Positions 1-64,000 of a stretch of DNA of 64,000 nucleotides are shown one piece after another. The notes under the pieces were generated by a model. That model made no database searches. It had not been told where the DNA came from and worked only from the letters and a program-made list of their open reading frames with translations. The stretch's first letter is position 1. The number at the start of each line of letters is the position of its first letter. A program made the position numbers and the translations under genes. The stretch comes from Yuukianura sp. NJ FZ-2021. Taxonomy: Eukaryota. Where the stretch lies: the NCBI GenBank assembly GCA_046563655.1, contig CM102283.1, forward strand, positions 2,356,001-2,420,000, in the 5' to 3' direction.

Positions 1-21
1 TTTTGTTTTGGCAGTTAAGGT

Positions 22-1243
22 ATGCCTGTCCATTACTCGGAAGAGCAGCGCCTTTGCATAATTAATCTTCGGTTGGAGTACAAAGATGAAACCAGTACCG
101 AGCTCATGCACAAATACAATCAAAATCCTATCTCGCAAAATCGACCTATGGAGCATCCAAAAGATGTGAACCGAATTCTTAAACGATTCTCTGAACTGGG
201 TAACACTAAAAACCGTCGAAAATCTGGAAGACCAAAAACAGCGACAGACGAAAACTCGGCAATAGGGATTCTTGGGGCTTTTGCGGCTGATCCTCATATT
301 TCAACCAACCAAGTTGCTCGTGATATGGGTGTTTCGCAAACGTCTGTTATGAAGGTGAAAAATCAGTACAACTGGAAGTCCTACAAACCTAGAGTCCATC
401 AACTCCTAAAATTTACGGACTATCCTGACAGAGCCTGGTTTGCAAGAATTTGGCTTCCAATGCTAAACGGAATACCTGACTATGCGAAAAACATCGTCTT
501 CACCGACGAAGCAACTGTAAAACTGGACGGAACTGTTAATCGGCAAAACTATAGATACTGCTCGGATACGAATCCGCATTGGAATGTCCCAGGTTAGACT
601 TTTAAAAAAAGGTGACTTAAAAAGGAATAGTTGTGTTTTGCAAAAAAAATCCCCTCCATAACTAATTAGTGAAAACTATGGTGGGGTATTGATGCCATGA
701 TTTTTTCTTCTGATTTTAGTTAAAACTCAATCGGCCGGAAAAGTGAACCTGTGGGTTGGTCTTTTTGGTGACGAGGTGATTGGACCAATATATTTCAACG
801 GGAATTTGACGGGACAAATGTACCTGACCATGCTACAACAACAAATTGTGCCTGCAATTTTGGCTTCAGCAACACGTCAAAACATTCCACATGCTGACAT
901 CATTTACCAACAGGACGGTTGTGGGCCGCATTTTTCATTAATTGTACGAAACTACCTAGATCAGACTTTTCCCCAAAGGTGGATTGGACGTGCCGGTTGG
1001 TTTCATTGGCCAGCTCGTAGCCCAGATTTTTCGCCACTTGATTATTTTGCGTTTGGGACAATGAGAGGGAATATTTTTTTACCGCCAAGACCTGCCACTG
1101 CGTTGGACTTAATGCGACGAATTGACGATTTTTTTCATGTGCACGTTACGCCTGAAAAACTCAGAAATGTAAGAGACGATTTCCGTAAACGTTTACAACT
1201 TTGTCTTCAGGAAAATGGGAGTCATTTCGAACATTTAAAATAA
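22..1243 (+). mobile_element. Tc1/mariner-superfamily transposase, DD41D (rosa/Visitor-type), two exons, ORF intact (364 aa)
   Basis: Exon 22-592, GT-AG intron 593-719 and exon 720-1243 splice in frame (..NPHWNVP-VKTQSAGKVNLW..). HTH-like N-terminus with GRPK, FTDEA (D1), QQDG (D2), WPARSPDFSPLDY (D3), 41 residues between D2 and D3. 5' TIR is outside the window; candidate 3' ends CACTGTA at about 1519 or 1822. Confidence 0.9.
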
Positions 1244-1520
1244 TGTGCTTGCTACCCCTCCATATTCTGCATATTTTTTCCATTTCCATGTGTTTCTTGG
1301 TCAAATGTCAATGTAAAGCCGATTACTGTTGTTTACAATTTGTTATTTTAAGGCAATAAATTCACCTTTACACTATCCGTAAAGCTTAATTAATAATTAA
1401 TATTTCAAAACTAATGTTTTAATACAACTTCTGGTAGGCGCAACACTCCACTGAATCTAACTTTCCGACAGAATGAACGAGTATTTGGGTTGGGGTAAGG
1501 TGTAGTGGCCGTCACTGTAT

Positions 1521-1692
1521 CCGCAGAGTGTAAGCATCCGTGATTTTTAGTGGCTACAACGGCTGGTGGCTACTCGGTGGCTACTCTACGTCAACTTACG
1601 TAGCCGCTTTATGTTTGGCAAAAGGGGTAAAATTTCAGTTGCCACAGCCCTTATTGTAGTGACTAAAACAGCGGGATGCCTACACTGTGCGG
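1521..1692. mobile_element. Short MITE-like element with ~38-bp imperfect terminal inverted repeats
   Basis: ccgcagagtgtaagcatcc...tttagtggctacaa at 1521 mirrors ttgtagtgactaaaa...ggatgcctacactgtgcgg ending 1692; no clear TSD. Confidence 0.55.
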
Positions 1693-1947
1693 TTCCAATG
1701 ACGGTCGTTGATCCTTACGGTGACCAGTATTTCCGAACCGAGAGGGGGTTTTGTTCCGAGAAATGGAGGAGTGGCTGAGATTAAGCTCATTTGCATGGCC
1801 AGAACATAAAACTATCACTGTATCCCGCTCTTAGTAGCAACTAAATCTCAGAAGCTGAACCGTGTGACCCAAAAACAAACTACACCCGGTTTTTTCTTTA
1901 CCTGAACCGGAAGTTACTTACTAAATATTTCGTCGTTGGGATCAGCG

Positions 1948-4476
1948 ATGACAACGTACAAGGCTATGACAATCGCTGGCAGCGATAGTGGAGGGTAAGA
2001 TAAGGATTTACAAATAATTCATGTAAACAAAACAATTGATAAAAATCAAAATGTTAATAAATTCATTCGTGTTACCTTGTGTAACCGGGTACAGAAATGG
2101 AGGCAGAGTTGGACAAAAAGTGTGATGAGATTTTCTGTATGACGAAATGAGAACGTTGCGTGGGTCACCAGCAATAATGGTGACATTGTCACCGGTGAAA
2201 TGTTTGGAGTTAACAAGTGCTCCAATACTATCAATTAGAAGTTATCCTGCGTAGTTTAGTTAGTAGTTGATTCATGATATGATGCTCACGAGTCACGATT
2301 CTTTTTGTTTGTGACCCCTTGACATTTAGCGGAGCCGGTATTCAAGCTGATCTGAAGACGTTCACATGCTTGGAAGTATTTGGAACGTCAGTCATCACTT
2401 CCGTTACGGCGCAAAATACTGCCACGGTTGATGGAATCCATCCAATTCCTGGTCCATTTGTTAGTCAACAAATGGCTTCTGTCTTGAGTGACATCGGAGC
2501 CAATGCAATCAAAACCGGTAATGGCCAAACTCCTGCTGAATTTTTATGATAATCTAACGGAATAATTTTATTCTTTTGTCGTTTTCTGAAACAGGAATGT
2601 TATGCAACGCTGAAATTATTGTCAACGTTGGCCAAACGCTACAGAAATTTTATTCACCGCTCCCTGGTCAGCCCATTCCGAACTTCACGATTGATCCAGT
2701 AATGATATCATCAACTGGAGCTCAACTTCTGGAAACGTCCGCCATAGAGGCTCTGATCACCCACCTTCTTCCGATTTGTCATATTCTGACTCCGAATGTA
2801 CCCGAAGCACTCAAGATCTTAAGCGAAGGAGGGAAACTTCGAAATCAAGGGGTGCCAGAAACAATTGCGACAATCGAGGACATGAAAATGGCGGCCAAGG
2901 CTCTCGCCTTTTTTGGTCCGAAAATTGTGGTGCTCAAGGGTGGCCACCTTCCATTTAACATGCAAACGAAAGATGCTGCTCCAGCATGTGTTGTGGACGA
3001 CCATTCAGTACATGCTGAAACTCCGTTCGAAGTAGTTGACATCGTCTATGATTCTGAAAGCGACACATTTACGGAATTCCGAAAGCAGTTTCTTCGTGTC
3101 AACAACACACATGGGACAGGGTGTACGCTGAGTGCTGCCATTACTGCTTACTTGGCGCGAGAACTTAAACGTCCGTTTTCATACTTTGAAATTTTTTAAA
3201 ATTTAAAAAAAGTACGTGTGTAAAAAAAAATTCGTTTTTAGCTTTGGATGCAATCCAGAAGGCACTACGTTATGTCCACTCAGCAATTGAAACTGGATTT
3301 GCTGTCGGAAAAGGAAGCAGACAACCGCTTAATCACTTTCACGGAATAGTGCCCCGGGCACTGAGTCTGTAAGAACCAATTAGCGTTCAGCTATCAATAC
3401 GATCCGCATTTCCACAATTTTGAAAAAAGAAACGTTTCTAATCTTCAAAATTTTGAATTTTAGACCATCCAACTCCAACCCACATCCCCTGTTGAATCAC
3501 TTACTGGATTCCTGTCGATCAGACTGGGACAAGTATACTAAACATGCGTTCGTCAAAGGCATTGGAGATGGAACGCTACCCAGAGAATGTTTTATTCACT
3601 ACATCATCCAGGACTACTTTTTTCTGGAGAATTATGCCAGGGCGTATGCTCTTGCAGCTCACAAGGCCAAGAGTCTGGAAGAGTCAAAGAGCTACGCTGA
3701 CACTGTCATTGCAATCGCTCATGAAACAAAGTTACACAAGGAGGTAAACTACTTTTCTTGTGTTCATTTTTGAAGCGCTATCCATATTTTTAAAAAACTG
3801 ATGAAATTTTTGAAAAAAGACAGAATTTTCTGCAATCCGATTTTTTTGATTTTTTTTCTGTAGATGTGTGCCAAATGGGGTGTGTCCTTTGAGCAAATTT
3901 TAGCAACTCCAGAAAGTATGGCCAATGCTGCTTATACTCGTTACGTTCTGGATGTTGGTAAGATCATGTTAATTTGTTTCACATTTTCTTGATTAATCAA
4001 GAGTTGTCGAATTAGTCTTTGACGAAAGTTGTGATTATACTTGGAAGTATTTTTATGCAGGAGCCATCGGAGATATACTGGACTTGAATTTGGCAATGGC
4101 CCCTTGTTCCTTTGGTTACGGAGAGATCGGGACAGAGTTGATGAAGGATCCCAGGACACTTAAGGGTCCGGAGAACCCTTACTGGGAGTGGATTCAAAAT
4201 TACGCTGGAAAAGACTATCAGGATGCTATGTTCAGATCAATCGGTAATCACGAACAGAAAGTTTTCATTTTCACAAATTTCGAAAAAGTTTGTTTAGAAA
4301 CGGATTTTTACTTTAATTAAGTGTAATTTACATTAATTGGTTTAACAGAATTAATAGAGAGGATGGCAGCCACTGTGCAACCTTCGCTGCATCGCTTGGC
4401 GGAAATGGAGAAAATATTCCGTCTGGCAACGAAGCTGGAAATTGCATTTTGGGACATGGGCATGACTCGGACGTAA
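1948..4476 (+). CDS. THI20-like: HMP/HMP-phosphate kinase (ThiD) fused to thiaminase II (TenA); fungal THI20/THI21-like architecture, 8 exons, 540 aa
   Basis: Exons 1948-1994, 2330-2517, 2595-3170, 3242-3368, 3464-3743, 3864-3957, 4061-4243, 4349-4476 (all GT-AG, 1623 nt). ThiD motifs [53 protein letters not shown]; TenA motifs YIIQDYFFL, YTRYVLD, APCSFGYGEIG, NPYWEWIQNY, LEIAFWDM. Confidence 0.93.
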
Positions 4477-4827
4477 CCGATGGTAACCTAGGCTACGTCG
4501 ACCCACCAGGTCAATGCCCTAGTCAGTTGTGTTAGTAGTAAGAGACGAGTGACCTTTGACCTTCCATGAGTTAGAGACTAAAAAGACTATAGCTTTTAGT
4601 TTAAAAGTCTGAAAAGAGTTATATTTATAACTGTACGGAAGAAGTTCTTTAGAGGAAACAATAAAGTTGTGTTTTAATTTATAGGAATTTTTTGTAGTAA
4701 TAAATTTTGTATAAGTGTTTATTTTTTATAATTACAAAATTTTAAAAATACTATTGGAAATTCTAAAGTTTAAAAAAAATGACTAGAAAATGTAAACTGC
4801 ATGCAACTTAACTAACAAGTTAAGGGT

Positions 4828-6372
4828 TTAGACAACTTCGGCTTCCGAGTTTTCTTCCGCCGGAGGTCTCCGAGTTGTGAAGAAGCAAAACGTCAACTAA
4901 AATTTACAATTCACATGTCAGGTTTTTTTCAAAAAAAATTTTGACTCAAAATTTTGAAATTTTTTCTTACAGAGCATTCCAGAATTGATAGGCAAAATGT
5001 TGCTGCTGCTTGGATGGTGTCTAGTATAACAAAACCTCGTCCAATTACTTGGAGGTGAATCAATGGCAGCGATGTTACCAAGAATACGCTGGAAACTGCA
5101 AGTGAGATCGTCACCGGAACATAACTTACTTCCTCTATCTGAAACATTAAGGTTAATACATTCAATATAAATATTCAAACTGTATATTTTAATATAAATA
5201 TAATATTTTATTCACTGAAGTGCAGCGGAGAATTGAGAAGATGACACACAGCGTAACGAAGTTCAGCGTAAAATACGAAAATGGCAAAAACAGAATTGGT
5301 TTTGGCTCGTCTTTTGGAAATTTCCAAAATTTTCCCAAAACAAATGCTAACCAAAATGTGGTGAGACTGGCTTGGTAAATACAAAGAAGCACCTTTTGTC
5401 AAAATTTGAAAAAAAAAAAAACACAACTTTTTTTTAAATATTTAATTTTCAAAAACCAAATCTTCAAATTAGCTAACCCGCAGAATGTGGATGGAATGAC
5501 TTGTGTTTTTCCATTTTCGTAGTTTTTGCATGAAAAATGGTAGAAATAGCATCATGGTCCTAACGAGAACATAAATTTAGTCTTTATATTTTAATATAAT
5601 TTTGCATATTTGAATCTATTTACTATGTATTTTATTTACGACAAAATTCCAGTATGTAAAAGTAAAGCATTGAGTAGATCGTCACCTCCATTCCAAAACC
5701 AGGTTGTATCTGTTCTGTGCAAGAAAAAAAGGAAAAGCAGAATTGAAAAATATTAATTTCAATTTTTTTTAAATTTCAGTTTGAAAACTAACTTACAAAA
5801 TTGTACAAACTAATGAGACGGAAGCAACACTGAAATTTAGAATAATCTGGAAACGAATGAGATTGGAGTAAAAACGACGCTGGACATTTCGTTTTTGGAA
5901 AAAATCTTCAAAAGTTATTGGACTTGTGCGATACTTAGCAAAAGAGCTAATACTTCCCTCACATTCTGGAGCATCCTGTAAGTTATAAATATATAAAATA
6001 CTATAACATAATTAAGCATATAATATAATTGATATAACTTCTTACCGCACCAACTGTTACTATCGTTGTTAAGGTCAATGGACCACATTGAACTTTTCGT
6101 TTTTGGATATCTCCGTCGCTGTCTGTGGTCGTTGAGCAAGATTCAAGTTCGTGTTTCAAACACTCCGACATTTTTGAAATCTCTGTATTCTTCAATTTCA
6201 AATTAGTTTTTCCAAATTTTTCTTTTGAAAAATTGTAATTAGACACACAACAAGCACTGAATTTGTTCCGAACTGCAGAGATCATTGAATCTTCTTGTTT
6301 TTTGGACAAAGGCGTGAAGGCGTCTCGTTTTTCTGAGTCACGGCTTCTAATAGATAATTTTTTCCTTGGCAA
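4828..6372 (-). CDS. Uncharacterised multipass membrane protein, multi-exon; 5' structure uncertain
   Basis: Hydrophobic exons joined by GT-AG introns (RTMMLFLPFF.., VLLCIYQASLTTFWLAFV.., IEEVSYVPVTISLAVSS.., LTFCFFTTRRPPAEENSEAEVV*); no family recognised. Confidence 0.55.
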
Positions 6373-6744
6373 AGTTGCAAAAATCGCAGGAAGTGTGTGA
6401 CTTGTTGTGTGTGTAGGCGTACATTTAACATCACAGTATCATAAAAACATCCAAATTCGCACAAGTTTTTTCAAATCTCAATGAGTTTGATGAAGCTTTT
6501 TGCTCTGAAAGCTTACCTTGTCACTTTTTCACACTTAAAAAAAATATCGGAGAAATTTGCGAATCTCTGAGCGAGGAAAACTCGAGTGAGTATATGAAAC
6601 TCACGGATCTGAAAGTCACATGGCAAAAGTGCTCATTTTTTTTAACTGGCAGAGTACTGAAAGAACTATTTTTAACAAGTTCACCGTTTAATTTATTCTA
6701 AGTTTTTTGGAATTCAAATTTTGCACACGAAAAGGAAGTACAAA

Positions 6745-7962
6745 ATGGCAGCGTCTTTTACTAAAAACTCTACCGGAAATGTTATTCCAACGACCGCAGA
6801 TGAAGTTACAGCCGATTGGTTTACAAGTGTCACTGGCATTGAAATTCCCGAGTCAAAAACTTTCAAAATTTTGAAAAATCCAAATGCTTCTGTTGGAAAT
6901 CTAAGTCAAATGGTTCGTGTCGGATTTTCAAGTGAAGATCAAGGTCAAGGTCACGATCGGAGCTTCTTTATCAAACTTCGTTTGGTTCCTACAAATGACT
7001 TTGAGCGCGGAGTATTGGAAGTCATCATTGTAGAAAACATGGATGGTCGTGAAGTATTTTTCTACCAAACGCTGAAATCCGAGCTGGAGCGACTCGTCCC
7101 CGAGTTAAGTCAGTTTTTCGTACCGTGTCGCTGCGCTGTCAAGAACGACACTGGATCGGTCGTTATTCTAGAAGATATGGGTCCACAGGGATACTGGATG
7201 CCTGGATTCGCTTCTGGACTTGCTCCAACATTCTACCATCGCAGCATTCACTTCATTGCACAGTTCCATTTTGCTGGTGAGCTGCTTCAGCTGGAACACG
7301 GTCGCGGTGCCAACGGTTTGCTGACATCCTTCCCACTACTAAATACTTGGCACGTTCCACGGTCCGACAGCACGGTGTCGCTGGTTAAACAGTTTCCAAG
7401 CCTTGATTGGTTCTCGGTTGGACTGGAATTTATGGCCGCCAATCTTCTGAAACCGTCGGATGCCGAGCTTTTCCGAGCGCTGATTCCACATTCCGAGAAG
7501 ATTATTCGCTGGATCACCGAAGCTGGCTCGAAAAATCCAACGATTATCCATGATGACCTTTGGCCTTACAACTTCTTGTGTCATGACAACGGGGGGATCA
7601 AGGTCATCGATTGGCAACTTGTGGGATTTACTGATCCAGCATACGAACTTGTCTATTTCTTTATGTCGAGTCTACCCGAAGACAAGATAGATTCAGCCGA
7701 AATTCGCCGAGGACTGGAAACCTATTACAAAATTAAACAAGAGTTGTACAATAGGAAGCAATTGAAAATGGGAAGATCGCTGGAAGAATTTTTAGAATTT
7801 TTTGAGACTTACGGACTCTGTTATGGATTTTTAATTATAACGATGAGTGCTGATTCCATCTATGCACAAGAGTCCTACAGGCCTAAACTATCCAAAATAT
7901 ATTCCTACTTTTGTGATGCACAAATACCTCAACGGTTATTAGCTCAACACGCAAACAATTAA
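6745..7962 (+). CDS. Ecdysteroid kinase-like (EcKL / choline-kinase-like) protein, single exon, 405 aa
   Basis: SFFIK, REVFFY, VILEDM, IAQFH, Brenner motif HDDLWPYNFL, IDWQ, PAYELVYF. Confidence 0.85.
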   Translation: MAASFTKNSTGNVIPTTADEVTADWFTSVTGIEIPESKTFKILKNPNASVGNLSQMVRVGFSSEDQGQGHDRSFFIKLRLVPTNDFERGVLEVIIVENMDGREVFFYQTLKSELERLVPELSQFFVPCRCAVKNDTGSVVILEDMGPQGYWMPGFASGLAPTFYHRSIHFIAQFHFAGELLQLEHGRGANGLLTSFPLLNTWHVPRSDSTVSLVKQFPSLDWFSVGLEFMAANLLKPSDAELFRALIPHSEKIIRWITEAGSKNPTIIHDDLWPYNFLCHDNGGIKVIDWQLVGFTDPAYELVYFFMSSLPEDKIDSAEIRRGLETYYKIKQELYNRKQLKMGRSLEEFLEFFETYGLCYGFLIITMSADSIYAQESYRPKLSKIYSYFCDAQIPQRLLAQHANN

Positions 7963-8252
7963 ATTTTGTTTATTCAATTTAAGGTTAGATTAATCAAATC
8001 TAACCTGTAATTCTACAATCTAAATAAATTGTGTAACTAACTACATCTCGAAATCGTGTCAATCCAAAACCAAATTAATCCGACTATCACCCTAACGTTA
8101 AGTATAAAAATTTGATCAATTTGTTACACTTTCATAAAAAATTATTTCATAAGAGAAAATATATGGACATTTAATGTACTTTAATTAATTAAACTTAATT
8201 TAATTTAGACACATCTCTATACCAAACACCAATTGTATTCGTAGGAGGTGAA

Positions 8253-8361
8253 ATGGTCAAAAACAATTTCATCAAAAGTGAAAAGGTCAACAATTACAAA
8301 CAGGTTTGACTTTGTTTTATGTTTGACCTTCTCACTTTTTGACCAAATTGTTTTTGACCAT
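8253..8361. repeat. Foldback inverted repeat (MITE-like) between convergent EcKL and Bcl-2 3' ends
   Basis: atggtcaaaaacaattt..aaaagtgaaaaggtcaa pairs with ttgaccttctcactttt..aaattgtttttgaccat. Confidence 0.6.
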
Positions 8362-8768
8362 ATTACATGGAACCATTGTATTCGTGTATCATACACACCA
8401 TGTGACTTCCACTTCAAAAAAAAAACATTGGCTAAAGCTTTAGCTTTGACAAATAAGGTGTTAATGCAATTTGAAAAAAATAACTAATTAATTTTTTTAA
8501 TCAAACTATTCTAGTTTTAATTGGTTAGGCTAACTTAAGTTGTTCCCATTTTCCCATGTGAGGTTATAATTCATTAGCTAACTACGTAGGTAAATTAATG
8601 TTTTGTGTTCCTTTTAATATAAAGTGAGATCATTCACAGAATTCGAGCTAACTGGGTTAGGCAGAGGCAGCGAACAGGCGGTTTATGGTATTGGGTGTAT
8701 TTGGACTTTGAACAAGTTTGACCTTTGACCTTGACCTCGGATCAGGGTCAAGGTGGCTGATCAGCGTT

Positions 8769-10559
8769 TCAGCGCAGGAGAGAGGAAATGTACATGGTAG
8801 CAGCTAGACCGACACACAGACCAGACCATAAAATGGCTCTTCTCAACTGCGGCATGTCGTCACTTTGCCGTGTTTCCGGTCCTGGAAATTGTTCGACTAG
8901 TCCCATCTACCAAAATCCAAATTAAAAAAAAAGTCATTTCTGAAAATTCAACTAACTTCTAAAAAAAACTCCAAAATTTTGAAGTTGTGTTTTGCTCACC
9001 CATCCGCCATTTTCTTTTACAAAGTCTATCACATGCTTCGTGAGGTAAGAAGCTAAGAATCCCGTAATATCTCCAACTCGACTGTCGTTCTAAAAATAGC
9101 CAAAATGAGTCAAAATTAATCACAAATCAAAATTTCAAAGTACATAAACTGACCTTGTTAAAATTCTGGACTGTAAGATAGTACTTTGCAACGATAATCT
9201 TTTGTTTATGCTAGGCTTTGTTTATGTTAGGTTATGTTTATGTTTAGGATGACTCACTTGACCGTATTCTTGGGAAAGGCGAACGGCAAAGGCAAAGAGG
9301 GCTATGATCCGACCCCACGTTATTCTTAGTTGACTTGGTTCGTTTGAATTGGCCTGAAAATTAAAAAATAGAACGATGATTAATGTCAATGTGACACTCA
9401 GCATTAATTAAACAGCGATTCTCAATAGTTAGATTGAAATTGAACAAATCAATGGACGGTGTCTTTTACAGTTTAAAACTGTTAAAGTAATCGGAGCTAT
9501 TAATGGAAGCAACTAAGTTTTATGTTCTCATTAAGTTTCAGTTCCTTCCCACGACAACTTGGCGTCACTTGTATGACTAAAAGTTATAAAAGTTAAGAGA
9601 ATGACAACGAAAAACGTGACAAAAGAACAAAGATTAGTTTATCCTAAAGTGACATTAAGTTAAACATTACGTCATCATCCTAATCAGTGTCATTCATCAA
9701 CCGCAAAGTACTTTTGGTATGACTCACTGTTAATTTAATTCCATTCATCACAAAAACGTTCAATTTACAAACCGATTATAGTAAACCTACGGTAACTTAC
9801 AACTTAAGGTGAGCGTTGTTAACTAAATCGACCAACACCAAAGCGTAAGGTAAGTTAGACTATGAATTTTCCAGACAATCCGCGACGACAGAAAAACGTC
9901 AGAAAAACGAATTATGCCAAAAATCGTTTCTGGCTTATCTACGGCGGAAACTTCCTGGAAAATTCCAGTGATGACCAGGACTAAAAGACCAAACGGGTTT
10001 AGACAGAAATAAAGCAAAAAAAGGAAAAACCAAGGTACTACAGTTAGTAAAACTAGACAATTTATTACCATTTACCTCAAATAACTCATTGGCAACACAA
10101 GTAAATTCATGGTAATGATGTACTTGTATCCGATTGACCATTCCAGTAAAGAGGATGACATGTTTCTGGAGAATGTCTCTGACACAGGCACACAGTGCTT
10201 GTAATACGACGTCCCTCTGGTCATCTGGACATTTGTTATCAAATGCAACCTCTTGGATAACCCACAGTGCTAACCTCTGACCTAGAATTACAAAGATATC
10301 CAGAATTACGATCCAATTGACAACAATATACCATGTCCTTCATCATCATCATCTTCATCACTAAGCTATAGCACATTGCAAATTATGATTTGTTTTTGTT
10401 ATGTGATGAAAATGCACCTCGAATTATTGTCTGATCAACTTCGTTGTCACTTCTGCGTGACTCCAGTCGACTGTCCACTTCGTCCACGACACCAGCAACA
10501 GCTGCGGCACAAGAATTGTGCCTGGCAGTCTCCGTCGTCGTACTTGATTGCGACCCCAT
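8769..10559 (-). CDS. Bcl-2 family apoptosis regulator; 5' exons uncertain
   Basis: BH1-like VANELFE..ITWGRIIALFAF, BH2-like FVKENGGW, C-terminal membrane anchor AILWSGLCVGLAATMYISSLLR*; GT-AG introns. Confidence 0.85.
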
Positions 10560-11926
10560 TTCGATACGTTCTCAACACGACGAGATCTACAACGAGACTG
10601 AAAAGTTAATTTTGACTGTGATTAAATGTTAACCGATGTTATGACGTTGCTGGTTCACACCGAAGAACAAGGATCCGTTCCAAAAATTGTAAGGCTTGAG
10701 AATTAGCCAGAAGCGCTTAACATACCACCGCACAAACCACCCACCCTTTTATTCTTCTTTTTTGTTTATCAAACAGCAGCCAACCTAATCTTACCGTGCA
10801 TTTCCAAATAAGTGCCCATATGGGGGTACCAATTCCTTCGTCAACCATTCAGTGGGGGTACTAGACTAGGGAACTCTTGGGAACAAAATTTCCAGAGTTG
10901 GATTGTGAAAAGTTCGACTGAAATTTAACTTATAGAGGTAGTTGAATTGCAAATATTCAAGTGAGATCTACCTGTTATAGACACTAGAGATATCTGAATT
11001 TTGAAAAATAGACTTGGAAAGTTAGCTTTACGCTTTACATTTTGGATAAATTTTAAATTTTAAAATTTTGGAATTGAAATACAACTGTCAAAGGCTTCTG
11101 AATTTTAAAAAATTAGGTAGAAAGGTAGGGCTTTGGAGCTATTTTTGAACAATGGAGCTATTTGACATAGTGGAGAAGAGTGGTACTAATATGGAGACAT
11201 TATTTGGCACATGTACGAGTTGGAAATTTACGGTAACAGAGCCTCGGACTTGAACAGACTTTTACTATGTAGTAAAGGGAACAGGATCCATGGGAACAAC
11301 CCCAAAATTCCATTCATTCCTCCGCTCTTTCACGCACAGAGCCTAAAATACGCATCGCTACACAATTTTTTGTCAAAGAAACTGCGTGTAACGTTGCGTT
11401 GTATTGATGTGGGTACAGTCGGAAAGTTCCTAGACGTTATGTAACACACTGCGTCGTAAGATTCATACAAAATCTTGGAAGAATACCCAAACAATTTTAT
11501 GGATTTGGAAAAGTGAGGGATTTTGGGATCTACTTTCGGTCAGAGATCAAGTTTCTTCGGGTTTTTCTTCATTCATTCATGAGAGGACAAGAGAAAGGAG
11601 TTCTTTATCCCCGAAATTCTTGGAAGTTAGAGTTCTTAACCCTCCCGGATTCTTGGAAAAATGTCGACATTCCAGCGTTCTAAGAGGGAAGGGAAATCGT
11701 CATCTTGTCGTTTCTGATGGTGACAGCAGCTTAATAATTCTGAAAGTTTTATTTGCCAAGTGAACCAAAATTTTCAGTAAATTATAAACTGACCTGTGAC
11801 TTGCCCTGACCTTGGTCGTTAACTGAAATTAAGAGGAAAGTGGATAATCTAAAAATTAACTTTAACCAAAAGTTGAATTTGAAAACCTGAAGAATATACT
11901 TTACAAGAGTATCTGCAGAGGAGGAT

Positions 11927-12874
11927 TTACGTTCCTTTTTTGATTGAAGCATCGCTGGACTTTCCTCCCAAAATCTTTTGACGTTGAGCAAACATGTGAA
12001 AGTAGAGCTGTGGAAAGACTGCAAAAGACAAAAGACATGGAACGGTTACATCCCGAACAGCGATCATACATGTATGAGGGGATAAAAAATTGAATGAACT
12101 TACTTGGAATATAGCTGAGCATTACGGCAATGAGAAAGTACTGGTAGTCAAACGCCATGTTGCCAGCATTTGGCATTCGGATGGTCAAGAGTTGATGTTC
12201 TTTGACGTATTCCAGAGCGGCGTAAATGGAAATGAGTTCTCCAGTGACACCAATTGGGTAGAGGAAGATGAAGAACGTGTAACTGTTAAGAATTCAAAGA
12301 ATACAACACACATTTTAGAAAAAGTGTCAAGCAGGAAGGTCAAACTGAGGTCAAGTAAAGTTCAACCTGACTTTAAAGGCACAGAAAATTACCGGAACCA
12401 TTGGAGTAAAGATGAAAGTCCGATGAGATGCAGAACATAGTATCCATAGCGGATGATTTCAGTGACGGACCAAGCGAATAGTAACATCGGGACACCAATT
12501 GAAACTTGGGACGGAGGACTCAGATGAAGTACACCCCAAACCGCGAAGACGCGCGACAGAACTTGAAAAGTTGTCAAGAAAACGTTGGACGGGACAATTC
12601 CAATGATTGCATGGACAACCTGGAAACAAATCGAAGCAAAAGAGCAAAACTTACAACAATTCTTCAAATTTTGAAAGTCGGGCACGGTAATACTTACCTC
12701 CATGACGGCAGCAGTTTGAAAAATTTTGAGAGGAAGTTCCACTTTGGTCCAGATTTCGTCCAAATTGGAGTAATTTTGAACAGAGATGAGGAGGACATAA
12801 GCCCACCCGAACGTCAGAAGTCCATTGTATAGAATTAAATAGCCAGTTGCCAGAGGATTACTTTTTGGAGCCAT
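11927..12874 (-). CDS. HACD: Very-long-chain 3-hydroxyacyl-CoA dehydratase (PTPLA/PHS1 family), 4 exons
   Basis: YLILYN, FQTAAVME, QVLSRVF, WSVTEIIRY, catalytic LYPIGVTGEL, FPQLYFHM, C-terminal KKGT* ER-retrieval motif. Confidence 0.92.
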
Positions 12875-12894
12875 TTTAAGTCAGGTGAGTTCTT

Positions 12895-13923
12895 TCAATT
12901 GTCCGGGTCTTCCTTATACTTATTCCACTTGGAGTTGGACGGTTCTGGAGGAACAAAGATAGAACCGGCGGGTTTCGGTTGTGCAGCTCTGGAAGACGTC
13001 AAAAGTGATGCTGCGCTGGTAAAACCTCCAGTACTGCCTTGGTTTGGTTTGGAAGTGTCGCCGTTCCCGTTAGCAAAATTGACAATAGCCTTGGCAATAC
13101 TGACGGACTCTTCTTCCAATTCACCACTGGCAAAGTTCAACGTTTGGACAATTTTTCGACACTCTGCTCCAGTACCCTCACCATATGCCTGTCAACAAAT
13201 ACATGTGGAAAGTTAGGAGCTGACATTCGTTGATTTTCAACAGTCATGACTTTTGACTCTCGCTGTACCTTCAAAAACGTCTGTTTCTTGTTGCAAATCT
13301 TGCAAGTCCACTTGTCCGATGCTTGTTTTACAATATGGTTCTGAAATAGAGAATTAAATTTTCAAGTTCACTGAATTATCTTATACTTATTTACCAATTA
13401 TCTGATTTAAAAGATTACATAATCGTGCGAACCTTTACAAACCTTAGCTTAGTTTCAAACATAACTAAACAGTTATTATGCGACTATTTCTCACAGTCTG
13501 ATAAAAACCCAGCAGAGGAACCGGTTTGACAACACACTTTTAAATGGACTAATGCTGCTACACAGTCAAATTCACATTGTATCTTAATAGTTACATTGGC
13601 CGAGTGCTCAAAATTAAAAAAATAAGCCGTTTCAAATCGTTATCAACTGAACATTGACCTTTCTGCTCTTCCCTTCCCATCATCTCTCCAAAAAGTTATC
13701 AACTTTATCATTTATCGTCAACCGTGTTACTCTTAAAAAGCTTCCAAATTATCATTTTGCATTCGCCAACTCGCGTAGGTAGTAAACACGATTTTGTTTA
13801 AATTCTAATTCCGGAACGCCTAATGAAAATAGAACGACGCGACGTGCCAGCGCCAACATATCTATATCTTACCTGAAACTTTTTACAATTCACACAACTC
13901 AAAACATGAAATGTTTGTGGCAT
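12895..13923 (-). CDS. MRNIP: MRN complex-interacting protein (C5orf45/UPF0544 family), 3 coding exons, 138 aa
   Basis: Exons 13923-13873, 13340-13269, 13188-12895: MPQTFHVLSCVNCKKFQ..KWTCKICNKKQ..AYGEGTGAECRKIVQTLN..SKWNKY. Confidence 0.85.
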
Positions 13924-14683
13924 GGCTTTTGATGCTCAGTTACAACTGTCACTTGACCTCTGGACAAATAACGATGAAATCTGACATTCAATCAAGGTAC
14001 GGATCAATCGGAACTCGGAAGGGACGGGACCGGGAAGATATAACCGCACCCGCATACACACGGCTTCTGCCGAGTAAACTGGATGAAAAACTGATAAAAC
14101 AAATCACCAAAACACAAATTCAAAATTTAAAGAATAAAATACTACACAAGCACTACATTGACATTGACATTGGAGCACAGACCAAAGACCACAGTTTTTA
14201 CATGTGTTAATCTAAAATGTGTAAATCAGTGCAAAATTATTTTGTTACGTATGTGCGTGTGCCATACCTGTCTTACCTGATATGATGCCACTCACTGTCC
14301 TGTGTACCAAATCACGTTCAATCTGTTCAAAAGGTCAATGAAGGTCAAAAAGCGAGAACAATCAACAACAACTTTAAAATTAATGCTTCACCGGCAGGAA
14401 AACTTTACTTTTTCTTTTTTTCACAGCCAACAGCTGATCCTGTTTGGGGATTTTCAAAACCTGAGGCTCGAATTAAAAATGGCGCGGACTTTAAATTTTG
14501 AAAACAATAGCCGCGGGTGAACAAGAATGTTGCCTGTAGCTTTTAGTCCAACCGACCTCGAGCACATGTTGTTTAAGCTTTGACTTTTTTGAGAAACAAC
14601 CAGTTTTTTTTTTTTTATAAGTTGCTTACATTTTTTAAAGTAAAGTACGATTGTTAATTACGAACGGTTGATTGATTGAGGAA

Positions 14684-16614
14684 ATGAAGGTGAAAGTGTT
14701 ATCACGAAACCCGGACAAGTACATCAGAGAAACTAAATTTCACTTGCACAAAGTCCCCAGAAATTATGATCCTGCTTTACATCCATTTGAAACTGCTAGG
14801 GAGTACACTAGAGCTCTAAATGCTGTCAAATTGGAACGGGTTTTTGCTAAACCATTTCTAGGGTCACTGGACGGTCATGCCGATGCCATCACTTGTCTTG
14901 AAAAGCACCCACAAGAACTATCCTGGCTTTATTCTGGAGCTGCGGACGGAATTGTAAGAGACCAAATTTGAAAAATAATGAAAATAAAACAATAGATTTC
15001 GAAATATTATTAAAAACTAAAATTCCATTTCTTGTTGCATTCCAGATCAAAATTTGGAACACGCCTGCCAGAAAATATGTCCAGACACTACAAGCTCACG
15101 ACGGATTCGTCCGCGGAATTACTTTTGCTCAGGATTCTAACACATTTATTTCCGTTGGTGACGATAAGAACATTCGATTCTGGTCTGCACTGCCGGACGA
15201 CTTGGTTGGAGACAGCGATTGGAGTCCCACTACTGCCAAACACAATATTGTAACCAAGGTAAATCCAGCAACCAGAATCGGACTAAAAAAAACAAATCGA
15301 ATGTAATTACAAATTACCAACCAGGTCTTACATTCCATTTTTCCAGTATTCCTTGACCACGATCAGTCATCATGCGAAGAAATCGCTTTATGCCACCGGA
15401 GGAGACTCTTGTCTTGTTTGGGAAACCCAGCGGAACGAACCACTGCACAAGTATGACTGGGGTGTAGACACTCTCAACTGCGTTAGGTTCAACCAATCTC
15501 AAACAAACGTTTTGAGTAAGTCAAAAAACGAAATTACAAAAGTATTAGGTTCTTGGTATTCCCAAATCTAAGTACTACATTTTTTTGTACACAGGCGCCT
15601 GTGCGAGTGACAACAGTGTGATGCTGTATGACATCCGTGGTAACAGTCCTATTAGGAAAGTAGTGCTGACGCTGCGTGCTAACGTTATGGAATGGAATCC
15701 AATGGAACCTTTTGTATTCGTTGTTGGGAGTGAAGATTACAAGTGAGCCAATTACTGAAAGATTTCAGTCAGAAACGTTATTCATTTGGTTTATAAATAA
15801 ATCTCACTTCTTAGCTGCTACGCTTTCGACATGCGTAGATTGAAAGTTCCACTGAACATTTACAAGGACCATGTCAGTGCTGTGATTGATGTGGACTTCA
15901 GTCCGACCGGCAAGGAGTTTGTGTCGGGAAGTTATGACAAAACTATTCGAATCTTCGAAACGGACAAGGTGAGTTTTTAAACGGATAATTTAATTTTTAA
16001 TTACTAACTTAACTTAATATTTGATTAAACTTAACTTTTTCTGTGAAACAGGGTCACTCCAGAGAAGTTTATCACACGAAACGTATGCAGCGTCTGACAT
16101 CAGTTCTTTGGACGAGGGACAACAAATACATTATTTCTGGAAGTGACGAAATGAATATCCGAATTTGGAAGGCTAAAGCATGGGAGAAACTAGGAGTGGT
16201 ACAAAAAAAACTAAAAAACTGAAAACTGTTCTCCTCGCTTGAAGGTCAATCATTCACTGTTTTCCTAATTTTTTAAAAATGTTTTTGACAGTTGAAAACA
16301 ACAGAAAGGCAAGCCCTGAATTACAACGAAAGTCTCAAGGAAAAGTTTGCCAATTTTCCCCAAGTCAAGAGGATTCTCCGTCATCGTCATGTACCGAAAC
16401 ACGTTTTCCATGCCAAACAAGAGCACCGGACCATCCACAACTCCAGACTCCGAAAGTACGTTTCCACTTTACTTTCATATTATTTTAATATAATATATAA
16501 TATGTTTATTTTTTATTTATTTTTAGGGAAGGCAATCGACGTTCTCATTCGAAACCAGGAGCAGTTCCATTCGTACCCGCACGGACAAAGAATGTTGTTT
16601 CGGAGGAACAATAG
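14684..16614 (+). CDS. DCAF13: DDB1- and CUL4-associated factor 13 (Sof1, WD40)
   Basis: MKVKVLSRNPD, PRNYDPALHPFE..REYTRALNAVKLERVFAKPF, WD repeats, YHTKRMQ, GSDEMNIRIWKA, Sof1 tail RILRHRHVPK. Confidence 0.95.
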
Positions 16615-17025
16615 TAACCGTAACAGCTTCCTTATCTATTGTTATGTTGTTGCTAAATTGCAATTAATTTTCTTAATGTGTAATTCAATTAGTATAAATT
16701 GTTTTATTTTATTGATTAATTAAAACGAGAAAGTCGGAGTTGCTTCATTGCCCGTGTTGGGAGTACGTGACGACAACCATGCACTCTGTTGTTCGGTAGC
16801 TTTCAGACAGACAATTAAACTTTCCTTCTTCCATCTTCTGTCTTCATTCATCAAGATTCAAGACCTTGTCAATTCAAATTTAAATTGAGGTCAAAAGGTC
16901 AAATCGTTTACAAACTGAAAGTGCACTCACGGTTGCTTGCTGCCTATATAATTAGTCGTGCCCAACGCTTTGTTAATTCAGTTACCAGATAGCAACAGTG
17001 CTTTGCACTTGCAGACTTAGGAAGG

Positions 17026-17651
17026 ATGTCTAGTTATCTGCCGATATCGATACCGCTAAGTTTCAGGCGTTTCGTTCACAGGTCGACACGGTCATGTCAA
17101 GGTCAAAAAGATGCAGGAATACCGTCAAGCGATGTAGTAAAAACAGCACATTCAGCATCAGCGTCAAGCTCAACTGTCGTAGATCCAACGAGTGAGTAAA
17201 CATTTCCAAATCAGAGGAACTAATTAACTTAAGACGGTTGACTGACGTTTAGTTTCTTTTCAGGGTTTAAGAAGGTGGAGCCAACATACTTGGACAAGCA
17301 TTTCTTGGTATGGTCAGGACATTATAAATCTAGAGATGAAATCCCTAAGACCGTGGAGTAAGTTCATAATAGTTGAATGATGATTAGCAATTTAGCATAT
17401 TATTACTAATTAAGTTATTGACGAACGTCTTATGTTGTAGTCTACCAGCCATTGAGAAGTCACGGAGCGTATCCAGAATTCGAATCAACTTGGGGTTTAT
17501 GGTGGTGGGACTGGCGACAGCAGCAGTTATGATCTACCTTGGCAAGAAATCGTTTAAACAAGGAGATTCACTGGAAACTAGAAATAGAGCCTGGCATCAG
17601 CAAGTCAAGGAAGACTACGAACGTGAGCAGGCTGCAGCATCGAAGCAGTAG
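17026..17651 (+). CDS. FAM162: FAM162/UPF0389 family membrane protein, 3 exons
   Basis: PTYLDKHFLVWSGHYKSRDEIPKTV, SRIRINLGFMVVG..MIYLGKK..GDSL..N..WH. Confidence 0.85.
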
Positions 17652-17982
17652 GAAAATGAGCAATACTGACTAGATTCAAGATGGTTGACGAGACGCAGCG
17701 CAAACTATAGTTTCAGCTATTTAGTGAAAATCAATAATCAATCACTAATTTATTTGAACACAAACCTCTCAAATCTGAATTTAAACGTCATCCTTTGGAC
17801 GATTCATTTGTAAAGGGAGTAACTATTCATACTGAAAAAACCTTAAACATTCAAGGCACTTTTGGGTTTTGTTTTCTAAGGACTTCTTTCTTTTAGAATA
17901 GTAAACGTCTAAGGACCTTCAGCACTTCTGAGAGTTTGGGCGTTGGCAGGTCCGCAGATGTTTTAGTAATTAAAAAACTTAA

Positions 17983-18596
17983 TCATTGTTCGGGATGCGA
18001 AGGAGGCTTGTAAAAGGCTCGACATCGCTCATTGTAAATTGTTAACGTTCTATTCCGTATAACAGCTTCAACTGCTTCTTCCGTCTGGAGCTCTCTTAGC
18101 TAAATCGGAACCAAAATTAACTATACACTGGGTTCAAATCATCGCTTGCTTATGATTTTGTAAAATTGATCTTACCTTTCCCTGTTCTTTTCTTAATCGC
18201 TTCCGAACATCGATATCATCTGGATTTGACTTTCGTTCTTCCTGAAGTCTCTGTAGTTTGACAATTGTGGAATTGATACACGTACGTAGAGTGCCTTCTC
18301 GATTGGTGTGATTAGTGACTAGTTGCGTAAAGAGGTCCTTGCAGGTTGTTGTTGGATCTACCTTGCCTGCAAAAGATTCCGTTGGAATTGATGTATTCAG
18401 AGAATAGACAATTTTGTCATCCAGTACTCTCATCTTTTTAAGAGCATCCTGTACAAAATACACAGTAAAAAGAAAAACGTTGTTAAAAGTTGAAAATTAA
18501 ATTGTAAAAAAACACATGAGGAAAACGTGCTTTGTTTACCAAGAATTCACTGATGTCATCGCACATTGAAGAAGACGAAGTCATTTGAACCAGCAT
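17983..18596 (-). CDS. MIX23: Protein MIX23 / CCDC58, 3 exons
   Basis: [34 protein letters not shown], CX14C pair, LRKEQGKLRELQTE, ERCRAFYKP. Confidence 0.9.
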
Positions 18597-19475
18597 TTGC
18601 CTTTATTCAGAAATTTACCCTCAGCGTTTCAAATCTAAAAATCGATCACCTCTATTTGAGATTTTAATTAATTTTGGTTTTGAACATCACTATCTTTTCT
18701 GCACAACTCAATTACTCCAGCAGAAAACCAGAGAAGATTACCGCCCGGCGCCGCCGGCAGGGTTCTCCTCAAATAACGCTTGCATGGTTTTCCAGTTCCG
18801 TTAACTAAACAATTCCTGAAACGAAGAAGTAAGTTGAATTACGTTTTTTAGATTTACACGAATGTTGTTTTGAAAATTTCCATTGGTATTTTTATTTTCA
18901 TGTATCGAATCGAATTTGCAAAATGCAGAGATTTTTCTTACTGTTGCAAACAAGTAAACAAAGCAGGATATCGGTTTGGGGTAAAGTGAGACATGAATTT
19001 TGGCTTTTAGTGTATACCGGGAGTTCCTCGATGTTTAAATTTCAAATACTATAACCAAAATATTTAATCGTAAAAATGAAACTCTTGATCATCCGCTCCG
19101 ATTTTGATTTTAATTGTTATAGTTTTTAATTATATTTAATTAAAAAATAATCACCCAACTTACACAATTACAATTGAATCATCAACTACGGCTTTGAAAA
19201 TTTAATTAACAAAGGTAACATAGAACTGTGAATGCCCATATGAGGTTACCGTTGACGTAGTCGTGTGAAGTGAGTTCTTGAAAAACTCAGTTAAAATTGA
19301 AAATCATTCTTTCAATTTTTTTTGTTGTCTCTGGATTTTGATTGTATGTAAATTGTCATTTTGGGGAATCACTGTCAATTGATTATTGTTGGTCAAGTTG
19401 TTAATTGCCAGTATCAGTATTGACACATTGGTGTTCTTCATTCCGTAACACAGTACAACTAAGGATTCTGGAATC

Positions 19476-20745
19476 ATGAGCTGCGAAATTCAACCGGCGA
19501 CTGGAGGGTTTTCGTTTGCTAATGTGGCACGGTAAGTTGAATTCATCTGTTCAATTGAATCATTAACACTGTGTAACAACCAGAAAAGAAGGTAAAGGTT
19601 CAGTCAACGTTAATCTAAGAACTATGTCCTTTTTCGTTGTAGCAATGCGTTTATGGAGGAAAAGGGTTACGTTGCTCCAAAGGCAGTGAAGACAGGAACA
19701 ACAATCGTTGGAATTGTTGTTAAGGATGGCGTTATCCTAGGAGCAGATACGCGAGCAACGTCAGGTGATATCGTGGCGGATAAGAATTCGGAGAAGATTC
19801 ATCGTTTGGCTCGAAGAATTTAGTAATTTCAAATCGTCAAAGATTCGTTTTCATATCCAATCCATGCGAAACCGTAACTAAAGAGATGTATGTTTTTACT
19901 GTTTTTCAGTTGCTGCGGAGCTGGAACTGCTGCAGACACAGAGATGACCACCCGTTCAATTGAATCTCAATTGGAACTTTTACGTTTGAACACCGATCGG
20001 GAAGTTCGTGTTGCAGCGGCTAATCGTCTCTTGAAACAGTTTCTGTTTCGCTATCAGGTAAAACTTGAGTGAACTTTCTCGCTTAAGTATAACCTTATAA
20101 ATTAATGACACAATTTCAGGGACATATTGGAGCTGCACTGATCGTTGGCGGAGTGGATGTTGCCGGTTCACACATTTACTGCATCTACCCGCACGGATCC
20201 ACTGACAAACTCCCGTATGCCACAATGGGCTCTGGATCTCTGGCAGCAATGGCAGTCATTGAAACTTGCTGGCGTCCGGAGATGAGTGTAAGCTTGCATT
20301 TTACTGGACATGCACAAGTAAAGTACAGTTTAGTAAACTTTTGTTTTCCTTTTTGAACAGATAGCCGATGGAATTAAGGTTGTTCGGGACGCAATTCATG
20401 CTGGAATCATGAATGACTTGGGTTCTGGAAACAGTGTAGATGTCTACGTCATTTCCAAAAATGAGCCTGATGTCCACATCCACCGTCCATACGAAGAAGT
20501 TGGAGTCAAGGGTCGAAGGTTAGTTTAAAAAAAAACTGTTTTCAAATTTTCAATTTCAAACATTTCAAAAAAATGACAATTTGAATGTTGTTGCTTACAG
20601 AGAGGGAGACTACAGTTTCCCACCTGGAACAACCGCTGTGCTCAAAACCCAATATATTCCAATCGTGATTGAAAACGAAGAAGTCGTGCGGATGGAGACT
20701 GATGAGCTTGAGTCAGCTGACCGCCCGATCCACCGAACTCATTAG
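19476..20745 (+). CDS. PSMB7: Proteasome subunit beta type-7 (beta2)
   Basis: [69 protein letters not shown]. Confidence 0.95.
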
Positions 20746-21702
20746 TTTCGTCAACAAACATCATCATATTTAAAACTTTACTTTAAAATGGGTTTACAGT
20801 GATGAGAGTGAGTGCGGTCACTAGATAAAAATTGAATTTTTCCAATAACACAATTTCCTCTTTGCATTAATTTCATTTTGCTTCTTTCCGGACCTTACGG
20901 AAACTCATTTTTCAAGTCTTCCGGAATTGATTTTTTTTTAAAAGGAAGCGCCTATGTTTAGTAATTTATTTGGATAAAGGTCAATTTATTTCCACGGATT
21001 TCCTCTTATGCTGCAAAGAACTTGAGATTTATTTTTAGAACAGAAAATGTACAAGAAAAGAACAGAATTTGGGAGGAGAGTCGCCTACTTCAATGCGAAT
21101 ATGACACACTATTCACTGGATTTGTGCCACTAACATCCAAGTACTTTCAAGCTTCCGGTTAAATTGGAAACATAATCTAAGCTAAGCTGACAAAAACTAC
21201 AACAGTACACCGCTAAAGTACGAAAAAGTTTAAAAAGTTACAAAAAAAAGTTCTTGCGTTCAAAAGCGTCGCGACTTTTAGAAAACAATGAGACTAAAAG
21301 TTTTTTAGGTGAGGACGTCAAAGGATCGCACAAAATTGAGGTAAATTTTTTGAGTTTTTTGATTTTTAGATTATTTTTGTTTAAGTTTTTTATGAATCTG
21401 ATTAACAGTGTTTTATGGTTTCACCGGTTGTGCTCCAGAAATCATCGTTAAAAAATCTCTTTCTGAAATAGTTCTAAAACTTTTTTTTAGAAGGCTATAA
21501 ATTTCGGTGGAATTTTCTGCGCAGTGGCAGATTGCCAAAATTGTTTTTGGCGTGTGAAGGTTTCCTACACGTTTTTTTTACTTTTTGAAAAATACATAAC
21601 CTCCTTAATCCCAGTTTCAAAAAAGTGAAATCTTTAATGTATTAGGTGTGAATTTTTTTTAAATTCTTTTTTATTTCAACTTATGTTTGAAAAAAGTGAT
21701 GT

Positions 21703-24700
21703 TCATCTTTGGTCTTCCGCTTGTCTGATACAATCTGGGTAGCCATAGACGTCCAGTGCTATCAAAACTCCAGTCGTCAAGACGGAAGTGATGATGAGGA
21801 TCCAGAGTAAGATTTTACGAAAGAGCCCGCCCTTGAAATTTTGAAAAATTATTTTTAGAAATTTTCAAGGTCATTGACCTTTAGCCGGACAGAGGTCATT
21901 GACCTTACGGGAGGCTCTGGGTCAACATCAGTCACACCCGACGGTGCCAAACCAGCAAACTGGTATAGCCTTGACGAGTCCATGCCTTGGATAAAGTCTA
22001 TGTAGCAAACCTGATACTAACGAAAAATCATACTTTACGTGTGTTCGTATGCCCAGTGTAGTAAGGGTCGCATTATCGAGAAGCATAGTCGAGAATTGTC
22101 GACGATAAATTATCGATAATTATCGAAATTTTTTCGTCGTTATCGATAATTTTCGATAATATTGGGCATGTTGAGGGGTATGTAATTCAAAAATTTCGAT
22201 AAATCTACCACAATTATTTCAACGTATCTTCAACAAGAGAAAATTTTTAAATCATTACAATTTAAGTTCTGCCAAAAATCAAGGTTTTCTCGTAAATTAC
22301 TAAGGATTTTTCACCTGCTTTAAATGGTACATAGTACCTTAATTCTACATGTGAAATTATCGTTATCGAATTATCGATAATGGAAATCAAAATTATCGAT
22401 AATTATCCGTTATCGATGATAAAAAAACGTTTCTGCGTTTCAATTAAGGCTAAAACTAATTTTTTGCAATTTTTCCTAAACAAACAAATAGAATTATTTA
22501 ATGTACAAAATACAAACAGAATCGACTCACAATCATCACCTACTTAACTAGCCGTCTAAATTTTCACCTTAAAACATCTAATCTGTCTGTACATTCATCA
22601 CTCTTTTAAAATTTTACAATTTTACAATTATCTTAAACTTAGCCGAGAACACAATAATTTTAAACATAATATTAATTTTAAATTAGATTACCTAACTGAG
22701 GTGTAATAACCTGCTAATGCAGGAAACTTTCAGAATAAAATTGAAATTGAAAATTGAAAGTTATCGATAATGCGACCACTACCTACTACCAGTGTGTTGT
22801 TTTTGTATATAAGCAAAGATACTTGCGCAGTAGTACTTGCGCAGTAGTACTTACGGACAACATGAGATGAACCAGGAAGTAGACGACAATCCATGTGACC
22901 AGGACTGGAAAACTGGCACAAGGGAGGCCGTGTCTCACATCCTTGCTTTTGTAAATCATAAAATCTGAGGATGAAAAATCAAAATTTGAAAAACATATCA
23001 ATTTTTTTTTCAAAATCTTAAAGTTTTCTTGTTAAAGTTAGTGACTTGTGAGTACATGAAATGATGAAGATGACATGTCCGAGTATGGCATGGACACATG
23101 ATGTCGCCGAATGGTTGGCATGCCGTTTCATGTAGATCCTAATGCCAAGACAGATTTGAACAAATGCGCATGAGCAGAGCAAAATGGCTGAAACATTGTG
23201 ATGGTTCCAGCCGTTGGCGAAAATTTCAATTTCTTTCTTTGAGTTAATCAAAATGAGGACCAATGCCACAATAGTGAGGCCTATAACCACTCCGTTGATA
23301 ATCACATGAACCTAAGGAAAATCAAAATTTTGAAATTTTTTTACGATTTTTTTTTTAATTTTGAAAAATTTAATTTTGGTGGCTTACAGCAAACCAAATG
23401 CTTAGATTCCCCCAGTATCGGTCATGACATGTATTTTTGTAGTAGCGAATCACAAACGTTGAAATTGGCAACAGCAGGAGCCAGCCAATCAGGAAAAAGT
23501 ATCCGTGCAATTTTTCAAAAAGTTTCCGAAGTTCTGAGTCCTTAAAAAAATGAAAAAAAAAAATTGAAATTTTCTAATTTTTTTTAGTTCAAAATTAAGT
23601 TTACATCCTTACACCAAATTCCATTAACTTGTACTTGCGTGGTGAAACTAATGTTCCCAAATCGTGGTATCCGACTCCAACTTTATTTTGTCTAGCTGAA
23701 AATTTCAAAATGTTAAACTTTTCAAAAAAATAAAAGGAAAAATTTTGAATTTCGATTACATTCTGCTGAGTTTCCTCTTGCAAGAAGGAAATAGTAAGAG
23801 TCTTTTTCCAAGTTGAAATAAATTTTCTTCGTGGTCACATTTGTCTGATGCTTTATGTACGTTAGTTTTTTGAGGATGAAGCTACAGTACAACCAGAGGT
23901 CACTGTAGTGTCCAACGAGGTTGAAAATTCCTGAATGGTCAGCCTATCAAAAACAACAATATTCATAAGGGGCGGAGCCAATCAGAAATGGCGTCAAAAA
24001 CTCACCAATCGGAGATTGGTTTTCCCGCGGTTGACCGACCTGTAGATTCTCACTTGACGATTCTCCCGAACGCAGTCTACGACGTTATCGGCTCCCTATA
24101 AAGTTAAAGAGCAAAGGTCATTGACCTTCCAAAAAGGTCATTGACCTCAAAGGTCATTGACCTTTGGTCCTTACCATTTTCTGGTCAAATGATAGTCCCA
24201 GAGACACATACTTAGGAGTTTTTGCCAAAAGCTGGAATCGAACACCGCCCGAGGCATGTTTCGCCGTATACGAAACGGCAACCTCGCAAGACTTGGACTG
24301 CATGCATGCTCGAGGCCCACCGAAACAGTCTTTGTCATCGTTGCAGCCGTAGTAGAAGTCTTTAGGTTGAAAAGTGTCCAGCATCACGGCCTAAGGGTAA
24401 ACATTTCGGGATCAATGACCTCTGGGTATTCAAAGGTCAAAGGTCAAAGGTCAAGGTCATTGTTACCCCACTCAACTGACTTTCTGCAACGGTGTCATCC
24501 ACCCCGTGGGAGATAAAGTAGTCTGAACTTTCGTTAGCATGAAACCGTACTCCACGAGGTTCGGGTTCTTCCGTAGTCGTAGTTTTTCGACGTTTTTGTT
24601 TTCGAAATCGTACTTTTTTTGGAACCACAGCTTCCACGATATTTCCAGCGATACCTCCAAAACCTCCCGGTTTTCGATTCGCTGTGCCGGAAGCTTGGTT

Positions 24701-25372
24701 TCGGTCGGCACTTGTCGGTATTTTTGTGTCGCTGCCTTTGACTCCTTCGCTTGGTTTCTTTTCGTTGCCGGAAGATCCAGTTTCTTCGTAATCTACCGGA
24801 ACGTACTCGTACTCATCCTCGGCAGTGGCGTTATCCTGCCGCTTGACAACTTGGAGTTCTTCTGCAAGAACCTCAAGTTCTATTGGCTCCGCCTTTTTTT
24901 TAAACTGCTGCTCATTGGTCCGTAGCATCTCAGGATTCTGGTCATTGGATGCAAGTTCACTGGAAATTGGCGGTGGATTCAAAAGAGTTTTAAGTTCATC
25001 TTCCCATGGTTGACTTTTAGTGGTGACCTTGACCTCTGTGTGATCTTCGAGGTCATTCTTGACATCATCCAGTGCTAACTCCGTTGCCAACGGTTCGTTC
25101 GTCATTGGACTTAAAATGTCATCATCAGATGTCGCCTCTTTGTCATAGTCCTCGTACTCATAGCCATACAATAGTCCATCTTCACTTGCCAAGCGACTTG
25201 GCGCTAGACTGGAATCGCTGTGTTCAGCAGCGCTGATTTCCGTTTCACTGATTTCAGTAGCACTGGTTTCAGCATGACTGATTTCAGCAGCGCTTCTTCC
25301 AAGAAATAGAGTCAAAACTAAGACAGTCATAAGCGTCACACTCAAACATTTATTTGACATGACGGATTTCAT
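21703..25372 (-). CDS. DOMON plus cytochrome b561 protein (ferric-chelate reductase FRRS1-like) with signal peptide and long acidic N-terminus
   Basis: FYYGCNDDKDCFGGPRACMQSKSC, YVSLGLSFDQKMG (DOMON), membrane domain with four His (LHG, VHV, HHN, VHA); multiple GT-AG introns. Confidence 0.8.
21868..21905. promoter_or_regulatory. Two perfect AGGTCA-n-TGACCT (IR1, EcR/USP-type) palindromes in a ~76-nt intron
   Basis: aggtcattgacct at 21868-21880 and 21893-21905. Confidence 0.4.
22062..22781. mobile_element. Non-autonomous DNA transposon (hAT-like MITE) in an intron of the FRRS1-like gene
   Basis: 14-bp perfect inverted termini ggtcgcattatcga (22066-22079) / tcgataatgcgacc (22764-22777); many internal TTATCGATAA-type repeats; TSD not identified. 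Confidence 0.6.
24115..24163. promoter_or_regulatory. Three perfect AGGTCA-n-TGACCT (IR1) palindromes in a ~79-nt intron
   Basis: aggtcattgacct at 24115, 24135 and 24151. Confidence 0.4.
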
Positions 25373-26374
25373 TTCTAAAAAAAAATATTTTGTCCAAAAC
25401 AAAAAAGTTATGCGTGATAAAAACTTTTTGAAATTCCATTTTTGAAAAATTTCACTACAATCAATCGTTTTTGTGCATCAATCAATCAAAGTTAAAATTG
25501 AAAAAAACGCTGGTAGTTATGGTAATTTTCCCGTGGGGAAAAAAAGTAGGGTTTGACATATTCAAGGACTGCAGTATTTTGTATCCAACGAAATTTTAGT
25601 TTTACTTTATCAGGCAAAACTTCCAATTTTTTATTGAATTTGGAAGTTAAGTTAGTGCAATCTGGAGTTTCCTTCTGTCATGAAAAACACAACAACAAAT
25701 GTGGTCGCGCATGTTTTTTCAATGGATTTGACCCTGACGTGGTCTAAACTAGTTAAACTATTAATTTAGTTAATCTTCCTTAGCAATACATTGAGTCAAG
25801 GTCATTGACCCCGCAGTGACCTCGGCATCTCTCCTTCTAAGCATAAGCTCATTTGCTCTCACTATGTCACTGTGCCTTTCATTGGATTCATCTTCAGACG
25901 GTGATTAATCCTCAAATCCAGTAAAATTGGCAACAGTTTTGCTCTACTTACTTTTCCTGTTTTCATTTTCGAAACATTTTTTTTTGAAGTTTAGTAACTC
26001 AGCAGTGTAAATTTTGCAGTAGCGTCTGCTTTTTGTGGTTCGTTTGGACTATTGACATCGATATATTTTCTACTATATGGCATATCAACAGTATTTCAAT
26101 TGCAATACCACAGAATAACTTTATGCAGTACAAAACCACATATTGTTTAATCTTATCTGAACCTATTGAGCTTTTAACTAAAAGTATGCTTTGTCACAGT
26201 AATTGGCAAAAGAAGTGACGTTTAATTCAGAATTCAAAAGAGGCTAAAAAGGGCCGCTGGCATCTTTTTGCAAGAATTTGGCACACGAAAAGTCGTGATT
26301 TGGCGGAAGTGTTTCGGTGTTTGGAAAATAGTTGAATGCTCCTTCGGCTGTAGCTTTCAGATCTGTTTTGAAAA

Positions 26375-29300
26375 ATGGACAGTGCGGAAGACCAGGAAAA
26401 ATTGTTAGAACAAAATCAAAATGGAGGAGAAGAGGAAGAAGAAGAGGAGCCAGATAGTTCAGAAGCTAGGAAAATAGCAGCGGATTTGGAACAAAATGGT
26501 ATTTTCAAAATTTTGAAAAATTTTCAAGACGTTTTTAAAAAAAAAACGTAGTCATGTCATCTAAAAAATGATTGCGGGAGAAAGTGGAAAAGAGATTATC
26601 TAGACCAAATTGAAAGATTTTTTTGAAACTTTTTTTTTGCAACTTATTTAGTCGTAGGTTGAACAAGGTTGGAAGATTTGTGAAATTTTGAAATCAAAAT
26701 TGAAATTTTCAATTTGGAAAGTTTTTTGATTTTGGTTTTTGTTGTAGAAGGATCTTCTGAAATGGAAGACGATGACCTGATGGCAGGCACGGGTACTGTT
26801 GACCCCTTGACCTTGCTTGAAACGCATGACCAATCAGGGACGTTTCCGAAATCGAATGTTGTAATTCGGCTTTCCCCGACAATTCACCCAGACGCAGTAA
26901 CGTGGCTAATTGAAAAATTAACCGGGAAAAAACAAGATGGCGGAGCAGAACTCTTGGTTCGAGCGGAACCTTTCTCGGGAAAATCCAAAGAGGTTTTGGC
27001 ATTTGAAAAATCGGAACTTTGAAATTTTAAGTATAACAAGAGTTTGACCTTTGACTCTTTGTTGCAGAGTTTGACCCTTCATGTAACAGCATCCAAGCTA
27101 AAGTTTTTAGAATGTGCAGAGTATATGGAACTGAAAAAATTGGATTCTCGCGGGGTTTTGCGTGAATTCAATGTTGGTGACCTTGATGACTTTCTACATG
27201 GGTCAATCGGATTGGACAATTTACTCACCGCTGCCGAAAAACAACTGATTGTTACTCATGAATTAGACAATGTACGCGTTCTAGCTCCAGAACGTACTCT
27301 ACCTGGGTAAGATATAATCTATTCTATACTAATGAGAAGTTACATGCGAGGGTAATTCCGGCTGAGAAATTCACTAAAGTGTAACTTCCTTATTTATGAC
27401 AAATTGAAATTTTCCAAAAAATTGTTTTTTGAAAACACCATCACACCATCTAACTTTCCACAGAAGGCATTTGGAAAAAGTGACGATTAGGCTGAGAAAT
27501 TCACTAAAGTGTAACTTCCTTATTTATGACAAATTGAAATTTTCCAAAAAATTGTTTTTTGAAAACACCATCACACCATCTAACTTTCCACAGAAGGCAT
27601 TTGGAAAAAGTGACGATTAGGCTGAGAAATTCACTAAAGTGTAACTTCCTTATTTATGACAAATTGAAATTTTCCAAAAAATTGTTTTTTGAAAACACCA
27701 TCACACCATCTAACTTTCCACAGAAGGCATTTGGAAAAAGTGACGATTAGGCTGAGAAATTCACTAAAGTGTAACTTCCTTAGTTGTGACAAATTGAAAT
27801 TTTCCAAAATATTGTTTTTTGAAAACTCCATCACACCTTCTAATTTTCTACAGTAGCACTTTTGGAAAAAAGTCATGGGTTGAAAAAACTTTCAAAATTT
27901 AATGGGTATCGGACAAAGCTTCAGCAAGCATACTATGAATGCTGGTAAAATCTAATGTAGATTAATCAATCTAACAATCTAAATTATTTATTTTGCAGAT
28001 ATCCCAACACGATTCTTCACCGAGGTCAATCAATCTGTAAGTCCAATTTTGCCAAATGGATTAATTTTTTATAGAACAATAACCGCAATTGACTCAAATC
28101 AAAAAATTGACCTTGACCTTTGACCCCAAACTAACTTTTTCATACAGTTAACATCTACCAACAAGAGGGTCTCGTCGTAGATGTTTTCCCGCTTCACGAC
28201 GAACCTGAAGTAGAATCTCTAGGAAAACAGTGGTACTACGCTCTGTTCAAAGCACAGCCTTTCGGTAATCGTGTATCATAAATTGCTTCATTGATATTTT
28301 GAAAACTGTAATTTTTTCAAAAAATATTTTATTTTTTATTTTCAGACGAAATTCGACAATACTTTGGAGATGCCATAGCCCTGTACTTTTCATTTCTGGG
28401 TTTCTACACCGTGTCTCTCGTTGCCCCAGCCATTCTCGGAATAGTTCAATTCTTCTTATCAGAAACAACAACCGGAAACAGCGCCATCTTCTTCTGCATT
28501 TTCAATTTAATCTGGGTCACAATCACTCAAGAACTATGGAAACGGAAGTGTTCTGAGCTGGCCTACGCCTGGGGCACTTTGAGAATGACCCAGTGGGGGG
28601 AGGACCCCCGGGCTAACTACAGGGGGGTCATGACCATTGACCCGGTCACTGGTCGCTACCAACCGTACTCCCCCTGGTGGAAAACGGCCATCAAGGTCTA
28701 CTGTGTCTCTCTACCTATAGTGATTCTGTCGATCTGCGCAGGCGCATATGTCATGTTGTACTCAATTTGGCTGGAGGAGTACTTGACAGAAGCGAAAACA
28801 CGACACGGGAGTCACGTGGCAGGGTACATGACGATGCTGCCAAGTATCGGATACTCGGCACTAGTATCGTATGTTAACAACGGTTATCACAAAGTGGCTA
28901 CGTTCTTGACTGAATGGGGTAAGTTTTCTAGAAAAAAGTACCGTATTTCCTCGCCTATAATACGCGTATTATCTGAGAAACGAGAAAAAAAAGTGGAACA
29001 AAGAAATTCACTTCACTAAAAACTTAGGAAACCGGACGAAAAAGTGTATTTTTAGTTTTAAACTTTAGGTTTACGTCGAATTGGAGTATTTTTCAGAATT
29101 TCCGAGGTGCTCTTATACGCAAAAGTGCGTGTTATAGGCGAGGAGATAAAGTATTTTTCAAATGGTGACAAAAATTGAGAAATTGAATTGCGAAATTTCG
29201 ATTTTTTTTTATAGAAAATCACCGCACGCAGTCGCAGTTTGAGCGCCACCGTGTTTCGAAGCTTGTGATTTTCGAATTCGTGCATACTTTTATGTCCATG

Positions 29301-30740
29301 TTCTACTTGGCCTTCTACATTCAAGACATGGAGATGCTCAAGAATCAAGTCACGGTTATGTTGTTGGTCAATCAATTCATCAATCACTTCAAAGAAGCTC
29401 TTTTGCCATTGGTCATTCGCAGAGGGTTCAGCATCGTAAGTCCAGAATTTGTCAAAAACTGAAAATTTTCCAACATAAATTTTAAAATTTTTCAAAATTT
29501 TGAACTTTTTTTTTGAATTTAGGCAAAACAACACATGGCTGAAAAGTTTCCCAACCTGATGTACACGTTGAGGCTGGTGGATCGACCTGACGCTGCCAAA
29601 GCTGAGTTAAGCGAAAGTGAAAAAGCGGCAGCCAACACCGTGGCGTCGCTTGGACTGCAGTTTTTGGAACCAGACGATCCGCGTATCCAGGAAACGGCAC
29701 AGCAAGTTGGCATGGACGAATACGAGGTCAGGAAAATAACCTATATTTTGAAAAAAAAAGTTTGAAATTTTAAAATTTTGAATTTTTGAAAACTAGGGTA
29801 CCTTTGACGACTACTTGGAGATGTTCATTCAGTTTGGTTACGTTTACCTGTTCTCAGCTGTGTCTCCACTGGCTGCTTTCTATGCCATTGTCAACAACGT
29901 TATTGAAATCCGCGCAGACGCTTTCAAACTCTGCAAGGTCACGCAACGCCCTCTGGCTAAACGGGTCAAAGATATCGGAGCATGGCAGGTATGAAACAAA
30001 CGTCAAAATTTTTTTACCCAAGTCAAAATGAAAAGTTTTTGACCCAAGTCAAAGTCGAAACCTTTTGAGTCACGTCAAAGTCTAAACTTTTTGACCCACG
30101 CCAAACTCAAAACGTTTTGATCCAAGTCGAAGTCGAAACTTTTTGCCCCAGTCAAAATCCAACGGTTTTGATTCAAGTCAAGAGTTTTCACCAAGTCAAA
30201 ACCGTTTCAAAAATAAAAGATTTTGACCCGAATGAAATTGACGTTGCTTTGCCTTGACTTTTCAGGCGGCCTTTGAACTGATAGGAGTGATGGCCGTGAC
30301 GACGAACTGTGCTCTTCTGTGCTTGTCTCCAAATCTTCGTTCATACGGATCGTCAATGACTGCAGCCGAATGGCTTCTACTTTTTGTGATTATCGAACAC
30401 GTTCTGATTGGAGTCAAACTCGGAATTGCCATTCTCATCCCCGATATTCCTTCATGGGTCAAAATGGCTTTGGCTTGTGTTGAGTACCGATCACGACAAG
30501 CACTCAAGAACGAGGTAAAACTCCTGCGAAATTAAACACAACATATACAGATATAATAATACATTATAATATTAATATTAATCATATTAATATATTTAGC
30601 AAACATTTAAATCAAGACGAAACCTCACCAGACGCTTCAAAACGATTCACGGAGTGGCGACAAAGAAAGACGCAGGAGGTAGCACAGTACAACGCAGGAA
30701 ACCGAAAAAACAGAGTAATCAAATCAATCCAACTGCATAA
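26375..30740 (+). CDS. ANO10: Anoctamin-10 (TMEM16K)-like scramblase/channel
   Basis: [85 protein letters not shown]; multi-exon. Confidence 0.9.
27318..27945 (+). mobile_element. Non-autonomous Helitron-like element in an ANO10 intron
   Basis: Begins A|TCTATTCTATACTAAT and ends CTGG|T (CTRR); the related copy at 34891 retains the GGGCGAAGCCC subterminal hairpin. Confidence 0.6.
27361..27875. repeat. 130-bp tandem repeat: three identical units plus a diverged fourth
   Basis: Unit gctgagaaattcactaaagtgtaacttcc.. starts at 27361, 27491, 27621 and 27751. Confidence 0.95.
28941..29151. mobile_element. pogo/Tc2-type MITE in an ANO10 intron
   Basis: TA|ccgtatttcctcgcctataa ... ttataggcgaggagataaag|TA: inverted termini with TA duplication. 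Confidence 0.7.
30005..30200. repeat. Degenerate ~30-bp tandem repeat (ttttgacccaagtcaaagtc) in an ANO10 intron
   Basis: Six to seven imperfect copies visible. Confidence 0.6.
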
Positions 30741-31064
30741 GGCAAAAGTTTTCAAAATTTGAAAAATTTCGAAACATTTTTTCAAAAATGATAACGCGGA
30801 AATATCACGCTACTATCTCAGGCGATTTCAATTGAAGCATAAACAATTTATCAGAGCTAAAGATTTTGAAGACAGCAATACATGTTAGTATACTCTGAAG
30901 AAGATATTATACGAATAATGTAACAATATTCAATATAGTGTAAACATATAATCTTATATGTAAATGTACCTATTAACTATTACTGATATTCTGGAAACAT
31001 AAACATGTACTGTCCATCAATAGTCAATCAACTCTGAACATGAAACAATCTCTTGGTAGGAATT

Positions 31065-33423
31065 TCATGGTGCAGGAGCAATATTTCTCACTCCAGTCGA
31101 AGGCTGGACGAGTATCACCGTGCACGGAATTCCTGCTGCCGTGTAGAGCGTCACCGTCTGCGGCATCTGTTGAGCCAGCATCGCTTCCGTGATGGGCATC
31201 GGTGGTTCAGGACGCAGTGGAGCGGGATCGACCGTCCAGAGAGCAATGTACTGCGGTTGATTCGTCATTGGATTGCCAAACGGCTCAGTTTGACCCAAGA
31301 TTGCTCGTTGCTGAGATGCTGATGCTGACGAAGTGGAGTCAACGCTTGGAGAAGCTGCTACGTCCCCATTGATTGCACGTAATTGTGCCGCGGCAGTTGA
31401 AACGACCACTGGACTTGCAGTTGTTGCTGCTGAAGCTGATGCTGCCGTTGATGGGGGAACCCCGAGAGTAATGACCGGTCCTGATGATACTGCCGACGCG
31501 GTGGCAGTATTGATTTGTGCTTCCACACTGGAACTGGTGGCAGTCGCAGAAGGTTTTGAGTTTGGACCAGGGTTTTGTGGAGGTGCAGGGAAGACGATTC
31601 GACTCGACCCGGGAATGACACCACCAATTCCACGGTTTTTGTGGAGCTGAAGTACTGGATTGTAGTGATTGACAATAATGTGGATGAAGCAGTCAAGAAT
31701 GGCAATTTCTGGTAAATTGCAGAACGGGCAGCATATTCCAACGGTGCCGCGGGAGTGGTACATTTCCATGTGTTGATACAAATTGCCATAACAGGAGAAC
31801 ACGTTGAGACAGATGATACACCGGCTCCTTTTAGCCTTCTTGTAGCAATGTTGTGTTTCATTGATAGTGTCATGTGCCTTTTGACAAATCCCGCAGTACA
31901 AAGTTCCTTGAGCAAGTTCCAGCATTGTCTCTGGAGAAGCTTTTTGTTCCTTACTACAAACTCGACAGTGCAGAGTAAGCTGAATAGAGTCATCAAATTT
32001 CTTTAAGCAAGAGCCACAGCGCATGTCCGGTTCCGGAATGATCTTGGAAGGCATTTCCGGGTGCGTCAACGTCAGATGCCGACGAAGTAGAACGGCCGAA
32101 TCCCACGACCGCTCGCAGAGTCCGCAACCCAATGGAACTTTAGCTTTCTTGCCCGAAGAGATTTTGACTGAAGCGTTTGCCTTTGTTCGGATTAGTTTCT
32201 GCTTAGCCACTCTTGCTCGTGTGTTTACTGGTGATTCTTGCTCGTGTGATTGACTGGAAGCCCCAGGATTTTGTTCAGCGTCGTCGTTAGAATCCCTCCA
32301 ATTCTCGATCAGTGGCGGAGGAGCGTCAGCATCAGTACCATTCCCAGGTTCAGCAGTGTGAGTTGTAGACGCCTGATCTACACTTGTATCTTCGATGCTT
32401 TTATCTTCTTCGATAGCCTTATCCTCTTCGATAGCTTGTCCCGCGTCATCCGAGTCGCCTTCTTTCGTCTTTTCTTTGTTCTGTGGAATCTCAGTATCTT
32501 GACTTTCCCTGTCTCCACTGCCAACATCTGGATCTTCATGTCCAACTTCAACTTCCGCAGTATTAGATGTACTGGATGCTGCCGAAGTAGTAGCAGTGGT
32601 GTAAACAGCATCTATTTTTGGTGTTCCAGTTCCAGTCTTATTAGCATGAGACCGAGCAAGAGCCATCGCTTCAACTCTAATTTCACTTCTGGGTGAGCCC
32701 GGACAAGCATCTAAATCAAATATTGAAAATAAAACACATGATGAGTACAAAATGATCACCGATTGATAATTTTTGTTTAAAAATTATTTTCTTTGTTTTT
32801 GGTTATTTACCAAGCACATCCTCGGTTCCCGTCTTCTCTTCCTCTTTCAAACGCTCCACTAAAACACCCGAAGAATCACGAATCTCTCCATCTGAAATGA
32901 TTAAAACATGAAACACTTCGTATTAATATTAACAACTTCAAACAAACATATCTTAGCGGTACGTTTCACACTTTCAACATGATCCTGGACCTCCTGCAGT
33001 GCCCGGAGAAAATTTCGTTGAAGACGAAGGAGTTGGCCTGCCAGTGGCCGAGGTTTTCTGATGTCTGCTTCAATCAATTCAATCAATTGATCCAAATTGT
33101 CCTTTTCCATTGTACTGTCGTTCATAACTGAGTACAGAGATTACAATAGTTAGGTAATACTGAATAGTGTGGTTTAAGATAGATTTTATAATCAGCAATT
33201 AATTACCTAAGCCCAATTCTTGCAGATTCTGAGTGACTTCGTTCCAACTCCATTTCTCATAAGCGACGTTGAGATCAGGATTTTGTTTGAGTCTGGTTTT
33301 CAGCGGTTCCGGCAGCGGTTTGCACTCGTATGGGCCCACCACAGGAAACTTAACTTTCTTATTAGTCTCCCTTTCATCTCCACTACTTTCATCTTCATCT
33401 TCCGATTCATACGGGCGCTTCAT
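31065..33423 (-). CDS. C2H2 zinc-finger protein, short paralog (copy A), 4 coding exons
   Basis: MKRPYESEDE.. start; fingers CGLC..HLTLTH, CIIC..HMEMYH, CPFC..HIIVNH; splices in frame into ORF 31065-32759. Confidence 0.75.
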
Positions 33424-34534
33424 ACTGCTCCAGTGATTGCTGCGCGGGTTTAACCTAAAGTGAACGAGAATAAGAACATAACCATTTGAGGTACATTGAT
33501 GAAAAAGCTAATGTTAAAAGTCTCATCCGCTCATTTCAGCTCTTTCATTCCATTCATAGCATTCTTTCATAGCATTCATAGCATTTCATTTCATTAATAG
33601 CATTTCATTTAATGCTAAAACGAAAGTGTAAATAAAACATGAAGCAAGTAGGGGAGGTGGGAATATAGAAAATAAACAGCGAAAGGGAAGGCATTGATGT
33701 CGATTCGTTAATTTAAGTTAAATTACTTTAACTGTAACTTTTTTAAGTTACAAAATTTACAATGAAACCCATCATTCGAAACAGTACTTGCATCGGCACA
33801 GATCAATACGTCAATAAACGTTATGCATACGATTGTGAAAGGATATTTCAATACAACTGCAGTAAGTTCATAACACGAAAAGTTTTGAGTTGGAGCTTAT
33901 CAATTAAATACTTGTCAGTCAAGGTCAACATCATGGTGCCTACATAGTGTATTATGTAGTAACAAAAATACAACTTTTTAAGAATGTCATGTGTTTTACA
34001 TTACCTCGTCAGCTCAGTAGTCGTAGAGTGTCGTCTTCTTAGGACGGTCACGATCAGATTGCTGTGCTAAACTGGAGATGTGATGAGAAAATGGCGGACA
34101 AACTCCTAGCTTCTACTCACTTTAGTTTACTACTTGGACGCACGCCTGCCTGCTTCTGACTGTTGGCTTCCTTGTTCTGTTCTGTTGTGTTTCTGGACTG
34201 GAGTAGATGTGGGAAAAAGATGGCTGTCGGCTGTGCTAGCCTTCACTCACTTCAGTTTACTACTTGGGCCCGTCTAATTTATAGTTTTATCTTTTGCTCA
34301 CGTGTCCTCGGAAAAGTTTGTCGTAGGTCACGATGTTAACGACATGAAGTTTGTATTTAAAATTCCGTTGTTATTGACGCCTACGACACACATTTTCTTA
34401 GGAAACGTCAGCGAAACGAAAAGTATAAATTGGGCTGTTAGAGCCTAATCACGTGATTGCGACGAAAAAGAATTTGGGTGGCCACGCTCTCGGGGGAGAG
34501 GTTTTTTCTCTTCCGAGGGGTGTCAAAGTAATCG

Positions 34535-34562
34535 GGTCACTGGTTCAAATCCGGTTCGAAGG
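34535..34562 (+). other. tRNA-Tyr-like 3' half (T-arm plus acceptor strand); not a complete tRNA
   Basis: ggtcactggttcaaatccggttcgaagg forms a 5-bp T stem with TTCAAAT loop and resembles the 3' end of animal tRNA-Tyr; no adjacent 5' half. Confidence 0.4.
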
Positions 34563-34629
34563 TTTAAAAAAAAAATTTTTAACACCATTAACTTATGTTC
34601 CATCTATTGACAAGGCTAAAAGATTCCAT

Positions 34630-34916
34630 GAAATGTAGTTTCCTCATTTATGAGATTATTTAAAAAATTCTAAAATATCGTTGTTTTCAAAACACTATCA
34701 CACCTTCTGATTTTCTAGCGTATTACTTTAAAAAAAAAAAGAGTGGATTTTCCTAATTTATGCGAAGTTTAAATATTTTTCAAAACGTTTTTTTTTAAAC
34801 ACCATCACACATTCTTCTAACTTTCTACAGTAATACTTTAGAAACAAAAAATCCCAGGTTGAAAAAAAAATTCAAAATTTAAAGCGTCTTGGGCGAAGCC
34901 CCAGCAAGCATGCTGG
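34630..34916 (+). mobile_element. Diverged Helitron-like copy (3' part) at the start of duplicated block B
   Basis: Two degenerate copies of the 130-bp unit, hairpin gggcgaagccc at 34891, end CTGG|T; followed by the same flank as the copy ending 27945. Confidence 0.6.
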
Positions 34917-34980
34917 TAAAAACTAATTAGATTAACAACTTAACCACAATGAATTACAAACTAAATTATTTATTTTGCAG

Positions 34981-35585
34981 ATCTCCCAACACGATTCTTC
35001 ACCGAGTCAATCAATCTGTAAGTCCAATTATAAAAAAGATTAATTTTTTTACTTCAACCAATTAGTTTCAAAAAAAAAAGTTTCAAAACTTTTACAAGAT
35101 CCAAATGTAAGTTTAAAACTTTTTGCCCCAAGTCAAATTCCGTTTTGACTCAAATAGTCAAGAGTTTTGGCCTAACCGTTTCAATCAAAGTCAAAGATTT
35201 TGACCCGAATGAAATTGACGTTGTTCTGACTAGACTTTTTAGGCGGCTTTTGAACTATTAATAATCGGAGTGATGGCCGTGACGGCGAATTGTGCTCTTC
35301 TTTCCTATCCAAATCTTCGAGCTTATAGATCGTCAATGACTGCTGCCGAATGGCTTCTGCTTTTTGTGATTATCGAGCATGTTCGGATTGGAATCAAACT
35401 ACGGAATGATAATTATATTGATATATTTAGCAACCATTTAAATCACGACGAAACATCACTAGACGCTTCAAAACGATTCACAGAGTGGCGGCAAGGAAAG
35501 ACGTTGGAAGTATTATTATTACAGTCCTTTAGTACAACGCAGGAAACCGAAAAAACAGAGTAACCAAATCAATCCAACCACATTA
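34981..35585 (+). pseudogene. Degenerate duplicated ANO10 exon fragments
   Basis: Copies of ANO10 27999-28036 (1-nt deletion), 30266-30420 and 30600-30740, with indels and large internal deletions. Confidence 0.85.
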
Positions 35586-36026
35586 AAGGCAAAAATTGTC
35601 AAAATTTCCGAAACCTTTTTTGCCGAAAATGATGAGCCGGAATATCACGCTGCTATCTCAGCCGATTTCAATTCAAGGAGAAAAGTTTATATCAATTGAA
35701 ATAATTATAAAATTAATTATAATTATAAAACTCATTATAATTATAATTGATATTATAACAGAACAATTCTTCATAAAGATTTTGAAGACAGCAATTATAG
35801 CAATAATAGACTCTGAAGAAGATATTATGCAAATATGTAACAATATGCAATATAGTGTAAACAAACATATAATCTTATATGTAAAAATGTACCTATGAAC
35901 TATTACTGATACTCTGGAAGGAAAAACATACTATGTACTGTCAACATAGTCAATTACATAAAAAAAAGTATACATAACAATTCAATTCAGTAACTTTGAA
36001 CATCAAACAATATTTTGGCGGGAATT

Positions 36027-39000
36027 TCACGGCGCAGGAGCAATATTTCTCACTCCAGTCGAAGGCTGGACGAGTCTCACCGTGCGCTGAAACCCTGCTG
36101 CCGTGTTGAACGTCACCGTCTGTGTCTGTGGCCTCTGTTGAGCCAGCATTGCTACCGTAACAGGTCTCAGTTGTCCAGGACGCACTTGAGCGGGATTGAC
36201 CGTACGAAGAGCAATGTGCTGCGGTTGATTCGTCATTGGATTGACAAACCTCACAGTCTGGCCCAGGATTGGTCTTTGCTGAGATGCGGATGCTGATGAA
36301 GTGGAGATAATTCTTGGACCAGCCACGACACCATTGACATTCGGAGATCTCTGTCGACTCTGCCCCGTCGAAGTTGTTGGAACGACCAATCGCTGTCCAG
36401 TATTTCCCAACTGAACCAATCTGTGCTGCGACGGTGCCGGAACGATTCTTGGCAGGGGCAAAACACCGTTGGGGCGGAGTCCTTGAGTCAATGATGGTGG
36501 AATGACTAGTTGCCGGGGCAACTGAATGATTCGGTTTTGTGGAGTTGACATGATTCGTGGGAACGACATTTGGGCAGTTCCAGCTCGTACTTGTTGCATC
36601 ACTGACGTTGGAACGACGAATCTCCGCACGGTGTCACCTTGAGCATGACTGAGCCGAAGTAGTCTTTGACCAGGAGCCAGTACAATGCTTGAAGCCGTTC
36701 CATCTCCATTGACTGCACGAGCTTGTGCCGCGGCAGTTGAAACGACCACTCGACTTGCAGTTGCTGCTGCTGATGAAGATGATGCCGTTGCCGGGGGAAC
36801 CCTGAGAGTAATGACCGGTCCAGATGATGATACTGCCGTCGTGGTAGCAGCATTTCTACGTCGAGCAGCATTAATTTGTGCTTGCACACTGGAACTGGTG
36901 GCTGTCGCGGAAGGTCTTGCTCGTGGAACAGCATTTTGTGGCGGTGAAGGAATGACGATTCGACTTGAGCCAAAAATGACACCATCAATCCCACGGTTTT
37001 TGTGGAGCTGAAGTACTGGATTGTAGTGATTGTCAATAATGTGGATGAAGCAGTCACGAATGGCAATTTCGGGCAGATCGCAGAACGGGCAGCATATTCC
37101 AACGGTGCTGCGGAAGTGGTAAGTTTTCATGTGATGAAAAAAGTTGCCACGAGAGAGAACCACGTTGAGACAGATGATACACCGGATCATTTGAGCATTC
37201 GTGTAGCAATCTTGGGTTTCATTGATAGTATCATGCGCCCTTTGACAAATCTCGCAGTACAAAGTTCCTTGAGCAAGCTCCAGCATTGTCTCCGGAGAAG
37301 CTTTTCGTGTCGTACAAACTTGACAGTGCAGAGTAAGGTGAATAGAGTCATCAAATTTGGTCAAACACGAGCCACAGCGCATGTCCGGTTCCAGAAGGAT
37401 TCTAGAAGCGATTTCCTTGTGCATGAGCGTCAGATGCTGACGAAGTCCAACGGCCGAATCACATGACCGCTCGCAGAGTCCGCAAACCAGTGGAACTTCA
37501 GCTTTCTTGCCCGAAGCTATTTTGACTGGAGTAAAGGCAAAGTCGGCACGTTGATTTGGGCAGCATCCGAGACGATGCTCCGAAGTATCCTTCTTGGTCA
37601 GTAGTTGGTCGCAGGCTTTACATCGATACCATTCCTTGATAGTATTCGGTTTTACCGGTGGTGTTTGTTTTGGTGACTCAACTGCTGCCAAATATTCTTG
37701 TGGAACAGACTCTACTCGACCAACTCGACCGCTGGAGGCAGGAATTTTTCTGGAGTTTTGTTCCGAGAGACTCTTCATCAAAATATTGTGTTCAGAGCCA
37801 AGATGATTTCTGTAGAGTTGAAGTCCATCGTACGGAAATTCTTCTTCGCAGATTGGACAGACGACAAAGTAGGAAGCACCAATCGCCTTTTGAGCGGGAA
37901 ATTCCAGTCGGTGTTTCAAATCTCCCATGATTGCTACGCTGTCTGCCTTTGCTCGGATTAGTTTCTGCTTAGCAGCTCTTGCTCTTGTGATTGCTGGAGA
38001 TTCAAAGCTGACATTGTCTGGATCCACTTCTGGAGTGACAACGATTGTCTCTGGAGCCATCATGACCACGCCTCCAGCAGTACTGACGATCTGAGGTACA
38101 TCGGGATCGAAGTCCTTGTTGTCACCAACTTCTTCTTGGCCATCTTCCTCATCTGCCATCTCCTCGTCTTCATTCGGATCTTCAAAAATATTTTTGGCAA
38201 AGTTAATTGGAGCTGCAGTGGGACGTGCACTGGACACCCCAGGATTATTTTCAGCGTCGTCGTCCGAATCGCTGCAATCTTCGATCAGTGGCGGGAGTGG
38301 GCCAGCAACAGTACCATTCACCGTTTCAGCCGTTGGAGTTGTAGACGCCTTATCTCCACTTTTATCTTCGATGCTTTTATCTTCTTCGATAGTCTTATCC
38401 TCTTCCATAGGTTGTCCCGCGTCATCTGAGTCGCCTTCTTTCGTCTTTTCCTTGTCCGCTGGAATCTCAGAATCTTGACTTTCCCTGTCTCCACTGCCAG
38501 CATCTGAATCTTCATGCCCAACTTCAACTTCCATAGTATTGGAAGTACTGGATGCTGCTGAAGTAGTAGCAGTGGTGTAAACAGCATCAATTTTTGGTGT
38601 TCCAGTTTTGACCATATTAGCATGAGACCGAGCAATAGCCATCGCCGCAGCTCTAATTTCGCTTCTGGGTGAGTTGCGTGTGACTCCTGGAATTGGGTAC
38701 GTGGCACAATTCTTGAGTTGAGAAGCAGTAAGAGCTGAAGTCGGTATTGGTCGAAGTACTGGAAGACTGCCAGTAGTTTGACGGCGGATGATATTGGCAC
38801 CGGCTGGTTGTTGAACAAGAAGGTAGGTTCCCGGAGTGTTGGAAGGATAAGCATGAGTTTGAGTGTGTCCCGTTTTTGAGAGAATGCTAGGTCGGTTTTG
38901 AACGGAAGAGCAAATGGGAATTCCTTGAATTGGAGTCAAGATCTGACTTTGATTGGGCACGTGACGGTTACTGACGTGAGTAGCTCGAAACTTCTTTGCA

Positions 39001-40478
39001 GGATTTGGAAGTTGTGAGGCAAGAGGAGTCAAGCGACCCCTTGCGATTGGTTGAAAAACGTCAGCTAATGACTGGACGCTTGTGATTTGTGGTGTATCAG
39101 CTTCACAAATGACGACATCGTCGTTCGAAATGTCAACGTTCCAGGTCGGACCGAAAGCTGTTGGCGAAGGAGGTTCCGGATCTTCATCATCGTCGTCATC
39201 TTCTTCCGGTTCCGGTAAATCTGAAACCAAATTCAAAGTTTTAGTCCAACCGTTAATTTGACAGTTTAAAACAATTCAATGCCCACCTTTTCCAATGCAC
39301 TGCTTGGATTTTGGACAAATGGATACATGGTTGATGTCCAAGTCTGATTTTCCATGCTGACAGTTTTTGTCTTTGCATTGAATCAGTATATTTCGCCGGT
39401 CCTTGAAAGCTCGAAGTGTTTTTCTCTTCCCGCCTAAATTCAACTGCACGTCTACAATTTCGTGATCGTCGGAAAATCGTTCAACCACGTTCTTGTCCAG
39501 TCCATGTCCTTCCGGATTCTCTTTTAGCATCTTCAGCGTTAAGGGATTCTCGGCCTAAAAACAAAAAAGATAAAAAATTAAAACCTAAGTATATCTTTGA
39601 ATTTAGGGGCCGTTTTTTTGCGAAGTACCTCGTCCATAGCTTTGCTATTTATAGAATGTCCTAACGATTTAGCAGCATCACGGAAACTTTGACTGAGTTG
39701 AAGAACGAACGGCACTGAGTAGTCAATTCTTCGTAGTCCATGAGTGACGTCTTCATTGGAAAGACAAAGATCTAAATACAAACGTTGAAAATAAAACACG
39801 GAATGAGTTGAAGATGATCACAGATTGATAATTTTTGTTTAAAAATTATATTCTTTGTTTTTGGTTATTTACGAAGCACATCCTGGGTTTCCGTTTTCTC
39901 TTCCTCTTTCAAACGCTCCACTAAAACACCAGACGAATCATCACGAAACTCTCCATCTGAAATGATTAAACCATGAAACACTTTGTATTAATCGTAACAC
40001 TTTAAACAAACATATTTTAGTGGTACTTTTCACACTTTCAACATGATCCTGGGCCATTTTCTGCTGTGATCGGAGAATATCTCGGTGTAGAAGAAGGAGT
40101 GGGGCTGGTAGTGACCGAGGCCCTCTGATGTCTGCTTCAATCAATTGATCCAAATTGTCCTTTTCCATTGTACTGTCGTTCATAGCTGAGTACAGAGATA
40201 ACAATAGTTAGGTAATACTGAATAGTGTGGTTTAAGATAGATTTTATAATTAGCAATTAATTACCTAAGCCCAATTCTTGCAAATTCTGAGTGACTTCGT
40301 TCCAACTCCAATTGTCAGAAGCGACGTTGAGATCTCGACTTTGTTTGAGCCTGGTTTTCAGCGGTTCCGGCAGCGGTTTGAGCTCGTCTGGGACCACCAC
40401 AGGAAACTTAACTTTTTTAGTCTCCCTTTCATCTCCAGTTGTTTCGTCTTCATCTTCCAGTTCATACGGGCGCTTCAT
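36027..40478 (-). CDS. C2H2 zinc-finger protein, long paralog (copy B), 6 coding exons, roughly 1350 aa
   Basis: MKRPYELEDE.. start; exons splice in frame into the 1069-aa ORF; additional fingers CPIC..HLGSEH and CKAC..H; acidic and Q/P/T-rich regions. Confidence 0.8.
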
Positions 40479-43400
40479 ACTGCTCCAGTGATTGCTGGGC
40501 GGGTTTTTACCTAAAGTGAACAAGAATAAGTATAATACCCATGTTATGTTATGTAAACAAAACCGTTTGAGGTGCATATTGAGGAAAAAGCTATGCTAAA
40601 AGTCTCATCGCTCATCTCAGCTGTTTCAATGCTAAAACGAAAGTGTAAATAAAACATGAAACAAGTGGGAATATGGAAAATACACGGCGAAAGGGAAAGC
40701 ATTGATGTCAATTCGTTAATTTAAGTTAAATTACTTTAACTGTAACTGTTTTAAGTTACAAAAATGACAATGAAACCCATCATTCAGAAAAAGTACCTGC
40801 GCCTGCGCAGATCAATACGTCTTATAAACGTTATGCAAACGATTCTGAAAAGATATTTGACAACTGCAATAAATTCATAACACGAAATATTTTGAGCTGG
40901 AGTTTGTCAATTCCTCGTCAGTCAAGGTCAACTTCGAGGTGACTCGAGCAGTGTAAAAACAAAAATACAACTTTTTTAAGTATGTCATGTGTTTTACATT
41001 ACCTCGTCAGCTAGAGCTAAGTAGCCGTAGAGTGTCTGTCGTATATCGTTTTCTTAGTACGGTGGTCACGATCAGATTACTGTGCTAAACTGGGAATCAA
41101 TTAATAATTGATTGAGAGTCCGTTCCTTTTGCTAAACTGGAGATGTGATGAGAAAATGGCGGACAACTCCTAGCTTCTACTCACTTTAGTTTACTACTTG
41201 GACGCACGCCTGCTTCTGACTGTTGGCTTCCTTGTTCTGTTCTGTTGGTGTTTGGAGGTTCTGAGGGCGCAGGCAAATCAAGGAGGAGTTGTCAATTGGA
41301 GTTGCGCAGAAGCCTGGATTTTGTCCTATTTTGAATTTCCCGCGCCTAAATTCCTAGCAGCTTGTCGTCTCATTTTCCTCCAATAATATAAGCACTGCAC
41401 AAACACGCAGAAAAAGACGCTAAACGGGTTCAACAAAAAGTCGCTCGTTCCATGCCCACACTCAACATGTTGAGTTGTCACCCCTTCACCTGAGGGCATT
41501 CACCTGGAATTATTAAATTCGTTCTCTCATAAAAACACGACGTTAATTTAGAGTTTATTTATGTACTATTATGTACTATTATGTAATTTGCCACAAGTTT
41601 AAGGTGTTTAGCTCGTATGTTCATTAGTAAGTTGTTTCATTATTCATTTATACTGGTAAGGTCAGGTCATCTGCTGCAACAAATCGCATGTTTCGTTTTT
41701 CGTACGTTCATGTCTGATCTTGGGAAACGTTTGAACAGTGGTGAAGATTTAACTGCTCTTTCATTAATCAACTAATCGTTAACTTAATTATCAACTCGTT
41801 TGAGCAGGATGACCTTTTGGTAAACTGGACCTGACCTAGTGAGTGACCTGAGGTAAGCATGAAACATATTAGAATTTGAAGTAGTATATTGGATGTTTCA
41901 TTTGAGTAACAGTGAAAATAGAAAAGAAACTTGGCGAGCGTGAAACGACGACATAAGTATAATTATCTTTTTTGAAAGCAATTGGAATGAAGTTAATTAA
42001 TTACACACTTTTCGTCTGCTAATGAATCTTTTGACAAATTGAGTATAAGTGACGACGAATAGAAATGGATAAATTTTCCATCGATCCTGCGCATTCCTTT
42101 TTTTCTCATTCTATTTTAGTTGACACGTAGCTTCAGCTTTCCCTGGCCTGGAACTTTTTTCCGTAATCTACCGTTATGCTTTCTGTTTGCCTAGATCAGC
42201 GATTCCAGAAATTCCATGAAAGTGGTCGCAGTTTTCGTCGGGACGTTGTTGGACACGGCGCAAGCGGAAACAAACACGACATTACATGAACAGTTTTTCG
42301 GTGTTTGATGACTGACACGACACAGGAACAAAGATAAAGGTCACTCGTCATTCTGGATTATTCACAGGATGCAATTTCAAGGAAAAGAGGCAGAAACCGC
42401 ATTAGCAGAAAGACAAGCAAAAGCAGTAGAAAAACAACAGCCGAAGAGAAAGGTGGCATCGTCATAAGCACAAGAAGGTTTCTCTGGAGTAGTCGTAACT
42501 CGTAAGTGGAAATCTATTTATAAAGTCTCATCTTTTTAGAGTTAAGTTGAGTATGAATCATTAAGTTAACTAAACACTTAATTTTAACAGGGAGGACAAC
42601 TAACTTATAGCATTAACGAAGACATTTAGCATTCACGTCACTGTCACTCTACGGTCGGTCAAGGTCTCCCTCATCTTCTGTCTACCCGTGTCACTAACCA
42701 TCTACGAAACAACAATCAGTAAGTGTTGATGTTAAATTTATGTTTTCATAACTTACTGCCATGTGATCATGATTCATCGATTACTTATGTAGGTATATTT
42801 AAATTAGGAAAAGCAAAACAAAAATAATACTGAGCTCTGCGTGTATGGTCATTGAAATGTGAGAGAGACTTGTTTTATATAACAAAGATAAAATGTTTAG
42901 AATCAATGTCAAGTGCAGTCACCAAAGTATCAACTTGACATGACATTGATGTGAAATGTATGACAAGGAAATTTAATTGTTGTCAATGTCTCAAACCATT
43001 GTCTTTCTCATTGCTCCGCAGAGCAAAAACCCTGACTTTGGTTGAGAAAGTTTTTAATGGCTAAAATGATCGTTATTCGCATGTCATAAGGTTGTTTCAT
43101 TCTCTGTCAATCAAGCGAAACTTACAAAAATTTATGACATTCGTTATGACATCTCAGCATAACTCATTTACCATTACTCTCTTGATGTAGAACATCGTAA
43201 ACTCATTTTTATTGTTAAACTTTTGGTTTCAGTTGCAGAGTTTAGAACTAATATTCAATTCTAGTCATACTCATAATCAATTGCCTAAATGTCATCATTG
43301 TCAAGACGGGGTATTTTATTACTGGAATTGAGATTTCAGCACCATTATGTATAAAATTGTTCAACTAACATTGACTGCTTGGTACTTAACAGTTTATTCA

Positions 43401-43671
43401 TTCGCTAAGCCTTTAGTTGCGAAATCACTACAAGTGTTTTTCGAAATTCAATTTGACTAATACTAAAATTCATTTTTCATTTGTAGCCCCCACACTGAGA
43501 GTCAAAGAAGCAATGAAGAAAGACGCCTGAGAATCAACTGGGACAGTGCTTGAACCTTTTTCAATTATCCAGTGCCATTTGACTTTTTTTCAGTTGTGAA
43601 ATTCAACCGAACAAAACCCTAACCCTGGCTCAACTTGTTTCGGCCAGGCCACTGGAAACGGAAACTTCAAA

Positions 43672-48490
<4,819 letters not shown>

Positions 48491-49636
48491 ACATGACAGG
48501 AGACACTTGTGCTAAATTCTTAAACGTAAATCTTTCTTTGTAATTGAGATTTTGAGTTTATGTTAAGTAGTTTAGTTTTTGTGTTCCACTTGTTGAAAAC
48601 TATACCAAAGTTTAGTTAATTTCAGTCAGTCAATATTACTATTATGAGAGAGTGAACTACGATTTAATAACGTTGTGATGCTAAAAAAACTTTATGAAAA
48701 CGTATATTCCAATACTACTGTCGACTGACATTTTTAGGGGTCAAAACTCCTTTAAGTTCCTTTTCGCTATTTGAAGTTTATATAATTTGTTGTAACGTTG
48801 TAATTTTGCAATCTGTTCGGTCTAAACTCAAATTATGAATTTCAACATCTCGATGTCAATTACAGCACTGAACTCTTCTAGTCGATACGTTTTAGTTTAC
48901 TAGTTAATTAGTTTTCAAGATTAATCGTTAATTCGTTAGTCCATAGTTGTTTTGACATGACTTTCTGACACCAGCGGCAGAGTCGTGAACTCTATCTATT
49001 TTGCTCGTCAATCAATCAAACAAAAGCACTTTACGTCACATCGGTCAAGGTTGAATGACCTCTGCATAATATTGCAATATTCAATCTCCAACAAATTGCG
49101 TTTATCTTTGCTAATTAACGTTACAAGTGTTGTATCGAGTGGATTTAATAGTTCAAGTTTATGTGTTAATACCACCGATGATGATAACTGTTAATTACGA
49201 CTATGCAGACGTTTCTTTTGTTGTTCCCCATGCCCACTCTTATTATTGTTATAGTAAGTATTCGCACTAAACGTAATACATCGTAATGCAAAACTATTAA
49301 ATTTATCCTGATGCGTATGTTTTTCTGGCGGCGTCTATTCCGGAGTGCTAAAACGATTAAGTTTTTAATTAATCGTGCAGTAGTTTTCAGTATAAAACGA
49401 TTACTTACAGCAGTAGTAGCGAAGCGACATTGTGAAGGGTGTTTTTGCAGGGGGAGTGAGAGGTGTTCGGAACGAAAGGCGGGGGGACCTCATCATGTGG
49501 TAACAAGAAATTGTTTGTTTTTAACAAGTGTTTTTTTAGTGTAAAAATGCATGTAATTCTTCAACGTGATTACTTAAATTGATAATTAATCAGTACATTT
49601 TTAAATCAATCAGATACAGAAACCAATGGCTGACTG

Positions 49637-52487
49637 ATGCCAGTGCAGAAGACAGACCATGGAGAAGAAGTCACAAGACGAAGTGGATACGTTGAAGTAC
49701 CTGAACCTGACCGAGAGCCAAGCACCATGTCACTGACCTCTGACCAAGATGTGCTCCAAGCAGAAGTTCAGCCTCGTCAGCTGTTCGAAGAGGAAATTAT
49801 TGAACCTGGGCCATCCTCCGGGGACAGGTTAAGTCATCAAGGTCAACATCGAAGTCGTCGAGGGAGTACTGGGAGTTCTTCGAGGAGCAGGGCTAGTAGT
49901 GGATCCACAAGTAGGCCGTCATACTTGCCTGAACAGTTTCAAGTTATACAGGAACCTACCGTACCGTTGCTGCAGGTATAAATTGTTAACTCTTCTGTAA
50001 ATTACATACATGTCCAAAATAAAAATAAATTGCTTTTTCCTTTTTAGAATTTCGAAGAGGCGGATCATGATTTTGTGATCATTGCGGAATTCTCAGAGAT
50101 CGAAGGACCAATTCCAATTTGTACGATTCCAAGTAATGCTCCCGAGAAGACTGATATCAACTTAAACTCTCTTGTAGTACATCTAATGTCAACTGACTAT
50201 CAAGTTAACACTGTGTAAGCTAAAGTTACTTGGAGTTTTTAGTCACAAGGCATGTAATTTTAGAACTTGTTTATCCTAGTGGTCAGTTTGGAATCTGCGA
50301 AGATACTCACGTCATTCGGACAAACGTTTTCCAAGGCGTTCATGTATCCATGCACTACTTCACTCTCTATGATATCAAGGCCAGAGGATTCGTCCGTCCC
50401 TTCTGTTTTGGTTACATATCAAAAGATCACATAAAGTTGGATCGAACAATCTTGCCTATACTAGAACAATTCAACGACGTAAGTCCTCGATTAGTTAGCT
50501 ATTATCTAACGATATTAGTTTTAAACATTAATTGAACTCTTTATAGATTACCAGGGTTCTCAAGTTCACCAACCGAATATGGTTTGCATCAGAGCTAACG
50601 CAGTATCTACAGAAATTAAACATAGCAAAGGAAGAATACATTGCACGTTCACCGCCCAGGGAGCCAGGCAACGAAACTAATGAAACTTATACTGACGAGG
50701 ATGACCTTGACCTTGCTGGATTTTTTGGCGACGACTTAGAGGACACAGAGCTTCGAGAGGAAGAAGATCCTGAAACAATTTCACTCAGTCAGATAGCCCA
50801 GCAATACTCTGAAATCCAACACATATGCCAAATAGTCAAAAATTCTTTGGTAAGCCTTCTCTTCTCACTCAAGCACACTTAATTTTTGCTAAATGTCAAC
50901 TGTTTCAATTTGTGATTCATTATTTTCACAGGACGAACCCGAGTACTTGGAAATCGCAGCAAATCTTCAAGAACCGTACTTGTCCCCTGACTCAAAGCTG
51001 AAGCAAGTGTTTTTTAGGCTGGGACTGTTTACAGATACATTTCAAGCCCTTGATATTCCACTTGTCCATCCACTGAAACAAAAATCAGAGTCCTTAAGGC
51101 CCATGACAACCCTTGGTCAACTTGGAACTGTCATTCTTGTCCAGAATCTTCTGAGGATGTACGAGGAGAATCGTCAAGACTCAATTTTTACTGAATTGGA
51201 TACGCTTACTGAAGACTTTAAGAATCACTTCCGCCTGGCCCAACCAAATTCTCAAGAATTTGCAACTGCAGAGCGTAATAGGAAACGAAGTGCTAATATG
51301 TTTACCGTCCTTGAAGAGAACAATGAAGAAATTTGTCGGGTTCTAGAAACGATACATGCCAGTGTTCCTATCGTCCCTGCTGACAACCGAAGTGCATCTT
51401 ACCACAGTCTATCGACTGAATCTGATTCTACAACTCCGGCACGGGTATGAACTCATCGTCTCAAAATTCATTTGCAATCGGCTGAAATGTCAATATTCTG
51501 TTTTTTTAGATGAACAGTGACGATTCGCAATTTGCAACTCCAATGGGATCAGCAATGGGATCAATCGAGAACATTCCATTTAAAATAGCGACTCAACCTA
51601 ATGCACGTTTTCCTGTCACACCTCAATCATCTACAAGCGGAAGCGGATACAGCAGTAGCGGATCTCCACGAAGATCGAACATTCAAGAATTCCTACTTCG
51701 GTCGGACATGAATTCTTCCTGGACAATCGTTGAACCTAGACAGAGTGCATTCGTGGAGGAGACCAGTCCTCTTAGGATTCCAACTGTCGACGACGAGCCA
51801 ATTGAAATCCAAAAAGTGCATTGGTGGACTTACACAGCCAAAACGAAACTTTCAAAAGGCGATCCGGGGTACGGCCTACGAAAATTTTGGATTCAGTTTC
51901 CCAAAGTGGCTCATCACATTCTCTACTCCATTCTGCTCGGACGTCCCATAATATTTCATGGCAGTTCGAGATACCGTTCCAAAGTAGTTCAAATTATCAA
52001 CGCTCTTGTGCCGCTCATTCCATGCTATCCAGCTCCATCTTTCAAAATTCTTCACTGGCATCAAGGAATCCTCGTTCCAGATCATGTGACCGGAAAATAC
52101 AAACTAATCGGTGTCTGCATTCCGGAACGCCTCAGTATCCATGACCTCCTCAACTCACGGGATCAAAATAGTGTAACACTACTGGATGTAGAGAAGAAGC
52201 ATATATCTGGACCAGCATATTCGGGAAGTTTTTTGAAAGCGTTTGAGACATTGCCAGTTCAGAAACGATTTCTGAACGATCTGAGCTTACTGGCGCATTT
52301 AGGTGTCATTTTAACTAATATCGAAACGCAAGTTTACATGTGTCGATGCCTTCTAGACGAAAGGGGGAAGTCAGCATCCGTGTCCAAAATTTTGAAAAAA
52401 CTGGAGCTGAAAAACTCTGATTTAGAAATCGTGAAGCATTTAGTATCGCTAGTACCTCGGATAGAAGATTCAGTGAACATATTCTAA
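49637..52487 (+). CDS. SMCR8: SMCR8-like DENN/longin protein
   Basis: DFVIIAEFSEIEGPIPICTIP, LMSTDYQ, HYFTLYDIKARGFVRPFCFGYIS, YSILLGRPIIF. Confidence 0.85.
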
Positions 52488-52670
52488 ACAACGTTATTAA
52501 TATTTTAAACGAAACTTTATTTAGCACAAGTACCTTGTAATTTTTTCATAAATTTACTAGTTTTTTGTTTAGTACTGCGCGATTATTAGATTTCTTTTGA
52601 TTTTGGAATTCTCTTGAGTCTTCCATTTTAGCAATCGGATTAATTGGATCTTCGATTGCTCACTCACATT

Positions 52671-54329
52671 CTACCAATCGCTATCCATCGAAGATGTTGG
52701 CGAAGTTGGACTTTCGTAGACATCCCCATCTAGCGACATTGCTTGCTCGAAGACTTGAAAAATTTCGTCGTTGAAGACTCCGTCACCTTCACCTTCGTCA
52801 TTGATGACCCCTTCGTCGTCACGTTCATCGTCGATGAACAGCGGGTTACTGTCATCATTGACCTCATCAGACGACATATTGTGTCGACGTAACTCTTGAC
52901 CTTCCAGTAAGTCATCACTCCTGGCCTCGAACAGATAGTCGTCATCGTCATCTTCACCGTCCAGAACAGCAAAATTTGGATCCTCCTCAGCCTCCATGAT
53001 TCCTTCTTCATCTTCAGTGCCGCTGAAATTTGAAGACGGGCGATGCCGGTACAAGAAATGAGGCTGTTCTTCCAGAATCCGAGTCACTCTGACTTTGATC
53101 TTGATCGTGTGGGTGTCAGTGAATCGTCGGATGACAACAGGAAGAAGAGGTACGCCATGTCCAGAACTTATGGCATCTCTGGTACTCAGCCGAACTGAGG
53201 ACATCGGACACTTGTAACTGAATTGCAGCTCCTGGAATTTTAGGTAAGAATTATCAGCACTATTTTTTAAATTTTGAAAAATGTTTGACTTTTGACCTTT
53301 TGATCGTTGACAAGAGTAATTTGTGATTGCCAGACTTCAATTTCAGTGTCCGATCCAAGCATGGACACGATGAGCCATGGAGCCCATTCTCCACCGTCCT
53401 TTTCAGCCTCATTGGCACATTCGATGCGGACAAAGAAGTTGAATCCTTCTCGAAAAAACCAGTAATGTTGAGGTGCTGCGGTAAAATCAACCAATCAATT
53501 CGTAGTTTTCGAAATTTTTAATTTTTAAAAAATAATTTTTAAATGTTTTAGTTACATGTCAAGAACTCCTGGCTGATGGAACTGACATGGAAGTTTATGC
53601 TCATGTTGTCCGTAGCAAGAACGAGTGGAGGTGGAGAGTGACAATCTTGGAAGTGGGCCAAGAAGGCACTCGTTTTCTTGAAAATCGCTTTGCAAATGAA
53701 GCAAGGCGTCATTCTGAAAGACCTAGTCAACATCAAGAGCTTTGAAACTTCAAAAAATTAAAATCAGTTTTGATTCATACCGATAGTCGCAAGTTTCGTA
53801 GTGAACAGCCAGCTCTCGTCCATTTCCGGTAAACTTACAACCAAAGTCCTCATGTGCACATTTGATCTAAAAGTTCAAGCAAAGTTTCAAATAACTTTTA
53901 GCTAATTTTTGTTTTAATTCGCATTTCCAGATGCAATTAAAGCCAAGAACTTACGCAACACTTATCCAGAAGATTCTCCAAAGCCAGATTTCGGAAGATT
54001 CCGTTTGGCTTCCTGCAGTAGAACCGAGTACATCGTCTAGGAGAGCACGTAGGATGTAGCCGTTGACACTCTCGACAGTTGACCTTCCCCTTTCCGTTGT
54101 CACAAGTCATGCAAACGTTGTGCCCATTGACACACGAGTACATTGGTGGAACAACCTCTCGTTTGCAGATGCTGCACTGGATGAGACTAGCCAACATCAT
54201 CAAGTCGGGACCAGCGACCAATCGATCTAGAACGTTACTTTCCATAAGAATTTCTTCCCGTTGTACTGCTTCCGATTCCAGCACGGCGTCAAGCGATGCA
54301 TCCGCTGGAACAGCCAGCACTCTCGCCAT
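52671..54329 (-). CDS. Divergent SINA/SIAH-like RING E3 ligase with acidic tail
   Basis: CSIC..PPMYSCVNGHNVCMTC, RNLALE, SIAH-type zinc fingers CAHEDFGC..HYETCDY and CFIC..HFQDCH. Confidence 0.7.
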
Positions 54330-54904
54330 TTTCAATTGACTGACGAACGTCGACAAGCTCAAGAACAAACAGCAGCGAATATTGCTTGGAAGAACAGCAG
54401 CAGCAGCAGCGTCACGGGTCTCCCAAGGAAGTTTTTTTTGGTCGTTTCAAAGTGAAACTAAACACAAGTGTAAAAAACATTAACGTTTCCATGGTGCCAG
54501 AAATACCGTGAGCTTTGTTCAATTTCTTTTTTTCTTTGGAAGTTGAAATTTTTTTAAACTAATTTGTTCATTTTTCTTTTAGAATTCAATAAATAATCAT
54601 CGTGAAATTTTTTTTCTTCGAATTGTACCGTTTCATTTTTTTGAATAGAAAAACGGAAATTTGTAATTTCCACTTTCGCATAGATAGTCGCTGATTCTAG
54701 TCAGCGACCTAGTCGCTGAATCTCACTCTCTAAAATTTTTTTAGAAAAACGGACATTGTAAATGTGCGCTTTTGAATGTGTCTTCACATAGATGTCGAGT
54801 CGCTGAATCTGAATCTGCAATCGGATTTAATCGGAAATGCATATTATTTCTCGAGACATAGCGTGAAGGAAGTAAGTAGTCAAAGACATTTTGTTGCTGA
54901 AATA

Positions 54905-55912
54905 CCGTAAATGCTCTAATGCAAGCGCGTATTCTAATATAAGCGCATACTCTAATGCAAGCGCGGTTTGAGCGGGGGCAAATTGCGATATAAGCGCGGT
55001 AGCTAACTTGAGTTTAAAACAGAGCCTAGAGTAAAGTAACATCATCTGTTTAACTTCTATATTGCTAATTTGATTCAAATCAAATTGTAGCACTTAAATA
55101 CGAGTTTTAAAAATGGTGAAACCTAAACGATGATCGTTTGATCTCAGTTTTAACTTAAAAGTGGTTCAGTACGCTTCTACTAATAATACCACACGGATGG
55201 TACCGCATCTCACTTCGGAATACACCGAAAATAAGTCTTCAGTTGGCTGAAGCAAATGGATACAATCGGTAAAAATTTGACTAACTTTGGGTTACGACTC
55301 GTGAATTGATTAGCATTTGCTGTATTTAAGTTGCTGCCACAAAATGCCACATTAGAACCACAACGAAAGAACACTTAAAACAGTTTAACACTCTAAAACT
55401 GCCGTAATTCCTGGAGGCTGTACCAAGTTCATTCAGGCGTCGGACGTTTGCTGGAACAAACCAGTCAAAGACAAACTGCGCGAGCAGTTCGAACAATGGA
55501 TGAATTCAGGGACTAAGTTTTACACAAAAGGCGGAAATCTCAAGGTTCCTTCGAAGGAAGTTATGATTTGCTGGGTCATTGCAGCGTGGAATGGAATTTC
55601 AAGTGACCAAATCAAAGAATCGTTTGTAAAAGATGTTCGAATCCATCAATCTAGAAGAAGAGGAAGATCCAGAAGAGGAAGAAAAAAACGAAATCGTCAT
55701 TTTGGAATCTGACAGTGATGGCAAAGACTCTGAAATGGAGCACCTTGAAAGCTTTGAAGAAACAAGCAACGACGAAGGGGATCACTATTAATTGAATTTA
55801 GGCTCACTTAAAACTTATTAATTATTCCGGTAATAAATAGTGTTCTAATAGAGGCGCGTCCGAAAGGTCGAAAATTCTTATAAGCGGCGCGCTTATATTA
55901 GAGCATTTACGG
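54905..55912 (+). mobile_element. Internally deleted pogo-family DNA transposon
   Basis: TA-flanked 16-bp perfect TIR ccgtaaatgctctaat; transposase remnants with stops at the N-terminus and IPGGCTKFIQASDVCWNKPVK..TKGGNLKVPS..WVIAAW. Confidence 0.85.
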
Positions 55913-56103
55913 TATGAATTTTCAGTGTTTTGGATTTCCAAATGATTGTATTGTGTATGTGCATGGATTCCATATGTATGAATTTCCATACAATGGAAAT
56001 GAGTTTGAATGGATGAAAAACTTTGGGGATTAGGCCATTCAAAAGTGATCACCTTTTGCTTCAACTTTTTCTACACCCATAGTTGTAAACGTAACGTAAC
56101 TGT

Positions 56104-56400
56104 CTTCCGGAAGATTCTTCAAATGAAGCCGTCTTCCGGCTTCATTCTTCCGACTTCCGGAAGTTTTGAAGACGGAAGCCCGGAAGACCAAATATTCTTT
56201 GGAAGCCGGAAGCTGGAAGCCTGGAAGACAAAAGAATCTGTGGAAGCCGGAGGCTGGAAGCCTGGAAGACAAGAGAATCTTTGGAAGCCAGAGGTCGGAA
56301 GCCGTGAAGACAAAACCTTCTCTGGAAGCCGGAGGTCGGAAGACAAAATATCCTCCGGAAGCCGGAAGATTGCAATACAAAGCATCCTCTGGAAGCCAAA
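56104..56400. repeat. GGAAGCC/CTTCC-rich short-unit repeat tract
   Basis: Many ggaagccgga(a/g) and gaagacaa units; produces spurious ORFs in several frames. Confidence 0.7.
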
Positions 56401-58105
56401 CCAAAACCAGCTTTCCGTAGGAGTTTTAAATGACTTTGCATTAATTAGAAATATAAAACATACCTCTGGGATCCACAGGCTGTGGTGGTAGTGGTGGTAG
56501 CGGCGGGGGCGGCGGAGGCGGCTGTCGCGGTGGGGTTGGAAGTGGTAGAGGGGGTAGGGGTGGAGGCATCTTATACGTCATTTCTGTGTAAAATTAAACT
56601 GTAACACAAGAATTAACTCAACAGAAAAGAAAAAAAACCAAGAAAATAAACATAATTGTGAACTAAATCGGAGTCAAAAAAAAAAACTTCCATGATTTTG
56701 CTTTTAAAAATTGTAAAAAAAGAAATATATTCTTTTCTTATTATATTTTAGTGATCGTGGATCCATTGGGTGGTTTCCAAACAATAGGTGAAGAAAAATA
56801 GATGCTTTGGCTAAAGATTAAAGAATACATTTGTACGACGATTACAACAATTGCACAACACACAAATCTGTACTAAGAGTATGATATTACTTTAAAAACG
56901 TACACAAATTAACAGAATATGTACGAAAAATTTTAAAATTATAACAAATACTGCCAGAAAAACGTTGTAGCCTATTTTAAGTTCAACATCATCGTCATCG
57001 TTTGTTTTATTTCCGTGTCGTAAGAGTCTCTAATTTAATAACAAAAAAAAGCACTTCGTGCTAATACAGAGAAGTTTGTATAAGTATGCAAAAATTTCAT
57101 TTCAGGTAACTTTTTGTTTGGAAATACGAAACAACGAACCAACGAAACATTATAAACAATTCACAAAACGTTAAATAGTAAAAACTAAGTGATAAATTAG
57201 GTCGTTTGTTGGGTGTATCCATCGTCGAAAGGCGGAGACAGTCATGGGACTGACATTACATACCACACCTCCGAAGTTTTCCAACTAAAAGAAGAGTCCC
57301 CAGTTGCGCAACGCAGCAGCATGTGAAGTTAACTGTGTGAACAGTAGACTTTATTAAGGAAAACATGTAAATCAGTTCCAGCAACAGTTTCAAGCTATGA
57401 GCCGGATGAGTAGAACCAAATCCAGCCGTAATAGATATTATTTTACGTTATGTAGCAGAAAAAAAATTAACGAATTCAGATGAATTTAAACAAAAGTTAC
57501 CCGCCGAAATTGTAGTAGTCCGTAAATCCGTGTCTGGAGTGACTAGAAAAGCGTCGCTCGACTCTCTCGACCGGGAGAAATGATCCTTCATCAAAAAAGA
57601 AAACACAATGCCATTGCTGGCTATCATTGTTTCATTGAAAATTGGACGTCAAAAACAAATAAACAAGGAAACCAATAGTCATCGCTGATTCAACCAGGTA
57701 TTAAATTTCCAAACGTTAAACGGGAAAGCCAGGAAGAAGGAAAGCAGGCCCGCAGCTTGAATATCCTAAGAATAATCTTAAGGAGAGACAGGAGGTCAAT
57801 AAAAATAACGCCAAAGAATGGTTTATAGACATGGCAACGACTGAGAATTGAGAATTTACAACTACGTAAGCACGAAAAACCCCGAACGGGTGGATTCTTT
57901 ACGATTGAAATTTTGCACAACTCAGGCAAACTCGCGAATCACTGCGTTAAATTTCAAATTTGAGAAACGTTTGCGTTTTTTCTAAAACTGCCAGACGAAG
58001 TGGATGAGCCATTTCTTAGCCTCAACTCTCAGGTTGCCCCAACTCTTGGTGACGTAATACGAAATTGTAAATTGTAAACAAGAAATTCGTGAACTCTGAC
58101 CCAAT

Positions 58106-58423
58106 CTTCTGGTGCATTTCCTGTATGATTGGTTAGGCGCTCAAAAAACTACGACCACACTTTCCGCATTAGCAGACGCTGATCAGCAAAACATCGGACA
58201 ACTAGGTGACGAAAAGAGTATCCTTCGCCCAGAAAACCTAGTTTTTCTGGATTTTCCGGAGGATTTCAGAAACATTTTCCGGAAAACTTAAGTTTTCTGG
58301 ACGAAGGGCACTGTTTTCGTCACCTAGTTGTCCGATGTTTTGATCATCATCGTGTGCTAATGCGAAAAGTGTGGTCGTAGTTTTTTGAGCGCCTAACCAA
58401 TCTTACAGGAGATGCACCAGAAG
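58106..58423. repeat. Long foldback palindrome (~318 bp, ~140-bp arms)
   Basis: cttctggtgcat..gattggttaggcgctcaaaaaactacgaccacactt..aaaacatcggacaactaggtgacgaaaa is mirrored on the right arm with few mismatches. Confidence 0.9.
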
Positions 58424-58661
58424 TCTTATGGGAAATTGCGTTGAAGCGAATCTGTCTATCCTAATCTTAAACCCAAATAAGAGTACGTCACCATAGTCAC
58501 CAAACCTCGTGTTGTTCACTTTCGAAAAATCTAAAACTTTCAATTTTGAATTTCAGAGATTTGTTTTGATTTAAAAAACAAGAAGTTTTCCAAGGTAAAT
58601 AGAATACTACTATAGGTAGTGCGAATGGAAAATTTGTTTGGTTGCCATGTGGAAAAAAAAA

Positions 58662-58800
58662 TGACGTCACCCGCTGAAAATACCGGAATTCTGCCAATTA
58701 TTGGTGGTGTCCTATAGAAACCCGTAAGACACATCTTGTTTACATAAATGCCAGCGGGTTCCAATTTCACAATTACGGTATTTTTCAGCTGGTGACGTCA
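58662..58800. repeat. ~29-bp inverted repeat bounded by TGACGTCA (MITE-like)
   Basis: tgacgtcacccgctgaaaataccggaatt / aattacggtatttttcagctggtgacgtca. Confidence 0.55.
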
Positions 58801-60033
58801 CAAACAAAAAATTGCATTGGTTGCTATGGGCGCCATTTGCAGGGGGCTGGAAGTTTTCAAAATGTTTTATTTGGAATAAATGATGGTTTTTCTTCTTTTA
58901 AAAATCGAAAGAAAAGACAAAGAGATAAGTGATATAATGTTTCATCAATTTTTTTTATTACATTCTGCTCCAACTTTGGACGTTTTCATAATTACTTTTT
59001 TGTTTTTACTTATAATTTTCTTCTTCCCTTGTCTGTAGTCCACCTCAAAACTTATTCAAATATGGAAGAAGTTGTGTGGCTACAATTTTTGTTTTCTTCG
59101 CTTCCAAGCTAAAGCTACCAAGCTGCTGAGAAAACCAGACTAATTTTTTATGGATGTTGTAAATTAAGTAATTAATTAACCTTAAACTTAATGTTGACTT
59201 TCACTTGTCCTTCCAGTTGTACAGTTCAAGTTTCCGGAAGTATAGGAAGTTTTTTCTTAACTTAACAATCTCGGCTGCCTGCAAGCTTTGTTTTTAGTAA
59301 AGACAAATTGACGCACGACAAGAAAGCTGCTGCGACACTTGAACAATCTTAAACTTAGATTGAGAATCGTTTCTTCTCCTTTTTGACTCTTCCATTTTTC
59401 CGCCTTCTTTCGTTTTTATGAAATACAAACATTAATTTCATGGCTCCCAAAGTACATAAATAATTGTTAACTAATTACTTCAATTTTTGTTAACATTTAA
59501 CTTAACTTTCCACCAAAAAACTCCTCCCTAACACTGAGACTAGACTTCCGAGGCAGATTTGCTTTACCTTTTTAACAATAATTTGTGGCTCAACTTGTAA
59601 TACTAAACAATGGAGGAGTCAATAACGTAGCGGAGAAGGGCAGTTTTCATTCTGCAATAATTTTAAAGCGCTCCATTCGTTTCGAAAGATTTCGAAAAAA
59701 CTTAACTTTTCGAAGAAACTAAATTTTCCAAACGTTTTTTTTTTTTGTTCTCCTAGCTCGAAAATCTTTAACAACTTTTGATTTGAGCTGCCGCCTTAAA
59801 AACACAGAGCTGAGATTACATTATTCCTTTTGTCCGGGATCACGGAAGTTGTTGATTGTTTGTTACATTTGATCGAAACTGGCGCCTAAAACTAAAAACT
59901 TGAGTGAACTTGATGTTTTGATTCCAAGGATTTCAGTTTGAGTTGTTTGAACTTTCCGCTAACGATGGCAATGGCCAGCAGAGGTCACTGACCTCTCTGC
60001 TACTTTGAGTGTGTCGTACTTGAACTACTGTTG

Positions 60034-62543
60034 CTACATGAACTGCCTTGGTGCTGGTGACGAGCCAGAGTCGGCGGATGCGTCGTCGTCAGACAAGAGG
60101 ATTGAGAGGAAGCTGATTGTTGCTGAAGTTGATGAATTTCATCAGAATGGAATGAAATGGACATGCCGGAATCCAGGGATCCACAACTTCCACGCCTTAC
60201 GGGTTTACCTACTGCAAAATTTCAAAAATCTCGTTACTTTGTGAATATGTTGGTTACTTTTCAAAAAGTGGAAGATAAACTTACATTGGTCAGTGATATC
60301 CAAAAGGGAGTTGCTCAGTCGTTTAAGTTTTCCTACATCCACACCCGAATCTCTGTTTTCTTTCGAAAGTGCCTCAATTCGAATCATTTCGTCCGATTCA
60401 GCAATGGCTTCACGCAAGTCCTCTGCAAACTTTGCCCGATCATGTTCATTCCGAGCGTTGAGATTGAGTAGAACAGCGTCCCCACGCTTGAGACACATTC
60501 CATAGTCGTAGTACTGATTTGTGAACAGGAGCAGAGAGATTCCTGCCAGCGGATAACTTTGGCGAAACGAGTAGGTCACGGAATTCCGCTTTTTGTGAAA
60601 AATTTTGGTCAACACGAGAATGTCATTGAAGAGAAAGACTTCACGCTGATGAGAACCCGATTTTTCCTTTTTGTTGATATCAGCAATTTCATACAAGCGA
60701 CAGTAGCAAACCAGTCGCCGATGTGGAAGGGCCAAATTCTACAAATTGAAACCAGAAAACCGTGAAACGATCGATTTTTTCAAAATTTACTTCAAATTTT
60801 TCATTTTTTGAAATTGAACAACTCACCGGCTTCTTTCCAACAATTGTCTGTTGAACTTTCATGACTTGAGTCACGTGGTCAGATCCAGTACGAAATTCAG
60901 TCTGTTTAATCCTCTCGTAAATGCTTACTAAAATGTCTCTCTCAATGTCACCTCCGTCGTCAATTCCGCGCAGATTTTTGATAAAATCTTCCATCTTCAT
61001 GCGTCGATCTTGCTTGAGATGTGGTGTATGAAGATCCGTGTTTAGCATGATAATAGCAAAAGCCAAAACAAACACTGTGTCTGCTCCGTTGCGAAATTGC
61101 GATCTGGAAGATCAAAAACCAAGCAAAATGTTAAATCAAGTTTCAAACGTTCGTTTCGTTTCTGGAGGACATGAAAACAGCTTGAAAAATTTAATTAAGC
61201 AAAAGTAAACTTTGACTCTCAGAGAAAGTTTCGAATCAAAGCGTCTGTTGAATTTGTTTTCTTTTTGAAGTTTACACAAGCACAAAAAAACTTTTGAAAA
61301 AAAAACAGGCGTATTTTTTCAACAATCTTGTGAACGATTAGAGTTGCGTCTCACAACGTCTTTGCACCATGCCAACAAAAACAAACCCAGCATGCGAGCT
61401 TAAATGTAGAATTTTTTTTTGAAATAGAACGAAAGAAATTTTTGAAATCGAACCAAAAACAAATTTTTGAAATGAAAACAGTATCTTTTTTTAACTTACA
61501 TAACATGTGGATTGCAGACAGCATATCTACGACTAAACGTCTCCATGATACGTTCAATTTTTTGAGCCTCTCCGGGCATGCGCAGAAAACTCTGGAATCT
61601 TCTGAGGGAAAGGTCAATCGGTAGACTTGACAGGTCAATTTCATTGGCAAAGTGTTCAAGACATGCAAGGGAGAAAGGACTCTGCAGATTGGCCAAATAT
61701 TCTCCAATCATCTGCTTGCTGAGCCCTTTGCGTGAAATGAGGAACCTGGCCACCGAGGACGAAGTACCCTCCAGAAACTTCTTCTTGACCAAATAGGAAA
61801 TGCCCGTTTCCGGTTTCTTGTTAAACAGATTGAGTCCTACTCGGTAGAGTCTTTTGCGAATAATCTCACATTCAGCGTCTGACATTTGGCGTGGCAGGGT
61901 CCCTGACCCTTGATGTACTGGCTGCTGCACTTTCTGGATAGAATTTGACCCTGGAGAGGAGCCATTACTAGAAGAAATCTGTGTAGGGGATGACGAGGAC
62001 ATGGAATTGTTAGGTGAGCCCTTGGGTTGACCTGCTGCGTACTTGGAATTGCTGAGGACGGTTGGGTTTGGACTGGACCCTTGATGATGCTGGTGGGAGT
62101 AGCTATGTGGATGCTGGTGCTGATGCTGGAAGTACTGCTGCTGGGAGTTGTTGAGCTGCTGCAACTGTTGCTGGTGGTAGGCATGTAGATGCTGGAGAGG
62201 AATGCCACAGTATTGGTTTCCATTTGGGGCTAACGGAAGACGACTAGAAGTGAGTAGTGACGAAGGGTCGGTTGAAGGAGGGCCCTTTGAGCTTTGGATC
62301 TGTGACTGTGCGGAATGACTTGAGTGATGATGGAGTTGTGGACTCCACTGGGGATGATGCCCGTTAGGGTAGTGCTTCAAATGCTCTGGACATTCAAGGG
62401 CGTCTGAGTTGTCTCCGAGGTCAGGACAGGGTGACCTTGACAGTTCTCCTGAATGGATTGAGTCTTCTTCCTCATCTCCAACCAAAATCTCTTCTTCGTG
62501 AGCATCTTCACCGCCATTCTCCAAGTCAACACATATCGTGTAG
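60034..62543 (-). CDS. IQSEC: IQSEC/BRAG-family Arf-GEF (schizo/loner-like), Sec7 plus PH domains; 5' exons not identified in window
   Basis: [88 protein letters not shown]. Confidence 0.92.
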
Positions 62544-63672
62544 CTGAAAAAAATCAAAAATGACAAAAATGAAAAAACAAAAATCACAATTTTTGAAAAA
62601 ACCAAAGTGAATTAACTTAAGCATCCTTCCGCTAAAAATCTCTGCCAAAAACTAAAAACTTGTCCTTTGGGACTAAAAACTAAAAACATGTCACATGACA
62701 TTTGATAGGTACTGTACAACAAATTTTTAACATAAGTAGTTGGCTCTAACTATGTTTCCTTAACAGACAGCGCCAAGGTTTAAAAATGCAATATGTTTGG
62801 ACACCGTAAGGTATTATTGACGTCACAAAAATAAACCCCGGGGATTGGGATACGCTTCACTCCGAAACCTCGGTTCTCAACTTTTTCCCATTCATTTTTC
62901 AAGGACGATGGACAGGAAAAAGCACTTTGGAGTCCTTTCACCGGGAGTTACTACTCCAACTCTTTTAAGAACGTGCCTGAGAAAGCGCACTTTTTATTAA
63001 ACGTACGCTTACTGATCACCATCTCCAGTCACGAACTGACCAAAATAGTTTGGCCCTCACACAATTCCATTTCCTACGTTAACCTAACCTAAAAAAGTCT
63101 CACATCCTAGTTGGCTGGACAAACAAAACGGTTCTCATTCCGCCCCAACAGCCATCACGTTCAAGGAAAAACTATGAAAATTGAAAAGAAAACTCCTTGA
63201 AAACCAAAAACGTTCGTTTTTTAAAAATTCGTGCCGGAAAAGTCTGCTGTGGGTTCGAATCCTGGCTTCCTCGACTGTCTTATATAAAAATAAAGTGGAT
63301 CGACCACTTTCTCCAATTAATTTCAGTTTGCACTACCAAAAGACTGCGCCTGCGCTGGTCAGCCTGCAACCTGCAGGCTACCACACGGTGTCTAATGGGG
63401 GGCTTTACTGCAAAAGTGTATCAAAACATTTTATAGACAATAAGAATAGTATGCTTCATTTCCTTATTGCACTAATGAGTGCAAATGTTGAGTTTTGCAA
63501 CACTTTTTGTGTAAAAGCCCCGAGCGCTTGCCCCCATCTTTTTGTGTAAGAGGTAATGGGCGAGAACATTATGACCTTGGTGGACAAGTAACGTTAGCAG
63601 TACCAGTGTGAACTTAGGAATTGGACTTCATGGAACTTGGTGGTTTTGACTTTTGAGTCATCAGTTTATACA

Positions 63673-64000
63673 ATGCAAGGAATCAAGTGTGTCGTGGTAG
63701 GTGATGGGTAAGTAATATTAGAAAAACACAAGTTAAAAAAATCAAGTTAACCGTGTGTAAGATTGTTTCCATTTTTCAATAGGAATGTTGGTAAAACATG
63801 TCTCGTCATTACGTACAAATGCAATTACTTTCCAACAGAATGTGTACCGACAGTTTTCGACAATTGCTCGACCAATGTCACGGTGAATGGAAAAGAAATT
63901 GATCTTGAACTTTGCGATGCGGCTGGTCAAGAAGAATTTGGCAGATTTCGACCTCTGTTCTATCCACAGACAGACGTTTTTCTCATTTGCTTTAGTTTAG
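63673..64000 (+). CDS. Divergent Rac/Cdc42-like Rho-family GTPase, runs off the window end
   Basis: Exons 63673-63707 and 63783 onward: [48 protein letters not shown]. Confidence 0.9.

Follow-up and report, generated by a model that had tools for sequence, protein, structure and literature searches.

A THI20-type kinase-thiaminase fusion gene in a springtail-like hexapod, probably acquired from a relative of Mortierellaceae

A gene for a ThiD-TenA fusion protein of the fungal THI20 type, predicted to be intact, lies between native genes in an animal genome. Animals are textbook thiamine auxotrophs. The most probable explanation is that a hexapod near Collembola took the whole gene from a fungus as genomic DNA with introns, and that a THI20-like function has been kept. 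On this explanation the transfer from fungus to animal is unusually clear, with the donor resolved to the stem of one family and both domains transferred together as a complete gene. If a hexapod has an intact HMP kinase/thiaminase II gene, the salvage of vitamin B1 precursors, so far described among animals for cyst nematodes only, would extend to fungus- and detritus-eating soil arthropods. The finding also bears on the movement of thiamine fragments through soil food webs. A literature search found no description of a springtail THI20-type gene; the supplementary lists of springtail HGT genes may already hold an ortholog.

Gene structure

The window, which is the whole stretch of DNA analysed, comprises 64,000 nt. 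The ThiD-TenA gene occupies positions 1948-4476 on its plus strand and has eight exons, predicted from the DNA. The exons, the first three introns and the candidate 3' signals are as follows.

1948..1994, plus strand: exon 1; its start ATG is the first ATG after an in-frame stop; begins the kinase N-terminal Gly-rich motif and ends in phase 2
1995..2329, plus strand: intron 1; 335 nt, GC 0.36, GT..AG, phase 2, immediately 5' of the GAGIQ motif
2330..2517, plus strand: exon 2; N-terminal part of ThiD; Phos_pyr_kin PF08543 at 1.7e-22
2518..2594, plus strand: intron 2; 77 nt, GC 0.31, phase 1, splitting the Gly codon of ..IKTG|ML..
2595..3170, plus strand: exon 3; kinase core with the DPVM, TPN..E, KGGH and GTGC motifs; Phos_pyr_kin PF08543 at 7.8e-32
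3171..3241, plus strand: intron 3; 71 nt, GC 0.21, phase 1, ten codons past ..SAA
3242..3368, plus strand: exon 4; C-terminal part of the kinase and linker; carries G298Q
3464..3743, plus strand: exon 5; N-terminal part of TenA with the ..QDY.. motif; TENA_THI-4 PF03070 at 8e-19
3864..3957, plus strand: exon 6; middle of TenA, ..AYTRY..
4061..4243, plus strand: exon 7; TenA active-site Cys C453 (..APC..); TENA_THI-4 PF03070 at 8.1e-06
4349..4476, plus strand: exon 8; C-terminal helix of TenA, including the conserved Glu E529 (..LEIAFW..); ends in the TAA stop
4660..4704, plus strand: two AATAAA hexamers whose first bases lie 184 and 223 nt beyond the end of the stop codon; candidate polyadenylation signals

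The joined frame of 1623 nt encodes 540 aa plus the stop, has no internal stops, and is interrupted by introns with GT..AG ends in 7/7 cases. It carries Phos_pyr_kin (PF08543) followed by TENA_THI-4 (PF03070) on one open frame; the Pfam profiles were run on single exons, and the scores of exons 2 and 3 exceed the curated cut-off. A tblastn search with the Mortierellaceae protein P0019 recovers identical exon blocks, and with this probe no second copy of the gene is found in the window. The sequencing runs listed as containing the gene include no RNA runs. A preliminary description of this DNA had proposed eight exons for a 540-aa HMP(-P) kinase fused to TenA, in the domain order of yeast THI20/21. 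The open spliced frame with its Pfam domains in order bears out the gene model, and the end-to-end collinearity with fungal THI20-type fusions bears out the domain order.

Genomic context and assimilation

Three features flank the gene.

19..1243, plus strand: transposase-like ORFs in two frames, upstream of the gene; HTH_29 match under the Pfam cut-off
1337..1818, no strand: multi-copy repeat adjoining the gene on its 5' side; depth sums to 120-220 against ~33 for single-copy sequence; the single-copy contig starts at 1819
6745..7962, plus strand: EcKL (ecdysteroid kinase-like), a native neighbour with a single exon; one run contig ties it to ThiD-TenA

The same contig contains the metazoan genes EcKL, PTPLA, anoctamin, Na/H exchanger and IQSEC (Sec7 and IQ_SEC7_PH), in agreement with the clear metazoan content described before. 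The anoctamin exon shares 61-64% identity with three Collembola versus 46-55% with the named insects listed, a comparison that places the host among hexapods, nearest to Collembola. The element at 19..1243 resembles a DNA transposon in decay; a search of 1-2400 for inverted repeats gives no noteworthy terminal repeats.

Linkage of the gene to EcKL, and a coverage break as the mark of a chimeric contaminant, had both been named as checks. In run X1, record 7 (a Logan contig of 6,567 nt, assembled independently) covers 1819-8359 and spans both ThiD-TenA and EcKL at an even depth of 33.2, and the next contig has a depth of 33.5. Runs X1-X3 probably represent the sample behind the window assembly, and X5 alone is independent; its coverage is shallow and fragmented. 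In X5, from a second organism in another study, four contig pieces lie over 2084-4510 with ~1-8% letter mismatches (~91-99% identity), and exon 3 is gap-free over 2769-3184 (record 26). The depth of X5 is 3.9-5.6 over the gene versus 2.5-5.7 over its neighbours. The two genes are thus bridged in X1, and no coverage break is seen in X1 or X5. Two joints in the run contigs, skipping 3746-3853 and 4246-4346, were considered as splicing and rejected, with ends of AA..TT and AT..AA in DNA sequencing runs; they are read as diverged intron sequence.

The composition of the gene resembles that of the host. Its GC3 is 0.455 versus 0.34-0.52 in 11 window ORFs, and its introns measure 71-335 nt with a GC of 0.21-0.36 versus 70-842 nt and 0.19-0.37 for the approximate introns of the host anoctamin. 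These values fit the earlier view of an assimilated gene. The likeness of the introns to those of neighbouring host genes holds for size and GC and does not extend to origin, as at least 3/7 stand at positions already present in fungal genes.

Fungal affinity

Homologues were searched by word-seeded comparison over annotated or ORF-called proteins. Residues 4-539 align with the Mortierellaceae fusions of 545-556 aa at 56-61% identity, and with other fungi at no more than 50%. In the 'longer' protein search the top 32 matches are all Mortierellaceae, with E values of 5e-52 to 1e-44, and the next match follows at 9e-34. Animal homologues are absent from the named matches in the best 120 of 293 of this search, and from the named ones in 71/71 matches at E<=1e-20 of the 'near' search. 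The representative search, over 50% clusters that hide close relatives inside them, gives 4 proteins at E<=1e-30, and the ESM Atlas search gives generic ThiD clusters only.

A careful ML tree of 58 rows joins the window gene to the metagenome fragment P0121 (100/96). This pair is sister to 19 Mortierellaceae within Fungi (94/77), and the Mortierellaceae form their own clade (100/99). Adding P0037 to the window gene, P0121 and Mortierellaceae gives a branch of 100/99, which excludes chytrids, Mucorales, Dikarya and Basidiobolus. The quick per-domain trees of 37 rows agree, with support of 79 for the ThiD part, rising to 91 once P0037 is included, and of 98 in the TenA tree for the window gene, P0037 and Mortierellaceae. 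Judging from the 94/77 node, the window gene appears sister to the sampled Mortierellaceae and not nested in them, and the donor is not pinned to a living genus. The proposal of horizontal acquisition is therefore strengthened by the placement of the gene inside Fungi beside Mortierellaceae, with each domain tree concordant. Orthologs across animals, which would have indicated vertical inheritance, are not seen among the named matches listed. When metagenomes were scanned with P0121, the 80 loci recovered were thiD of the bacterial type (33-42% identity), and the 14,137-nt contig of P0121 itself was not among them.

Intron positions

The comparison of intron sites with fungal genes covers introns 1-3, in the kinase half. 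Many of the fungal ORF fragments begin at a conserved Met (window residues 80 and 115), and such a start alone is no evidence of an intron; fragments are counted only where their end or upstream residues can be compared with an annotated protein. The site of intron 1 coincides with a break in Mucor-like genomic fragments and in three further fragments, the phase presumably being shared. The sites of introns 2 and 3 are both interrupted in 8/8 Mortierellaceae genomic fragments, and that of intron 3 also in 6/6 Mucorales fragments, P0121 and P0292, again with a presumably shared phase. The 8/8 Mortierellaceae-like ORF fragments, which are 85-97% identical to named Mortierellaceae, begin either directly at ML or at GML preceded by residues without homology. 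The same 8/8 lose the match ten residues past ..SAA, where they have G versus A in the annotated protein. Phase 1 is accordingly the probable fungal state at the sites of introns 2 and 3.

With at least 3/7 introns at fungal positions, these introns are therefore inherited and not gained. The survival of three donor-type positions argues for an uptake of genomic DNA as opposed to a processed transcript, and points to a transfer of intron-bearing DNA.

Conserved residues

Among 90 fungal fusion proteins, 94 columns are near-invariant (at least 95%), and the window protein retains 89/94 of these, including GTGC, C453, D363 and E529. The kinase GTGC, the anion-hole motif, corresponds to residues 252-255 (G252-T253-G254-C255), and the kinase residues D112-M115, T144-N146 and K193-H196 are retained. 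The GTGC, C453 and E529 columns are each conserved at 95% or above in the fungal proteins, which upholds the earlier reading of the kinase GTGC, the TenA Cys (APC) and the TenA Glu (LEIAFW) as intact. C453 aligns to the Cys (..PC..) of two solved chains, 3rm5 (yeast THI20) and 3mvu, and E529 aligns to ..LE..FW.. of the solved chains 3mvu and 1udd. The active-site Cys and conserved Glu of TenA_C are Cys135 and Glu205 in B. subtilis (PMC10277260). By alignment to 3rm5, 3mvu and 1udd, C453 and E529 appear to match this pair.

Five near-invariant columns are altered. In exon 4, G298Q replaces a Gly of the G.G.G motif that is invariant in 90/90 fungal proteins, and the other four changes are V110T, L191V, L454S and V494M. 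Among the differences listed (40 of 556), there are 16 exonic variants, of which 10 are synonymous and 6 non-synonymous.

Proposed origin and function

The donor would be a Mortierella-like fungus on or beside the stem of Mortierellaceae. Its gene would have come as genomic DNA with introns, with at least introns 1-3 still at the fungal positions. The gene would since have come to lie between native genes, by transposon debris, and would have drifted towards the host in base composition and intron style. The protein, whose expression, cytosolic location and enzyme activities are predicted, most likely keeps the fungal THI20 role. Its TenA half would release HMP by hydrolysis of amino-HMP and, at a slow rate, of thiamine, and the ThiD half would convert HMP to HMP-P and then to HMP-PP. 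The animal would thereby recover the pyrimidine moiety of broken-down vitamin B1 from food of fungi and detritus. In an animal that lacks thiamine-phosphate synthase, the route would stop at HMP-PP. A yield of thiamine would thus come only with this enzyme and a thiazole source, supplied by the genome (e.g., through a THI6 acquired alongside) or by a symbiont. Besides ThiD-TenA itself, no thiamine-family genes, including ThiE/THI6, are present in the 20 ORFs scanned of the 56 in the window with at least 110 aa. The functions offered in the preliminary description, namely pyrimidine salvage, thiamine degradation or detoxification of thiamine breakdown products, stand as proposals.

A more far-reaching version, which we regard as an unlikely but serious possibility, is that the springtail lineage rebuilt a working vitamin B1 salvage, or even synthesis, from fungal genes (the THI20-type gene together with THI6-like and perhaps THI4/THI5-like genes elsewhere in the genome). 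Here the transfer of genomic DNA would be ancient, preceding the radiation of living Mortierellaceae, and the fungal introns would have been processed by the animal spliceosome ever since. If true, this would be an animal that makes thiamine from soil breakdown products.

Alternative explanations

The gene may have been retained for another job that makes no thiamine, which seems rather improbable. TenA could act as a thiaminase II against thiamine analogues or breakdown products, or release HMP to gut microbes, or the kinase could use another substrate, e.g., a B6 vitamer. The lack of ThiE/THI6 among the 20 scanned ORFs, the loss of the invariant Gly from the kinase C-terminal motif (G298Q) and the TenA-only genes known in some animals (PMC10277260) are consistent with this. 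Against it, both halves are equally conserved, the kinase GTGC, DPVM and KGGH being kept as well as the TenA columns, and the fusion is intact and collinear with the fungal proteins. It is quite improbable that the gene is a silent relic that was transferred and fixed, is not expressed and has not yet visibly decayed. The lack of an RNA run among the listed runs, and the repeat and transposon debris directly upstream, at the expected place of a promoter, suit such a relic. However, the eight-exon frame is open with 7/7 splice-site pairs intact, 89/94 near-invariant columns are kept, the listed variants lean synonymous (10 versus 6, in 40 of 556 differences), and the second organism (X5) keeps exon 3 without gaps. 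Moreover, for the composition to become fully host-like the gene must have resided there for a long time, over which disabling mutations would be expected in a silent copy.

An assembly chimera or contamination, in which fungal DNA was joined to springtail DNA, would account for nearest relatives that are all fungi and for the repeat at the 5' junction. It is nevertheless extremely improbable, given one run contig of uniform depth across the gene and EcKL, the presence of the gene, at its neighbours' depth, in a second organism of a separate study, host-like GC3 and introns, and an identity of just 56-61% to the closest sampled fungi. Vertical inheritance from the animal-fungal ancestor, with loss in nearly all other animals and with shared intron sites that are ancient, is as hard to credit. 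Intron 3 is common to Mortierellaceae and Mucorales, and thus old within fungi, as this would predict. A vertically inherited animal gene is, however, expected outside all fungi, whereas the 100/99 branch joins the window gene to Mortierellaceae to the exclusion of the four other fungal groups, and no other named animal occurs among the matches listed.

Comparison with known systems

Fungal THI20/THI21: The trifunctional HMP kinase/HMP-P kinase/thiaminase II of fungi (yeast THI20, 3rm5; Mortierellaceae P0001-P0032) has the same domain order and length as the window protein, and GTGC, the Cys and Glu of TenA_C and three intron sites are common to both. In contrast, the window gene resides among animal genes in a metazoan genome, is host-like in GC3 and introns, and carries G298Q.

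Cyst nematodes: Globodera rostochiensis and Heterodera glycines have horizontally acquired thiD, thiE, thi4, thiM and tenA, with transposons near the transferred genes, as described in PMC4901422, which cites Craig et al. 2009. They resemble the springtail-like host as animals with ThiD and TenA by horizontal transfer and with transposons nearby. The nematode genes are separate, several of them adjacent, and include thiE (PMC4901422), whereas the springtail-like host has one fused fungal-type gene and no thiE among the window ORFs scanned.

Orchesella cincta: The springtail O. cincta has 253 HGT genes, of which 30.4% are fungal (PMC4987106). These share with the present gene a springtail-type host, the donor kingdom and the character of operational enzyme genes linked to native genes. 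The functions named there are carbohydrate metabolism, proteolysis and redox; 'thiamin' and 'vitamin' are absent from the main text of PMC4987106.

BtTenA-like genes: The earlier statement that animals normally lack ThiD and TenA has exceptions in the literature, namely the ThiD and TenA of cyst nematodes (PMC4901422) and the BtTenA-like genes of aquatic animals (PMC10277260). The latter are stand-alone TenA_C genes of aquatic invertebrates and freshwater fish, as described in PMC10277260, and share with the present gene an active-site Cys TenA in an animal genome. They are related to bacterial TenA and have no kinase domain, whereas the present gene is a fungal-type fusion.

Gene structure and conserved residues

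The ThiD-TenA gene at 1948-4476 is a real feature of the window. Its exons are as follows.

1948-1994, 2330-2517, 2595-3170, 3242-3368, 3464-3743, 3864-3957, 4061-4243 and 4349-4476 (+): eight ThiD-TenA exons with GT..AG bounds

Joined, the eight exons give a spliced frame of 1623 nt (540 codons and a stop) with no internal stops, and the start ATG is the first ATG of its open frame. Two AATAAA hexamers lie 184 and 223 nt past the last stop-codon base. Single-exon Pfam searches find Phos_pyr_kin in exons 2 and 3 and TENA_THI-4 in exons 5 and 7, all above the curated cut-offs. The same blocks were recovered by tblastn with a Mortierellaceae protein probe, which found no second copy in the window. 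The frame, bounds, Pfam and tblastn matches bear out the eight exons and 540 aa of the preliminary description, and by every sequence criterion tested the predicted protein belongs to the fungal THI20-type family.

Across 90 fungal fusion proteins, 94 alignment columns reach 95% identity or more, and the window protein keeps 89 of them. These include the GTGC (252-255), DPVM, TPN and KGGH stretches, D363 of ..QDY.., C453 and E529; the kinase GTGC and the TenA Cys and Glu previously described as intact all fall in kept, near-invariant columns. C453 and E529 align with the corresponding residues in solved TenA/THI20 chains, and they appear to be the active-site Cys135 and Glu205 named for B. subtilis TenA (PMC10277260). 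The five changed columns are V110T, L191V, G298Q, L454S and V494M. G298 is invariant across the fungal set (90/90), and its replacement calls for caution over the predicted kinase half. Exonic variants (16 among the 40 listed of 556 differences) comprise 10 synonymous and 6 conservative replacements, and the exon 3 piece of a second organism (public run X5) has no gaps. Together with the conservation, these would fit purifying selection, if thinly.

Host and linkage

The window has the following metazoan genes and further pieces.

6745-7962 (+): EcKL, a single-exon ecdysteroid kinase-like gene
26750-30679: anoctamin
PTPLA, Na/H exchanger, and IQSEC-type Sec7 with IQ_SEC7_PH
Further pieces: a WD40 fragment and a MIX23 fragment

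The metazoan genes noted earlier on the contig are thus confirmed. With the springtails Orchesella dallaii (taxonomy of Orchesella checked), Allacma fusca and Folsomia candida, the anoctamin exon shares 61-64% identity, against 46-55% with the named insects among the matches listed. Because it is more identical to springtails than to these insects, the host is a hexapod closest to Collembola, its own lineage lying outside the protein database. A second short anoctamin C-terminal match (35246-35481, +; residues 678-776 of the homologue P0268) lies 4.6 kb downstream of the main gene; duplication of the terminal exon, or an alternative exon, may explain it.

The stretch is present in five public runs, and X1, X2, X3 and X5 were compared with window 1-10000. 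One 6,567-nt contig of X1 corresponds to 1819-8359 at depth 33.2 and contains the entire ThiD-TenA gene and EcKL; the X1 contig following it has depth 33.5. The coverage break or chimeric contaminant considered in the preliminary description was not found, as this contig joins the two genes. X5, which has a different organism code and comes from another study, covers the ThiD-TenA gene in pieces at 2084-2463, 2769-3184 and 3836-4510, with letter mismatches of about 1%, 7% and 8%, and depth over them is 3.9-5.6 versus 2.5-5.7 across EcKL and beyond. X1-X3 are one sample, which may be the source of the window, and independent support comes from X5 only, a shallow run. Contigs of X2 and X3 match the flanking exons yet skip most of intron 5 (3744-3863) and intron 7 (4244-4348) with non-splice ends, as if the sample also contained a second, diverged haplotype or some close relative.

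Probable fungal origin

Searched against longer proteins, exon 3 (191 aa) has 293 relatives. The best 32 matches are Mortierellaceae ThiD-TenA fusions (E values from 5e-52 to 1e-44, identity 50-56%; the lineage of Gamsiella was checked), and the match after this block has E 9e-34. No animals occur among the 120 listed of these relatives, where the named matches are all fungi, and none is named among 71 similar-length proteins at E<=1e-20. Residues 4-539 of the spliced protein align with Mortierellaceae proteins of 545-556 aa at 56-61% identity; identity to Mucorales, chytrids, Basidiobolus and Dikarya is at most about 50%.

The main tree was a careful maximum-likelihood analysis of 58 rows (LG+C20+F+G4). 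It unites the window gene with P0121, a 197-aa ORF on a 14-kb JGI metagenome contig, at 100/96, and this pair with 19 Mortierellaceae at 94/77. The Mortierellaceae form a clade of their own (100/99), and the ENA protein P0037 joins the whole group at 100/99. Because of these groupings, the gene lies inside Fungi, sister to the sampled Mortierellaceae rather than nested among them. Quick domain trees of 37 rows used residues 1-300 (ThiD) and 318-540 (TenA). The ThiD tree agrees with the main tree (79, then 91 once P0037 is included), and the TenA tree unites the window gene, P0037 and Mortierellaceae at 98. Phylogeny per domain, a check proposed earlier, places both halves with Mortierellaceae, and since the two trees agree, the fusion was transferred whole.

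Had the gene descended vertically from the common ancestor of animals and fungi, it should fall outside all fungi, whereas the tree places it inside. Animal orthologs following the species tree were envisaged as the alternative to acquisition, and none was found among the named matches listed. Horizontal transfer, the original reading, is thus supported by the inferred position within Fungi and the linkage to native genes.

P0037, a ThiD-TenA fusion of 504 aa, is encoded apparently without introns on a contig of 1,618 nt, and pairs weakly with the window gene in the TenA tree (73). It may derive from a transcript, or represent another lineage that bears on the donor.

Introns

The ThiD-TenA introns measure 71-335 nt with GC 0.21-0.36, and the native anoctamin introns (approximate) 70-842 nt with GC 0.19-0.37. 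GC3 of the gene is 0.455, inside the 0.34-0.52 of eleven window ORFs. The introns had been described as host-like; this holds for size and composition but not for positions, as introns 1-3, those compared, stand at fungal sites.

The fungal evidence comes from the similar-length protein search, whose matches included ORFs called in prokaryotic fashion from genomic contigs of fungi. Eight of these fragments, P0293-P0300, match named Mortierellaceae proteins at 85-97% identity. Seven start at the Met of ..G|ML.., and the eighth, P0299, has GML preceded by twelve non-homologous residues. Each of the eight ceases to match the annotated protein exactly ten residues past ..SAA, then having Gly for Ala. 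These breaks coincide with introns 2 and 3 of the window gene, and the read-through residues would fit phase 1 at both in Mortierellaceae. The intron 3 site is common to 6/6 Mucorales-like fragments, P0121 and P0292. The intron 1 site (phase 2, just before GAGIQ) is likewise broken in the Mucor-like P0303 and P0305, and also in P0301, P0123 and P0125. A start at a conserved Met did not count by itself, since some fragments begin at Met115, a position with no intron in the window gene. With three of the seven window introns covered, the simplest reading would be that genomic DNA was transferred, the introns were kept and their sequences turned over.

Known systems and proposed function

Judged by family, the TenA half would hydrolyse amino-HMP, which forms when thiamine breaks down, to HMP, and slowly also thiamine, and the ThiD half would phosphorylate HMP twice to HMP-PP. 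In fungi, THI6 then joins HMP-PP to thiazole. Because no THI6-like gene was seen among 20 scanned of the 56 window ORFs with 110 aa or more, the gene may be one step of a more extensive acquired pathway, may act together with a symbiont, or may persist solely for thiaminase or detoxification work. Its function and expression are putative.

Cyst nematodes have acquired thiD, thiE, thi4, thiM and tenA as separate genes (PMC4901422), whereas the springtail-like host has ThiD-TenA as one fused gene. In aquatic animals, TenA is reported as a gene on its own (PMC10277260). Springtails are known to carry many genes from fungi, 30.4% of 253 horizontally acquired genes in Orchesella cincta, and neither 'thiamin' nor 'vitamin' occurs in the main text of that report, supplements aside (PMC4987106). 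Literature searches found no description of a THI20-type gene from springtails or any other arthropods. The points added here are a donor that appears resolved to the stem of one fungal family, and donor intron sites that appear retained.

Repeats and other window features

19-1243 (+): decayed transposase-like ORFs of 192 and 180 aa in two frames, with weak similarity to HTH_29

Internal deletions occur in the run contigs here (joints 239-1051 and 497-1340), and the element probably represents a degraded DNA transposon in a few copies. Window 1337-1818, directly upstream of the X1 contig, is multi-copy (summed depth 120-220). Just downstream of EcKL, 8017-8684 is a very high-copy repeat (X1 summed depth 460-790 versus about 33 in the flanks), with many loose contig ends at 8317-8375. 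Two long single-exon ORFs, 31065-32783 (-) of 572 aa and 36027-39275 (-) of 1082 aa, the latter with no Pfam match, have long near-identical stretches in common and Cys/His-rich zinc-finger-like blocks, and look like tandem paralogs.

What the first reader, a model, noticed from the sequence alone, without database searches (positions are those of the whole stretch)
11927..14300. MRNIP and HACD ORFs lie 20 nt apart: two unrelated proteins from one transcription unit
Seen (minus strand): the MRNIP stop (12897-12895) is followed by aagaactcacctgacttaaa and then the HACD ATG (12874), out of frame, with no polyA signal or promoter space between. Inside the last MRNIP exon is a strong acceptor ttctatctttgttcctccAG (exon would start 12944) followed by 70 ATG-free nt up to the HACD start. 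A donor CAG|gtaaga at 14277 marks a likely non-coding leader exon. Inference: either a dicistronic mRNA with reinitiation, or a shared leader spliced to ~13959 (MRNIP, with HACD as 3' UTR) or to 12944 (HACD). Splicing MRNIP exon 2 to 12944 gives an ORF ending TAA-A-ATG at the HACD start. This would couple a DNA-repair factor to very-long-chain fatty acid elongation.
Basis: partly seen in the sequence, partly recalled or inferred. Interest (0 to 1): 0.7.

Follow-up and report, generated by a model that had tools for sequence, protein, structure and literature searches.

The report
Springtail MRNIP-HACD shared messenger RNA
In springtails a small DNA-repair gene ends a few bases before a fatty-acid elongation gene on one messenger RNA, and most of its coding sequence avoids start codons, so it appears to double as the leader of the second gene; the arrangement is known from fruit flies, but this gene pair was not found in print.

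Summary
MRNIP (138 aa) ends 20 nt before HACD (224 aa), out of frame, and the only AATAAA/ATTAAA lies after HACD. The genome is springtail-like. The pair is conserved: 7 of 8 distinct springtail-like contigs have MRNIP 2-42 nt before HACD. Four are intronless and one ends in poly(A). Accessions are near-consecutive in Orchesella dallaii and Allacma fusca. MRNIP exons 2-3 avoid ATG (3 in 2,592 nt; 24.5 expected by synonymous randomisation), but exon 1 does not (5 of 9 chances used against 0 of 20 in exon 2). Best reading: ribosomes scan through exons 2-3 to HACD, mainly on a transcript lacking MRNIP's start exon. Reinitiation after MRNIP and the 12944 acceptor are unlikely to be the general route. 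No RNA of this species was available, so isoforms are inferred. This is a known kind (fly dicistronic loci where a 'splice variant disrupts 5' CDS'). The scan noted other such pairs in this genome before, not this one. No functional link between repair and lipid elongation was shown.

The parts
14277..14564 (-). Probable non-coding leader exon/promoter zone. The 3' end is fixed by the donor at 14276; the 5' end is unknown (ATG-free back to 14567). Lies head-to-head with DCAF13.
   Evidence: Donor 12.2 bits, with weaker donors at 14295 and 14267. No minus-strand ATG between 14567 and 14265. Use as an exon is inferred; no RNA.
13873..13959 (-). MRNIP start exon: acceptor 13959, 36-nt UTR, ATG 13923, first 17 codons with CxxC. 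Holds one out-of-frame ATG (13907, 2 codons). Not ATG-depleted.
   Evidence: Alternative upstream acceptors at 14078 and 14090 score as well.
13341..13872 (-). MRNIP intron 1 (532 nt, 11 ATGs), CpG-rich near its 5' end; possible site of an alternative start
   Evidence: CpG o/e 2.08 at 13750-13899, the highest of 26 bins.
13269..13340 (-). MRNIP exon 2 (72 nt): coding for MRNIP and, as inferred, 5' leader of the HACD mRNA; no ATG
   Evidence: PF15749 E 3.5e-4. 0 of 20 ATG-forming codon choices used in 7 sequences. Acceptor 9.2 bits, in the training set.
12895..13188 (-). MRNIP exon 3 (294 nt, stop TGA 12897-12895): coding and inferred HACD leader; one out-of-frame ATG at 13184 (15 codons)
   Evidence: PF15749 E 3.5e-5. 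3 of 34 chances used in 7 sequences.
12944..12966 (-). Acceptor-like motif inside exon 3 (an exon would start at 12944); strong here, weak in relatives; use not shown
   Evidence: 9.9 bits; 0 of 172 exonic AGs as high; relatives' best 2.6-6.1.
12875..12894 (-). 20-nt intercistronic spacer
   Evidence: Relatives have 13, 8, 16, 31, 41, 42 and 2 nt.
11927..12874 (-). HACD (very-long-chain 3-hydroxyacyl-CoA dehydratase), 4 exons, 224 aa; ATG context A at -3, G at +4
   Evidence: The only close copy found in the genome; the other match has 22% identity.
11748..11753 (-). First AATAAA downstream of MRNIP exon 2; probable shared poly(A) signal

Best explanation
MRNIP and HACD form one conserved springtail transcription unit with one 3' end after HACD. 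Transcripts that include the MRNIP start exon carry both ORFs and make MRNIP. HACD is made by 40S subunits that scan through MRNIP exons 2 and 3, which are kept nearly free of ATG in every frame, and start at the first good AUG, 20 nt past the MRNIP stop. The main way for a scanning subunit to reach exon 2 is a transcript that lacks the MRNIP start exon. In this genome that most simply means the leader donor at 14276 joined to the exon-2 acceptor at 13340 (about 0.4), or else an alternative first exon or start in intron 1 (about 0.2). MRNIP coding exons 2-3 would then double as the roughly 390-nt 5' leader of the HACD mRNA. Shown by tools: gene models, conserved adjacency, intronless contigs with both ORFs in relatives, ATG avoidance and its boundary at exon 2. 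Inferred: scanning, the isoforms in this species, their proportions.
For: Adjacency: MRNIP lies directly before HACD in 7 of 8 distinct springtail-like contigs (L003-L006, L026=L033, L027, L052). L026 was not in the profile and matched at E 4e-15; L052 holds only the MRNIP tail (E 0.052). O. dallaii CAL8113473/CAL8113475 and A. fusca CAG7816676-78/CAG7816679 are near-consecutive accessions on contigs of equal length; these are two orders. Four more unnamed MRNIP/HACD protein pairs share a contig length (1461, 1668, 1544, 1372; contigs not seen). L003-L006 are intronless; L003 ends in poly(A) shortly after an ATTAAA. ATG avoidance: 3 ATG in 2,592 nt of exons 2-3 plus spacer in 7 sequences, against 47.9 from base composition and 24.5 from synonymous randomisation (0 of 3,000 at 3 or fewer); HACD control 38 out-of-frame against 29.6. 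Lys before TG: AAA 0, AAG 13, against 37/29 elsewhere; NAY before G: T 2, C 19, against 57/35. Met: 0 of 800 aa, plus 0 of 907 aa in 8 further springtail-like proteins, against 1.6% in other homologues. Boundary: chances used were exon 1 5 of 9, exon 2 0 of 20, exon 3 3 of 34, HACD 37 of 71; among short, distant uORFs 5 of 8 against 0 of 18. Start-exon-less forms: L003 joins non-exon-1 sequence to exon 2; 2 of 3 annotated A. fusca isoforms and P0214 do too; L005 has an 11.1-bit donor 47 nt before the MRNIP ATG. L007 keeps a decayed, stop-interrupted exon-2-like stretch and a donor upstream of HACD.
Against: No RNA of this species was examined. Exon-1 DNA comes from only 3 sequences, and 3 of the 5 used ATGs are from L005 (without L005: 2 of 4 against 1 of 45, p 0.015). 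Exon-2 chances are the same three codon pairs in each species, so they are not fully independent; L005 and L006 are 89% identical in HACD. All five exon-1 ATGs open short uORFs (1-18 codons), which a leaky-scanning model tolerates. L004 and L006 begin in intron-like sequence and may be unspliced RNA; L006 has 7 ATGs there. Short-read contigs can merge overlapping transcripts. L026 has AATAAA in its spacer, so MRNIP may end before HACD in that species. The A. fusca isoforms are annotations whose basis I did not see. The L007 relic is weak (nhmmer E 0.078 over 253 kb; 0 of 300 shuffles against the window's exon 2, but 7 to 297 of 300 against the other six exon-2 sequences).
Confidence: 0.6

Rival explanations
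1. Single dicistronic mRNA read by leaky scanning. Some subunits pass the MRNIP AUG, pass or briefly translate the tiny exon-1 uORFs, and scan the ATG-free exons 2-3 to HACD, as in green-algal bicistrons. It can coexist with the best explanation.
For: L005 holds both complete spliced ORFs. ATG depletion before ORF 2 is the signature described in PMC11291117. MRNIP start contexts have A at -3 in 1 of 3; HACD contexts in 7 of 8. Exon-1 uORFs are 1-18 codons and end 290-410 nt before HACD.
Against: Exon 1 uses ATG-forming codons as freely as HACD (5 of 9 against 37 of 71), while equally short and distant hypothetical uORFs in exon 2 are never made (0 of 18). The MRNIP AUG has a purine at -3 in 3 of 3, so it is not very weak.
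Confidence: 0.25
2. In this species HACD comes mainly from splicing of the leader or exon 2 to the internal acceptor at 12944, giving a 70-nt ATG-free leader or a TAA-A-ATG junction.
For: The motif scores 9.9 bits, higher than the real exon-3 acceptor (6.8), and 0 of 172 exonic AGs match it. It would remove the window's one exon-3 ATG (13184). L007 may use an acceptor 20-46 nt before its HACD ATG.
Against: Weak in 7 relatives (2.6-6.1 bits, though some real acceptors score that low). The pyrimidine run encodes the IFVPP-like stretch also seen in L005 and L006. ATG avoidance extends upstream of it. Four intronless contigs keep the whole exon 3.
Confidence: 0.08
3. Termination-reinitiation after the full MRNIP ORF, or an IRES in exon 3.
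For: Stop-start distances are short (2-42 nt). PMC10275272 gives 20 nt or less for viral TURBS cases, falling off beyond about 30 nt.
Against: It does not predict ATG avoidance 100-360 nt inside the MRNIP ORF. Three of 8 spacers exceed 30 nt. The TURBS core word (recalled, UGGGA) lies within about 100 nt of the stop in 1 of 8 sequences. No excess structure: z -0.44 and -1.00.
Confidence: 0.04
4. Two independent genes: HACD has its own start inside MRNIP exon 3, MRNIP ends near the spacer, and the contigs are assembly merges.
For: AATAAA in the L026 spacer. Short HACD-only contig lengths exist (915-1,085 nt; not seen, and possibly truncated). 45 of 159 fly dicistronic loci have monocistronic forms of both genes.
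Against: No AATAAA/ATTAAA between the MRNIP stop and the HACD stop in the window or L003-L006. ATG avoidance covers exon 2, upstream of an intron. The spacer is as short as 2 nt in L052.
Confidence: 0.03

Closest known systems
Drosophila melanogaster dicistronic loci with 'splice variant disrupts 5' CDS' (vnc, 24 nt; CG7950, 15 nt; CG18624, 21 nt; CG42518, 28 nt; Xport, 51 nt; Tim10 and CG7071 by retained intron). Crosby et al. 2015, PMC4528330, File S1; sections 6 and 8 read.
   Same: Unrelated ORFs a few tens of nt apart on one mRNA. The downstream gene also has a form in which splicing destroys the upstream ORF.
   Different: Different genes. The fly MRNIP orthologue (CG43295, per PMC11227471) and the HACD names I searched (Hacd, PTPLA, and CG6746 and CG9267, which are recalled) are absent from the 11 readable supplementary files (file 1 not readable; release 6.04). 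The fly cases rest on transcripts of that species; this one rests on relatives' contigs and codon statistics.
Green-algal bicistronic loci read by leaky scanning (Duenas et al., PMC11291117; abstract and section 8 read)
   Same: Short ORF 1 with ATG under-represented before ORF 2 and normal ATG use in ORF 2.
   Different: Depletion here is stronger (observed/expected 0.06 by base composition, against medians of 0.43-0.49 there, by a different method), and it spares the start exon, which points to an isoform switch rather than leak alone.
Other close-spaced two-ORF units noted by this scan in the same genome (COA4-PTRH2, Tim8-Pex3, LTO1-METTL25, SRFBP1-ADAT1, SAMTOR-OGG1 and others; one search listed 8 of 26 notes)
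   Same: Same genome, small upstream ORF, short spacer, several described as ATG-free.
   Different: Unchecked AI notes on other gene pairs; none of those shown concerns MRNIP or HACD.

Membership tests
Dicistronic gene pair (FlyBase sense, SO:0000722) | Two non-overlapping, separately conserved protein ORFs on one strand | tested here: met
Dicistronic gene pair (FlyBase sense, SO:0000722) | A processed mRNA spans both ORFs | tested here: inconclusive
   Met for relatives at contig level: L005 has both complete spliced ORFs; L003 has exons 2-3, HACD and poly(A). Not tested in this species; contigs are assemblies, not single molecules.
Dicistronic gene pair (FlyBase sense, SO:0000722) | Both proteins are translated from the same mRNA isoform | not testable with these tools
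   Needs ribosome profiling or reporters. The best explanation has HACD made mostly from another isoform.
Leaky-scanning bicistron (green-algal type) | ATG depletion upstream of ORF 2 | tested here: met
   3 in 2,592 nt against 24.5-47.9 expected, for exons 2-3 plus spacer; exon 1 is not depleted.
Leaky-scanning bicistron (green-algal type) | Weak start context at ORF 1 | tested here: inconclusive
   -3 base is G, G, A in 3 MRNIP starts and A in 7 of 8 HACD starts; no species Kozak matrix was built.
Dicistronic locus with a splice variant that disrupts the 5' CDS | A transcript form lacking the upstream ORF's start but keeping the downstream ORF | tested here: inconclusive
   Suggested by L003, two A. 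fusca isoforms, P0214 and the L005 donor, and by the exon-wise ATG pattern. No junction was observed in this species.
TURBS-type termination-reinitiation | Stop and start within about 20-30 nt plus an upstream 18S-pairing motif | tested here: not met
   Spacers reach 42 nt; the core word (recalled) is near the stop in 1 of 8 sequences.
Read-through or fusion gene | ORFs in frame or joinable by splicing into one protein | tested here: not met
   Frame offset 2; none of the 28 AG sites between 13260 and 12874 gives an open fusion to HACD; spacers occur in all three frames.
SL trans-spliced operon | Spliced-leader addition at an acceptor just before the downstream ORF | not tested
   No SL RNA search was made. 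The four intronless contigs keep exon 3 joined to HACD, which argues against resolution at the spacer.
MRNIP (PF15749) | Profile match above the gathering cut-off | tested here: inconclusive
   The two exon pieces score 21.8 and 25 bits on adjacent profile parts, each below 27. The L005 protein carries PF15749 and named springtail homologues are annotated MRNIP.
HACD/PTPLA (PF04387) | Profile match above the gathering cut-off | tested here: met
   84.4 and 61.8 bits against a cut-off of 27.

The most novel reading that the evidence does not exclude
Across springtails, choice of one small start exon is a regulated switch between two unrelated proteins. With the exon the unit makes MRNIP; without it the rest of MRNIP's coding sequence serves as the scanning leader for the only HACD1/2-type dehydratase found in this genome. 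MRNIP's protein sequence is thereby barred from using methionine past residue 17, and in one lineage (L007) the coding role may have decayed while exon 2 persists as leader.
Probability: 0.3. Interest if true: 0.6.

Novelty: new member of a known kind. Interest (0 to 1): 0.4.

Why it matters
It is a well-supported case of coding exons under a second constraint: a protein that avoids Met and ATG-forming codon pairs so that ribosomes can cross it to reach the next gene. The exon-level boundary of ATG avoidance is a sequence-only way to tell isoform switching from pure leaky scanning, and it could be applied to the other close-spaced pairs in springtails and flies. In practice, RNAi or expression readouts for either gene in springtails would hit both. 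It is not a new kind of system, and nothing here links DNA repair to lipid elongation.

Tried and rejected
RNA of this species: no RNA holder listed, so no reads were laid; this is no evidence either way. Homologue search with the exon-2 frame among longer proteins: 0 of 2 candidates scored. Pfam family search of the own genome: no match, and the control rang nowhere, so uninformative. A single-protein search found the two window exons plus two weak hits (E 0.033 with two stops; E 0.47); no second MRNIP was found. Recalled guess that fly CG42380 is MRNIP: unsupported; PMC11227471 names CG43295. Fusion or read-through: rejected. Structured IRES: no excess folding. Idea that short MRNIP homologues in other taxa are generally Met-free: rejected (6 of 25 short against 25 of 97 long). 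MRNIP profile on the other 49 of 58 metagenome HACD loci: no match better than E 1; most hold little upstream DNA or only later exons, so this is weak, and only L018, L022 and L028 have the HACD start with over 1 kb upstream. L008 and L012 (54-55% identity, about 100-125 nt upstream) were left unclassified. Literature: 'MRNIP'+'dicistronic' 0 papers; at least 3 of six HACD/MRNIP/dicistronic terms gave 2 unrelated mouse papers; Collembola or springtail with dicistronic terms listed nothing on nuclear dicistronic genes of springtails among the 20 shown of 2,576 and of 28 (listings only). The library lacks most subscription papers, and current FlyBase was not available.
Full report
Observation. 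On the minus strand the MRNIP exons 13923-13873, 13340-13269 and 13188-12895 give a 138-aa protein, and the HACD exons 12874-12698, 12619-12393, 12282-12104 and 12018-11927 give 224 aa, all with GT-AG introns. The spacer is 20 nt and out of frame, and none of the 28 AG sites between 13260 and 12874 gives an open fusion. Pfam finds MRNIP on the exon-2 and exon-3 pieces (E 3.5e-4 and 3.5e-5, each under the cut-off) and PTPLA/HACD well over it. The first AATAAA or ATTAAA downstream of exon 2 is at 11753, after the HACD stop. DCAF13 starts on the plus strand at 14684, head-to-head. The genome has 98.7 Mb in 22 contigs; one other HACD-like match (22% identity) and no second MRNIP were found. The closest named HACD relatives are from Orchesella dallaii and Allacma fusca, so the animal is springtail-like. 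No RNA of this species could be examined.

Conservation of the pair. A scan of metagenome contigs with 14 springtail-like HACD proteins returned 58 loci. I classed nine as springtail-like from identity and N-terminus (L003-L007, L026, L027, L033, L052); L033 is identical to part of L026, leaving eight. Seven have an MRNIP ORF ending just before HACD, with spacers of 13, 8, 16, 31, 41, 42 and 2 nt. L026 was not used to build the profile and matched at E 4e-15; L052 holds only the MRNIP tail (E 0.052). L026 also has DCAF13 divergent upstream. The other 49 loci gave no MRNIP match better than E 1, which is weak evidence because most lack upstream DNA. In named genomes the accessions are near-consecutive: O. 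dallaii CAL8113473 and CAL8113475, A. fusca CAG7816676-78 and CAG7816679, two orders of Collembola. Folsomia candida has both on a scaffold of the same length, adjacency not shown. Four more unnamed MRNIP and HACD proteins share contig lengths (1461, 1668, 1544, 1372 nt); I did not see those contigs.

One mRNA. L003-L006 lack the introns that the window, L026 and L027 have between MRNIP exons 2 and 3 and within HACD. L005 holds both complete ORFs. L003 ends in a poly(A) run shortly after an ATTAAA. These are assembled contigs, so a merge of overlapping transcripts cannot be excluded, but the window and L003-L006 have no AATAAA/ATTAAA between the MRNIP stop and the HACD stop. Against: L026 has AATAAA in its spacer, so MRNIP may end there in that species.

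ATG avoidance. Exons 2-3 plus spacer hold 3 ATGs in 2,592 nt over seven sequences. Expected: 47.9 from base composition, 24.5 when synonymous codons are redrawn (minimum 14 in 3,000 draws), 31.9 when codon order is shuffled. The HACD ORFs of five of them hold 38 out-of-frame ATGs against 29.6 expected. Lys before TG is AAG 13 times and AAA never (37 AAA, 29 AAG elsewhere); NAY before G ends in T 2 times and in C 19 times (57 and 35 elsewhere) (p 1e-4 and 1e-5). There is no Met in these 800 residues or in 907 residues of eight more springtail-like proteins, against 213 in 13,424 residues of 123 of 140 other homologues (17 dropped for lacking the anchor motif or for length); 31 of 122 such homologues are Met-free over the same span. 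The records are not all independent (L005 and L006 are 89% identical in HACD). This pattern is what scanning through the region predicts (PMC11291117, section 8). It is not what reinitiation after MRNIP predicts, since an elongating ribosome ignores internal ATGs (established knowledge).

Where the avoidance starts. Counting codon pairs where a synonymous choice would create an ATG, exon 1 used 5 of 9, exon 2 0 of 20, exon 3 3 of 34 and HACD 37 of 71. Restricted to uORFs of at most 18 codons ending at least 150 nt upstream, the counts are 5 of 8, 0 of 18 and 3 of 11. So the boundary follows the exon 1/2 junction rather than distance, though exon 1 is known from only three sequences; without L005 it is 2 of 4 against 1 of 45 (p 0.015). 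This suggests that the scanned HACD mRNA usually lacks exon 1. In line with that, L003 joins non-exon-1 sequence to exon 2, two of three annotated A. fusca isoforms and P0214 do likewise, L005 has an 11.1-bit donor 47 nt before the MRNIP ATG, and the window has a 12.2-bit donor at 14276 ending an ATG-free stretch of about 290 nt. L004 and L006 start in intron-like sequence and may simply be unspliced. A leader-to-13340 splice would give a 5' leader with one upstream ATG (13184, 15 codons, ending 262 nt before HACD). An alternative start in the CpG-rich 5' part of intron 1 would fit equally. Pure leaky scanning remains possible, because all exon-1 uORFs are short.

The 12944 acceptor. But the best exon-3 sites in seven relatives score 2.6-6.1, the run encodes an IFVPP-like stretch shared with L005 and L006, ATG avoidance extends well upstream of it (3 of 28 in exon 3 beyond 70 nt), and the four intronless contigs keep exon 3 whole. 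It may be a minor, species-specific option.

L007, the exception. Its HACD is 73% identical to the window's, yet no MRNIP ORF lies in the 588 nt upstream. Bases 1-80 align in register with exon 2, carry an in-frame stop and no ATG, and end at a donor. This was the best non-training hit of an exon-2 DNA profile (E 0.078 over 253 kb); 0 of 300 shuffles reached the score against the window's exon 2, but 7 to 297 of 300 did for the other six. It reads as a decayed MRNIP exon kept as leader, and is suggestive only.

Comparison. FlyBase lists 159 dicistronic pairs, with -34 to 319 nt between stop and start for the exclusively polycistronic loci, and notes monocistronic forms that arise from splices disrupting one ORF (PMC4528330, section 6). 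File S1 names several where the splice disrupts the 5' CDS, such as vnc, CG7950, CG18624 and Xport. The fly MRNIP orthologue CG43295 (PMC11227471, passages) and the HACD names searched are not in the readable supplements (file 1 unreadable). TURBS-type reinitiation (PMC10275272, passages) fits poorly, and no excess structure was found. Searches found no paper on this pair. The scan's own notes list 26 similar look-ups in this genome, 8 of them shown and all unchecked; my use of the fly catalogue and the plan to test ATG depletion came before I saw them.

Verdict. A real, conserved, probably single transcription unit (about 0.9) in which HACD is reached by scanning through MRNIP exons 2-3 (about 0.85), most likely on a transcript without the MRNIP start exon (0.6). 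It is a new member of a known kind, with a clear double-duty signature, no RNA from this species, and no evidence of functional coupling. Interest 0.4.

Noticed in passing
window 14684-16545 (+): DCAF13/Sof1-like gene head-to-head with the MRNIP-HACD unit (WD40 and Sof1 Pfam hits); the same divergent neighbour is present in L026, 3.4 kb from the MRNIP start.
   Followed up: partly
window 13936-14090 (-): Two strong acceptors (14090, 14078) upstream of the 13959 acceptor. Their use would put ATGs at 14055 (39 codons) and 13987 (12 codons) before the MRNIP start.
   Followed up: no
window 12620-12697 (-): HACD intron 1 is 78 nt, in frame and stop-free, so retention would insert 26 residues; database protein P0003 shows an insertion at the same place.
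   Followed up: no
window about 8950-10610 (-): Bcl-2-like gene downstream of HACD on the same strand (weak Pfam hit, E 0.09).
   Followed up: no
window 17388-17651 (+): Small ORF matching DUF1075 (E 2.7e-6) just past DCAF13.
   Followed up: no
P0092/P0224 (Daphnia magna cluster): A 124-aa MRNIP with a Met in the exon-1 part and none after it, seen on contigs up to 2.5 kb long. It may be an upstream ORF with another partner, but a quarter of homologues are Met-free over this span anyway.
   Followed up: no
L004:1-70: The contig starts with what looks like a retained 71-nt, ATG-free intron before exon 2, recalling the fly 'retained intron disrupts 5' CDS' cases.
   Followed up: partly
L026 about 8900-10986 (-) and L027 about 3300-3985 (-): Both have a similar acidic, low-complexity ORF (ELPSEDEEDKDW motif) converging on the 3' end of HACD; not looked for in the window.
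   Followed up: no
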